Assembly (NCBI GenBank): GCA_040752695.1
Contig: JBFMGO010000046.1
Coordinates: 1-38,842, forward strand
Length of the DNA stretch: 38,842 nt
From: a bacterium
Lineage (GTDB): Bacteria; SZUA-182; DTGQ01
Direction of reading: 5' to 3'
In this document: piece after piece, positions 1 through 38,842 of the stretch
How the letters are laid out: every line of letters begins with the position of its first letter
Position numbering within the stretch: the stretch's first letter is position 1
Notes under the pieces: model-generated
The model's input: the letters and a program-made list of their open reading frames with translations, nothing else
Databases searched by the model: none
What the model was told of the DNA's origin: nothing
Translations under genes and position numbers: made by a program

Positions 1-1
1 A

Positions 2-1590
2 CTCGACAGTTAAAAGTTTTATCTCAAGCAGCCCGTTTAAGTTGCTGAAAGTCGCAAGGCTGCGATTGTCTGGAACGAATTAAAGTATAAATCGCATGGG
101 CATTGATTGTGTGTAAATTTCTCAGGATGGTTTGAGTCAGTACCCCTTTGACAATATACTCAGAAGGAACCTTGTTGCTAAAGGTTCTCAGCCAATGTTG
201 ATTATCTTTCCAGATTTGTTCTGGGAACTGGAGAGCCAGGATTTGAAGTATTCCTACCAGGATAGCGGATACATTCACAAACCCTTCAATAGCTCTCAAC
301 TTGTCTTCTACCGCCGCCACAGGAATTTTTTGAGCAGGAGAATGTGAGTCCTTATTCTTTTTGGGGCGTCTACTCTTTTTTTCTACCAGCTTAGACCAGA
401 AATGGTAAGCTAACCCGCCAATGAGGTTTTTCAATACCCAGAACATGCTCTCAATGGAAGCTCTTCGGCAATACAGCTCCAGAATTTGAACTGCTGATAG
501 AGCCAGATCCGAGCACATCAGAACAATAGGGCCTCTGGAAGTAATAGCCAGAACAAAACGGATCTTACCCATGATGGGTTTCCAAAAAAGGTCGAGGCAC
601 AATATCTTTACCACCTCAGTGTTGCCATAAACACAACAGGTTGTTTCTGTAAACTCACTGGCTCTGTCTGCAAAGAGGTTTTGCAGGGTAAGCTTTTCCC
701 CATATTTCTTCTTTTTCCCTCTCTTGCCAGGAGGAGCAGGCTCAGGATCCAGATACGCCACGGCATTTTTCTTGGCATGAGTGATAATGTGCACCCAGGG
801 AACTCTCGCCGCAACACTGTAAACCCCTGCTGCCAGCAAAAACACAGGGCCAACAGCAAAATAGCTGTCCAGATTCAGGTAGCAGGGACAATTCATATTC
901 TCAGCAATGCGGATGGCTTGGTAGACAATCCGGGTTGCCTTACTATAGCCATCTTTTTTGTTGACTTCATCTCTGTCCAATTCTCCCAAGAGGGGAATAG
1001 CAAAGCATTTTTGAACAGCACGTTCCATGACCAAGGCTATGAAGCACCACACATGGCCTCGATAGTAACTGGGCTTACTCGATGTCTCTGAATCCTGGTG
1101 GATTCAAACCAATCCAGGCATCTTACGTCCCTCTTTGGGCTGATTGGTATGGTCCCCAACCATCACTGATCTTCCCTGAACCTTCAGACAGAAGCTATCT
1201 TGAAAACAATAACTCTGCCAAAACCCCAGTAACCCCTCAAGTGTCCACCCAGTTGAGTGAAAAAAGTGTAACATCGTCCAATAGCACCCAGGGTCTAGCG
1301 AAAGCCAGCGTACTATACTGCTCACCCCGTAGTGATCTGCCCGCACTACCAGTCCTATCATGATAACTAAAAACCACTGATAGCTCGCTACTCGTGAAAA
1401 GCATGGCCGAAAATTCTTCAAAATGCCGAATAGTTTCTCATCCATAGGTGGTTTTCTCCGTAAACTTTTGCTAAGGGTTTATGAAAATCATCTATGGATA
1501 CTTTTCTTACTATTCCATGAAATTAGCTCACCTATCCTCTAAAATTTCCTTACCCTTCCTCCTCTTGGATGAGAACTTTTAACTGTCGAG
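2..1590 (-). mobile_element. Insertion sequence (DDE transposase, IS4/IS701-like), about 1.59 kb
   Basis: Perfect 17-bp terminal inverted repeat: ctcgacagttaaaagtt (2-18) and aacttttaactgtcgag (1574-1590), enclosing the transposase ORF. The target-site duplication cannot be judged because the left flank is only 1 nt. Confidence 0.88.
24..1445 (-). pseudogene. DDE transposase interrupted by a single in-frame TGA (1104-1106)
   Basis: ORFs 1104..1445 and 24..1052 are in the same frame, and reading through gives ...KMPGLV*IHQDSETSSKPSYYRGHVWCF. Motifs VMVGDHT, LDSYFA and YCRRASIESMF (Y-2-R-3-E) are typical of DDE transposases. Confidence 0.85.
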
Positions 1591-1660
1591 AGGAAAATGA
1601 AAATCTAGGAAAATTACTTACTATAGTGAAATAAGCGTTGTAGGGTTAATTGATTGTATC

Positions 1661-1773
1661 GTAAGTTCTCAATAAGTTCGGGTAAAATTGAGTTTTTAAA
1701 AATATGAATACCATAATTTCAACAGGTTACACTAACCGATATTGCTATTTACCTCAACTTTTTGAGAAGTTAC
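1661..1773. mobile_element. MITE-like non-autonomous element, 113 bp
   Basis: 26-bp imperfect TIR (1661-1686 gtaagttctcaataagttcgggtaaa versus 1748-1773, 22/26 match), flanked exactly by the 8-bp direct repeat attgtatc (1653-1660 and 1774-1781). Confidence 0.7.
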
Positions 1774-1826
1774 ATTGTATCGTGGTGTAATCGATTTACG
1801 AAGGTCGAAATTCCTGGAATAAAAAT

Positions 1827-1856
1827 TTGACATTCAGACAGCAGACTTTTTATAAT
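1827..1856 (+). promoter_or_regulatory. Sigma70-type promoter of the radical SAM/peptide unit
   Basis: Consensus TTGACA (1827-1832), 18-nt spacer, TATAAT (1851-1856), with an A-rich tract upstream. Confidence 0.7.
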
Positions 1857-1958
1857 TAATTATAAGTCAATTTTAATTAGTAATATGACGCAGCAAATTA
1901 TCTTGCCGATCCTGACAGGGTAATGCTATTGATACCTTCGTTAGGGGGGGACCTACGG

Positions 1959-3320
1959 ATGTATAGATACAAGAGCTCGCAATTCAATCTTTTTATTCCC
2001 ATCGACGACTCTGAAGAATGTCTCATATTTAACACTTTCACCGGTTCGGAAGTGGTAGTTGACCGGCATTTAAGAGCGCTTATTGAAATTGAAAAGAACC
2101 AGTCTTCCGGTGAGCCGCTCTCTCCTTTTGATGAATCAAACCTGGATCAGCTCAAAGAGCTGGGCATACTGGTTGATGAGCATGCTGATGAGGATCGGGA
2201 GTTGGAGTACTGGTTCCAGAAAATCAAGTTTGATACTTCGATGCTTGCCATTACCATCCTGCCTACGCTGGCCTGTAATCTGAAGTGTACCTATTGCCTT
2301 CAGGATGGCCTTCAGTCCGACACCTTCATGAGCTGGGAAACGTGCAGTCTGGTGGTTGCCTGGATCAAAAAGAAAATGGAGGACATCCGTCCAGCCACCC
2401 TGAGTATTCTTTATTACGGTGGAGAGCCCCTTCTGAACCTGCCAGCCATCACCTATCTCAGCCAGTCTCTTTACGAGGCTGCCAGGGCTCATGGAATCAG
2501 GCTGGATATACAGATTGTTACCAACGGCGTTTTACTCAAAAGGGAAGTGGTGGATGCTTTGCTTCCTCTGGGCTTGAGCGGAGTAAAGATTACCCTGGAT
2601 GGCGACGAAGATGCCCATAATCTCAAACGCCCCTTTAAGGACGGCCAGGGGAGCTTTCAGCAGATCTTTCAAAATCTGGTTCAGATCTATGGCAGGGTAC
2701 CTGTCAGGCTGGGTGGAAACTTTGATGAGCACAATAAGGGCTCAATTCCCGGTCTGCTTGATCGTCTTCTCGGAGCAGGAATAAGGGACAAGCTGGAACA
2801 GGTTCATTTTAAACCGATACTTACCAGCCCTGCCTGCCAGAAAAAAGGTGGAAGCTGCCAGGTTTGCACTTTCTCCGAGGCCAATCCAGGGGATATACTC
2901 TGGCTCAGGAGGGAGATAGAAAAAAGAGGCTTCAAGACCAACGACGGCATACACTTAGGGCCGTGCATGGTCATGAGGGAACATTCCTACACCATAGATC
3001 CCGTCGGTAAGATCTATAAATGCGGCGGCTTTGTTGGAATGGATGACTTTTCCGTCGGAAATCTTCATCATGACACTTTTCATTACCGGCTGACCGAATT
3101 CATGACCACCGACCTTTGGAGAAAGTGTCGTGGTTGTCCATTCATTCCTCTGTGCGCAGGAGGATGCAGGAGCAGTGCCTTCCTGAAAGGAAGTGATTTT
3201 TTCCAGCCAGTATGCGAAAAAAGGTATTTTAACCAGGTGGCCATGCCTCTGATTAAAGAGGAATATCTTCGCAGTAACAAAGGAGGTGAATTCGATGAGG
3301 ATTATCAAGAAGGGCAGTAA
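1959..3320 (+). CDS. Radical SAM/SPASM-domain peptide maturase (resembles geopeptide-type maturases)
   Basis: CNLKCTYC (CX3CX2C), YYGGEPLL, VTNG, ITLDG. C-terminal SPASM cysteines GPC...YKC...CRGCPFIPLCAGGC...C. N-terminal ~90 aa look like an RRE/PqqD-type extension. Start placed at ATG 1959 (G-rich SD at 1944-1950); the ORF track starts at 1923. Confidence 0.9.
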   Translation: MYRYKSSQFNLFIPIDDSEECLIFNTFTGSEVVVDRHLRALIEIEKNQSSGEPLSPFDESNLDQLKELGILVDEHADEDRELEYWFQKIKFDTSMLAITILPTLACNLKCTYCLQDGLQSDTFMSWETCSLVVAWIKKKMEDIRPATLSILYYGGEPLLNLPAITYLSQSLYEAARAHGIRLDIQIVTNGVLLKREVVDALLPLGLSGVKITLDGDEDAHNLKRPFKDGQGSFQQIFQNLVQIYGRVPVRLGGNFDEHNKGSIPGLLDRLLGAGIRDKLEQVHFKPILTSPACQKKGGSCQVCTFSEANPGDILWLRREIEKRGFKTNDGIHLGPCMVMREHSYTIDPVGKIYKCGGFVGMDDFSVGNLHHDTFHYRLTEFMTTDLWRKCRGCPFIPLCAGGCRSSAFLKGSDFFQPVCEKRYFNQVAMPLIKEEYLRSNKGGEFDEDYQEGQ

Positions 3321-3375
3321 GATTGTAGTGCCGAATCCGGATTGTCAATTCATTATTGATTTTAGATTTCATTGA
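3295..3375 (+). CDS. Putative RiPP precursor peptide, 26 aa: MRIIKKGSKIVVPNPDCQFIIDFRFH
   Basis: Translated by hand; not in the ORF track. Strong SD AAGGAGGTGA at 3280-3289, ATG 3295, TGA 3373-3375. Overlaps the rSAM 3' end and is followed by an intrinsic terminator. Confidence 0.8.
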   Translation: MRIIKKGSKIVVPNPDCQFIIDFRFH

Positions 3376-3433
3376 TTATTATGAAATAATCTGTTATATC
3401 TTCTATCAGCTATTTATTTCTTAATACAATACA

Positions 3434-3468
3434 CGGGCCGGATGAAAAACGTCCGGCCTGGTTTTTTT
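3434..3468 (+). terminator. Rho-independent terminator after the precursor peptide
   Basis: Stem cgggccggatg / cgtccggcctg (11 bp including G-U pairs), 5-nt loop, followed by gTTTTTTT. Confidence 0.8.
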
Positions 3469-3470
3469 AA

Positions 3471-3498
3471 TTGACACTTTCAGAAGATAAGATATAAA
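3471..3498 (+). promoter_or_regulatory. Putative sigma70 promoter for SBP1/SBP2
   Basis: TTGACA (3471-3476), 16-nt spacer, TATAAA (3493-3498), directly after the terminator. Confidence 0.5.
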
Positions 3499-3585
3499 TT
3501 AGGCTGTAAAGAATTTCGTACACATCTTTTCTGATAGGTACTTTAGAAGGCATTTAATTTCAAACAGGAATTTCCTCTCCCGAAT

Positions 3586-5184
3586 ATGCAGAGTAAAAGG
3601 TTGCCTGCTCTTTTTATCCTCTTCAGCCTTCTCATCGGCCAGGTTTCGTGTCACAAACAGGATGCGCCTGCCAAACCGTTTAGAGGCACTCTCACCATCG
3701 GCGAGTTCATCAGGCCGCAAACCTTAAATCCAGTTCTTGAGGTCACTGGCGTTTCGGCACATCTGGTGAATCTCATCTTCGACAGCCTGGTCAGGATCGG
3801 GGAAAAAGGTGAAATCCTGCCTCATTTGGCAGTTTCCTGGGAGATGAAAGGCGGCGGCAGGGAATGGGTCTTCTATCTGAGAAAGGGGGTAAGGTTCCAT
3901 GACGGGCGTCAATTGAGTGCCGATGATGTAAAATTTACCCTGGACCTGGTCAGAGATCCTGCCCTTGGGAGCGGCTATGCTCGTTCTCTCAGCCAGATTG
4001 CGAAAGTGGAGGTCAGGGATTCATACACAATCGGCATCTCTTTGACTGAGCCCTCGGTTTCCCTTCCCCATGAAATAAACATTGGCATCCTGCCAAGGCA
4101 CCTTCTCGAGGGAGAGAATATCCGGGCAAGCTCGTTTAACTATCATCCGGTAGGCACCGGTCCTTTTCAATTCGTCCGATGGTCCCGGGATGAGGTTGAA
4201 TTTGCGGCTAACCTTAATTATTTTCTGGGAAGACCATATCTCGATCACGTAGTGGTCAAATCATTTAAGAATCAGTATCTTGTCAGTGCAAACCTGATGA
4301 GGGGCGAAATCGATGCCTTTCCGTTTCTTGCTTCCAGCTCGTATGAAGTAATAAAAAAAATCCCCTCTTTCAGGGTCTATCCCACCTTAAGGCCTTTCTA
4401 TTATTTGATCGCCTTTAATCTGTCCAATCCTCTGTTTCAGGACAGGAGGGTTCGTCAGGCCCTTAATTACGCTATAGATAAGGAAAACATCGTAAAAAGG
4501 GCGTTGAAGGGGAGAGGAATTGCTGCATCGGGCACAATCTTTCCCTCTTCCTGGGCCTTTGATGACAGGATCGAGCCGTTCCCCTATGATCCCTGTAAGG
4601 CAATGGAGTTATTGAAAGAGGCCGGCTGGCAGGATTCTGACGGAGACCACGTCCTGGATAAGAACAATCAGCCGTTTACGTTTGATCTTTATTTAGTCGA
4701 GGGTCACGATGAGCTTGAAACTTCTTCTTTGATAGTTATGGAGCAGTTGGCAAATATCGGAGTAATGGCCAGTGTGAAGAAGGTGTCCCTGGAGGTTCTT
4801 ATCCGGGAGCATCTTTTCTTCAGGGAATTCGGGGCTGTCTTTATATATATATACGCCGGCAGTGACCCGGATAAAAGCTATAATTTTTGGCATTCCTCAA
4901 GTAATAAGGCTGGATTAAATTTCTTTTCTTATGCTAATCCCAGGGTTGATCATTTGCTCGACCAGGGCAGGCGCACGCTGGATCAGGAGAAGAGAAAAAG
5001 AATCTATGGTCAGCTTCAGGAGGAGATGAAAGAAGACCCTCCTGGGATATTTCTTTTCTGGAAGGAAAATCTCCTTTGCGTGCATAAGCGGTTCTGTGGG
5101 ATAACGGTATCACCGTTTCAAGGAGGACTCAACAGCATCCGGGAGTGGTATATATGTCCTGCTGACGAAATGAAGCATGATTGA
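3586..5184 (+). CDS. Family-5 (OppA/AppA-like) peptide-binding lipoprotein, copy 1
   Basis: Lipoprotein-type signal (LLIGQVSC), LRKGVRFHDG, PVGTGPF, FQDRRVRQALNYAID. Confidence 0.9.
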   Translation: MQSKRLPALFILFSLLIGQVSCHKQDAPAKPFRGTLTIGEFIRPQTLNPVLEVTGVSAHLVNLIFDSLVRIGEKGEILPHLAVSWEMKGGGREWVFYLRKGVRFHDGRQLSADDVKFTLDLVRDPALGSGYARSLSQIAKVEVRDSYTIGISLTEPSVSLPHEINIGILPRHLLEGENIRASSFNYHPVGTGPFQFVRWSRDEVEFAANLNYFLGRPYLDHVVVKSFKNQYLVSANLMRGEIDAFPFLASSSYEVIKKIPSFRVYPTLRPFYYLIAFNLSNPLFQDRRVRQALNYAIDKENIVKRALKGRGIAASGTIFPSSWAFDDRIEPFPYDPCKAMELLKEAGWQDSDGDHVLDKNNQPFTFDLYLVEGHDELETSSLIVMEQLANIGVMASVKKVSLEVLIREHLFFREFGAVFIYIYAGSDPDKSYNFWHSSSNKAGLNFFSYANPRVDHLLDQGRRTLDQEKRKRIYGQLQEEMKEDPPGIFLFWKENLLCVHKRFCGITVSPFQGGLNSIREWYICPADEMKHD

Positions 5185-5239
5185 AAAATTCCGGGCATCC
5201 ATCCGCTCCGAGACAGGATGAATACGACCTGCAAACGCC

Positions 5240-6844
5240 ATGAATAGCAAGAAGCTGATTGTACTGTTTATATGTGCAAATCTTCTCCATGGTCAGTTTT
5301 CATGCTCTAAGAAGCGGAACGATACGCCTGCCAAACCGTTTAGAGGCACTCTCACCATCGGCGAGTTCACCAGGCCGCAAACCTTAAATCCAGTTCTTGA
5401 GGTCACTGGCGTTTCGGCACATCTGGTGAACCTCATCTTCGACAGCCTGGTCAGGATCGGGGAAAAAGGTGAAATCCTGCCTCATTTGGCAGTTTCCTGG
5501 GAGATGAAAGGCGGCGGCAGGGAATGGGTCTTCTATCTGAGAAAGGGGGTAAGGTTCCATGACGGGCGTCAATTGAGTGCCGATGATGTAAAATTTACCC
5601 TGGACCTGGTCAGAGATCCTGCCCTTGGGAGCGGCTATGCTCGTTCTCTCAGCCAGATTGCGAAAGTGGAGGTCAGGGATTCATACACAATCGGCATCTC
5701 TTTGACTGAGCCCTCGGTTTCCCTTCCCCATGAAATAAACATTGGCATCCTGCCAAGGCACCTTCTCGAGGGAGAGAATATCCGGGCAAGCTCGTTTAAC
5801 TATCATCCGGTAGGCACCGGTCCTTTTCAATTCGTCCGATGGTCCCGGGATGAGGTTGAATTTGCGGCTAACCTTAATTATTTTCTGGGAAGACCATATC
5901 TCGATCACGTAGTGGTCAAATCATTTAAGAATCAGTATCTTGTCAGTGCAAACCTGATGAGGGGCGAAATCGATGCCTTTCCGTTTCTTGCTTCCAGCTC
6001 GTATGAAGTAATAAAAAAAATCCCCTCTTTCAGGGTCTATCCCACCTTAAGGCCTTTCTATTATTTGATCGCCTTTAATCTGTCCAATCCTCTGTTTCAG
6101 GACAGGAGGGTTCGTCAGGCCCTTAATTACGCTATAGATAAGGAAAGTATCATAAAAAGGGTATTGAAGGGGAGAGGAATTGCTGCATCGGGCACAATCT
6201 TTCCCTCTTCCTGGGCCTTTGATGACAGAGTCGAGCCGTTCCCCTATGATCCCTGTAAGGCAATGGAGTTATTGAAAGAGGCCGGCTGGCAGGATTCTGA
6301 CGGAGACCACGTTCTGGATAAGAACAATCAGCCGCTTGCATTCCAGATTTACCTCCCTGATGGTTACGATGAACTTGAATCATCTTCTTTCATGATTATG
6401 GAGCAGTTGGCAAGCGTCGGGGTAATGACCAGGGGGGAGAAGTTTCCGGTGGAGATTTTCAACCGGGAGCATCTGCTCACCAGGAAATTTGAGGCTGTTT
6501 TTATGTTCGCTAATGCTGGCGGCGACCCGGATAGCAGTTATCAATTCTGGCATTCCTCATCGGCCAGGGGGGGATTTAATTTCTTTTCTTATCATAATCC
6601 CGGGATTGACCAACTGCTCGATCAGGGTAGGAGCACACGGGATCAGAAGGAGAGAAAAAGAATCTACAGTCGGTATCAGGAGGAAATAAAAGAAGACCCT
6701 CCTGGAATATTTCTTTTCTGGAAAGAGAATCTCCTCTGCGTTCATAAGCGGTTCTGTGGAATACATGTCTCTGCGTTTTACGGGGTATTCAACAGCATCC
6801 GGGAATGGTATATATGCCCTGATGACGAAAGAAAGCATGACTGA
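5240..6844 (+). CDS. Family-5 peptide-binding lipoprotein, copy 2
   Basis: Same motifs as copy 1. About 820 bp nearly identical to copy 1 at offset +1660. Confidence 0.9.
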   Translation: MNSKKLIVLFICANLLHGQFSCSKKRNDTPAKPFRGTLTIGEFTRPQTLNPVLEVTGVSAHLVNLIFDSLVRIGEKGEILPHLAVSWEMKGGGREWVFYLRKGVRFHDGRQLSADDVKFTLDLVRDPALGSGYARSLSQIAKVEVRDSYTIGISLTEPSVSLPHEINIGILPRHLLEGENIRASSFNYHPVGTGPFQFVRWSRDEVEFAANLNYFLGRPYLDHVVVKSFKNQYLVSANLMRGEIDAFPFLASSSYEVIKKIPSFRVYPTLRPFYYLIAFNLSNPLFQDRRVRQALNYAIDKESIIKRVLKGRGIAASGTIFPSSWAFDDRVEPFPYDPCKAMELLKEAGWQDSDGDHVLDKNNQPLAFQIYLPDGYDELESSSFMIMEQLASVGVMTRGEKFPVEIFNREHLLTRKFEAVFMFANAGGDPDSSYQFWHSSSARGGFNFFSYHNPGIDQLLDQGRSTRDQKERKRIYSRYQEEIKEDPPGIFLFWKENLLCVHKRFCGIHVSAFYGVFNSIREWYICPDDERKHD

Positions 6845-6926
6845 AAACTCCCTGGCATTCATCCGCTCCTACGGAATGGGTATGACCTGCAAACGCCATA
6901 AGTCCAGCTTTTATAGTCATCTTATA

Positions 6927-6955
6927 TTGACATTTCATAACGTAAGGCATAAGAT
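6927..6955 (+). promoter_or_regulatory. Putative sigma70 promoter for SBP3
   Basis: TTGACA (6927-6932), 17-nt spacer, TAAGAT (6950-6955), in an AT-rich intergenic region. Confidence 0.55.
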
Positions 6956-7023
6956 AATATACACATAATTATATACGGCAGTTATATTCTTAAGGTATAT
7001 TATAAATAATCTCTCTCCTCTCC

Positions 7024-8643
7024 ATGGATCGTAAGAAGCTCATTGCACTGCTTATAATCGTAAACCTTCTCCTGGGTCAAGTCTCATGCTCTAAAAAGCG
7101 GAACGATGCGCCTGCCAAACCGTTTGGAGGCATCCTTACCATTGGCGATATTGCCAGTCCGGGGACCTTAAACCCTCTTCTGGAGGTTAGTGGGATCTCA
7201 GCTCAGCTTGTGAACATTATATTTGACACTTTGGTCAGGGTAGGGGATGAAGGCGAGATTCTGCCGGGCCTTGCGGTATCCTGGGAAATGAATGAGTGCG
7301 GCAGGGAATGGATCTTTCACCTCAGGGAAGGAGTAAGGTTCCATGACGGCCACCCGTTTACGGCTGACGATGTTGAATTTACTGTCAATCTGGCTAAAGA
7401 TCCTCATGGAGGGAGCAAATTCGTTCATATCTACGACCAGATTGAGAAAATAGAGGCCAGAGGCCCATACACGATCAGCATGCGTATTGCCAGGCCAGCG
7501 GTTTCTTTTATTCATGCGATGACCCAGTTGCGCATTTTACCCAGACATCTTTTGCAGGAAAAGGATATCCGCACGGTCTCGTTCAATTACCAGCCGGTAG
7601 GCACCGGCCCTTTTCGGCTCATACGATGGTCTTTGGACAGGGTTGAGTTCGAGGCCAACAGGGACTACTTTCTGGGGAGGCCATATCTTGACCGGGTGGT
7701 GGTAAAATTATTTGACAATCAGCGCCTTGTCTGGGCACATTTGATGAATGGCGAGGTTGATACCATGAAGCTTCCCGATCCTATCATGTATAAGATAATT
7801 AAAAAGATACCCGATTTCAGGGTCTACTCCAGCCTGAAGCCTTATTACTACATTATCGGTTTTAATCTGGCCAATCCTCTTTTTCATGACAGAAAGGTTC
7901 GCCTGGCTCTGAATTATGCCATAGACAGGGAAGATATTATTAGACGGATATTAAAATGGCGGGGGATTGCCACAGCAGGTACAATCTCCCCCTGCTCCTG
8001 GGCCTTTAACGCCCAAATGAAGCCATTTGTCTTCAATACTCACAAGGCAGTGGAACTACTGAAAGAGGCGGGCTGGCAAGACACTGATGGCGATCTCATA
8101 CTGGATAAAAACAACCAGCGGTTTGAATTTCAGATTTACCTCCCTGATGGCTACGATGAACTTGAGGCAGCCTCTTTAATGATTGTGGAGCAATTATCAA
8201 ACATCGGAATAGTTACCAGAGTCAGGAAGTTACCCATGAAGGCGATCAATCAGGAATATCTTCTGACCAGGAAGTTTGATGCCGTCTTTATCTATATTTC
8301 TGCCGGCACTGATCCGGATTTTAATTACCAGTTCTGGCACTCCTCACAGATCGATAACGGGTTTAACTTCTTTTCTTACCGTAATCACAGGATTGACCAC
8401 CTGCTCGACCAGGGGAAGTGCACATCTTCTCAGGAGAAAAGGAAAGAAATTTATTACCAGTATCAGGAGGAAATGAGGGAAGATCCCCCCGCTCTATTTC
8501 TTTTCTGGCGGGATCATCTTTTGTGTGTACATAAGCGGTTTCATGGAGTGGATTGCGGATCTGTCTATAGAGGGCTGTATAGTATCCGGGACTGGTATAT
8601 AGCCGCAGACGAAGAAATGGGAGAGAGGGCTGAAAAGAAATAA
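7024..8643 (+). CDS. Family-5 peptide-binding lipoprotein, copy 3 (more divergent)
   Basis: LLGQVSC lipobox-like signal, LREGVRFHDG, PVGTGPF, DRKVRLALNYAID. Confidence 0.9.
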   Translation: MDRKKLIALLIIVNLLLGQVSCSKKRNDAPAKPFGGILTIGDIASPGTLNPLLEVSGISAQLVNIIFDTLVRVGDEGEILPGLAVSWEMNECGREWIFHLREGVRFHDGHPFTADDVEFTVNLAKDPHGGSKFVHIYDQIEKIEARGPYTISMRIARPAVSFIHAMTQLRILPRHLLQEKDIRTVSFNYQPVGTGPFRLIRWSLDRVEFEANRDYFLGRPYLDRVVVKLFDNQRLVWAHLMNGEVDTMKLPDPIMYKIIKKIPDFRVYSSLKPYYYIIGFNLANPLFHDRKVRLALNYAIDREDIIRRILKWRGIATAGTISPCSWAFNAQMKPFVFNTHKAVELLKEAGWQDTDGDLILDKNNQRFEFQIYLPDGYDELEAASLMIVEQLSNIGIVTRVRKLPMKAINQEYLLTRKFDAVFIYISAGTDPDFNYQFWHSSQIDNGFNFFSYRNHRIDHLLDQGKCTSSQEKRKEIYYQYQEEMREDPPALFLFWRDHLLCVHKRFHGVDCGSVYRGLYSIRDWYIAADEEMGERAEKK

Positions 8644-9020
8644 AGTTTTTCTTCCCTTGCTCAAAGCGAGTTGCTCTGTATACTTAATGAAGTATATGTA
8701 TCCATTAATTTGGTAATATTCAATGTGCTCCGGTATCGAGTACCTGATCAATTATAGCGGCTTGCAGTCGTATGCACTACACATAATACGCTATCATTGG
8801 CGGTTTAGCGGCAACTATTGGAGTCTCGTCAAGCGAAAGCCACTATAGGATATTGAGGAGCAACTGGAGCTTTCGCTCAGAATGACACGGCTGGGTAAAT
8901 TGAGCCCAGGGGTCATTATCTTCCCCCTCAATCGGAGCTTGACTGGTCGCCAGCCGAAAAGCGGGGATAGTGCAGCTTTTTTCGCTGCACTGCAAAGAGA
9001 AGGGAGGAAATAAGCAATCT

Positions 9021-11036
9021 ATGGGAAAAAGATCCTTTATGTGCCTGATCATTGGACTTTTGTGTCTCGGTCCGGTTTCTTTGCCAGGGGCCGAGGAGGA
9101 GGTGCATTATCTCGATCCTGTTATTGTCTCCGTGGACAGAATTCCCCAAACCCTGACTCAATCGACCAGTTCAGTTACCGTAATCAGCGGGGAAGAGCTG
9201 GCTGATGCCTCCCCTGCGCGAATCGATGAAATACTGAGAGGGACTCTGGGCGCATCCATAAATACCTCCGGCACTCCTGGAGAGACTATCTCGGTTCGTT
9301 TGCGAGGGAGCGGCAATAACCAAACCATGGTCTTAATTGACGGTATGAAGGTTAATTCTCCCTGGAATGGCGCCTATGGAGAATGGGGCAATACGGAGAT
9401 GACCGACATTGGCCGGATCGAGATTATTCGCGGGCCCCAAAGTGAACTGTATGGCTCGGAAGCCATAGGAGGGGTAGTGCATCTTTTTACCGGGAAAGGA
9501 GAGGACTCCCGCGGCCTTGAGATCTCCTTAGGAGGGGGAAGTTTTAAAACGAAGAAGGAATCTCTGGAGTATGCCGGCGGAGGGGAAAATGTCAATTTTC
9601 TCCTTTCCGCATATCACACAAAATCACGGGGACAGTATGATAACAAAGACGCTTACCGCAATGCCGGCCTTGCAGCAGGATTCGGCTGGCAGGCCAGTCC
9701 CCTGTTTTCTCTCAAAGCGGTCTGCCGGTACAGAGAAAACAGAAAAGAACTGGCGGTAAATCCGGATGAATTTTTCTTTCTGGATTCAAACGCATCCGTT
9801 TATCTGGGACCTGATAATCCTGATAAACACCAGCAGACCATGTTCTGGGACAATGACGGCGTCCGGCGCGATCGTTTCTTCCTGCAAACCCTGTCCGCAG
9901 AAGGAGACCCCAGCCGCTGGTGGCATTACCGGCTGAATGCAGGCTACTTGCAGGACCATTACCGAGCCGAAAAAGGATTATATTACGGCACTACCACTAC
10001 CTTTATTGCCGACATATTGAGTGACCGGCTGTCAGTAGGGACACAGCACGACTTTACCCTGTCCGACGAGCTTCCCAATACCTTCAGCCTGGGAGTGGAA
10101 TACGAACAGGAGACTGTAGACGCAGAGCAGGATTTCACCGGTGATCCCAACGACATCATCCCTCCCTTGCGGTCAGTGTTTTTTGACACTGTCGATAAGA
10201 ACCGGCACAACCTGTCCCTGTTTTTCCAGAACCGGCTTGAGGTGCACCCTTTGACCATAACCGCCGGACTCAGATGGGACGATAACTCAGCCTACGGAGA
10301 GGTCTTTAGCCCCCGCATCAGTGAGTCCTTCTGTATCGACCCGACCAAAACCCGCCTTAAAGCCAGTTGGGCACAAGGGTACAGGGCTCCTAACTTTCAG
10401 GAACTCTATTTTCCTTTCCTGGGAAATCCCGATCTCAAACCGGAAAAATGCACCGGTTTTGAAGCGGGTTTCGAGCAGCCCATTCTGGACAGGCTCTCTA
10501 TCGGATGCACCTATTTCCACACCAAATTCGAAGATCTTATCTCCAAGCCAGGCGGTGCCCGCAATATCAATGCCGCCGTTGTCGAGGGGATCGAAGGGGA
10601 ACTCGCCTGGGATCCTCTTCCCTCGTTAGGGTTTCGGATTTCCTATACCTGGCTCGATTCGCAGGACAAGAAGACGAATAAAGAACTTACTGACCGGCCG
10701 AATCATACGGTTAAGATAGCGGCTGACTACAGCTATGCGGGATTTTCCGTGCATCCACTCGTCAACATAGTCAGCAGTGAATATGCCGATTACGCCTCAC
10801 TGGACCTTCAGGGGAATCCGATTAAAGAGCGCAATCCTGGCTACACGCGAGTGGATGTGACCTTTCAATACGAAATTGTCCATCAGTACGCATCGAAAAG
10901 CCATTGCCTGTCAAAAGGCCGGCTGCAGTGGTATGGCCGTATCAATAACCTGTTTGATGAGGACTACTGCGAGGTGCAGGGTTTTCCTACCCCTGGAATA
11001 AATTTTATGACCGGCATTACGGCTGCATTTTACTAA
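9021..11036 (+). CDS. TonB-dependent outer-membrane receptor (plug + beta-barrel, BtuB-like fold)
   Basis: Signal peptide, TonB-box-like DPVIVS, plug motif RIEIIRGPQSELYGSEAIGGVV, GNPDLKPE, INNLFDEDY, C-terminal aromatic residue. Start at ATG 9021 after AGGGAGGA; the ORF track starts at 8970. Confidence 0.92.
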   Translation: MGKRSFMCLIIGLLCLGPVSLPGAEEEVHYLDPVIVSVDRIPQTLTQSTSSVTVISGEELADASPARIDEILRGTLGASINTSGTPGETISVRLRGSGNNQTMVLIDGMKVNSPWNGAYGEWGNTEMTDIGRIEIIRGPQSELYGSEAIGGVVHLFTGKGEDSRGLEISLGGGSFKTKKESLEYAGGGENVNFLLSAYHTKSRGQYDNKDAYRNAGLAAGFGWQASPLFSLKAVCRYRENRKELAVNPDEFFFLDSNASVYLGPDNPDKHQQTMFWDNDGVRRDRFFLQTLSAEGDPSRWWHYRLNAGYLQDHYRAEKGLYYGTTTTFIADILSDRLSVGTQHDFTLSDELPNTFSLGVEYEQETVDAEQDFTGDPNDIIPPLRSVFFDTVDKNRHNLSLFFQNRLEVHPLTITAGLRWDDNSAYGEVFSPRISESFCIDPTKTRLKASWAQGYRAPNFQELYFPFLGNPDLKPEKCTGFEAGFEQPILDRLSIGCTYFHTKFEDLISKPGGARNINAAVVEGIEGELAWDPLPSLGFRISYTWLDSQDKKTNKELTDRPNHTVKIAADYSYAGFSVHPLVNIVSSEYADYASLDLQGNPIKERNPGYTRVDVTFQYEIVHQYASKSHCLSKGRLQWYGRINNLFDEDYCEVQGFPTPGINFMTGITAAFY

Positions 11037-11160
11037 GTGGTTTTATCGTAAAGTACCGAGAGCAGCAAGCAATCCGTCAATCGCAGCGGCGGCTCCTGGT
11101 GGCCACTTCGAACGGCGCATTTTGTTAGCGATAGGACTACCTCAGTACACCGCACATTAA

Positions 11161-11227
11161 GAGGCTATCCCAAAACCCCATTTCAGGTGAATGATTACAC
11201 CTGTTGCCGGAGGTTTTGGGATAGCAC
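11161..11227. repeat. Short palindromic / MITE-like element
   Basis: gctatcccaaaacc (11164-11177) pairs with ggttttgggatagc (11212-11225), with an inner caggtg/cacctg pair, flanked by taa on both sides. Confidence 0.5.
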
Positions 11228-11240
11228 TAAGTGTACAGTA

Positions 11241-11284
11241 ACCTCCTCTATTCCCCCTTTGATAAAGGGGCTTGAGGGGATTTT
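11241..11284. repeat. REP-like hairpin (cccctttgataaagggg)
   Basis: GC-clamped palindrome at 11254-11270. A similar hairpin, tcccccttaagaggggga, lies at 19982-19999. Confidence 0.4.
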
Positions 11285-11389
11285 CAACATGGAATAAATC
11301 TTGCTCTTTCTTTCCCTATAAATGTTGGGAGGGGATTGCAGAGTAATTCCCGTAAGTCTACCTTTAACCGTCTATCATAATGCTTAAGG

Positions 11390-13165
11390 ATGAAATCTCC
11401 ATCGATTAATCATGTATCTACGAAAATATCCATTAAACTCATATGCCTGCTGGTTCTCTCTGCTCTGGCTCCTCTTAGCGTCTATGGGATCTTCTCTATT
11501 TATACCTCAAGAAAAGCATATTATCAATCCGCCTCGGAAGGGAACAAGCATGTAGCCATTGGAACTGCTGAGCAGATTGAGCTTTACGTAAAAAATACCC
11601 ATAATATCCTGCAGGGGCTGGCCAGCAATATTAATCGAATTTATCTGAACAAGTGGCAAAAAGAGGTTATCATCAGGAATTTCGTTATCAACTTTGACGA
11701 ATTCAAGAAGATTTCCATCATTAACTCCAATGGTCGAGAGGTGGCCAGCAGCAGTCTGGATGAAAACCCATTTGACTGGTCACATGAAGAGTCTTTCAAA
11801 AAGGCCATGCAGGGAGAGGTCTATTTCTCTGAAGTCTTTATCTCTGACAATCTGGTGCCTTCCATGATTATTGCGCTTCCCATTAAGGGTTCCCATATCG
11901 TTGACGGTGTTATCCTTGGGGAGGTTGACCTTTCGGCTATGTGGAACCTGGTGGACGGAATTAAAATGGGAGAAAATGGCGTTGTTTTTGTGGTTTCCCG
12001 CACAGGGCTTCTTATCGCCCACGGAAAGAGCGAGCGGAAACCGGATGTCTTCAAACAGAGGAACATGAGTGACTTTGAGGTCGTCAAATCCGTCCTGCAG
12101 GGTAAAACCGCCGCGCGAACCTATCAGAACGAAGATGGTCTTCAGGTATTGGGAATCGGTTATCCCATGAAAATGCTAGGATGGGGGGTGATTGCCGAGC
12201 AGCCTACCAGAGAAGCGTACAAGGTAGCTATCAGCATGACCCGCTCCCTGTCCGCACTCACCGTTCTTTTTCTGGTGATTATGATTACCATCGGTATTAT
12301 TGGAGGAAAGCAGGTAACCAGGCCTATTTATGAGTTGGTCGAGGCAACCAGGGCCATTGCCGCAGGGGACCTCACCAGGAAGGTGAGAGTCTCTTCCAGG
12401 GATGAATTCGAAGGGCTGGCCAATTCGTTTAACCTGATGACCGAAAGACTGGTCGAGCTCAAGGAGGAGATCCGTCTGCGCGAGCGATTATCGATCTTTG
12501 CCAGAATAGCCGCCGGTCTGGTTCACGACCTGAAGCATCCGATCAAGAACATCGAGAACAGCAGCAGTCTTATCCTGCGCTTCTACTACGATCAGGAATA
12601 CCGTGAGGTATTCCGCAAAACGGTTCAAAGAGAGTTCCTCAACATTAATCAGTTCCTGAACGACCTGCATAATCTTACTCATCCGACTCCCATAGCGCTC
12701 ATAGAGTTGCCTGTCGAGGCTATTACCAAGGAAATCATCAATCTTTACACAGACGAAGCCCGCCAGAAGGGGATTGAATTAAAGTTTTTCTCTCAGGCCC
12801 AGGACGTACGGATACTGGCTGACAGGTTCCTGTTTGAGAGAATCATCAAGAACCTGGTCACGAACGCCATAGAAGCCATGCCTGGCGGCGGCACCGTGCG
12901 TATCACCCTCACCAGGGATGACAGGTATGAAAGTGGAAGAGGAGCGGTCAGGATATCGGTGGAAGATACCGGCCAGGGAATACCCAAAGAGCGGATTGAT
13001 ACTATTTTCACCGACTATATCACTACCAGGAAAAGAGGGCTGGGACTGGGACTGGCTATAACCAAAAAAAATGTCTCAGAACTCGGCGGGAGTATAACAC
13101 TGCACAGTGAAGAAGGGAAAGGCTCTACCTTTATCCTAACCTTTCCTCTTCGTCATAATCAGTAA
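11390..13165 (+). CDS. Membrane sensor histidine kinase (Cache-HAMP-HisKA-HATPase)
   Basis: Two TM segments flank a dCache-like periplasmic domain. HAMP (RPIYELVEATRAIAAGDL...DEFEGLANSFN), H-box VHDLKHP, N-box NLVTNA, DTGQG, GLGLGL. Confidence 0.92.
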   Translation: MKSPSINHVSTKISIKLICLLVLSALAPLSVYGIFSIYTSRKAYYQSASEGNKHVAIGTAEQIELYVKNTHNILQGLASNINRIYLNKWQKEVIIRNFVINFDEFKKISIINSNGREVASSSLDENPFDWSHEESFKKAMQGEVYFSEVFISDNLVPSMIIALPIKGSHIVDGVILGEVDLSAMWNLVDGIKMGENGVVFVVSRTGLLIAHGKSERKPDVFKQRNMSDFEVVKSVLQGKTAARTYQNEDGLQVLGIGYPMKMLGWGVIAEQPTREAYKVAISMTRSLSALTVLFLVIMITIGIIGGKQVTRPIYELVEATRAIAAGDLTRKVRVSSRDEFEGLANSFNLMTERLVELKEEIRLRERLSIFARIAAGLVHDLKHPIKNIENSSSLILRFYYDQEYREVFRKTVQREFLNINQFLNDLHNLTHPTPIALIELPVEAITKEIINLYTDEARQKGIELKFFSQAQDVRILADRFLFERIIKNLVTNAIEAMPGGGTVRITLTRDDRYESGRGAVRISVEDTGQGIPKERIDTIFTDYITTRKRGLGLGLAITKKNVSELGGSITLHSEEGKGSTFILTFPLRHNQ

Positions 13166-13272
13166 CACCGGGTGCTTCCGTGCCGGGTGCCGGGTTTTTG
13201 CGTGCTGGACTTAACCGGTGACTGATCACTGATCATTGATCACCGGGCACTGGTCATTGACCACCGGTCACC
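13166..13272. repeat. Short tandem heptamer repeats between convergent genes
   Basis: ccgggtg-type units, then gactgat/cactgat/cattgat/caccggg/cactggt units. Confidence 0.55.
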
Positions 13273-16200
13273 AGTTGAAGCCCCTTGGGCAGGGACTCGC
13301 CAAAGACAAGGCTTTGCTCCCTGGATTGATAATGACTTACCTCTATGACACTCTGAATGGCCTGGTCCAGCGTAATCACCTCATGTTTTCGACTGTCCTC
13401 CCTGAGTGCCTCTTCCCTGGCCTGGGTAAAAAATGCTATGAGCTGGTCCCTGACCGAGTCCCTTATGTCCCGTGCCCGATCGGAGGTCTTTCGGGCCAGT
13501 TGGGTCAGGGCAAAAGTCTTTTCATCTCTGGGAAGCGTTTGTATTTTTAACAGGCGTACGACCCATTCCTCCGCAGTTTCAGCAGGAACAACCGAATGGA
13601 CGCTGCCGTAAAGGGGCTGGCGTGCCCCGATTCTGGCTAAAGCCCACAGATCGGCCGGCAGGGATTTGCCCAGCGACAGGCGATCCAGCAGGATACTGCC
13701 CATGGTTTCTTTGGTTTTTATGTCCAGCCGCTCAAGGCTCGCGCCCAGTCTCCACATTTCGGCCAATTCATGTAAAGATGGCTTCGGTCCTGCGGGAGCT
13801 TTTTTCTGGGGGATAAGATACGGCATAATTTTCCGGAAGATTTCCATCTGGTGATTCTGGTTGAGCCCACCGGCCACTCTCCGGCAGAGAATCCAGGTCT
13901 GATTTTTGACTTCCCGGTCTTTCATGTCCTTTATCCCCTGAGGAAGTACTTTCCACAGGTTTTTTATCCGCCACTCGTCCAGAGGATAACCGAATCCCGG
14001 ACGCAGGCAAAAGCCTAAAAGATTCAACCATCGTGCTTCCTGGGTTGCGGAGCGCCCCTTTTGCCCTGCGAATTCAAGGAGCATTTCGCTCATCTTACGT
14101 AAGGTGAAAATGGGCCAGGACTGCCGGGGGGCATCGAGCGCTTCTTCCATTTTTTTAAAGAGATTATCCGGCGTCACTTTTCCCGCTTCCGGCTCTCTTG
14201 CACCGTCACCAAAAACCGATGACAAAAGCGGCCTCACCTTCTCTACATCCAGGGCTTCTCCTTCCCCGGCGGCAGGCTCTAAATCTTCCACAAGCGAGGA
14301 GACAGCCTTTTGTTTTTTAACCTCCCGGATCCCAAACTGGAGTCTCCACTGCCGGTCTCCCTCCCTGGAGACGCACCATAATTCCAGGGTTCCGATCTCA
14401 GTCAGCCTGGCCCGCAGGTGCACCGGCACTTTTTTATGCTTGGCCCGGCCCCGGCGTAAAATGGTCTGAATCGGCGGAAGGAGCCGAAAGGACTCATCCA
14501 TCGTCTCCGATCCTTTTGCCGACTCCTGCGACTCTTCCTGCTTTGCGCTTTCTGTCGGTTCTTCAGGCTCCTGTGGCTCTGGCCGCATTGAGACATCCGA
14601 TACGGTAACCGGCAGAATGTCTCCGGCCTGGTCCAAAAGGCGGGTGCTGGAGGTGTAGAGAGGAAAACTCACCGGCTCGCCAATCAAAAGAACAAATTCT
14701 TTATCTTTGATCTCGACCTCCTGGCCTTCCTCCATTTTTCGGGGAACCAGGCACAGGGCCCTGGGGGTATGTTGTGCTCCCACATCTTTTTGCTCTTCGG
14801 TGCCGACACCTATGTAGTAGGACCGGCCAATACCTCCGCTGATGCGAATACCTTTCCCCTGCCGGACCTGCCCGTAATAGGCTGCGCCGTAAGCAACAGC
14901 CAGATCCCCCATTTCGGGGAAGAGAACCGTCGGGCTCCATCTGTTTTCAGCCTCACCGGACCCCTGTCCATGGTTTGCCGGGAACCAGCCCTCCATGATC
15001 CGGACAACCCTGTCCTGCAAAAACCTGGGCTTGAGTGCACCGCCGTTGAAGAGAATGGCATCGGGTCTGGCCAGATCCGCGTCAGGCTGGCCTGTCTTCT
15101 CCCTCAGTTCCCGGATACTGGCCTGATGCTTGCGCAAAAAGGAAGCAAGGTGCCGGGACACGGCGGTATCCTGTACATAGGGAAGCCCCCACTCCTGCAG
15201 GCCCATCCGGGATGAGCGGACCGGCTCTTCTTCCAGCCTGCTTATGGGAAAAAAGCCATTTTCGACAATCTCCTTCACTAGTTCCCTGCTCAAATCAAAT
15301 TTCAGGGTGCTCCCGATCAACCGGCTGCTTCGGTCCTGAACGACAATCGGCCAGGAGGTATGCTCGTAAGGTTCGCTTAAAAGCTCCTCTTTGGCCCTTC
15401 GGCAGCCGTGACACAACATTGACCATTGGCCGGAATCGAGTTTTCCCGCCTGGCCCGTCAGCTTGACCTCGATATGACGGGCCAGGGCCATATCGATGTT
15501 ATCCCCGCCCAGAATCAGGTGATCACCTACAGCCACGCGGGTGAACACAGGCTTGCCTCCCTCTTCCTGCACGGTAATCAGGCTGAAATCGGTAGTGCCG
15601 CCCCCCATATCGCAGATAACCACGATCTGGCCGTTGTGCAGGTACTGATGCCAGGAGTCGCGGTTGGTGGCGATCCAGGCATAAAAGGCAGCCTGAGGCT
15701 CTTCCAGGAGGGTTACCTTTTCAAGACCCGCTTTCAGCGCGGCATCCAGAGTCAATTCCCTTGCCACCTCATCGAAAGATGCGGGAACGGTCAGGATAAC
15801 GTCCTGATTTTGCAATTGGTTTTCCGGCTCCCCTTGAGCCATCTCGTGGTTCCAGGCATCGCGGATGTGCTGTAAATAGCGGGAAGAAGCTTCCACGGGA
15901 GAGAGTTTTTCCAGATCCTTTCCCCCGCTCCAGGGTAAAATGGCGGCTTTGCGATCAACTCCGGCATGGCAGAGCCAGGATTTAGCCGAAGAAACCAGAC
16001 GGGACGGCACACTGGCCCCCAGTTTCTTGGCAAATTCACCCACGACAAAGGTAATTTCCCTGTCCCAGGGCAGGCGGATGTTTTCCTGCATCAGCTCATG
16101 CGGTCCGGCCAGATACAGGTAAGAGGGAAGCATCGGCAGGGAAGAAAGATTCCCCTCGGAAACCAGTTGCAGGGTTCGGAAGATTTTAATCTCTCCTGCG

Positions 16201-16334
16201 GAGCTGTTTTCCACATAGGCCACCGCACAGTTAGTGGTCCCGAGGTCAATACCAACGGTAAAGGGTGCCGGCCGTTTTCCCGAAGGTATTGGCACGGTTG
16301 GTGATTTTACTTTCGAAGAATGATTCATATTCAT
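13254..16334 (-). CDS. Atypical Hsp70-family protein with long C-terminal extension (DUF3731-like)
   Basis: GIDLGTTNC, TVPASFDE, LLEEPQAAFY, DMGGGTTD, LGGDNID. C-terminal helical region containing WLNLLGFCLRPGFGYPLD. Confidence 0.85.
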   Translation of the reverse strand: MNMNHSSKVKSPTVPIPSGKRPAPFTVGIDLGTTNCAVAYVENSSAGEIKIFRTLQLVSEGNLSSLPMLPSYLYLAGPHELMQENIRLPWDREITFVVGEFAKKLGASVPSRLVSSAKSWLCHAGVDRKAAILPWSGGKDLEKLSPVEASSRYLQHIRDAWNHEMAQGEPENQLQNQDVILTVPASFDEVARELTLDAALKAGLEKVTLLEEPQAAFYAWIATNRDSWHQYLHNGQIVVICDMGGGTTDFSLITVQEEGGKPVFTRVAVGDHLILGGDNIDMALARHIEVKLTGQAGKLDSGQWSMLCHGCRRAKEELLSEPYEHTSWPIVVQDRSSRLIGSTLKFDLSRELVKEIVENGFFPISRLEEEPVRSSRMGLQEWGLPYVQDTAVSRHLASFLRKHQASIRELREKTGQPDADLARPDAILFNGGALKPRFLQDRVVRIMEGWFPANHGQGSGEAENRWSPTVLFPEMGDLAVAYGAAYYGQVRQGKGIRISGGIGRSYYIGVGTEEQKDVGAQHTPRALCLVPRKMEEGQEVEIKDKEFVLLIGEPVSFPLYTSSTRLLDQAGDILPVTVSDVSMRPEPQEPEEPTESAKQEESQESAKGSETMDESFRLLPPIQTILRRGRAKHKKVPVHLRARLTEIGTLELWCVSREGDRQWRLQFGIREVKKQKAVSSLVEDLEPAAGEGEALDVEKVRPLLSSVFGDGAREPEAGKVTPDNLFKKMEEALDAPRQSWPIFTLRKMSEMLLEFAGQKGRSATQEARWLNLLGFCLRPGFGYPLDEWRIKNLWKVLPQGIKDMKDREVKNQTWILCRRVAGGLNQNHQMEIFRKIMPYLIPQKKAPAGPKPSLHELAEMWRLGASLERLDIKTKETMGSILLDRLSLGKSLPADLWALARIGARQPLYGSVHSVVPAETAEEWVVRLLKIQTLPRDEKTFALTQLARKTSDRARDIRDSVRDQLIAFFTQAREEALREDSRKHEVITLDQAIQSVIEVSHYQSREQSLVFGESLPKGLQLVTGGQ

Positions 16335-16372
16335 GATTTTTCAGCTAGTTATCATTATCGTCATCAGTATGG

Positions 16373-17335
16373 TCAGGGAATCCCGACTCTTTTTTTTACC
16401 TCGCGCATCGTTTCGGCGGCAATGGACCGGGCTTTGTCAGCTCCGGCTTTTAACACTTTTTTCACGGACTCCGTATCCGCATCCAGGGCCTTTTTTCTTT
16501 CCCGGTGAGGGGCAAAATACTGCCAGACCGCCTCCAGGAGGGCTTTTTTTACCTCTCCGTATCCTATGCCTCCTTGCAGGTAGCGGTTTTGCAGGTCTAC
16601 GGTCTCATCCGGGGAGAGGAAAAGCTTATAGAGATTGAAAACAGTACAGGCAGCAGGGTCTTTGGGCTCTTCCACACTCTTGGAGTCGGTTACGATACTC
16701 ATGATCTTTTTCTTAAGCTGGTTTTTTTCGGCAAAGATTTCGATGGTATTATTATAAGATTTTGACATTTTTTGACCATCTATGCCTGGAACTACTGCTA
16801 CCTCCTGGCTGATCTCCGGTTCAGGGATGGTGAATACATCCCCGTACTGTGCATTGAACTTAAGGGCGATATCACGGGTAACCTCAAGGTGCTGCTTCTG
16901 ATCCTGCCCCACCGGGACCCTCTGCGAGTGGTAGAGAAGGATATCCGCGGCCATCAGAACCGGATAGGTAAACAGGCCGGTGTTGGGGCTGATTCCTCTG
17001 GCGGTTTTATCTTTATAAGAATGGCATCGCTCCAGGAGGCCTACCGGAGTCAAATTGGATAAAAACCAGGTGAGCATCGTTACTTCTTCTACATCGGACT
17101 GGACCCAGAAGATCGATTTTTCGGGATCAAGGCCCAGGGCCAGGAAAGTAGTGGCCGCATCGAGGGTCTGTCTGGCCAGTATCTGGCCGTCATTCACCGT
17201 AGTCAGGGCATGAAGGTTGGCGATAAAACAAAAAAGCTCATGCTGCTCCTGATATTCAATCATTTTTCTCATCATGCCGAAATAGTTTCCAATATGAAAA
17301 CTACCTGACGGCTGAATGCCCGATAGTATCCGCAT
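16373..17335 (-). CDS. trpS: Tryptophan--tRNA ligase
   Basis: SGIQPSGSFHIGNY (HIGH motif), YPVLMAADIL, VPVGQDQKQH, KMSKS. Confidence 0.97.
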   Translation of the reverse strand: MRILSGIQPSGSFHIGNYFGMMRKMIEYQEQHELFCFIANLHALTTVNDGQILARQTLDAATTFLALGLDPEKSIFWVQSDVEEVTMLTWFLSNLTPVGLLERCHSYKDKTARGISPNTGLFTYPVLMAADILLYHSQRVPVGQDQKQHLEVTRDIALKFNAQYGDVFTIPEPEISQEVAVVPGIDGQKMSKSYNNTIEIFAEKNQLKKKIMSIVTDSKSVEEPKDPAACTVFNLYKLFLSPDETVDLQNRYLQGGIGYGEVKKALLEAVWQYFAPHRERKKALDADTESVKKVLKAGADKARSIAAETMREVKKRVGIP

Positions 17336-17403
17336 AATTCATCTTACTCCTTCTATCGTATGTATCACAAGTATCACTTGTATCACTTATTCTTGCGTAT
17401 CAC

Positions 17404-19266
17404 TTATTCTTCCCCGTAGGGTTTTCGAACGGTAAATTCCAGTTTCCAGCGGTTCTGCTCGTCTCTGGTGACAAACCACAGCTCCAGCGTTCCGATTTCC
17501 GTAAGATGTGCATGAAGGCGGACCGGAATAACGGCACCTTCCTTTCCCTCCAAAGATAAATGTGCTTCGAGGGCATTCAACTCCTCGATTTCACCCGGTG
17601 GATTTTCAATCAGATCTCCCACCTGATCCTTGCGCCTGGTCGATGAGGCGAAAAAGCGGAATTCTGCAGGTTCTCCCACAATCAGGCCAAATTCCTGTCT
17701 GGGGATCTCTACTTCCGTTCCCTCCTCCATACCGAAAGGCACGACACACAAATTCTTGATCGGAGGGGGAAATCCAGGCACCGAGGGCATGGAGGTTTCG
17801 ATACCGATATAATAAGAGCGGGCAGCGCCTCCGCGAATGCGGACCCCCTGTCCAAGTCGGGCCAGCCCATAGGAAGCAGCCCCATGAGCGACGGCAAGAT
17901 CGAGGTTTGTTTCCTGCAAAACCTTGAGCGGTTTTCCTCCCTCGGCCTCGATCCAGGAATTCAGGATCTCGACCAGCCGCTTCTGGAGAAGTTGCGCTTT
18001 AAAAACACCGCCGTTAAAAAGAATGGCCGTGGGATGAACGAATTTTTTGCCGGGATTTACCTCCTTAAGTTGCGGCATGTTTTCCAGAGCGCGGCTCTGT
18101 GCTCCAAGGAACCGGGCCAGATGCCGCGTAACCGCTGCATCAGCCGCATATGGCAATCCCCATTCCTGAAGTCCGGTGGCCCTTTGCGTTCTGGGGCGAT
18201 CCTCGGCCCTGCATTCGGGGAAGAATCCCTCAACCAGAACCGATTCCACCATCCGGCGGCTCAGGTGCGTGGTAAGGGTCCCGCCGATCAGGCTGCTCCC
18301 CCGGCCAGGGATCGTGATGGCACACTCCTGGCAGTCGGGATCATTCAGGATGGTTTCCTTGGCCAGACGGCAATTTTGCCAGAGGACCCGGTTTTGCCAG
18401 GTATCGAGCCCCGCTGCCATACCCTCTTCTTTCATCTTGTTTTGAAGAGCTACCGCCAGGGCCAGATCCATGTTGTCGCCGCCGAGCAGAATATGCTCGC
18501 CTACTGCCACCCGGTTAAGGACAAGGTTGCCCTCTTCCTCGGATACGGCAATCAGGCTGAGGTCCGTAGTCCCCCCGCCGATATCGCAAACTAAAATCAG
18601 GTCTCCGACCGTCACCTTGCCCCGCCATTCATCATTCATCCGGATCCAGGAATAAAAGGCCGCCTGTGGCTCTTCCAGCAAGATGGCATTTTCAAGGCCG
18701 GCCATTCTGGCTGCCTCCACGGTCAATTCCCTGGCCATGGCATCAAAAGAAGCAGGCACAGTCAAAAAGAGCTGCTGATGCTCGAGGAAATTATCCGCAT
18801 CATCCTCCCCCATCAGGTAGTTCCAGGTTTCCCGGATATACTGAAGGTAGCGCTTCGATGCCTCTAAGGGCGAGACCTTCTCGATTTCCGCAGGACTGCC
18901 CCAGGGCAAAATAGGGGCCTTACGATCCACCTCGCCGTAGCAGAGCCATGACTTGGCTGAGGAAACCATCCGCTGAGGCACCTCCGCCCCCCTTGTTCTT
19001 GCGAGTTCACCAATGGCAAAGGTGCGGTCAGGGTCCCAGGGCAGAGACAGACTCCCGCCGCTCAGCTCATACTGCCCGGGCAGGTAGAGAAAAGAAGGCA
19101 GGAGGTTCCGGTTCTCCACCGACCCCTCGTGGACCAGTTGGGGAATCTGAAGATAGTGAATCTCATATCCCCCCCTTTCGTTTACCGGTGCACTGGTATC
19201 AACGAAGCCTGCCGCACAATTGGTAGTACCAAGATCGATACCTACGATATATCGTGAATTAATCAA
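17404..19266 (-). CDS. Atypical Hsp70-family protein (shorter paralog)
   Basis: GIDLGTTNC, TVPASFDA, LLEEPQAAFY, DIGGGTTD, LGGDNMD. Likely TTG start at 19266 behind AGGAGG; the ORF track starts at 19350. Confidence 0.85.
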   Translation of the reverse strand: MINSRYIVGIDLGTTNCAAGFVDTSAPVNERGGYEIHYLQIPQLVHEGSVENRNLLPSFLYLPGQYELSGGSLSLPWDPDRTFAIGELARTRGAEVPQRMVSSAKSWLCYGEVDRKAPILPWGSPAEIEKVSPLEASKRYLQYIRETWNYLMGEDDADNFLEHQQLFLTVPASFDAMARELTVEAARMAGLENAILLEEPQAAFYSWIRMNDEWRGKVTVGDLILVCDIGGGTTDLSLIAVSEEEGNLVLNRVAVGEHILLGGDNMDLALAVALQNKMKEEGMAAGLDTWQNRVLWQNCRLAKETILNDPDCQECAITIPGRGSSLIGGTLTTHLSRRMVESVLVEGFFPECRAEDRPRTQRATGLQEWGLPYAADAAVTRHLARFLGAQSRALENMPQLKEVNPGKKFVHPTAILFNGGVFKAQLLQKRLVEILNSWIEAEGGKPLKVLQETNLDLAVAHGAASYGLARLGQGVRIRGGAARSYYIGIETSMPSVPGFPPPIKNLCVVPFGMEEGTEVEIPRQEFGLIVGEPAEFRFFASSTRRKDQVGDLIENPPGEIEELNALEAHLSLEGKEGAVIPVRLHAHLTEIGTLELWFVTRDEQNRWKLEFTVRKPYGEE

Positions 19267-19394
19267 TTGAAAATCCTCCTTGAAAAAGCTTTGAAGGCCG
19301 CAACTTTCTTGATTAACTCCTTTTTTGTTTTGTCTGTAATGGCCACTCATGGTCGTTCATGGTTACTCATGAATCGAGTCACTGCTCACGAGCG

Positions 19395-19883
19395 TCATTT
19401 TTTTTCCGGAGGTTTTGTAACCTCTATTTCGGCGGGGGCGATTATTGTCGGGTCATGACCCTTGGCCAGATCCGGGAGACGGGCGCTCTTCACCCTCCAT
19501 CCGTGATGCTTTAATATCCCGGTAAAGGGAGGATCACCGATAACATAGCCGCTCAATCGAATAACAGCCGGGTTAACTCCCTTTTCGACCGTTACCGTGC
19601 TCCCCTCCGGTTCTTTCCTGACAGGCTCGATCGAGAGGATATCTCCCAGCGCTTTTCTACACCCCTCGTGTACGGTTCTCACAGCAGCGCCAATCTGATA
19701 ATCAGAATAGGCGGAAATATCTTCCTGAAGAAAATCGATCAATCGGCCCTCTCTCTGTAAAAGAGAAAGCACCTGGATCCCCTCAAGGGGGGCTCCGGAA
19801 AGAACGTTCTGGATTCTCCTCGCCTTTTCATTACTCTTGAGTACGGAAAAAAAACTTCTGAAAGCCAAACCCAAGCGCCCCAT
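19395..19883 (-). CDS. DUF2760-like protein, a usual companion of this Hsp70 pair
   Basis: LSLLQREGRLIDFLQEDI...IGAAVR...PPFTGILKHHGW...IIAPAEIEV. SD AAGGAGG upstream. Confidence 0.8.
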   Translation of the reverse strand: MGRLGLAFRSFFSVLKSNEKARRIQNVLSGAPLEGIQVLSLLQREGRLIDFLQEDISAYSDYQIGAAVRTVHEGCRKALGDILSIEPVRKEPEGSTVTVEKGVNPAVIRLSGYVIGDPPFTGILKHHGWRVKSARLPDLAKGHDPTIIAPAEIEVTKPPEKK

Positions 19884-20260
19884 TCATCGCCTCCTTAACT
19901 TTCACAAGAGTCTTTAGTATATCGTTTTCGGCCAGCAAAACTCACATTTCATCATATTTACTTTTTTCTTACAATGAGTTCTCCCCCTTAAGAGGGGGAA
20001 TAATAAATTATAGCATAAAAAGCACGATATGGATATCTTCTCGGTAGATAAAACAACATTTTATTTTGGAGGAAAGGGGGAAATAATGAAAGGGAGTTTA
20101 GAGTCTTATACATTTAGGGCTATTTCGTGCAGTGAGAGCCGATATCAAAATAAAATTTTTTTATCTATGGACACAGGAGTGGAACGGATCGTATAATTCA
20201 AAGGAGGGCAAAAAATCCCATAAGGCAAATTTCGGTTATTAAAGAGGACCAGGGCTTATC

Positions 20261-20815
20261 ATGGACCGTGAGCTTCAACTCATTCTCAAGTATTTGCATG
20301 CAGAGTGCGGGTTTGACTTTTCCGGTTATCGCTCCCCGACGGTTGATCGCCGGGTAAAACAAAGATTGGCAGCCACCAGGAGCAGCAGTTTTTCCGAATA
20401 CCTGAGATATCTTGAAAAGAGCCGGGATGAGCTTGACCATCTCTTGAGTACGCTGACGATCAAAGTCAGCAGGTTCTTTCGGGACACTTTGACCTTCGAA
20501 TATATAGCCAACGAGATTCTCCCGACCCTGATTTCAGAAAAAATACGAAATGACAATCATTCCTTGCGGGTCTGGTCTGCGGGCTGCGCAACCGGAGAGG
20601 AAGCTTACTCTATGGCCATTCTCATTCACGGCCTGAAGGAAAAAGATGTCCCCCCATTGAACCTGCACATTAATATAATATTCGCTAAGCTCTATCGATC
20701 ACTCGCTGAAAGCGGGTACCTGATTCTGGGAAAAGCGGAATCTCCAATCATAAAATATCAAAAGTGTTTTAGAAAAATAAACGGTTATGGGCAAGTATAC
20801 CAAAAGAGAGGGTGA
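20261..20815 (+). pseudogene. cheR: CheR-type protein-glutamate methyltransferase with internal deletion
   Basis: GFDFSGY, SRFFRD and VWSAGCATGEEAYS are present, but the sequence jumps from LNLHI to NIIFAKLYRSL...GYLILGKAES. The TDI and RNVLIYF segments are missing. Confidence 0.75.
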
Positions 20816-21033
20816 ACAAGTAAAAGAATAAGTAGGTGAATTGACGAACCGGTATGCAGTGGAAAATACGCTTGTTGCCTATTTAGGATGTGCTTTCGTT
20901 TTACTTCATGCCTCAAGCCGCGTTGTTTCTCCCCGATAATTCCCGCGATCCTTTATCATGAGCTTTTTTAGCATCCCGCATCAGATGTTTTCATGCCGTT
21001 ATACGTTTCTATACATTTTCCCGGAGTTACACT

Positions 21034-23411
21034 ATGGAAAAAAAGATCCAATTCAAAAGTATCAAACTGCGCCTGGCCTTTTGGTTTCTTGTTATGGCCT
21101 TGCTGCCATTGATCATAGTCTGCAAAATTAATTATGATATGGGAGTAGATTTCAGCACGATCAAAGAGGGCCACAAACTGGCCGCAATCAGGGACCTCAA
21201 GGTACAGCAGGTGAATAGATGGCTTGACCACAGAATAAGCGATATCCGGGGGATTGCCGAAGATGATTGCATAAGAGAAATTGGGGAACTTCCCGGCACC
21301 GGGGAGCACCCCCGGAATGATCTTGCCTTTCATCACGCCAGGGAGAATTTAGACCGTTTCGTCAGAAACTCTCCGAATTTTTTTGACTTTTTTATTATCA
21401 ATCCCCGTTCCGGACGGGTTGAAATCTCTACCGACAGATCGCTGGAAGGGGAGAATCGTTCGGACAAATCATACTTCACCATGCCTCTGCAAACCGGCCA
21501 GGTATATATAGAGACGTATTATTCGAAATACCTCGACAAACCCGCCCTGACTTTTTCCCTCCCGATTTACTCCATGGACGACCGTGACCGGCATATTTTA
21601 GGCATACTGGCCGGCCGGATCAACCTGGAGGATTCACTCTACGATATGCTGCTGAATCGCTCAGGTATGGGAGAAACCGGTGAAACTCTCGTTGTTGGCC
21701 AGGACGGTATGGTCTTGAATGAATTGAGGTGGTACGAGAAAGCGCCTTTTAAATTAAAGGTTGATGGTGGAGTGGCAGGCCGGGCTTCGCGAGGAGAGAC
21801 CGGAATTGTTGAAGCGACTGATTACAGGGGAGAAAAGGTATTAGCTGCCTACACCTTTATCCCACGGACCCATTGGGGCTTTGTGGCCAAGCAGGATTTA
21901 AGGGAAATCTATGCTCCCAGCAGATTAATACTCCGGTATACCCTGATACTCCTTTTGATTTCGATAATCGGCATTTCTGTGGTTGCCTCCCTTCTTACCA
22001 GAACCATTACCCGGCCAATCCTGGAAATGACCCAGGTTGCAAAGAGAATAGAGCAGGGAGATCTCTCGGCGCGAAACCGCACGGCAAGAGCTGACGAGTT
22101 AGGGTACCTTGCTCAGGCATTCGATACTATGGCCGATTCTATCGCCTCCAATATGGCCATACAGGAGGGGGGGCAGCTATAGTCAGAACAATGGTGTCTG
22201 CCGAACACCTGGTGGATTTCGGGAAGGAACTCCTCAAAAAGCTTGTAGAAACCACTGGTTCCCACTTTGGCGCTTTTTACCTGCTGAATGAGGATGGCAA
22301 AAGATTCGAGCACCTGACTTCCATAGAGATCAATCCGGAGATTCAGGAGCCCTTTTGTGCTGAGAAAAACGAGGGGGAATTCGGCAGGGCTCTGGCAACC
22401 GGAAAAATATCACGGATTACTCATATTCCGCCTGATACGGCTTTTACTTTTAAAACATTCATGGGAACGGTGCTTCCCCGGGAAATCGTTACGATCCCCA
22501 TTATGGTCAGGGAAAAGGTAGCGGCTGTCATATCCCTGGCGGCCCTCAACGAGTATTCAAAAGAAGGGCTGGAGATTTTAAATCAAACCTGGATGATTAT
22601 GAACACCGCTTTTTCAAATCAGATGGCCGGTGCACAGATGCAAAAACTTGCCGGAGAGCTCAGATCAAAGAATGAACAGTTGCAGTCACAGACCGAAGAG
22701 CTGCAAACACAGGCAGAAGAACTTCAGCAGCAATCCGAAGAGCTACTTGAGCAGAATGCTGAACTGGAGGCCCAAAGGTCTCAGGTTGAAGAGGCCAACC
22801 GATTGAAACGTGTATTCCTGTCCAACATGAGCCATGAACTGAGGACTCCCTTGAACTCTATTATGGCGCTTTCCCGCGTTCTTCTCATGCAGGCCATTTC
22901 GAAACTCTCCCAGGAAGAAGGAAAATACCTCGAAATAATCGAGCGTAATGGGAGAGAGCTTCTGGCACTCATCAATGATATCCTCGATCTGTCCAAGATA
23001 GAATCCGGAAAAAGGGATATGACCCCAAAATCCCTGTCACTTGCCTCGGTTATTGAAACACTCGTTGAATGTCTTGAGCCTCTCGCTCAGGAAAAGGGCA
23101 TCGAAATCAAGGTCGATCTTCCTGACCACCTGCCGCAGATAGAAAGCTCCGAAGAGAGAGTGCATCAAATTCTTCAGAATATCATGGGAAATGCAGTAAA
23201 ATTTACCGAACAGGGCAGCATAACCGTTTCTGCCAGCCATGATGCCCACTATGTCTCCATGAAAATCGCCGATACCGGCATAGGAATAGCCGAGAAGGAT
23301 TTGCCGCACATTTTCAAAGAGTTTAGGCAGGTCGATGGTTCTTCATCCAGGCAATATGGAGGGACGGGACTTGGACTGGCCATCGCTTCTAAGGCTGCCC
23401 AATGCCCATAG
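21034..23411 (+). pseudogene. Cache-HAMP-GAF-coiled coil-histidine kinase, frameshifted at a G7 tract and C-terminally truncated
   Basis: ORF 21034..22182 (TM-Cache-TM-HAMP) and ORF 22191..23411 (GAF, FLSNMSHELRTPLN, GGTGLGL) join if the G7 tract at 22167-22173 gains one G. The protein stops just after the G2 box. Confidence 0.75.
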
Positions 23412-23567
23412 ATCCGGAACATATAATGCAGAAGATAGGTGAATGGGTTAAGTACAGGTAGCGGGAATTACGCGGCCGCCTGTTTAACGCTGCCTGTACT
23501 AAAGATGAGCTCGTGAATGAGCGAGTGAGCAAGTAAAGTAAGTGAGCAAGTGAGTGAAGGGGAAATT

Positions 23568-25450
23568 ATGATAAAGATTTTAGCTGTCGATGACAGGGAA
23601 GACAATCTCATAACCATCTCAGCTTTGCTGAAAAATGTTATTCCTGACTGCATAGTCCTGACTGCACGATCAGGAATTGAAGCTCTGAAAAAGGCAACGA
23701 CGGAATTGCCCGATACGATTCTCCTTGACATTAGAATGCCGCAGATGGATGGATTTGAAGTTTGCCAAAAGCTGAAGGCCCACGAATCTACAAAGCATAT
23801 TCCTGTCCTTTAGATGAGGCCGAGTTGGCCGCACAGGTCAGAGCAATGCTTCGCATCAAAAGGGCGGAAGATAACCTGCGCCAGAAAAAAGACTGCCTGG
23901 AAAAACTCGTACAGGAGCGGACAAAGCAACTGAGTGAGAGCGAAGAGCGCTACCGCATCTTGTTTAACCGTGCCAGTGACGCTGTATTTGTTTATCACCT
24001 GATCACGGAAGTAATACCCGGCCAGTTTGTCGAGGCCAACGATACCGCCTGTCAGATGTTCGGCTACTCAAAAGAAGAATTGCTGCAGCTCTGTATTCTG
24101 AATATAAACGGCCCGGAGAGCCTGGGCGATGTTCTTTCCTTCAGTGAAAGGCTCATAATCGAAAAACATGTTATCTTCGAGACGGAGTGCCTGACGAAAG
24201 CAGGTCGAAGACTCCCTGTTGAAATCAGCGCGCATCTTTTCGATTTCAAAGGACAACCCACTGTCTTATCGATCGTTTGTGATATCACCGAGCGTAAGAG
24301 GATAGAGCAGGAGGTACAGAAGAGCCAGAGGCTTGAATCTCTTGGTGTCCTTGCCGGCGGTATTGCCCATGATTTCAATAATCTGTTGACTGCCATCTTG
24401 GGGAATCTCACCCTTGGCAAAATTTATGCCCAATCCGGCAAGACCGCCCTGACAGCATTGACAGCATTGACAGCGGCAGAAAGGGCGTGCCAGCAGGCAA
24501 AAGGGCTGACTCAGCAATTAATCACCTTTTCCAAAGGCGGGGAGCCGATTAAAAGGGCCGCTTCTATCTCGAAGTTGCTGAGAGATGCAGTAACCCTTAT
24601 CTTAAGCAGTTCCGGAGCGAGATGCGAGTTGTCCCTTCCGGATAACCTCTTTTGGGCTGAAGTCGATGAGGGGCAGATAAGCCAGGTCATTAACAACGTC
24701 TTGATCAATGCTGACCAGGCTGTACCTTCAGGCGGGCTTATTGAGGTGCGGGCTTTGAATGTAATCGTCAGGGCAAAAGATGGCTTACCTTTAAAAGATG
24801 GTAAGTATATAAAAATATCGGTTAAGGACAATGGTGCCGGAATACCGGAAAAATACCTTCAGAAGATATTCGATCCTTATTTTACTACTAAATCAGGAGG
24901 GAACGGTCTGGGTTTAGCCATTACCCATTCTATTATTAAAAAGCATAACGGCTGCATCAAGGTGGAGTCAGGGACAGGAGCAGGAACGACTTTCCATATC
25001 TACCTCCCTGCTTCAGAAAGAGAGCTTTTTACTGAGGAAGACATCGCCAGGGAAAAGGTTCTTTTTGGCCGGGGGAAAATTTTATTCATGGATGACCAAA
25101 AAAGCATTCGGGATACTGTCGGTGAGATACTGACTTATCTGGGATATAAAGTTGAGTTTGCCGAAGACGGCTTTGAAGCAATCTCCCTGTACAAACATGC
25201 AAAGGAATCGGGGCAGAATTTCGATGCTGTTATCCTGGACTTATCAGTGCCCGAAGGAATGGGAGGCAGGGAGGCTATCCAAAAACTTCGTGAGATAGAT
25301 CCGGAAGTCAAGGCAATTGTTACCAGTGGTTATTCTCATGATCCCATAATGTCCGAATACAAGGTATACGGTTTTCATGATGTGGTTACCAAACCTTATG
25401 CAATCGAAGAAATAAGCAGGGTACTCCACAGGGTAACTCTGGCAAAATGA
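23568..25450 (+). pseudogene. Receiver-PAS-histidine kinase-receiver hybrid, broken within the first receiver
   Basis: MIKILAVDD...LLDIRMPQMDG...HIPVL* continues in another frame as PLDEAELAAQVRAML, PAS, GIAHDFNNLL, HATPase and a C-terminal receiver. The beta4-alpha4 part of the first receiver is absent. The downstream part could still be expressed from an internal start. Confidence 0.7.
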
Positions 25451-25719
25451 ACCCCGTGTTAAAGACCTGGTATACACAATATATACATAAAATAACCATC
25501 GTCTTTACATAATTTGTAATCTCATGTATAATATGTTTTCGTAGGCAATTACATACCCATAGGTAATACATACCTCATATATGTACCCTATCCGGAAGGA
25601 CCCTCATTCAAAGGACTCCGCTCTGGATAAGACTGTCGCCCGAAAGCTGAGAAAAGCTTTTGGCAAGTAGATAATACTATTAAGCATTATTGAATCCCCA
25701 GTTTTGGAGAATAATAACT

Positions 25720-25863
25720 ATGAATAAAAACTTTCTCTTCTTCTTTCAATCCGCGTCGGTCTTCACTCTGTGCATGATTCGAAAATGCGATCGGAGCACC
25801 TACTCGCTCACCCTGACCGTTATTACGGTTGCACTCATGGTTCTGGGCTTTCTGTGTGCCTGA
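25720..25863 (+). CDS. Putative 47-aa small membrane protein (MNKNFLFFFQSASVFTLCMIRKCDRSTYSLTLTVITVALMVLGFLCA)
   Basis: Translated by hand. GGAGA SD at 25706-25710, hydrophobic C-terminal helix. Confidence 0.4.
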   Translation: MNKNFLFFFQSASVFTLCMIRKCDRSTYSLTLTVITVALMVLGFLCA

Positions 25864-25908
25864 TTGAACGAGCTTTGATTTCTCTGTCTCATGAGAGAGT
25901 CCCTCTTG

Positions 25909-26517
25909 TCAGGGAGAGAGCACTTCGATTATCCCGTGCATGGTTTCAGGAATCGTAAATCCCATCCTCATGGGAACAACGAAAGTCAGGACCAGTGACA
26001 GCAGGATGACGCTCAAGGCGATAGTATCCGATCTTTTCCATTTGAAGGACTTCTCATCGGAAGTATGGCTGTTTTCGGCCAACTCACTGCTCAAGTGAAC
26101 TACGCAACTGCTGGCCTTTACTGTACCAAAGGCACGGGGCATCATCTCGGCTATCTTGATCAGACCTTCGAATTTAAAGATCCGCAGCGCTCTTACCAGA
26201 TATAATTCCGGATTCGCTATGGCAAAAGCGATGGAGTGGTGTGAAACAACATCGATGCAGAGCCCCACAAAAAGAAATGACAGATCAAATTTGCAATGGG
26301 AGAGCGAGATGACGATATCCTGCCATGAAAATCTGGAAGAAATTTTAATTCTTTTATACATCTCAAGAAGAAGATGAGCCAATACCCATATGGCAAAATA
26401 AAACAGGCCGCAGGCGAGAGCAATAACAGCCGCTCCTCCCACATAGATAATAAGGAAAATTTTTCTTGTGTCATGAGTAACGACAAAGAATTCCACATTT
26501 TGCTTTATCCATTCCAT
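25909..26517 (-). CDS. Hypothetical integral membrane protein, 202 aa
   Basis: AGGGGA SD upstream and about three hydrophobic segments. No family recognised. Confidence 0.65.
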   Translation of the reverse strand: MEWIKQNVEFFVVTHDTRKIFLIIYVGGAAVIALACGLFYFAIWVLAHLLLEMYKRIKISSRFSWQDIVISLSHCKFDLSFLFVGLCIDVVSHHSIAFAIANPELYLVRALRIFKFEGLIKIAEMMPRAFGTVKASSCVVHLSSELAENSHTSDEKSFKWKRSDTIALSVILLSLVLTFVVPMRMGFTIPETMHGIIEVLSP

Positions 26518-26842
26518 CTTTTATCCCCTGGTTGATTTTTCAGCCTGCCCGTGTTTGGATAGATACTGCCTCATCATGCTGTTTGCATTTTCAAGAGCAA
26601 AAACAGTACCAGGAAAATTGTTTTTCTTCCGATACAGTATACCACTGCATAAAGAAGAAGAAGGATTGTCAATATATCCTGATGAAACGTGTCAGGAGAC
26701 CTTTCTCCTGTATAAAATATATAACCATTGTATAAACTTATTGTTTAAAAATTAAGCTGCGAAGTTCATCCGGTAGGCATTTCGAAAGGATCTCAAGGCA
26801 GTGGCCATTTCCAAAAATCGAGTTGGCCAGCTGGCATTACAG

Positions 26843-26898
26843 CCAGGCACTGTCAAAAAGGAGGGGCATCTATCGCACTCTTTTTTGACAGTGCCTGG
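26843..26898. terminator. Long inverted repeat downstream of the pil/Ig-lipoprotein operon
   Basis: ccaggcactgtcaaaaaggag (26843-26863) and ctcttttttgacagtgcctgg (26878-26898), 20/21 complementary, about 35 nt after the stop at 26933. Confidence 0.5.
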
Positions 26899-26932
26899 TG
26901 CTGCCTTTATTGCGTGGAGGGTATATCGCCAA

Positions 26933-28981
26933 TTAATCTACAACCGCGGCGCACGTTATGGATCTTGTGGAATTTGCGCCGCCTCCATTCCATGATACGG
27001 TTATGACCACTTCAGCCACTTTGGGCGGGTCGGCATCATTAGGTTTATCGTCACAGAGTACATATGAAAGGATAGGCCCTCCGGACGTAGAGCTCGTATC
27101 CATAAAAAGGAATGATTTCGTCCCGCTTAATGATCCGGCAGAAGTTGAGATAGAGTAAGACGTGCCGGCAATCGGTATATTGAAGTTTTCATCTCCGATG
27201 AATACGTGGAATTCGAGCGATTGATTGTCTTTAATGATAAAGCCCGCACCCTTGGAACCCAGTTGTGTATAAAAGTCCGTAAGGATGTAAGGCTCGCCGG
27301 TTATAAGAAGGTCGATGTAATGGCAGATCGTCTTGTTCCCATCCCATGTACCATTCGTTCCGTCAAACGATCCATCCCCCCCCCGGTCAATTTCCAGATC
27401 TTCGAAGAGTCCGTTGAAAACATTATCATCATCCTTATCGATAAAAATGTCGTCATAGGTATCATCGAACGGTTCGCCCAAGTTGTACTTTCCATCGGCA
27501 TCTTGATCGGTAAATTCCTCCTCTCCATCGACGGTGGCTATGACCGTACACAGACCATCTCTTGGATTGGGGCTTTCAGGGTCGTTGTTGTTAACAGTAA
27601 CACCGAAGTAGGTGTTTAACTCATTTAAGAAATTTATTTCGCTTTGCGTCGGGAGTGTCTTGTGGGGAATGGGGCGCTGGGTTCTGAAGGTAACCGATCC
27701 CTGTCCTGTTTTATCCAGGGCTACCGACCGGGAGACACCTCCACTCTCGCTGTAGAAGGAAACGGTCGTTCCCTCCAGAACCTCGACATTTCCATGCCTG
27801 TCGGCGAGTCTGACGGTTATTTGTGATTCGATTCCGTCGAAAGCCAGCCCTTCGACATTCAGGGATGAGGCAGACAGGGAAAAGTGACTTTCGATAGGCT
27901 TCCCGCCGCCTATGGAGATCACGCCGGACGAGGTGGACAACTCGGTCCCTTGAACGGTTGCCGTCAGCGTTACCGGGCCCGGAATTACACCGCTGTGAAC
28001 ATCCACCACAGCCACGCCGTTTTCCGTGCTGATCGTAATTTTATCCGTACCCTCGGTATCGATATACTCTTCGCCCCCTGGGCCGAACAGTTCGATGTCT
28101 ACGCTTTGGGCCTCCTGGATAGGATCGCCCTTGTTATTCTTGACCATAAAGGTCACGATCGAGGTCTCGACCTGCCCTGATCCTTTCAGGCCGATAATGT
28201 TCGGCTCTGCCGACACAAACTCTATGCTTCCAACGTCGGCGCTGGCGACGGACACGGTCACATCCCCCGATGCAGATCCGGCCTGGGCGGTAATCTGGAC
28301 CTTTTGAGATGCCGCATCCACGGAAGCTTTGAACGTAGCCGATGCACTTCCATTGACGGTCAGGGCACTTTCAGTTACCGTGCCGTACAATTCGTTACCA
28401 ATTTGGAAATTGACCTGAGTGCCGTCCACTACCGGCTGATCATCTGAATCTAAGACCATGGCTTTGATGTGAGATGTGCCTTTGATCGAAATGGTGTTGG
28501 GATCAGCGCTGCACGTGATTTTCGCAGGCGGTGTGACATCTGAAATCTGAACATCGAGACTTCCCAGCACATTGCCCTCAGTTCCGCTGCTGGCCAGGAT
28601 CTTCACGATTCCTTCTCTATCTTTTGAGGTAAAATCTACCGTTCCGCTTCCCCCGCTGATCAGGACCGGGCTGGCAATCTTGCCGCGTGTCGGATCACTC
28701 AAGGCAAAGCTCACCATCGCTTCGCTGCTTAAGGGCTGTCCGCTTGCGGTAATGAGATCTACTTTGATCGTTAAGTTACTATTTGTACGGATAACCGTAT
28801 TTTTGTTTACCGAAGACAGATCAATTGCACCAATTTCGACAGGAATGTCCGAACCAGGGATAGGACCGCTGCCGCTGCTTTTCTCAATGCTATCCGGGTC
28901 AACCTTATCGCAGGAGGTCAAAAGGAAGAGCATCATCCCTATCACGAGCAAAATTGACTTTACAGAAATCTTCGTGGCCAT
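26933..28981 (-). CDS. Lipoprotein with invasin/intimin-type (Big_1) Ig-like domains
   Basis: Lipobox LLTSC, repeated Big_1-like units (VLDSDDQPVVDGTQVNF; VKNNKGDPI), acidic Ca-binding-like GEEEFTDQDADGKYNLGE. Start at ATG 28981 after GAGGAG; the ORF track starts at 28999. Confidence 0.75.
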   Translation of the reverse strand: MATKISVKSILLVIGMMLFLLTSCDKVDPDSIEKSSGSGPIPGSDIPVEIGAIDLSSVNKNTVIRTNSNLTIKVDLITASGQPLSSEAMVSFALSDPTRGKIASPVLISGGSGTVDFTSKDREGIVKILASSGTEGNVLGSLDVQISDVTPPAKITCSADPNTISIKGTSHIKAMVLDSDDQPVVDGTQVNFQIGNELYGTVTESALTVNGSASATFKASVDAASQKVQITAQAGSASGDVTVSVASADVGSIEFVSAEPNIIGLKGSGQVETSIVTFMVKNNKGDPIQEAQSVDIELFGPGGEEYIDTEGTDKITISTENGVAVVDVHSGVIPGPVTLTATVQGTELSTSSGVISIGGGKPIESHFSLSASSLNVEGLAFDGIESQITVRLADRHGNVEVLEGTTVSFYSESGGVSRSVALDKTGQGSVTFRTQRPIPHKTLPTQSEINFLNELNTYFGVTVNNNDPESPNPRDGLCTVIATVDGEEEFTDQDADGKYNLGEPFDDTYDDIFIDKDDDNVFNGLFEDLEIDRGGDGSFDGTNGTWDGNKTICHYIDLLITGEPYILTDFYTQLGSKGAGFIIKDNQSLEFHVFIGDENFNIPIAGTSYSISTSAGSLSGTKSFLFMDTSSTSGGPILSYVLCDDKPNDADPPKVAEVVITVSWNGGGANSTRSITCAAVVD

Positions 28982-29011
28982 TCTTTCATTTCTCCTCAAA
29001 TATAGGGGCTG

Positions 29012-30712
29012 CTATTTTTTTCCCACGATCCTGGGAGTAATAAAGATCAGTAACTCATCATATTTTTCGACATTTCCGTGCGATCTGAAGAGCCATTTGA
29101 TAACCGGGATATTGCCAAACCAGGGTACCTTTTGCTCATTATACTGCTGAGTGCGCTGGTAGAGTCCTCCGATTACCGTGGTGTCGCCATCCTTGACAAT
29201 CAGTTTGGTGGTAGCGGTGCGGGTAGTAATGGCCGGGACGCCGTTTACGGTCTGGGACCAATTGGGCTCGCTTTTGTCAGCCTCGATTTCCAGGGTGATG
29301 TAGTTATTCGGAGTGATATGAGGAGTGACCCCCAGTCTGATGCCTGCATCGACAAACCTGGTGGACTGTACTCCATCTTTATCTACAGAGGGGTAGGGAA
29401 TTTGTGACCCGCTTTTAATCTCCGCCTTTTCGTTATCAAGGGTGGCGATTCTGGGGTTTGATATGATTCGTCCCTTGCCATGAGACTCCATGCTGTCGAG
29501 TTCCAGGTTGAGCTGAACCATGTTGTTGATATGGCCCAGATCAAGCCCGATACCGCCAAGGACATCCCCTTTATTAGGAAGGTTGACTGCGTAATCACCA
29601 CCGCGAATTCCCGTAATGCCGATGGTTCGGGGAAATTTGTAGTTTGTTTCTTTTTGATACTTTCCGCCCCATCGTATACCCAGTTCCTTCAGGTAGTTTT
29701 TGCTCGTTTCCACAATCCGGGTTTCAATCATGACCTGGGGAGTCTCCCTGTCCAGATCGGCCAGGATCTCCTTGATCTTGAGGATATTTTCGGGCAAATC
29801 TTTAATAATCAGCGAATTTGTTCGCTCATCCACGATGATGGAGGAGGGTTCCATCAATCCTTTGGAGTCGCTGAGCATGGGGGAAATCTGATCTCTGAGC
29901 ATACTGGCCTGCGCATAATTGACCGGGATGATCTCAGTCTTAAGGGGGCGGTTGTTCTTCTCTGCCTGATCGGCCATATGCTTGGCCTGAATAGCTTTCA
30001 ATATGGCATCTTCTTCCTGCATAAAGGTTCTTTGTGTCCCTATGCGCATGATATTGCCTTCCATTCTCATGGCCAATTGGTTGGTCTTCAGGATAATGGC
30101 CAGTGCCTGGTCCCAGGGGACCGGATTCTGGAGGGTGACCGTGACCCTTCCCTTGACATCAGGATCGACTACCAGATTATGTTTGCTGATTTCGCCTATG
30201 ATACGAAGTACCGATCTGATATCCGCGTCCTGAAAGTCGAGAGAGATTGGTTTGCCTGTGTACTTTTTTTCCGGTGCGAGACCGGATGCATCAGTCTTTG
30301 ACTGAGCTTTCGCGGAACCGGTTTCGGAATTTGTACGGTTGCGGTTGGCCGACCGGACGATATCCCGCTCCAGGACAGGCGGCTTTTCTGCAAGGGGTGG
30401 ATCTGTCCAGGCATCGGTATGGGCCATGGCAAGACCACCGGGTCCCTTTGCGGCTGTCTGTGCATCCGGATATGTCTGTGAAGATACCTGTGGCTCTGCG
30501 AATCCCTGCGGCTGCGAAGATGCCTGAGGCTCTGAGGCTATCACAGACGGGTTTGAAGCTTGTGAAGTTTTACTGACCTCCCAAAGAGGCGGTGTTGAAT
30601 CGGCGAGTTCTGATTTACGTAAAGCGCAAGCACTTCCCTGGTAACACAGGAACAGGATCAGGATTATTCTGGCCTGGGTTCTCAGCCAATAAAATCTCCT
30701 TTTGGAATACAT
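29012..30712 (-). CDS. pilQ: Type IV pilus secretin PilQ
   Basis: YTGKPISLDFQDADIR, VPWDQAL, TPQVMIETRIVE, VPWFGNIPVIKWLF, ELLIFITPRIV. Start uncertain (30712 or 30754). Confidence 0.93.
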   Translation of the reverse strand: MYSKRRFYWLRTQARIILILFLCYQGSACALRKSELADSTPPLWEVSKTSQASNPSVIASEPQASSQPQGFAEPQVSSQTYPDAQTAAKGPGGLAMAHTDAWTDPPLAEKPPVLERDIVRSANRNRTNSETGSAKAQSKTDASGLAPEKKYTGKPISLDFQDADIRSVLRIIGEISKHNLVVDPDVKGRVTVTLQNPVPWDQALAIILKTNQLAMRMEGNIMRIGTQRTFMQEEDAILKAIQAKHMADQAEKNNRPLKTEIIPVNYAQASMLRDQISPMLSDSKGLMEPSSIIVDERTNSLIIKDLPENILKIKEILADLDRETPQVMIETRIVETSKNYLKELGIRWGGKYQKETNYKFPRTIGITGIRGGDYAVNLPNKGDVLGGIGLDLGHINNMVQLNLELDSMESHGKGRIISNPRIATLDNEKAEIKSGSQIPYPSVDKDGVQSTRFVDAGIRLGVTPHITPNNYITLEIEADKSEPNWSQTVNGVPAITTRTATTKLIVKDGDTTVIGGLYQRTQQYNEQKVPWFGNIPVIKWLFRSHGNVEKYDELLIFITPRIVGKK

Positions 30713-30888
30713 TCTCTTCCCCCTTGCGGGACAGGACGTCCCAAACCCACCCAAGACGAAAACCTCTCGTAGCTCAGGTGCTGTTTTTCACCTTTAGTCG
30801 TATTTTCGAATCATTAGCTTGTAGTTGTGTTCACACTTCTCGTGATATAAGGAGATTCTTTCTCTATCCCGTGCGGGCTTATAGCCCT

Positions 30889-31395
30889 TTATCTGCTTGT
30901 GATCAACTGGGGTTCATCTTCGGTACTATGAAGCTTCACCGTAACCTCTTCCGTTTTCGTCTTCCCCAGGTAGTCTGTCACTGAGGTTTGAACCTCAAAG
31001 TGGTCAGTCCCGACTTCTGTTACTTTCCCTCTCAGCCTTCCGATCCTTTCACCCTTTTTAACCAGGTAACATTTTCTGTCGGGCGCCTCCACTACGGCCA
31101 CTCTGCCTAACTCACCCCAGATAATGCCCACGAGTTTGAATTCGGAAAGGCTGTAATTGTATATCGGCAAAGAGGGGGCTTGAGGAGTCTTCAGCAGCTC
31201 AGCGGAAAAGGGTGACTTGAAGGGGTCTCGAAACTTTTCGGGCGGTTCAGTCTCTCCTGCCACCTGCTTCGTCTCTATTCTGGATTGCTCCGTCTTTCCG
31301 TTTGCCTGCTCGGTCTCCACCGGGGACATCCCGAAAATCAAAGGGAGAAAGAGGACAATGATGATCAGCAGATTGACATCCCTTTTTTTCTTCAT
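30889..31395 (-). CDS. pilP: Type IV pilus assembly protein PilP
   Basis: RDPFKSP, LSEFKLVGII, AVVEAPD...VKKGERIG, and position in the operon. Confidence 0.88.
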   Translation of the reverse strand: MKKKRDVNLLIIIVLFLPLIFGMSPVETEQANGKTEQSRIETKQVAGETEPPEKFRDPFKSPFSAELLKTPQAPSLPIYNYSLSEFKLVGIIWGELGRVAVVEAPDRKCYLVKKGERIGRLRGKVTEVGTDHFEVQTSVTDYLGKTKTEEVTVKLHSTEDEPQLITSR

Positions 31396-32027
31396 TTTTT
31401 CTTCCTTCCTTCTTTCCCCTTCGCCGAAGAAGCATTTGACTTCTCCTCAGGAGCCTTAGCCTGGAACCGGTAGGTGGTTGCTACACAGGTGGTTTCAAGG
31501 GTAACACGATCGCCGTTCAATTGGGGATTTCCTATCGTGAAGTCCTCAATATTGACGATACGGTCCAAGTCACTGATCGATTGAAAAAAATGGGCTACGT
31601 TGTGATAGGAACCCCGCACTCTGATATCGATCGGGAGTTGACGGTAAAAATCTCTCTCAACCTCGGCCTGCGGTTTGAAGAGCTTAAATTCGAGCCCCAC
31701 ACTACTGCCCAGATCGGAAATTTTGGTCAGGAGACTGGGAATTTCTTTTTCCGTGGGCAATTGAATTTGTGCGAGGAGAAATTCCTGCCGGAATTTTTCC
31801 ACCTCCTCCTGAAATGCCTCATAATTTTTACAAACCTTCTGCACCTCCTGCAATTCCTGCTGAAGTTTGGCCAAATCAGCAGTCATCTTATTCATCTGTA
31901 CCTGCTTGGGCCGTAAGATGACAAAGTTCCAGAAAGCGCCAAAGAGCATGATGAGCGAAATTAAAATCACAATCTTTTTAGCCGGGGTCAAGGATGCCAG
32001 TCTGTTGTTGATCGCCTTGACATTCAT
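31392..32027 (-). CDS. pilO: Type IV pilus assembly protein PilO
   Basis: N-terminal TM, coiled coil, LPTEKEIPSLL, GSYHNVAHFF...LDRIVN, ATTYRF. Confidence 0.92.
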   Translation of the reverse strand: MNVKAINNRLASLTPAKKIVILISLIMLFGAFWNFVILRPKQVQMNKMTADLAKLQQELQEVQKVCKNYEAFQEEVEKFRQEFLLAQIQLPTEKEIPSLLTKISDLGSSVGLEFKLFKPQAEVERDFYRQLPIDIRVRGSYHNVAHFFQSISDLDRIVNIEDFTIGNPQLNGDRVTLETTCVATTYRFQAKAPEEKSNASSAKGKEGRKKK

Positions 32028-32605
32028 TATCTTTTCTGCACCTCCCCTCCTTGCTGCTTCACTTGAGAATTCGGATCAGTAAGATTACAGGTAATTTTGA
32101 ATTTCTGTACCTTTTTATCCCCCATAGATTCCAGCTCGGTCTGACCCAGCTCTATCTGGGAAAGCGACCTGCTGCTTTCCAGGCACTTCATAAACTCAGC
32201 CACGTTATTGGCGGTGAGCGACCTGCCCTCCATGGTCATTTGCTTCCCCCTGGTGGACAGTGAAGAGAGCCAGATCTCATCCGGAATGACCAGGGAGATT
32301 TGATTCAGGATCGGAGCAGGGCCTTTTTGCTTCGACTTCAAGTCCCTGATGAGGCTGAGCTTTTTTTCTAAATCTTTTTTCTCTTCCTTGAGCTCGTTAA
32401 TTTTTTTTACCTTGGCATGGGAAGTTTCAAGCTGCCGTTTGGTCTCGTCGATTTGACGCTGAATGCCCTTGATTGAACATGCCAACTCGTAATACCAGAA
32501 AGATCCTACCCCAAACAGCACAGCCAGACAGGCGATCCCGATAATCAATTCCCGACCGGCGGACAAATTTTTCTTACTTTTGGCGAGCAGGTTGATTTTA
32601 ATCAA
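32027..32605 (-). CDS. pilN: Type IV pilus assembly protein PilN
   Basis: IKINLL N-terminal motif, TM, coiled coil, IPDEIWL. Confidence 0.92.
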   Translation of the reverse strand: MIKINLLAKSKKNLSAGRELIIGIACLAVLFGVGSFWYYELACSIKGIQRQIDETKRQLETSHAKVKKINELKEEKKDLEKKLSLIRDLKSKQKGPAPILNQISLVIPDEIWLSSLSTRGKQMTMEGRSLTANNVAEFMKCLESSRSLSQIELGQTELESMGDKKVQKFKITCNLTDPNSQVKQQGGEVQKR

Positions 32606-33663
32606 CGGTCATCCATCCTTCTCAAGGCTAATCCTACGGCCACGGTCATCATAGGAGCCACAGCGGTCAGCCAGTTGGTGTCGAATTGCTTCGGATTGAT
32701 TTGAATTTTCTGGAAAGGATTTACCCTCTCCACCTCAAGCTCGAAACGCTGAGACAGCGCCTGATCAATGCCGTCAGCTTTGGACGTGCCTCCACTGAGT
32801 AAAATTTTGGTTATGGGAGCATTATCCGCTGTAGCATGGAAATAGTCGAATGATCTTTGAATCTCGGAAAAAATTTCCTCATAAAAGCTCTCCCGCAATG
32901 CAAGCACCTGATCTTTTGTTACCCCCTCAACATTCTCCCCCTGATTGAGCCTCCTAGCCTGATCATAATCCAGATTCAGGCTGGTTTGCAGGATCTTCGT
33001 GTAACTATTCCCCCCCAATGATGCATCACGGGTAAAAACCGTTCCTCCTTCCCATAAGATATTCATGTTCATCGTATCAGCGCCGATATCAAGCAAAACC
33101 ATGTAGCTGCCCGTATCCTGGCTATTATTGATATCAAACTGGTTTTCCAGAGCGAATACATCAATGTCGATAACCGCAGGATTAAGGCCGGCTTGGGTGA
33201 TAATTGATACGACCTCCTGAATACGCTCTTTTTTAACAGCTACCAGGAGGACATCCATTTCCCCCTCACTTTTTTGCTGGGCATTTGTCATAATCTGGAA
33301 ATCTAAATTAACATCACTGATATCAAAAGGAATGTACTGCTCTGCTTCATAAAAGATGGATTCCGCCAATTCTTTTTCATTCATCACCGGCAGCTTGATC
33401 CTCTTGATAATTACCGACCGGCCGGAAACCGATGTGGCCACATTCTTTATGGCGATCTTTTGCTCTCGTACTAATTGCTTAATGGATTCAACGACTGTCT
33501 GTTTGTCCGAAATCTCATCTTCAGAGATAGCTCCCGGAGGTAAAGGCTTTAAGCCCGCCTTGACCAACTCATACCCTTTTGAATTCTTTTTCAGTTGAGC
33601 CAGTTTAAGGGAATCGGTCCCAATATCCAGCCCGATCAAATCTTTTTTCTTGAAAAGCCCCAT
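32602..33663 (-). CDS. pilM: Type IV pilus assembly protein PilM
   Basis: IGLDIG, EAEQYIPFDI, LDIGA, LSGGTS, AVGLALR. Confidence 0.95.
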   Translation of the reverse strand: MGLFKKKDLIGLDIGTDSLKLAQLKKNSKGYELVKAGLKPLPPGAISEDEISDKQTVVESIKQLVREQKIAIKNVATSVSGRSVIIKRIKLPVMNEKELAESIFYEAEQYIPFDISDVNLDFQIMTNAQQKSEGEMDVLLVAVKKERIQEVVSIITQAGLNPAVIDIDVFALENQFDINNSQDTGSYMVLLDIGADTMNMNILWEGGTVFTRDASLGGNSYTKILQTSLNLDYDQARRLNQGENVEGVTKDQVLALRESFYEEIFSEIQRSFDYFHATADNAPITKILLSGGTSKADGIDQALSQRFELEVERVNPFQKIQINPKQFDTNWLTAVAPMMTVAVGLALRRMDDR

Positions 33664-34216
33664 TGTTACCTACCTACTCTCTTATAAAAAGATTGGTTGA
33701 ATTAGGTTTATGTGTATATGTATTTTAATGATGTCAGATATGGATACAGGAAAAATTTTTATCTCTTTATTCCATTCTGAGGGGCGGTATGTCAAGGAAA
33801 TTCGACTGGTGAAATGACTGCACTGTGTCATCGGTGTCCGATGCCTTCTATGAATAATGGTATTATCCCGTGCTTTTTTATTTTTCAAAATATCGGCCTT
33901 TTACTGGCCGATTTCAGATGATTACGCTTTTGATTTTCCGCTGAGCGCTACTGAAAGATTTTTCGGCATGTATGGTCCGGTTAATCGGAAGGAAACCTGG
34001 TTGAGTATGATTTTGTCCGAAAAAGCTGTATAATTTGATTTAAATGAATGTAAAATTGAGGTGAACGAGTTTTTGTAAAAGATTCAAAAGATACCTGTTG
34101 AGCGGCCAGAGAGGGGATTTCACTATCAGTTACCTGGAGGGTGGACAACCGGAAAAAAACCGCTCAATGAAATTTTTATTCACCGTTTCCTCTTTTCATT
34201 AATAATGGGTGAAACC

Positions 34217-34768
34217 TTAGGGCATAACCATGGCTTGTGAGATTTCCCTGGCCTTTTGCCCGCCAAAAAGCAGCTCTACTAATTTCAGGGCAAACTCAAG
34301 AGCAGTCCCCGGCCCCCGGCTGGTAATGCAGGTGCCGTCCACGACTACCCTTGACTCCACTGCACTCGGATCTTTCAAGGAGTGTACAAAGTTCGGATGG
34401 CAGGTCGCTTTTCTTTGCGCTAAAAGCCCATGATGCTGCAAGACAACTGCCGGAGAGGCACAGATAGCGGCATAGAGCCCTCCTTGTTGCTGCTGGTGTT
34501 TAAGCATCGCCTCCAGCTCTTTTGAGTCCTTGAGATGCTCCGCTCCCGGCATTCCTCCCGGCAGGACAATGAGATCGTAGCTCTCATTCAGGCAATCAGC
34601 AATGCGTCGATCAGCAACCAGCTTCACTCCCCGTGAGGCGGTGATCTCAAGACCATCGACCGAGGCGACTGTTACCGATGCTCCTGCCCGCCTCAAGACA
34701 TCAATGATACATACAGCTTCTATCTCTTCCGTGCCATCGGCGATGGGCACCAATACCTTTTTCATCAT
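34217..34768 (-). CDS. yajL: DJ-1/PfpI family protein (YajL/ThiJ-like)
   Basis: GTEEIEA, LPGGMPGA, AAICASP (nucleophile Cys), TSRGPGTA. Confidence 0.88.
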   Translation of the reverse strand: MMKKVLVPIADGTEEIEAVCIIDVLRRAGASVTVASVDGLEITASRGVKLVADRRIADCLNESYDLIVLPGGMPGAEHLKDSKELEAMLKHQQQQGGLYAAICASPAVVLQHHGLLAQRKATCHPNFVHSLKDPSAVESRVVVDGTCITSRGPGTALEFALKLVELLFGGQKAREISQAMVMP

Positions 34769-37700
34769 GCATTACCTCCTTTTATCGTGTTAACGAAAAG
34801 GACATTTTGACTCCCGCTCCATTTCCTTGCTGAGAGATCTATTCGTCTAGAGCTTCTCCAAATGGATCGGATAAAGCAAAATCCCTCGCCCACCTTTTCC
34901 TTATAAGGCAAGTTTCCCTTGATGATAGTAATGGCCGAGTACCCGGTCTGGATTCCGTTGGGATCGAACAGTTTAAAAACGTAGCGGTTATCGCCTTCCT
35001 GGAGAGAGCCCTGATAGTTGACCGTGGATTGCCCCGCATAGGAAGGCAAAAGATCATCGTTGATGGTGAGGGTTGACTCGCGGCTGGGCTGGTCGATCTG
35101 TAAAAGAATACGGATGGCATCTTCATCGGTGGTATAGGTCATAGTATCGGTGAGGGCAGGCTCGACGATGCGCATGATTCCGGTGCAGATCACCAAAAGG
35201 CCGTCGCGTCCAATCTCTTGTTCCGATTCGTCAACTGCCTGATATACAAGGGTGTTTTCTCCCAGGGCAAGTTCAACCGAATCAGTCCAGGGAATGTTGT
35301 AGAGGTTGCCTTGCGGGTGGTCATCGGCCTGAAAGGAAATTTCGGTGTCATTCCGGTAGATCTTTCCCGTCGTAAAAGGGGTTTTCCCTTCGATAAGCAC
35401 GGTGCGTTCCTTGACGGCCAAAACATCCTGAGCCGGCCTGTCGATCCGGAACCTGATCAATGAGGGGTCGACCCAATAGACCTTAAGAAAGTCCAGGCCA
35501 ATCAGCGTATCCGAGGCATCGTAAGCCATAACGTAAAAATTATTTTCCCTTCCGGTCAGAATCATCTCCTGCTCCCAGACCGGGCTGCCTGCTGCATAAC
35601 TGGCAAGTGCCTGTCCATTGATCTTCACCGTGGAAGCTACCGGGTCATCCGAAGATAAAAAGACAGTTCCTCCTAAAGTGAGTTTTTTTTTCCCCGTGAT
35701 ATAATCACCTTCTGTTGTAGGACTCTCGATAGTTAGAACACCGGGATTGGAGATGATTATTTCATCTCTGCCCACAAGGTTGTTATCCAGATCATAAGCC
35801 ATAACGACAAAGGTCGTTGTTCCCAGCGGGATGGATGGATCGGTGCCCCACACCGTCTGATTGGCTTGGTAATCGGAAAACGCCTGGCCATCGATCAATA
35901 TTTGGGTGGTCTCGGCAGAGGTCTTTCCTCCGAGGCGGATGATACTCTTTTTGGTCTGGTAAAAAGGTGCCTCGGTAGGCTGCGTAATAGTGAGATTGCC
36001 AAAGCTCAGGCTGAACATGATGGTTATGGAATCAGTCCCGATCTCCAGCCCTTCGGCGTTGTAGGCAAAAGCCGTGATCAGGTTTTCTCCCGACTCCAGG
36101 GACAGGGTAGATGACCACATGGTGCTTCCGGCCTGATAACCGGAAATAACCTTTCCATTGACCCGAATCTGACTGGTGTTGGAAGGGGTTTCGCCGCCGA
36201 TGCTGATTTCCTGGTCTTCAGCCGTATACGTGTCGCTCTGAGTCGGGATGGTGATGCTAAATGCCTTATCCACAAATCCCGGCTGATACCGGATCAGGAT
36301 ACTGGCTTCACCAAGCACGCTCCCGTCGCCATCGAAGGATTTGAAGGTAAAGGTGTTGTTCCCCTCGGTCAGGGTCAGGGCGGGGGTGTTCCAGGAAACA
36401 GAAGAGGCAACGTAATTAGTGAGGGGTGTGTTATTCATGGTCAGAGAACTGGTAGACGCGGAAACTCTCCCTCCGACCGTAATCGTGGATTGGCCTGTCT
36501 GGTAAAAACCGGTTTCAGAGGGAGTCGTAATGGTCAGAGGATCTTCATTTCCGCCGCCGCCACCTCCTCCCTCGTGCGAGTAGAAAATGGATATGAAGTC
36601 GGTTCCGACCATATTTCCTGCGGCATCTTTAGCCGTGCAATAAAAAATCGTGTTCCCTTCCTTAAGGGTGACCATGGTTCCCCAACTGCTCTGACCGGCA
36701 GTATAGCTGGTGATTTTGTTTCCATTGATATCGATGCTCGATGCCTCAGACGAAACTGTTCCGCCTATGGTAAGGCTGGATGATTCGGTCTTGAAGCTTT
36801 CATTTTCCGAGGGGATAGTGATTTTAAACTTTTGCGCAGAGGTTACCGTGATTGTAATGCTGGAATTCCCCAGATCCCTGCCATTCGGATCAAGGGCCGA
36901 AGCATTGATAATGTTGTCTCCTACCTTCAGGGAGACGGGAGTATACCAGAACAGATCTCCTGCGCCGTAAGTGGATAGGACGCTCCCTTGAACTATTACC
37001 GAGCCGGTATTATGAGGAGTGACGCCGGAAACAGTGATCGAGGATCGTGAGGTATAATACGGCCCTTCATCGGGGGTGACAGGAGCGACGAAGGTAAAAA
37101 CAGTCTGCCCCTTACTCAGGGTAATATTTTTGACCAGGCTGTTTCCGTTCGAAAAGACAATCTTTTTCTCAATGGAGGTGTTATAATTCTCTTTTGCGGT
37201 CACCAGGGTATAGGTTCCTTCCACAATAGCGGGTAGGGAATAGCTGCCCGCAGCGTCGGTCATGGTCTGATAAAAAATCTCGGGCTGGAGGGTGGAAAAC
37301 AGGCCCACCATAGCGACGGGTACTCCCTTGCCGGCTTCGGATACGGTCCCGGAGAGGGAGGATAGAGCCATCGACGAATCCGACATGGGAATAAAAAAGC
37401 TGTTCGCCGTGGTATGCACATCTCTCCCCTGGTCGGAAGTTGAGGAGGCATCCTGATAAACCATGGTGCCGGGCAAAAGTGATGGAATTCGTATAACGCG
37501 AAAGGTGGCGGTAAAAAGGTCGGAATCATGTGGAATGATAAGAGAATTCTGCTTGATTGCCATCACTCTCAGTTTATTGCTTCGAACCAGGTTCACGTAG
37601 AGTGTCTTTTTGTCCTTCAGGGCAGGGGAGATCTGTACATCCTTATCCGGGGAAATGGAGAGAACTTGATTGTCAAAGATAATGTCAGTCATGATACCGC

Positions 37701-38007
37701 TGATGTTTTCATTGTTCATATCGATGAGCTTGAAGCGCAGTTGAACCCCGTCACCGGGTTTGATAAACCGGTTAGCGGTATTGACCGGTTCCATACTCAT
37801 TTTTATGGCTACAGAGGCATGGGCAGGATAAATACTCAGAATAAAGGGGAAAACCAGTGAGATAAGAAAAACCGCCAGGATGACACAAAAAAGTCTGTGG
37901 CGTGCCTCCGTAATTCTGTGCGTTCTATATATTCTATATATTCGATATGTTCTGTATGTATTATAGGTATTGTATGTCCTGTAGGTAATGAATGCCTGTG
38001 GTATCAT
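34765..38007 (-). CDS. Large secreted/surface protein: cohesin-like + carboxypeptidase-regulatory-like domain + about 8 Ig-like repeats + C-terminal CFI motif
   Basis: Signal H-region ending PAHA, about 90-aa repeats starting (L/F)xIxxP...T....I.(I/V)GG, C-terminal GEGFCFI. Start probably ATG 38007 (GAGGGGG upstream); the ORF track starts at 38073. Confidence 0.75.
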   Translation of the reverse strand: MIPQAFITYRTYNTYNTYRTYRIYRIYRTHRITEARHRLFCVILAVFLISLVFPFILSIYPAHASVAIKMSMEPVNTANRFIKPGDGVQLRFKLIDMNNENISGIMTDIIFDNQVLSISPDKDVQISPALKDKKTLYVNLVRSNKLRVMAIKQNSLIIPHDSDLFTATFRVIRIPSLLPGTMVYQDASSTSDQGRDVHTTANSFFIPMSDSSMALSSLSGTVSEAGKGVPVAMVGLFSTLQPEIFYQTMTDAAGSYSLPAIVEGTYTLVTAKENYNTSIEKKIVFSNGNSLVKNITLSKGQTVFTFVAPVTPDEGPYYTSRSSITVSGVTPHNTGSVIVQGSVLSTYGAGDLFWYTPVSLKVGDNIINASALDPNGRDLGNSSITITVTSAQKFKITIPSENESFKTESSSLTIGGTVSSEASSIDINGNKITSYTAGQSSWGTMVTLKEGNTIFYCTAKDAAGNMVGTDFISIFYSHEGGGGGGGNEDPLTITTPSETGFYQTGQSTITVGGRVSASTSSLTMNNTPLTNYVASSVSWNTPALTLTEGNNTFTFKSFDGDGSVLGEASILIRYQPGFVDKAFSITIPTQSDTYTAEDQEISIGGETPSNTSQIRVNGKVISGYQAGSTMWSSTLSLESGENLITAFAYNAEGLEIGTDSITIMFSLSFGNLTITQPTEAPFYQTKKSIIRLGGKTSAETTQILIDGQAFSDYQANQTVWGTDPSIPLGTTTFVVMAYDLDNNLVGRDEIIISNPGVLTIESPTTEGDYITGKKKLTLGGTVFLSSDDPVASTVKINGQALASYAAGSPVWEQEMILTGRENNFYVMAYDASDTLIGLDFLKVYWVDPSLIRFRIDRPAQDVLAVKERTVLIEGKTPFTTGKIYRNDTEISFQADDHPQGNLYNIPWTDSVELALGENTLVYQAVDESEQEIGRDGLLVICTGIMRIVEPALTDTMTYTTDEDAIRILLQIDQPSRESTLTINDDLLPSYAGQSTVNYQGSLQEGDNRYVFKLFDPNGIQTGYSAITIIKGNLPYKEKVGEGFCFIRSIWRSSRRIDLSARKWSGSQNVLFVNTIKGGNA

Positions 38008-38465
38008 ACTTACGATCCCCCTCGGGCAACGGTTGTTCCGGATATCCATGAACGATTGCTCCGGGATATCCATGAGATATTGAGATATATGGTTATGATA
38101 TTTTGGTAGGATAAGTGACTATGATATATCGGTTGCGCCCCCACATGCCTCTTTTTATCGGCTCATACTTCCCGGCGGCATCGGATATTTCTGATCCATT
38201 TCTCAATTACGTAAAGTTATGGGAAGAGTGCCCGTGCCAGATCATCGTCTGGTGTCTATTGTGTTATGGTAGTTATCATGACAATGATACACTAGGCAGA
38301 GTGCTTTGCCAATACGGTACTTACTTGATAATTCAGGTGCCCATGCTCCCTGTCGAGTTATTGTGTAATTGTATTGACAATCGCGGTACTGCCCGCCATA
38401 ATGACGATGGTACGAAGTTCTGCTATACGGCATTTCAGTATGTGATGTATTAAGGTGTTAAGACA

Positions 38466-38842
38466 ATGAAAAAGATAGGTATAACTTTCTGGCTTGTTCC
38501 TGTTTTGGTGATCTTCGCCCGAAATGGCTCCTGCGCTCTCAAAGACCGGTTGATCGATCCAGTGTATTTAAGGAATCCTGCGGCTTTCACCTTTCGGTTA
38601 TCCTATGGCGGAGTGAATTCGAGTACCGGTAAGAACAGGGCCTTACACGATCTTCGGGGAGGTGGCCTGGAAATTGAATATGAAAAGATGAATGCTTCAA
38701 CCTTGTTTTCAGGGGTGATTGGTCTTGGCTACCTCACCCTCGACAATAGTTCTTCCTCTGTGACGAGTTATCTGAAGGGCCCTTTTCTGAAAGCAGGAGT
38801 CAACTTCATAATTTTTTCCTCTCCCCTGCTGGACCTGAGGTT
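38466..38842 (+). CDS. Partial ORF running off the window; secreted, possibly an outer-membrane beta-barrel protein
   Basis: MKKIGITFWLVPVLVIFARNGSCA... stays open to the window end, with amphipathic strands (FTFRLSYGG, GLEIEY, VIGLGYL, FLKAGVNF). Confidence 0.6.
   Translation, partial: MKKIGITFWLVPVLVIFARNGSCALKDRLIDPVYLRNPAAFTFRLSYGGVNSSTGKNRALHDLRGGGLEIEYEKMNASTLFSGVIGLGYLTLDNSSSSVTSYLKGPFLKAGVNFIIFSSPLLDLR

Follow-up and report, generated by a model that had tools for sequence, protein, structure and literature searches.

A probable geopeptide-like RiPP locus with a candidate chain of envelope receptors in an uncultured bacterium

Genes and transcription units at the locus

The window, a stretch of 38,842 nucleotides, comes from an uncultured outer-membrane-bearing bacterium. 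Seven co-oriented genes had been predicted in it, and all seven were found where predicted, on the + strand. The first (1959..3320; an alternative ATG is at 1923) encodes a radical SAM/SPASM (rSAM) peptide maturase of 453 residues. A 26-codon ORF (3295..3375) shares 26 nt with the 3' end of the maturase gene and extends past its stop; it encodes the precursor peptide MRIIKKGSKIVVPNPDCQFIIDFRFH, which features a single cysteine, Cys17, and is preceded by the Shine-Dalgarno sequence AAGGAGGTGA at 3280-3289. Three genes for family-5 solute-binding proteins follow, SBP1 (3586..5184; cluster C, PF00496 at 1e-77), SBP2 (5240..6844) and SBP3 (7024..8643), all matching SBP_bac_5, with E-values of 1e-77 to 4e-79. 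The last two genes encode a TonB-dependent receptor (TBDR) of the Plug plus 22-strand barrel class (8970..11036, likely start at ATG 9021; PF07715, PF00593) and a sensor histidine kinase (HK) with dCache_1, HAMP and HATPase domain matches (11390..13165). The cluster had also been described as devoid of ABC permease or ATPase, peptidase, exporter and response regulator (RR), and none is found among the long ORFs of positions 1-16334.

SBP2 is a recent paralog of SBP1, diverged in the signal peptide and in the C-terminal third. The two are 86% identical, and over about 1 kb (nucleotides about 100-1100) their genes are 98-100% identical; SBP3 is 60% identical to both. The designation of these proteins as lipoproteins is uncertain: SBP1 has a signal peptide and Cys22, but the G-Q-V/F-S residues preceding Cys22 do not form a canonical lipobox.

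The seven genes probably form three transcription units, not one. The first starts at a sigma70-type promoter-like site (1827..1856, +; TTGACA-18-TATAAT, 12/12), includes the rSAM and peptide genes, and ends at an intrinsic terminator (3434..3470, +), made up by a hairpin at 3434-3460 with an 11-bp stem, 8 GC pairs, and a T-run. A second promoter-like site, a consensus match only (3471..3500, +; TTGACA-18-TAAATT), precedes SBP1-SBP2, and a third (6927..6955, +; TTGACA-17-TAAGAT) precedes SBP3, the TBDR and possibly the HK gene. A weak terminator-like hairpin (7-bp stem, 3 GC pairs) lies 3' of the kinase gene (13171..13201, +). The strong terminator after the peptide and the sigma70-like promoters argue against one compact operon here. 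The locus is flanked by IS copies and short repeats, one IS copy spanning bases 1-1590, upstream of the genes described.

Maturase, peptide and conserved gene neighbourhood

The maturase matches PF04055 at 5e-14 and the SPASM model TIGR04085 at 51.1 bits (cut-off 27). In 23 homologues the SPASM cysteines are kept together with the invariant CxxxCxxC residues C106, C110 and C113. Geopeptide models were compared, as suggested in the original prediction: the best NCBIfam match of the enzyme is TIGR04280 (geopeptide maturase), at 292.9 bits, below the cut-off of 400, and the peptide matches no NCBIfam model, TIGR04229 included.

The 26-codon ORF is a real gene: a strong ribosome-binding site precedes it, and homologous peptides follow homologous rSAM genes. 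Peptides of 21-26 residues were found after rSAM/SPASM homologues in two same-genus genomes (G003 and G002; 79% identity by tblastn) and at eight more distant loci. Strong Shine-Dalgarno sequences accompany the peptides found 3' of rSAM in L075, L082, L076, L077, L081, L002, L003 (three copies) and L001. The window, these loci, G003 and G002 share one layout, a leader MK(I/L)x(I/V)(I/V)KKG and a tail with one cysteine.

The precursors are very short and carry aromatic residues near the C-terminus. SPASM enzymes make PQQ (PqqA/PqqE) and mycofactocin (MftA/MftC), and both families are among the weaker NCBIfam matches of the maturase; the PDB hits for the receptor include a PQQ TonB transporter (9c4o, 2.6e-16). 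The enzyme could thus start the conversion of the aromatic tail into a small redox cofactor, salvaged by the TBDR and the binding proteins. This is highly improbable, as no further tailoring enzymes are conserved and the core sequence varies freely among close relatives, unlike that of cofactor precursors; moreover, a kinase and a sigma54 regulator are not known as features of the PQQ and mycofactocin pathways.

Conservation of the neighbourhood was monitored in a census of 152 loci, of which the 62 flanked on each side by 5 kb or more were counted. Among loci with rSAM at least 30% identical (n=22), TBDR were found in 17, binding proteins in 17 (5 SBP5 and 12 PF04392), HK in 16, and sigma54 RR in 11. 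TBDR, orphan binding protein and HK are found together in 14/22 of these loci, in 1 of the 10 with rSAM 28.5-30% identical, and in 0/30 of those below 28.5% (TBDR 0, SBP 1, HK 3), figures that refer to related, non-independent loci, some of which also supplied the neighbour queries. The lack of synteny that would have spoken against the predicted gene set was thus not encountered, and the genes make up a conserved module specific to one clade rather than a chance arrangement peculiar to this window. The genes for sigma54 RR, TBDR, rSAM, peptide, SBP5 and dCache HK share a strand in L075, L082, L002 and L003; rSAM, peptide, SBP5 and HK genes are present in L076.

The organization varies within the genus. 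In G003 and G002 the genes are split in two loci on different contigs, rSAM-peptide-SBP and (SBP)-TBDR-HK, the second lacking SBP in G002, with the RR on a third contig. Fusion of the two halves and triplication of the binding protein are found only in this genome among the three of the genus. The fusion, the terminator and separate promoters, the flanking IS copies and repeats, and the usual lack of linkage of SBP5 and Opp-type permease genes in the genome would all fit neighbours that are functionally independent here, an orphan RiPP pair having moved beside ordinary uptake SBPs and a separate TBDR-kinase pair. Such an arrangement is very unlikely, given that the same families form strand-wise arrays in distant lineages, only around this rSAM clade; in the split genomes, furthermore, SBP5 still lies directly behind the peptide and TBDR still goes with HK, and rSAM, peptide, at least one SBP, TBDR, HK and the RR orthologue are kept in 3/3 genomes of the genus.

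Loci of the geopeptide type, mostly with Cys-Cys peptides (L016, L005, L025, L018), share the layout, being made up by TBDR, peptide, rSAM, binding protein, HK and sigma54 RR. The L018 peptide matches TIGR04229 at 40.5 bits (cut-off 30); the peptide of L016 itself was not found. The binding protein there belongs to PF04392, here to SBP5; the Cys-Cys peptide is encoded upstream of rSAM there, the single-Cys peptide downstream here. In a quick rSAM tree, a single branch (SH-aLRT 100) separates the PF04392-type loci from those of the SBP5 type.

Some observations argue against a dedicated receptor chain for the peptide. L001, whose rSAM is 45% identical and is accompanied by a peptide, lacks TBDR, SBP and HK genes within 10 kb, and TBDR and SBP are missing in a Myxococcota subclade of six rows. 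The conserved genes of the module include no exporter, leader peptidase or immunity function, which leaves peptide release without explanation.

Binding proteins, receptor and kinase

The best PDB sequence match of SBP1 is B. subtilis AppA (1xoc, 2e-71), a nonapeptide binder with which the binding proteins align through to the C-terminus. The top Foldseek matches of the SBP3 AlphaFold2 model (pLDDT 91.9) are NikZ (4oet), ranked first, and AppA. Yet SBP3 lacks the GHHG motif, given for the nickel-binding HH-prong of NikZ in bioRxiv 10.1101/2022.10.03.510666, and the prong is found in 0/63 binding-protein sequences. The fold is AppA-like, without the nickel residues. SBP3 shares slightly more identity with the locus-B SBP of G003 (62%) than with its locus-A counterpart (58%). 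Within the genus SBP are 58-62% and TBDR 52-54% identical, values within the 50-65% spanned by envelope proteins encoded nearby (PilN, PilO, PilP and the Invasin_D3 protein), and no sign of special receptor diversification was seen relative to these neighbours.

The receptor, one of five Plug-domain genes in the genome, has no N-terminal signalling extension. Its best NCBIfam match is TonB-B12 (226.6 bits, cut-off 599.7), its best PDB match BtuB (5e-32), and no cobalamin or other riboswitch was found ahead of the gene. That the SBPs and TBDR might be nickel, cobalamin or Opp transporters had been named as grounds for rejecting a signalling role. The missing prong and riboswitch speak against the first two. 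On the other side, NikZ ranks first, and Opp-type parts are scattered in this genome, where an OppB-type permease stands alone (C55) and two other SBP5 genes are unlinked (C16, C119), so that a cluster without a permease counts for little here.

The kinase features a TM, dCache_1 (43-269), a second TM, HAMP (307-355), DHp with the invariant H379, and HATPase; ZraS is the nearest match of the kinase core. The sensor domain (residues 1-300) belongs to a very narrow family: only 29 relatives (clusters) out of 5.8 billion pass E<=0.001, and 27 of them, query included, are at least 41% identical. Matches of rSAM, HK and SBP are linked in 18 pairs by longest contigs of the same length, a proxy for co-location and not proof of it. 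SBP and HK genes are coupled in relatives, where they overlap or abut (12352/12342 in L016, 11782/11779 in L005, 13207/13240 in L082).

The layout of the locus, with short precursor, maturase, TonB transporter, family-5 binding protein and no permease, is that of methanobactin operons. In these, according to PMC7558416, Cu-methanobactin enters through MbnT and is bound by MbnE, a relative of OppA/AppA, its passage across the inner membrane being unexplained. By analogy, the peptide might be a secreted metallophore or scavenger recovered by TBDR and SBP, with a permease encoded elsewhere (possibly on C55) carrying it into the cytoplasm and the kinase tuning expression. The nickel binder heading the SBP3 matches fits such re-uptake, as does positive feedback, which is also typical of siderophore systems. 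This reading is unlikely: the single cysteine of the core would be consumed in the thioether expected of this maturase family, and no His- or Cys-rich motif is present; besides the missing prong, MbnE is not among the best 60 of 82 PDB matches, no MbnB/MbnC-type domain is among the Pfam matches of the cluster, and no metal-regulator gene or riboswitch was seen in it. The SBP-kinase gene coupling and HD-GYP-type genes in two related clusters point to signalling instead.

Regulation and a model for self-peptide sensing

In 7/7 SBP5-type relatives a -24/-12 promoter is found 50-75 nt upstream of the rSAM start; its GG-N10-GC box, with TTGC, matches 11/11 consensus positions in L082 and L081, and 10/11 in L075. 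The RR noted as missing is absent from the cluster of the window; relatives carry a sigma54 RR within the cluster as well as the sigma54 promoter, as would be expected for an autoinduction loop. The promoter shows no more than control of the peptide by a sigma54 activator; it does not mark the peptide as the input. The receptor chain may rather sense a large foreign ligand, such as an oligopeptide of prey or competitors or the peptide of another strain, the RiPP being an output with antibiotic or other role. AppA-like proteins could bind ordinary oligopeptides, three SBPs face one peptide gene in the window, and the receptor half is a separate locus in the genus. We consider this unlikely, as the binding-protein family switches with the peptide class on one branch of the rSAM tree, a pattern to be expected of a binding protein that reads the peptide, but one that common descent could also produce; antibiotic immunity or export genes are not present, and the kinase sensor family occurs almost only with this module, by the contig-length proxy.

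No GG-N10-GC box precedes the rSAM gene of the window. In G003 the rSAM orthologue is preceded by TTGACG-17-TATAAT, so the promoter of the window is native to the genus and not IS-derived; the SBP-TBDR-HK locus of G003 is preceded by TTGACA-17-TATAAT, and the hairpin and T-run 3' of the peptide are also found in G003 and G002. With the terminator, sigma70-like promoters and no sigma54 box, the feedback loop of the relatives is not evident in the window. The RR orthologue (C99:394-1818) is 50-60% identical to four cluster RRs (next best paralogs 41-44%), and its receiver domain shares 61% identity with the L075 and L082 receivers (paralogs 33-44%). In G003 and G002 it directly follows the gene of a soluble PAS kinase, and G000 has the pair at the ends of separate contigs (C88, C99). 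The regulator may answer to the PAS kinase instead, or as well.

No published description of such a system was found. The locus may well be a variant of uncharacterised geopeptide-like RiPP systems, in which peptide and maturase are coupled to a dedicated envelope receptor chain for self-peptide sensing. The RiPP signalling circuit originally proposed is supported in part, by the conservation of the module, by the sigma54 RR and promoter of relatives and by AppA-like SBPs lacking the nickel prong; a single operon is improbable in this organism. The differing specificity proposed for the SBPs is conjectural, the SBP1 and SBP2 genes being nearly identical along about 1 kb, and quorum sensing or kin recognition are candidate purposes beside re-uptake of a peptide that carries metal or nutrient. 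The rSAM/SPASM enzyme would modify the 26-residue precursor, family resemblance pointing to a thioether from Cys17 to a residue of the C-terminal tail. The product would leave the cell and, too large for porins, re-enter the periplasm through the TBDR of the cluster, to be captured by one or more transporter-less family-5 binding proteins. The loaded binding protein would activate the dCache-HAMP kinase, which would phosphorylate an NtrC-type sigma54 regulator. In relatives, the in-cluster regulator and the sigma54 promoter before rSAM-peptide would close a positive feedback loop (autoinduction). In this genus the wiring is altered, with sigma70-type promoters on both units and the regulator orthologue elsewhere, beside the PAS kinase. 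The recurrence of the gene set in distant bacteria suggests, short of proof, a cell that produces a peptide, imports it again and senses it.

The gene array and its DNA signals

The seven genes reside on contig C46, which the window spans entirely, in a genome of 6.05 Mb (239 contigs, 96.6% complete), and the long plus strand ORFs found in 1827-13165 match the description given in the original prediction. They encode a radical SAM/SPASM maturase (rSAM) of 453 aa (1959-3320; PF04055 at 5e-14, plus SPASM), a precursor peptide of 26 codons (3295-3375), whose first 26 nt lie within the 3' end of the rSAM gene, three family-5 binding proteins assigned by Pfam to SBP_bac_5, PF00496 (SBP1, 3586-5184; SBP2, 5240-6844; SBP3, 7024-8643), a TonB-dependent receptor (TBDR, 8970-11036) made up by Plug and barrel without signalling extension, and a dCache_1-HAMP histidine kinase (11390-13165). 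The TBDR gene sits between the SBP3 and kinase genes. The parts reported as missing, namely ABC permease and ATPase, peptidase, exporter and response regulator, are indeed absent among the seven genes.

A perfect promoter-like TTGACA-18-TATAAT sequence (1827-1856, plus strand) precedes the rSAM gene. The ribosome-binding site of the peptide, AAGGAGGTGA, ends eight bases 5' of the ATG, and a strong intrinsic terminator (3434-3460 and a T-run, plus strand) is found 3' of the peptide. Promoter-like sites close to consensus occur on the same strand at 3471 and 6927. On the basis of these sites and the terminator, the array is read as three putative transcription units, rSAM-peptide, SBP1-SBP2, and SBP3-TBDR, the latter possibly including the kinase gene. 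A weak sigma54-like box preceding the kinase gene (11290) is not conserved in two genomes of the same genus (G003 and G002), and was treated as a chance occurrence.

An IS copy with 90.7% identity to C18:317-1904 occupies the left end of the window (1-1590), and its transposase is encoded by two minus strand ORFs (24-1052, 342 aa, and 1104-1445, a 113-aa DDE_5 N-terminal fragment). Eight or more other contigs have copies of the terminal ~127 nt of the IS, placed at the contig end in C191, C86, C94, C25, C29 and C157, internally in C123 and C18; the element is therefore multi-copy and breaks the assembly. The hypothesis that its insertion made the sigma70 promoter at 1827 was rejected, because G003 has an equivalent promoter without IS. 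Two short repeats (1591-1650 and 1660-1774), possibly miniature mobile elements, lie between the IS and the rSAM promoter, and copies 98-100% identical were found on C63, C170 and C159 and on C17 and C61. At the right of the array, the minus strand hosts a DnaK-related set (13254-19883) which comprises an HSP70/DUF3731 protein of 1026 aa, an HSP70-like one of 648 aa and a DUF2760 protein; the gene of a class I tRNA synthetase (W/Y type) is placed among them. Farther on, a dCache_1-HAMP ORF (382 aa) is followed, at a distance of 9 nt, by a GAF-HisKA-HATPase ORF (406 aa); the pair (21034-23411) looks like a single sensor kinase split in two, and the N-terminal part only of CheR (184 aa, 20261-20815) is found just upstream.

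The maturase features the CxxxCxxC radical SAM motif, C106, C110 and C113 being invariant in 23 homologues, and a SPASM domain (TIGR04085, residues 348-427, 51.1 bits vs. a cut-off of 27), the C-terminal cysteines of which are also invariant. The cut-offs of the geopeptide models named in the original prediction are not reached. The geopeptide radical SAM maturase family TIGR04280 is the best curated match of the rSAM, but its 292.9 bits are below the 400-bit cut-off, and the window peptide has no match to the peptide model TIGR04229 even at E<=10; the peptides of the relatives listed below do not match it either. The model performed as expected on a positive control, the Geotalea toluenoxydans peptide of locus L018 (MENETVELEVLDEGQSNEEENNTCCMSGLTRIF; 40.5 bits vs. 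a cut-off of 30). The next NCBIfam matches of the rSAM are the Cys-peptide maturases CefB, TIGR04463, Clo7bot and PapB.

Judged from sequence comparison, the 26-codon ORF is a real gene, because ORFs of 21-26 codons with a strong Shine-Dalgarno sequence trail the rSAM gene in homologous loci, which were obtained via alignment of rSAM homologues. The peptides are MKLQVVKKGTRKDDKKTLYCFWFVTA in L075, MKLQVVKKGSRDKKVLWCWWMIYK in L082, MKIKIIKKGVKKENIKMNWCEWSYW in L076, the same in L077 save for a tail ending in ...CEWHYS, MKIKIVKKGEKTTKTKMTGCAAYYF in L081, MKIQKGKKVSNPKPVRCSPVVY in L002, three tandem copies, ...KGQKVTNPNPVRCPGTLF, in L003, MKVVKKGTRKSSCIIFCKSKR in L001, and, within the genus, MKIIKKGSKIVVPRPDCQVVIDWR in G003 and MKIIKKGSKIIVPRPDCQWVLDHR in G002, where a hairpin with a T-run is also found 3' of the peptide. 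The leader is almost constant, and one conserved Cys is found 5-10 residues from the C-terminus, L001 having two. The residues which follow Cys-Gln differ across the three genomes of the genus (F/V/W, I/V, I/L, F/W/H). The tandem precursors of L003, a Myxococcota MAG (11387-11710), have each their own Shine-Dalgarno sequence, and feature identical cores and leaders differing at one residue. In L001 (9995-11419), on a contig labelled 'archaeon', a 45%-identical rSAM and the two-Cys peptide have GNAT acetyltransferases as neighbours, and no TBDR, binding protein or kinase within 10 kb.

Conservation of the neighbourhood and the geopeptide sister form

The original prediction had made its case depend on synteny, and the gene neighbourhood is conserved. 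Partners were monitored by tblastn with partner-family representatives over 152 loci, 62 of which, with at least 5 kb on both flanks, were kept. Where the rSAM is at least 30% identical to that of the window (22 loci), a TBDR was found in 17, a binding protein in 17 (5 SBP_bac_5, 12 PF04392), a kinase in 16, a sigma54 response regulator (RR) in 11, and TBDR, binding protein and kinase together in 14, in a census in which related loci are not independent and partner queries were drawn from some of the same loci. The corresponding numbers are 1, 1, 3, 2 and 1 at 28.5-30% identity (10 loci), and 0, 1, 3, 2 and 0 below 28.5% (30 loci, belonging to other RiPP classes, mostly from Bacteroidota and Bacillota). 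L001, L031, L032 and L040 are exceptions among the close relatives.

L075, L082, L002 and L003, the rSAMs of which are 33-49% identical to the window rSAM, carry on a single strand a sigma54 RR, a TBDR, the rSAM, one or more peptides, one SBP_bac_5 and a dCache-HAMP kinase. The set found in L076 includes rSAM, peptide, methyltransferase, SBP_bac_5 and kinase, that of L081, on a short contig, rSAM, peptide, SBP_bac_5 and the start of the kinase. Binding protein and kinase genes overlap or abut in L016 (12352/12342), L005 (11782/11779), L025 (8229/8234) and L082 (13207/13240), and this coupling suggests that the two proteins may work jointly. Eighteen pairs of rSAM, kinase and SBP database matches share an equal longest-contig size, which is a proxy for co-location only. 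Additional genes were observed within the modules, namely a SAM methyltransferase between peptide and SBP in L076 (11701-12618), an opposite-strand MFS transporter in L002 (13123-14409), an HD_5 (HD-GYP-type) protein in L075 (11564-12160) and a receiver-HTH-HD_5 protein in L082 (15697-16815). The HD-GYP-type genes of the L075 and L082 clusters hint at a signalling output.

It is highly probable that the rSAM-peptide pair and the TBDR, SBP, kinase and RR set form one functional system. That the maturase and its small precursor provide a peptide-derived cofactor is an unlikely alternative.

Geopeptide-type loci are more distant from the window than SBP_bac_5-type loci, and have the peptide 5' of the rSAM, in most cases with a Cys-Cys core. 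The gene order is TBDR, peptide, rSAM, PF04392 'ABC_sub_bind' protein, HAMP kinase and sigma54 RR (L005, L025), the kinase of L025 being a hybrid with its own receiver domain; no separate sigma54 RR was seen in the stretch scanned at this locus. The same order is present in L016, where no precursor ORF was found, and the same genes, some inverted, in L018. From the shared gene set and order, this sister form has the same function-level layout, built with a different binding-protein family. In a maximum-likelihood tree built by a quick search from 79 rSAM sequences, PF04392-type and SBP_bac_5-type loci are found on the two sides of a branch with SH-aLRT 100; the window rSAM clusters with those of G002 and G003 (100), and then with L075, L082, L076 and L077.

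The window locus is nearest to the NCBIfam geopeptide pair (TIGR04280 and TIGR04229), a computational definition in which TIGR04280 is a hypothetical equivalog, and has been filed as a variant of that kind. The two have in common the leader style, (I/V)(I/V)xKKG, the best rSAM family, and the module logic of TBDR, peptide, rSAM, orphan binding protein, kinase and sigma54 RR. The window differs because rSAM and peptide are under both family cut-offs, the peptide has one Cys rather than Cys-Cys and lies downstream of the rSAM gene, overlapping it, rather than upstream, SBP_bac_5 replaces PF04392, the kinase sensor is dCache_1, and regulation is different at the genus level. A full-text search of open-access articles, main text only, found no paper on geopeptide or TIGR04280, and no description of a rSAM/RiPP system with TonB receptor, binding protein and kinase or sigma54 regulator, the PF04392 and Geobacter angles included.

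Regulation and rearrangement within the genus

A GG-N10-GC element with TTGC is found 50-75 nt 5' of the rSAM start in all seven SBP_bac_5-type relatives examined. The sigma54 boxes are TGGCACAGGGATTGCC in L075, TGGCACAGCCATTGCT in L082 and TGGCACAGGCTTTGCT in L081, and are weaker in L076, L077, L002 and L003. The sigma54 RR resides inside the cluster in four of five annotated relatives; with activator and box in one cluster, the rSAM-peptide unit is very probably what the RR controls. A different and less probable reading of the same circuit is that the sensor chain reads a foreign ligand, the modified peptide being its output; a promoter before rSAM-peptide would fit an output as it would a feedback loop.

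An NtrC-type RR encoded within the cluster, combined with a -24/-12 promoter 5' of the rSAM gene, is found neither in the window nor in G003 and G002. All three genomes of the genus lack a sigma54 box at that position, and their promoters look sigma70-like. Lack of a RR, recorded in the original prediction, thus holds for the window cluster but not for the clusters of relatives, and an orthologue is present on contig C99 of the same genome. This gene (C99:394-1818) is the best match of all four cluster RRs (50-60% identity; runners-up 41-44%), and identity of its receiver domain with those of L075 and L082 reaches 61% (paralogs 33-44%). In G003 and G002 (L178, L179) the RR orthologue directly follows the gene of a soluble PAS histidine kinase; in the window genome the RR and the PAS-kinase orthologue (C88:126-1358) are at the edges of two contigs, and no assembly overlap joining C99 or C88 to the window was found. 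As the RR is located beside a PAS kinase, the RR partner of the dCache kinase within the genus is uncertain. Separation of the RR from the locus by an IS insertion was rejected, the RR being unlinked in all three genomes.

In a sample of 20 genomes of the class, 7, including that of the window, have a rSAM match at E<=1e-60. The G002 and G003 orthologues are 69-71% identical, and the rSAMs of other family or order members group with the PF04392 (geopeptide) clade, at least one locus (L166) having a Cys-Cys precursor upstream. In G003 the components are split: rSAM, peptide and SBP_bac_5 are next to pilMNOPQ on C69 (locus A), SBP_bac_5, TBDR and kinase next to a DUF3731 DnaK-related gene on C55 (locus B), and the RR orthologue (76% identity) is found on C31. 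The split is alike in G002, but its TBDR-kinase locus has an M28 peptidase gene (L177 12379-13416), not SBP_bac_5, directly upstream of the TBDR. The right-hand neighbour of the window array, DUF3731 (13254-16334, minus strand), matches locus B, being the conserved neighbour of the kinase in both genomes. The pilMNOPQ genes, with an Invasin_D3-domain protein, are found at 26933-33663 on the minus strand; the pil genes (29012-33663) are those of locus A, inverted, and in G003 and G002 directly follow rSAM-peptide-SBP. From these two positions, the contiguous seven-gene array is a rearrangement particular to this genome. That the neighbours are functionally independent in this genome is an unlikely alternative, in favour of which speaks this rearrangement, and against which stands the recurrence of the whole set in more distant relatives.

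SBP1 and SBP2 are 93-100% identical over positions 101-1100 of their alignment (100% over most of it), 65% over the first 100 nt, and 69-90% over the last 500 nt, and the ~50 nt after the two stop codons are alike. The pair is a local duplication homogenised over ~1 kb, which reflects either gene conversion or a partial duplication of very recent date. A search for accelerated evolution specific to the receptors had a negative outcome.

Receptor, binding proteins and kinase in relation to known systems

The best PDB match of the SBPs is AppA of B. subtilis (1xoc, 2e-71 to 7e-79, with the C-terminus reached), NikZ (4oet) being next; in a Foldseek search with the AlphaFold2 model of SBP3 (pLDDT 91.9) NikZ and AppA are the top matches, nearly equal. 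AppA aligns over the whole length (~31% identity) and shares the cluster C fold; the SBPs differ because permease and ATPase genes are not adjacent, and the SBP gene is coupled to the kinase gene in relatives. NikZ-type nickel binders feature a signature double-His prong, GHHG, near the C-terminus (bioRxiv 10.1101/2022.10.03.510666). The motif is found in none of 63 family members, SBP1-3 included, and none of the three has any HH pair, a result which speaks against the nickel transporters considered in the original prediction. Assignment to cobalamin uptake, also considered there for the TBDR, fares no better: the receptor is nearest to transporters of BtuB size, but is far under all equivalog cut-offs, with 226.6 for TIGR01779 against 599.7, and neither a cobalamin riboswitch nor any other Rfam family was detected in 1-14000 at E<=1, save two insignificant miRNA models.

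As for Opp/Dpp/Nik systems, the family-5 binding protein is present (PF00496 in all three), and NCBIfam equivalog scores are far under cut-offs (e.g. Opp4A, 210-218 vs. 650). No permease or ATPase genes were seen near the SBPs in the window. The genome has six SBP_bac_5 genes, the three of the array and one each on C16, C97 and C119, two OppB-type permease genes, on C97 (next to the SBP) and C55 (alone), and five Plug-domain receptors. Because Opp-type parts are scattered in this genome, a cluster lacking a permease says little as far as this organism is concerned, and it is the relatives which provide the case for a sensory role.

A search of 5.8 billion clusters with the sensor domain of the kinase gave only 29 relatives (E<=0.001), 27 of them (query included) at 41% identity or more. 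The catalytic core is nearest to ZraS, the kinase of a sigma54 system. Complex prediction of SBP3 (24-539) with the kinase sensor (44-284), run without controls, gave scores of 0.01 and 0.04 vs. a mark of 0.32, values which weigh neither for nor against binding. In LuxP-LuxQ, TorT-TorS and AioX-AioS-AioR, the gene of a periplasmic binding protein sits beside that of the kinase, to whose periplasmic domain the protein presumably binds, and AioXSR uses a sigma54 regulator; by analogy, the window would differ by its family-5 binding protein (or PF04392, in relatives) and by a putative ribosomal-peptide ligand needing a TBDR. In nisin (NisK/NisR) and subtilin (SpaK/SpaR) systems, a modified peptide is sensed by a two-component system which activates its own operon, the kinase recognising the peptide directly on the outside of the cell. 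In the present case an outer membrane stands in between, TBDR and binding protein are added, and the RR is sigma54-dependent.

The modified peptide may instead, with lower probability, be a methanobactin-like carrier, recovered by the cell. The precedent is provided by the methanobactin operon, which has a TonB transporter, MbnT, and the OppA/AppA-like MbnE without a permease, and thus shares with the window precursor and maturase, a dedicated TonB importer, a family-5 binding protein and a permease-free layout (PMC7558416). The two are set apart by the maturase, rSAM/SPASM in the window as opposed to MbnBC, and by the lack of a metal-binding motif in the window peptide; Pfam matches of the cluster show only Radical_SAM for the maturase, with no MbnB or MbnC, and the 60 PDB matches of the SBPs listed, out of 82, do not include MbnE. 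Regulation also differs, being of the sigma/anti-sigma type in methanobactin, by kinase and sigma54 RR here.

Sensing of the cell's own re-imported peptide is the most economical mechanism for the assembled genes, and on sequence evidence stands an even chance of being right. The modified peptide would leave the cell, re-enter the periplasm through the TBDR and be bound by the orphan binding protein, which, once loaded, would report it to the kinase; in most lineages a sigma54-dependent feedback would act on rSAM-peptide. The broader proposal, that diderms from a number of phyla (Nitrospirota, Thermodesulfobacteriota, Myxococcota, and the class to which this genome belongs) employ rSAM-modified ribosomal peptides as self-made signals, read in the periplasm after TonB import by a transporter-less chain leading from SBP to kinase to sigma54 autoinduction, is put forward tentatively, as rather less than an even bet.

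Peptide pheromones are textbook matter for Gram-positives, and in bacteria with an outer membrane small diffusible molecules are the rule. If the proposal is true, a peptide pheromone pathway built for outer-membrane cells would be at hand, and the variable residues after the Cys, together with multiplied SBPs (three here) or precursors (three in L003), would mark strain-specific 'pherotypes' or eavesdropping. With a 26-residue precursor and a single maturase the system is directly testable, and the sister Cys-Cys form is carried by cultivable bacteria of the Geobacter type, e.g. Geotalea toluenoxydans (L018). Should the peptide prove a carrier, a second RiPP re-uptake system would stand beside methanobactin. 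As a signalling cassette, modified ribosomal peptide, TonB importer, SBP, kinase and sigma54 RR would show how diderms could signal by peptides, and would give a sensory, not nutritional, role to a TBDR and to 'orphan' ABC binding proteins, a frequent and puzzling feature of genomes.

Follow-up and report, generated by a model that had tools for sequence, protein, structure and literature searches.

A 26-residue peptide encoded at the end of a radical SAM/SPASM maturase gene is a candidate precursor from a large family with a conserved Cys-x4-Asp/Glu core

The window, by which we mean the whole stretch of DNA analyzed (38,842 nt), contains on the + strand a gene for a radical SAM (rSAM)/SPASM peptide maturase of 453 aa with a putative N-terminal RRE-like domain (1959..3320), as identified with Pfam Radical_SAM, NCBIfam, AF2, and Foldseek. 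The final codons of this gene harbor the Shine-Dalgarno (SD) sequence AAGGAGGTGA (3280..3289, + strand), which lies 5 nt before the start of a second + strand ORF. This ORF extends from the ATG at 3295 to the TGA at 3373-3375 and translates into MRIIKKGSKIVVPNPDCQFIIDFRFH (26 aa). It represents the putative precursor peptide gene (3295..3375), with a leader of approximately residues 1-12, a conserved Pro13, a core Cys17-x4-Asp22, and the tail FRFH. The rSAM ORF terminates with TAA at 3318-3320, resulting in a 26-nt overlap with the peptide ORF (3295-3320). An intrinsic terminator-like hairpin with a T run (3434..3468, + strand) marks the 3' end of the rSAM-peptide unit; the hairpin itself (3434-3460) comprises 11 pairs, 8 of them G-C, and the T run then extends to 3468. 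A first-pass annotation had claimed this arrangement, i.e., the ORF with a near-perfect SD inside the last rSAM codons, the overlap, and a terminator closing a unit of rSAM and peptide. Re-reading the sequence reproduced the coordinates, the translation, and the accompanying signals. The unit also recurs elsewhere: the gene pair is kept across clades, and a comparable hairpin plus T run was found 3' of the peptide at nine related loci (L002, L003, L015, L031, L021, L024, L025, L026, and L028).

Upstream of the operon, a predicted sigma70-type promoter, TTGACA-18-TATAAT (1827..1856, + strand), agrees with the consensus at 12 of 12 positions, the assignment being a consensus match only. A matching TTGACG...TATAAT aligns upstream of the orthologous gene of G002, one of two further genomes of the genus. 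No sigma54 promoter was found upstream of the enzyme genes of the window and of L002, and tblastn detected no paralog of the peptide in its own genome. ORFs of this size are frequent, with 128 ORFs of at least 20 aa in 9 kb. Thus, a 26-codon ORF by itself is not beyond chance, and its significance comes from the comparison with relatives and not from its length.

The maturase was matched by the Pfam model PF04055 with 53.2 bits (cut-off 29.5) and by the SPASM model TIGR04085 with 51.1 bits (cut-off 27). The CX3CX2C motif (C106/C110/C113) is invariant in 38 aligned homologs, and the seven SPASM cysteines of two auxiliary clusters (C336, C355, C390, C393, C399, C403, and C419) are likewise invariant. 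According to the AF2 model (pLDDT 88.8; below 50 for the C-terminal tail 444-453), strands (4-34) and helices (36-90) precede the rSAM core. The Pfam PqqD model gave no match in the maturase at 1e-3. The best Foldseek matches of the model were CteB, TigE, and SuiB, with an E-value of 1e-20 over the full length for CteB. The alignments to CteB and SuiB spanned 457-476 columns and hence the whole chain. Furthermore, a short precursor gene lies directly adjacent, as is characteristic of rSAM/SPASM RiPP maturases.

The best-scoring NCBIfam family was the geopeptide maturase TIGR04280, at 292.9 bits and thus below its cut-off of 400. Enzymes associated with the CX4D peptide family described below (L015, L016, L019, L028, and L031) obtained similar TIGR04280 scores of 245-296, as compared to 538-636 bits for the true geopeptide maturases of L004, L007, L010, and L045. 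In the phylogenetic tree, the window maturase fell into a clade separate from and sister to the geopeptide maturases (support 1.0). It also remained below the cut-offs of PapB (NF047865, 124.9 vs 340), QhpD (TIGR03906, 105.1 vs 453), CefB (NF038107, 223.7 vs 600), and TIGR04463 (198.4 vs 525). Because the enzyme is only distantly related to PapB and QhpD, their chemistry is not transferable by homology.

Both the SD and the ORF are retained in the two other genomes of the genus (2/2). The rSAM orthologs of G001 and G002 share 69-71% identity with the window enzyme and are followed by a peptide of the sequence MKIIKKGSKIVVPRPDCQVVIDWR or MKIIKKGSKIIVPRPDCQWVLDHR, preceded by the same SD. At the loci L002 and L003, the identical SD sequence is located 6 nt before the ATG. 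The rSAM stop precedes the peptide ATG at L003, whereas the two genes overlap by 4 nt at L002 and by 26 nt in the window. Since the position of the rSAM stop varies while the ORF persists, it is the reading frame of the peptide, rather than the end of the enzyme, that is under constraint. Within codons 1-22, the three genus pairs showed 2/2/10, 3/3/9, and 3/1/8 differences at codon positions 1/2/3. This third-position excess was accompanied by 8/5, 7/7, and 8/4 synonymous/non-synonymous codon differences. An origin of the ORF as a frameshifted enzyme C-terminus was considered and rejected, as the enzyme stop shifts while SD and ORF stay in place.

To look beyond the genus, we scanned metagenomes with generic rSAM motifs and obtained 79 loci. 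Owing to the generic motifs, most of these are distant, and the informative loci are L015-L032 only. A scan of genome contigs with the single enzyme yielded two distant loci only and nothing usable. At 14 of the 18 best metagenome loci, the rSAM stop is followed within 0-105 nt by a homologous ORF that has an SD, and L032 is a fifteenth locus with such an ORF; L018, L022, and L027 are cut by contig ends. A homologous ORF of 24-33 aa occupies this place behind every metagenomic maturase relative whose 3' sequence is long enough (15 loci). A regular expression for the leader matched 15 times among 16,314 small-ORF variants from all loci, each time at the same position and on the same strand. The Cys is invariant in an alignment of 18 locus-derived peptides. 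Small ORFs next to rSAM homologs, which the first-pass annotation had proposed to extract and align, are thus present and alignable at 15 metagenome loci and in both genus relatives.

A profile search of 1.84 billion proteins retrieved 187 representative peptides at E <= 0.001. The motif counts given here refer to the 150 of these 187 representatives that were listed, 144 of which are no longer than 60 aa. Among these 144 short representatives, 132 have one Cys, 125 contain C-x4-D, and 139 contain C-x4-[DE]; the remaining 5 are devoid of D/E at Cys+5. The 132 single-Cys representatives carry a carboxylate at Cys+5 in 128 cases (D in 114, E in 14), Pro at Cys-4 in 96, and Pro at Cys+1 in 97, and their positions Cys+2 to Cys+4 are rich in W/F/Y/M/V/I. 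Four of the listed representatives contain two tandem cores, each of the type C-x4-D. Gene callers had predicted homologs as proteins of 29-34 aa in many datasets, and all ten clusters that we checked were unnamed or annotated as 'hypothetical'. No NCBIfam or Pfam model matched the window peptide, and NCBIfam was likewise negative for one ortholog from the genus, for six other family peptides, and for five peptides of the geopeptide type. Our search of a literature collection with few subscription journals retrieved no on-point paper, so an earlier description, e.g., in a large rSAM-RiPP survey, is possible. Judged by their sequences, these peptides form a large, so far unnamed family of putative 24-34 aa precursors encoded immediately 3' of the maturase. 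The apparent family features are a leader of the type (MK)-I/V-x-I/V-I/V-K-K-G/A-S/T, Pro at Cys-4, usually a single Cys, and Asp/Glu at Cys+5.

The window peptide fits this family with I3-I4-K5-K6-G7-S8, P13, the single C17, and D22. Its gene has the same strand and position as those of the relatives, with its own SD and within the limit of ~105 nt after the maturase stop that defines the family. The peptide departs from the consensus in having Q instead of P at Cys+1, V instead of K at Cys-5, and a leader shorter by two residues. A profile built without the genus scored it at 10.2 bits in a gapless 20-residue alignment. With a genome-wide E of 6.9, the peptide ranked 15th among the 229,118 small-ORF variants in its genome. 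At this score and rank, the similarity to the distant clade is convincing only in conjunction with the fixed position behind an orthologous enzyme. The comparison also bears on the reading of the peptide in the first-pass annotation. The N-terminal half had been taken for a leader, and indeed IIKKGS aligns with the most conserved N-terminal block of the family, while the invariant Cys is located in the C-terminal half. One Cys, two Asp, and three Phe had been put forward as cross-link sites. Cys17 and Asp22 proved to be conserved, but Asp16, which is mostly replaced by Y, F, V, or W in the relatives, and the three Phe did not.

We conclude that the 26-codon ORF is very probably a real, translated precursor and the substrate of the adjacent rSAM enzyme. 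The opposite view holds that the ORF arose by chance or is untranslated, and that the conserved object is a nucleotide element (SD-like, 3' UTR, or terminator region) or else a vestige of an enzyme C-terminus that was once longer. The extreme shortness of the ORF and the genome-wide E of 6.9 in the profile from other clades would be compatible with it. This view does not account for the third-position bias and the synonymous changes in the peptide frame, nor for the persistence of the ORF irrespective of whether the rSAM gene stops ahead of the ATG, at it, or 26 nt beyond it. Clades whose DNA cannot be aligned have homologous ORFs with an SD of their own, and homologs were called as proteins in many datasets; both facts argue against this view, which we regard as highly improbable. 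With respect to the modification, a single Cys17-Asp22 thioether of the kind made by PapB and QhpD appears to be the most likely chemistry, and by analogy with these enzymes we lean towards it. The interchange of D and E at Cys+5 mirrors the carboxylate requirement of PapB. A precursor that is genuine and carries some other modification is an alternative that we consider quite unlikely. Candidates are a Calpha sactionine, an aromatic or aliphatic residue cross-linked through a C-C or ether bond, an epimerization, or a change of the Cys, with Asp22 serving recognition or function. This alternative draws on the maturases of L015 and L031, which are the closest outside the genus (46-49% identity). 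The peptides beside them (…NWCEWSYW and …LWCWWMIYK, respectively) have an aromatic-rich tail and no Asp after the Cys, and this enzyme clade may therefore not depend on a carboxylate as the acceptor. The fold neighbors TigE (cyclopropylglycine) and SuiB (Lys-Trp), as well as the many aromatic and aliphatic residues at Cys+2 to Cys+4, point in the same direction. On the other hand, the sole core pair that is nearly universal in the single-Cys peptides consists of Cys and a carboxylate at a constant distance, where D and E replace each other. This pair corresponds to the substrate pattern of PapB and QhpD, and its Cys is the residue without exception among the locus-derived peptides.

For the thioether, we envisage the following course of events. 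The precursor would be translated from its own strong SD, coupled with the RRE-rSAM-SPASM gene that ends 26 nt into the ORF, both genes forming one transcription unit closed by the terminator. The N-terminal RRE-like domain may bind the leader in the form of a strand. The enzyme would then cleave SAM and abstract a hydrogen from the side chain of Asp22, and the resulting carbon would be joined to the sulfur of Cys17, yielding one six-residue thioether macrocycle with a mass change of -2 Da. Taken together, a genuine RiPP precursor that forms a unit with its rSAM enzyme and is modified by such a mechanism is, in our opinion, the likely overall explanation.

Downstream of the terminator, the + strand encodes three SBP_bac_5 solute-binding proteins. 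SBP1 (3586..5184) is a probable lipoprotein with a signal peptide ending in Cys and NCBIfam similarity to Opp4A and NikA below the cut-offs; it is a candidate receptor for the product. Its paralogs 2 (5240..6844) and 3 (7024..8643) are 86% and 60% identical to SBP1, respectively. They are followed on the same strand by a TonB-dependent receptor (8970..11036; Pfam Plug and TonB_dep_Rec_b-barrel), which might provide an outer-membrane entry route, and by a dCache_1-HAMP histidine kinase of the cassette type (11390..13165; Pfam). SBP1 is 45% identical to the SBP encoded 3' of the L031 peptide and 26-30% identical to SBPs of the soil clade. For the sensor region of the kinase, the respective values are 51% (kinase after the L031 SBP) and 28-33% (soil-clade kinases). 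In G001 and G002, a receptor with 48-50% identity to that of the window is encoded directly upstream of the orthologous kinase, which makes the pairing of TonB receptor and kinase genus-wide. Identity of the window receptor to receptor fragments of geopeptide loci amounts to 24-33%, a level at which specific orthology is not shown. As a further observation, the rSAM-peptide family is accompanied by sigma54 promoters and by genes for a periplasmic binding protein, a Cache kinase, and a sigma54 response regulator. This company and the large size of the family go beyond what the first-pass annotation had seen.

The co-occurrence and co-variation of the rSAM-peptide pair with SBP_bac_5, dCache kinase, and sigma54 regulator suggest a sensed peptide signal. 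We tentatively propose, as a speculation, that the SBP_bac_5 protein and the dCache kinase, which are inherited along with the pair, perceive the product in an extracytoplasmic location. A further-reaching and slightly more doubtful proposal is that the rSAM-peptide pair constitutes the producing half of an autoinducing signaling circuit of diderm bacteria built on a radical-SAM RiPP. In such a circuit, the thioether-cyclized peptide would leave the cell and re-enter the periplasm, in some lineages via a dedicated TonB-dependent receptor. There, the SBP_bac_5 protein would capture the peptide and present it to the dCache histidine kinase, and the kinase would drive the sigma54 response regulator to switch on the rSAM-peptide operon. 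The sister geopeptide family would then form a second, parallel system that relies on another binding protein and another Cache sensor. We think it unlikely that the product is something other than a signal, namely that it acts as an antimicrobial, binds metal, or functions inside the cell, with SBP, kinase, and sigma54 regulator controlling production by an unrelated cue or serving uptake or immunity. Such a role would agree with the fact that neither a leader protease nor an exporter was visible in any cassette examined, and that kinase and regulator are unlinked from the rSAM-peptide-SBP unit in the genus of the window. Moreover, family-5 SBPs also bind nickel and metallophores, the best NCBIfam matches being NikA-, CntA-, and Opp-like and all below cut-off, and a TonB-dependent receptor is present in the window cassette and before geopeptide precursors. 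Against it stands the gene order after the peptide, where an SBP gene without ABC permease or ATPase genes and then a Cache kinase gene follow in 11 of the 11 scanned loci with enough 3' sequence. In addition, the degree of identity varies in parallel for rSAM, SBP, and kinase sensor domain from clade to clade, and the sister geopeptide family shows a comparable layout in which another SBP family and another Cache type take the respective places. Prediction of a complex between the peptide and SBP1 (alignments of 18 and 12, respectively), run without controls and with a partner of fewer than 30 residues, gave a score of 0.01 against a mark of 0.32 and is uninformative either way.

Radical-SAM RiPPs are a main source of new peptide chemistry. 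Precursors of this kind regularly escape annotation, being too short for gene calling. The 26-codon ORF is one member of a large family, with 187 representative clusters among called genes alone. Its core, one Cys with Asp/Glu five residues on, is simple and testable. The family would represent a minimal natural substrate for thioether macrocyclization, useful for enzymology and peptide engineering in the manner of the PapB work. The fixed neighbors, i.e., binding protein, Cache kinase, and sigma54 regulator and promoters, are unusual for a RiPP. They make testable the long-standing question of whether modified peptides serve as extracellular signals of Gram-negatives.

The nearest named maturase family is that of the geopeptide system (TIGR04280, a hypothetical equivalog). 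A literature search for 'geopeptide' found no paper, and we know of no experimental work on this system. True geopeptide maturases are present in the same bacterial order as the window (L004-L012). They share the architecture of the window maturase, and their precursors are also short, with a beta-strand-like leader (IIILD/IIVLKKG) followed by Cys and aromatic residues. The neighborhood is analogous as well, consisting of a TonB receptor, a periplasmic binding protein, and a Cache sensor. In contrast to the window peptide with its downstream gene and single C-x4-D/E, however, geopeptide precursors are encoded upstream of the enzyme, comprise 34-41 aa, and carry a CC motif. Their neighbors are ABC_sub_bind and sCache_4 instead of SBP_bac_5 and dCache_1.

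The rSAM/SPASM enzyme PapB, which makes the model ranthipeptide freyrasin, connects Cys sulfur to Asp Cbeta or Glu Cgamma in short Cys-Xn-Asp/Glu motifs and needs both thiol and carboxylate, according to two articles (PMC9413430, PMC8172795). Residue pair and D/E interchange are the same as in the family of the window peptide. Ranthipeptides are defined by a thioether that an rSAM enzyme installs between Cys sulfur and a non-alpha carbon, and of this the window peptide shows the motif of Cys plus Asp/Glu. The two articles differ on CX4D, which is not accepted by PapB according to the review, whereas the 2022 paper reports acceptance of n = 0-6 (PMC9413430, PMC8172795). PapA has six CX3D motifs rather than one CX4D/E and comes from another type of organism with another gene neighborhood. 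QhpD, also an rSAM/SPASM enzyme, acts on QhpC of quinohemoprotein amine dehydrogenase, a small polypeptide of Gram-negatives that ends up in the periplasm. It links side chains of QhpC by Cys-Asp and Cys-Glu thioethers, one of them between Cys27 and Asp33 (PMC8172795). These side-chain thioethers resemble the one that we infer for the window pair. QhpC differs in being a subunit of an enzyme and in carrying three cross-links and a quinone cofactor, and a protease and an exporter are encoded in the same operon. Among solved structures, that of CteB, the thioether-forming SCIFF maturase of thermocellin, comes closest in sequence (5wgg, E 1.4e-14) as well as in fold, where the match (E 1e-20) takes in the N-terminal peptide-binding domain. 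The residues aligned by fold are, however, 17-19% identical, and the SCIFF substrate CteA contains six Cys, is encoded upstream of the enzyme, and is clostridial.

Streptococcal streptide and its relatives are short rSAM-modified peptides with operons tied to a cell-cell signaling circuit (PMC9389541). The streptide maturase SuiB is among the fold matches of the window maturase. Operon control in streptide-type systems lies with a cytoplasmic Rgg regulator and a short peptide distinct from the modified one. The modified peptide itself is not known to be the signal. In the diderm bacteria considered here, by contrast, we regard a periplasmic binding protein together with a Cache kinase as candidates for the sensing role.

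The first-pass annotation had proposed a short peptide gene with its own SD sequence, overlapping a radical SAM (rSAM) gene by 26 nt and followed by a terminator, and the sequence reads as described on all of these points. The rSAM/SPASM enzyme gene occupies positions 1959–3320 of the forward strand, with a likely start at ATG 1959 and its TAA at 3318–3320. Read from this ATG, the enzyme has 453 residues, and the same protein is present in public gene calls as P0001. The peptide gene extends on the same strand from ATG 3295 to TGA 3375, overlaps the enzyme gene by 26 nt, and encodes MRIIKKGSKIVVPNPDCQFIIDFRFH; its SD, AAGGAGGTGA, lies at 3280–3289, 5 nt ahead of the ATG. A terminator-like hairpin of 11 pairs, 8 of them G-C, follows at 3434–3460 (forward strand) and runs into a stretch of T.

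Three lines of evidence, from the genus, from metagenome loci, and from a profile search, indicate that the small ORF is real. Both orthologous loci in the genus, L002 and L003, keep the SD and encode MKIIKKGSKIVVPRPDCQVVIDWR and MKIIKKGSKIIVPRPDCQWVLDHR, respectively, and a hairpin with a T run stands after the peptide ORF in each. In the window, the enzyme gene stops 26 nt past the start codon of the peptide; in L002, stop and start codons overlap in ATGA, and in L003, the stop precedes the SD. Since this stop varies while the SD and the ORF stay, it is the peptide frame that is conserved and not the tail of the enzyme. In the three genus pairs, the peptide codons show 8, 7, and 8 synonymous versus 5, 7, and 4 non-synonymous differences; over codons 1–22, the differences at codon positions 1/2/3 number 2/2/10, 3/3/9, and 3/1/8. 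A metagenome scan for enzyme relatives yielded 79 loci, and the 18 closest were examined for a 3′ ORF. Fourteen of them carry an ORF of 24–33 codons with an SD, 0–105 nt past the enzyme stop, whose product begins with MK-I/V-x-I/V-I/V-K-K, and L032 is a fifteenth locus with a homologous ORF. The sequences of L018, L022, and L027 stop short of the peptide position or exactly there, and L044, L033, and L036 are either truncated or members of other groups. When 16,314 small-ORF variants from the two strands of all loci were screened with a leader regular expression, only these 15 ORFs matched.

A profile built from 18 peptides and searched against 1.84 billion representative proteins returned 187 representatives at E ≤ 0.001. 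Among the 150 listed of these 187, 144 are at most 60 residues long, and of these short proteins 132 have exactly one Cys, 125 contain C-x4-D, and 139 contain C-x4-[DE]. When the 132 single-Cys peptides are aligned on the Cys, position +5 is Asp in 114 and Glu in 14, +1 is Pro in 97, +4 is Val or Ile in 115, −4 is Pro in 96, and −5 is Lys in 102. The window peptide has P13 (−4), C17, I21 (+4), and D22 (+5) at these family positions. Four representatives among the 150 listed of 187 carry the core twice in tandem, with a C-x4-D in each copy; these precursors, P0121, P0133, P0140, and P0219, have the copies (…KP…C-x4-D…) behind a single leader and help to delimit the core unit. One result weakens the case: a profile built without the window's genus gives the window peptide only 10.2 bits (genome-wide E 6.9), which ranks it 15th among the 229,118 small-ORF variants of its genome, in a gapless alignment of 20 residues that extends from IIKK as far as the Asp. 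Alone, this link to the distant clade is modest; it gains weight because the position behind the orthologous enzyme was pre-specified. No NCBIfam or Pfam model matched the window peptide or its relatives, and ten representative clusters that were checked are nameless or called "hypothetical protein".

The enzyme matches Pfam Radical_SAM and, above cut-off, the SPASM model TIGR04085. Across 38 aligned homologs, the CX3CX2C cysteines (C106, C110, and C113) do not vary, nor do seven C-terminal cysteines. The named families that the enzyme matches best are RiPP maturases without exception, and it stays below the cut-off of each: TIGR04280, the geopeptide maturase (292.9 bits, cut-off 400), CefB (223.7, 600), TIGR04463 (198.4, 525), and PapB (124.9, 340). 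The AF2 model (pLDDT 88.8) places an N-terminal strand-and-helix domain ahead of the rSAM barrel and ends in a disordered tail, residues 444–453, the stretch that overlaps the peptide gene. The thioether synthase CteB is the best full-length Foldseek match (E 1e-20), followed by TigE and SuiB, and also the best PDB match by sequence. Of 8,000 candidates scored, 683 proteins were homologous at E ≤ 1e-30; they are frequent in MAGs that carry the labels Nitrospinota, Nitrospirota, Thermodesulfobacteriota, and others, under generic names only. Within the phylum, sampled with 20 genomes, the ortholog (69–71% identity) is confined to the window's genus, where all three genomes have it.

The one near-universal trait of the core is the pairing of a thiol with a carboxylate at constant distance, with Asp and Glu interchanging. 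PapB is reported to join Cys to Asp Cβ or Glu Cγ in CX3D/E, with thiol and carboxylate both required (PMC9413430), and QhpD to make the Cys-Asp/Glu bridges in QhpC (PMC8172795). Both are rSAM/SPASM enzymes that link the residue pair conserved in the downstream-peptide family. Because such enzymes are known to join a thiol/carboxylate pair, we infer that the product of the window peptide likely contains one Cys17–Asp22 thioether closing a six-residue ring. Against this assignment, the window enzyme is only remotely homologous to PapB and QhpD, and the loci with the closest enzymes outside the genus, L015 and L031, have aromatic residues instead of Asp after the Cys. In L015, a SAM-dependent methyltransferase gene (4201–5115) lies between the Asp-free peptide and the solute-binding protein (SBP) gene; it may supply a tailoring step.

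We scanned 29 of the 53 listed neighbour ORFs at 13 loci, setting aside the enzymes, short ORFs, and those on the minus strand. In all 11 loci with enough sequence, the peptide is followed by an SBP_bac_5 protein, in L015 behind the methyltransferase. A dCache_1 protein comes after the SBP in L016, L019, L028, and L031, and L015 has a dCache kinase upstream. The cassettes examined showed neither an ABC permease or ATPase nor an exporter or peptidase. Immediately upstream of the enzyme, L017, L020, L023, L026, L028, L029, and L031 encode a response regulator that combines a sigma54-activator domain with HTH_8. The sigma54 promoter consensus is TGGCAC-N5-TTGCA, and 7 of the 12 loci examined carry a site with 8 or more of its 11 fixed positions no farther than 80 nt from the enzyme ORF. 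None was found within this distance in the window, L002, L019, or L023, and L015 has a site matching 7 of 11. In the window, a putative sigma70-type promoter, TTGACA-18-TATAAT, matches the consensus perfectly (1827–1856, forward strand); it is conserved in the genus relative G002 (L002, about 1390–1425). The other clades examined have sigma54-type promoters ahead of the enzyme, and in the window's genus the operon seems to have lost its sigma54 control through rewiring. An IS701-family transposase in two pieces (342 and 113 residues; 24–1445, reverse strand) stands just upstream of the operon, at the contig end where the window starts; in other clades, the sigma54 response regulator takes this position. 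Window and L031 share 49% identity in the enzyme, 45% in the SBP, and 51% in the kinase sensor, and window and soil clade 33–37%, 26–30%, and 28–33%, respectively; the identities of the three components move together.

Besides enzyme and peptide, the window cassette comprises three SBP paralogs in tandem, a TonB-dependent receptor, and a dCache/HAMP kinase. The three SBP genes lie within 3586–8643; SBP1 and SBP2 are 86% identical, and SBP3 is about 60% identical to SBP1. The unit in G001 and G002 consists of enzyme, peptide, and one SBP, and in the window the candidate receptor has been amplified locally and recently. Both relatives have the receptor-kinase pair on another contig (48–50% and 65–69% identity) and a cassette-type regulator on a third, behind a different kinase. 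The window genome has a cassette-type sigma54 regulator at C99:394–1815, 59.5% identical to that of L031 (next paralog, 41%). C99:1–1815 holds, in this order, a 130-nt repeat, also found on contig C34 at 99% identity, the 3′ fragment of a truncated histidine kinase, and the regulator. The circuit regulator is present and is parted from the operon, apparently by mobile elements. In the window, 26933–33663 (reverse strand) carries pilM, pilN, pilO, pilP, and a secretin gene together with the gene of a large Invasin_D3-domain protein; this block directly follows the rSAM-peptide-SBP unit in G001 and G002, so the window genome is rearranged. Unrelated to the peptide, 13254–19350 (reverse strand) encodes a pair of large Hsp70-like proteins, of which one has a "DnaK-related" DUF3731 C-terminus, flanking a tryptophanyl/tyrosyl-tRNA-synthetase-family gene.

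Based on the cassette layouts across loci, we tentatively consider, as a somewhat doubtful reading, a circuit in which the binding protein and the Cache kinase detect the product in the periplasm, with feedback through sigma54. Export and leader removal are the weakest points of this reading. The system is of a known kind, an rSAM/SPASM RiPP that is probably ranthipeptide-like. Neither NCBIfam (June 2026 release) nor Pfam covers the precursor family, its 3′ position, the single C-x4-D/E core, or the sensory cassette. A prior description of the family or cassette was not found in the literature searched, mostly outside subscription journals, and an earlier one is possible.

The nearest named relative is the geopeptide system. 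The enzymes of L004, L007, and L010 (same order, about 35% identical) and of L045 score 538–636 bits on TIGR04280 and are therefore true geopeptide maturases. A FastTree tree built from 30 enzymes places those of the downstream-peptide family in one clade (17 tips, support 1.0), within which the window's genus groups with L015 and L031 (0.999), and the geopeptide enzymes in another (1.0). Geopeptide precursors differ in lying upstream of the enzyme, in their length of 34–41 residues, and in a CC motif followed by aromatic residues. From the separate clades and these features, the window system is a sister of the geopeptide system rather than a member. At the true geopeptide loci L004, L006, L007, L008, L010, L011, L012, and L045, the upstream precursors (32–41 residues) have leaders resembling (I/V)(I/V)(I/V)LD.G (IIVLKKG in L045), then the CC motif (L004 has single C residues) and the aromatic tail, usually behind a TonB-dependent receptor gene; no NCBIfam model matched the five peptides scanned (L004, L006, L007, L008, L010). 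The L045 locus consists of a TonB receptor, precursor, enzyme, ABC_sub_bind binding protein, and sCache_4/HAMP sensor, a layout that follows the same logic as the window cassette with other parts.
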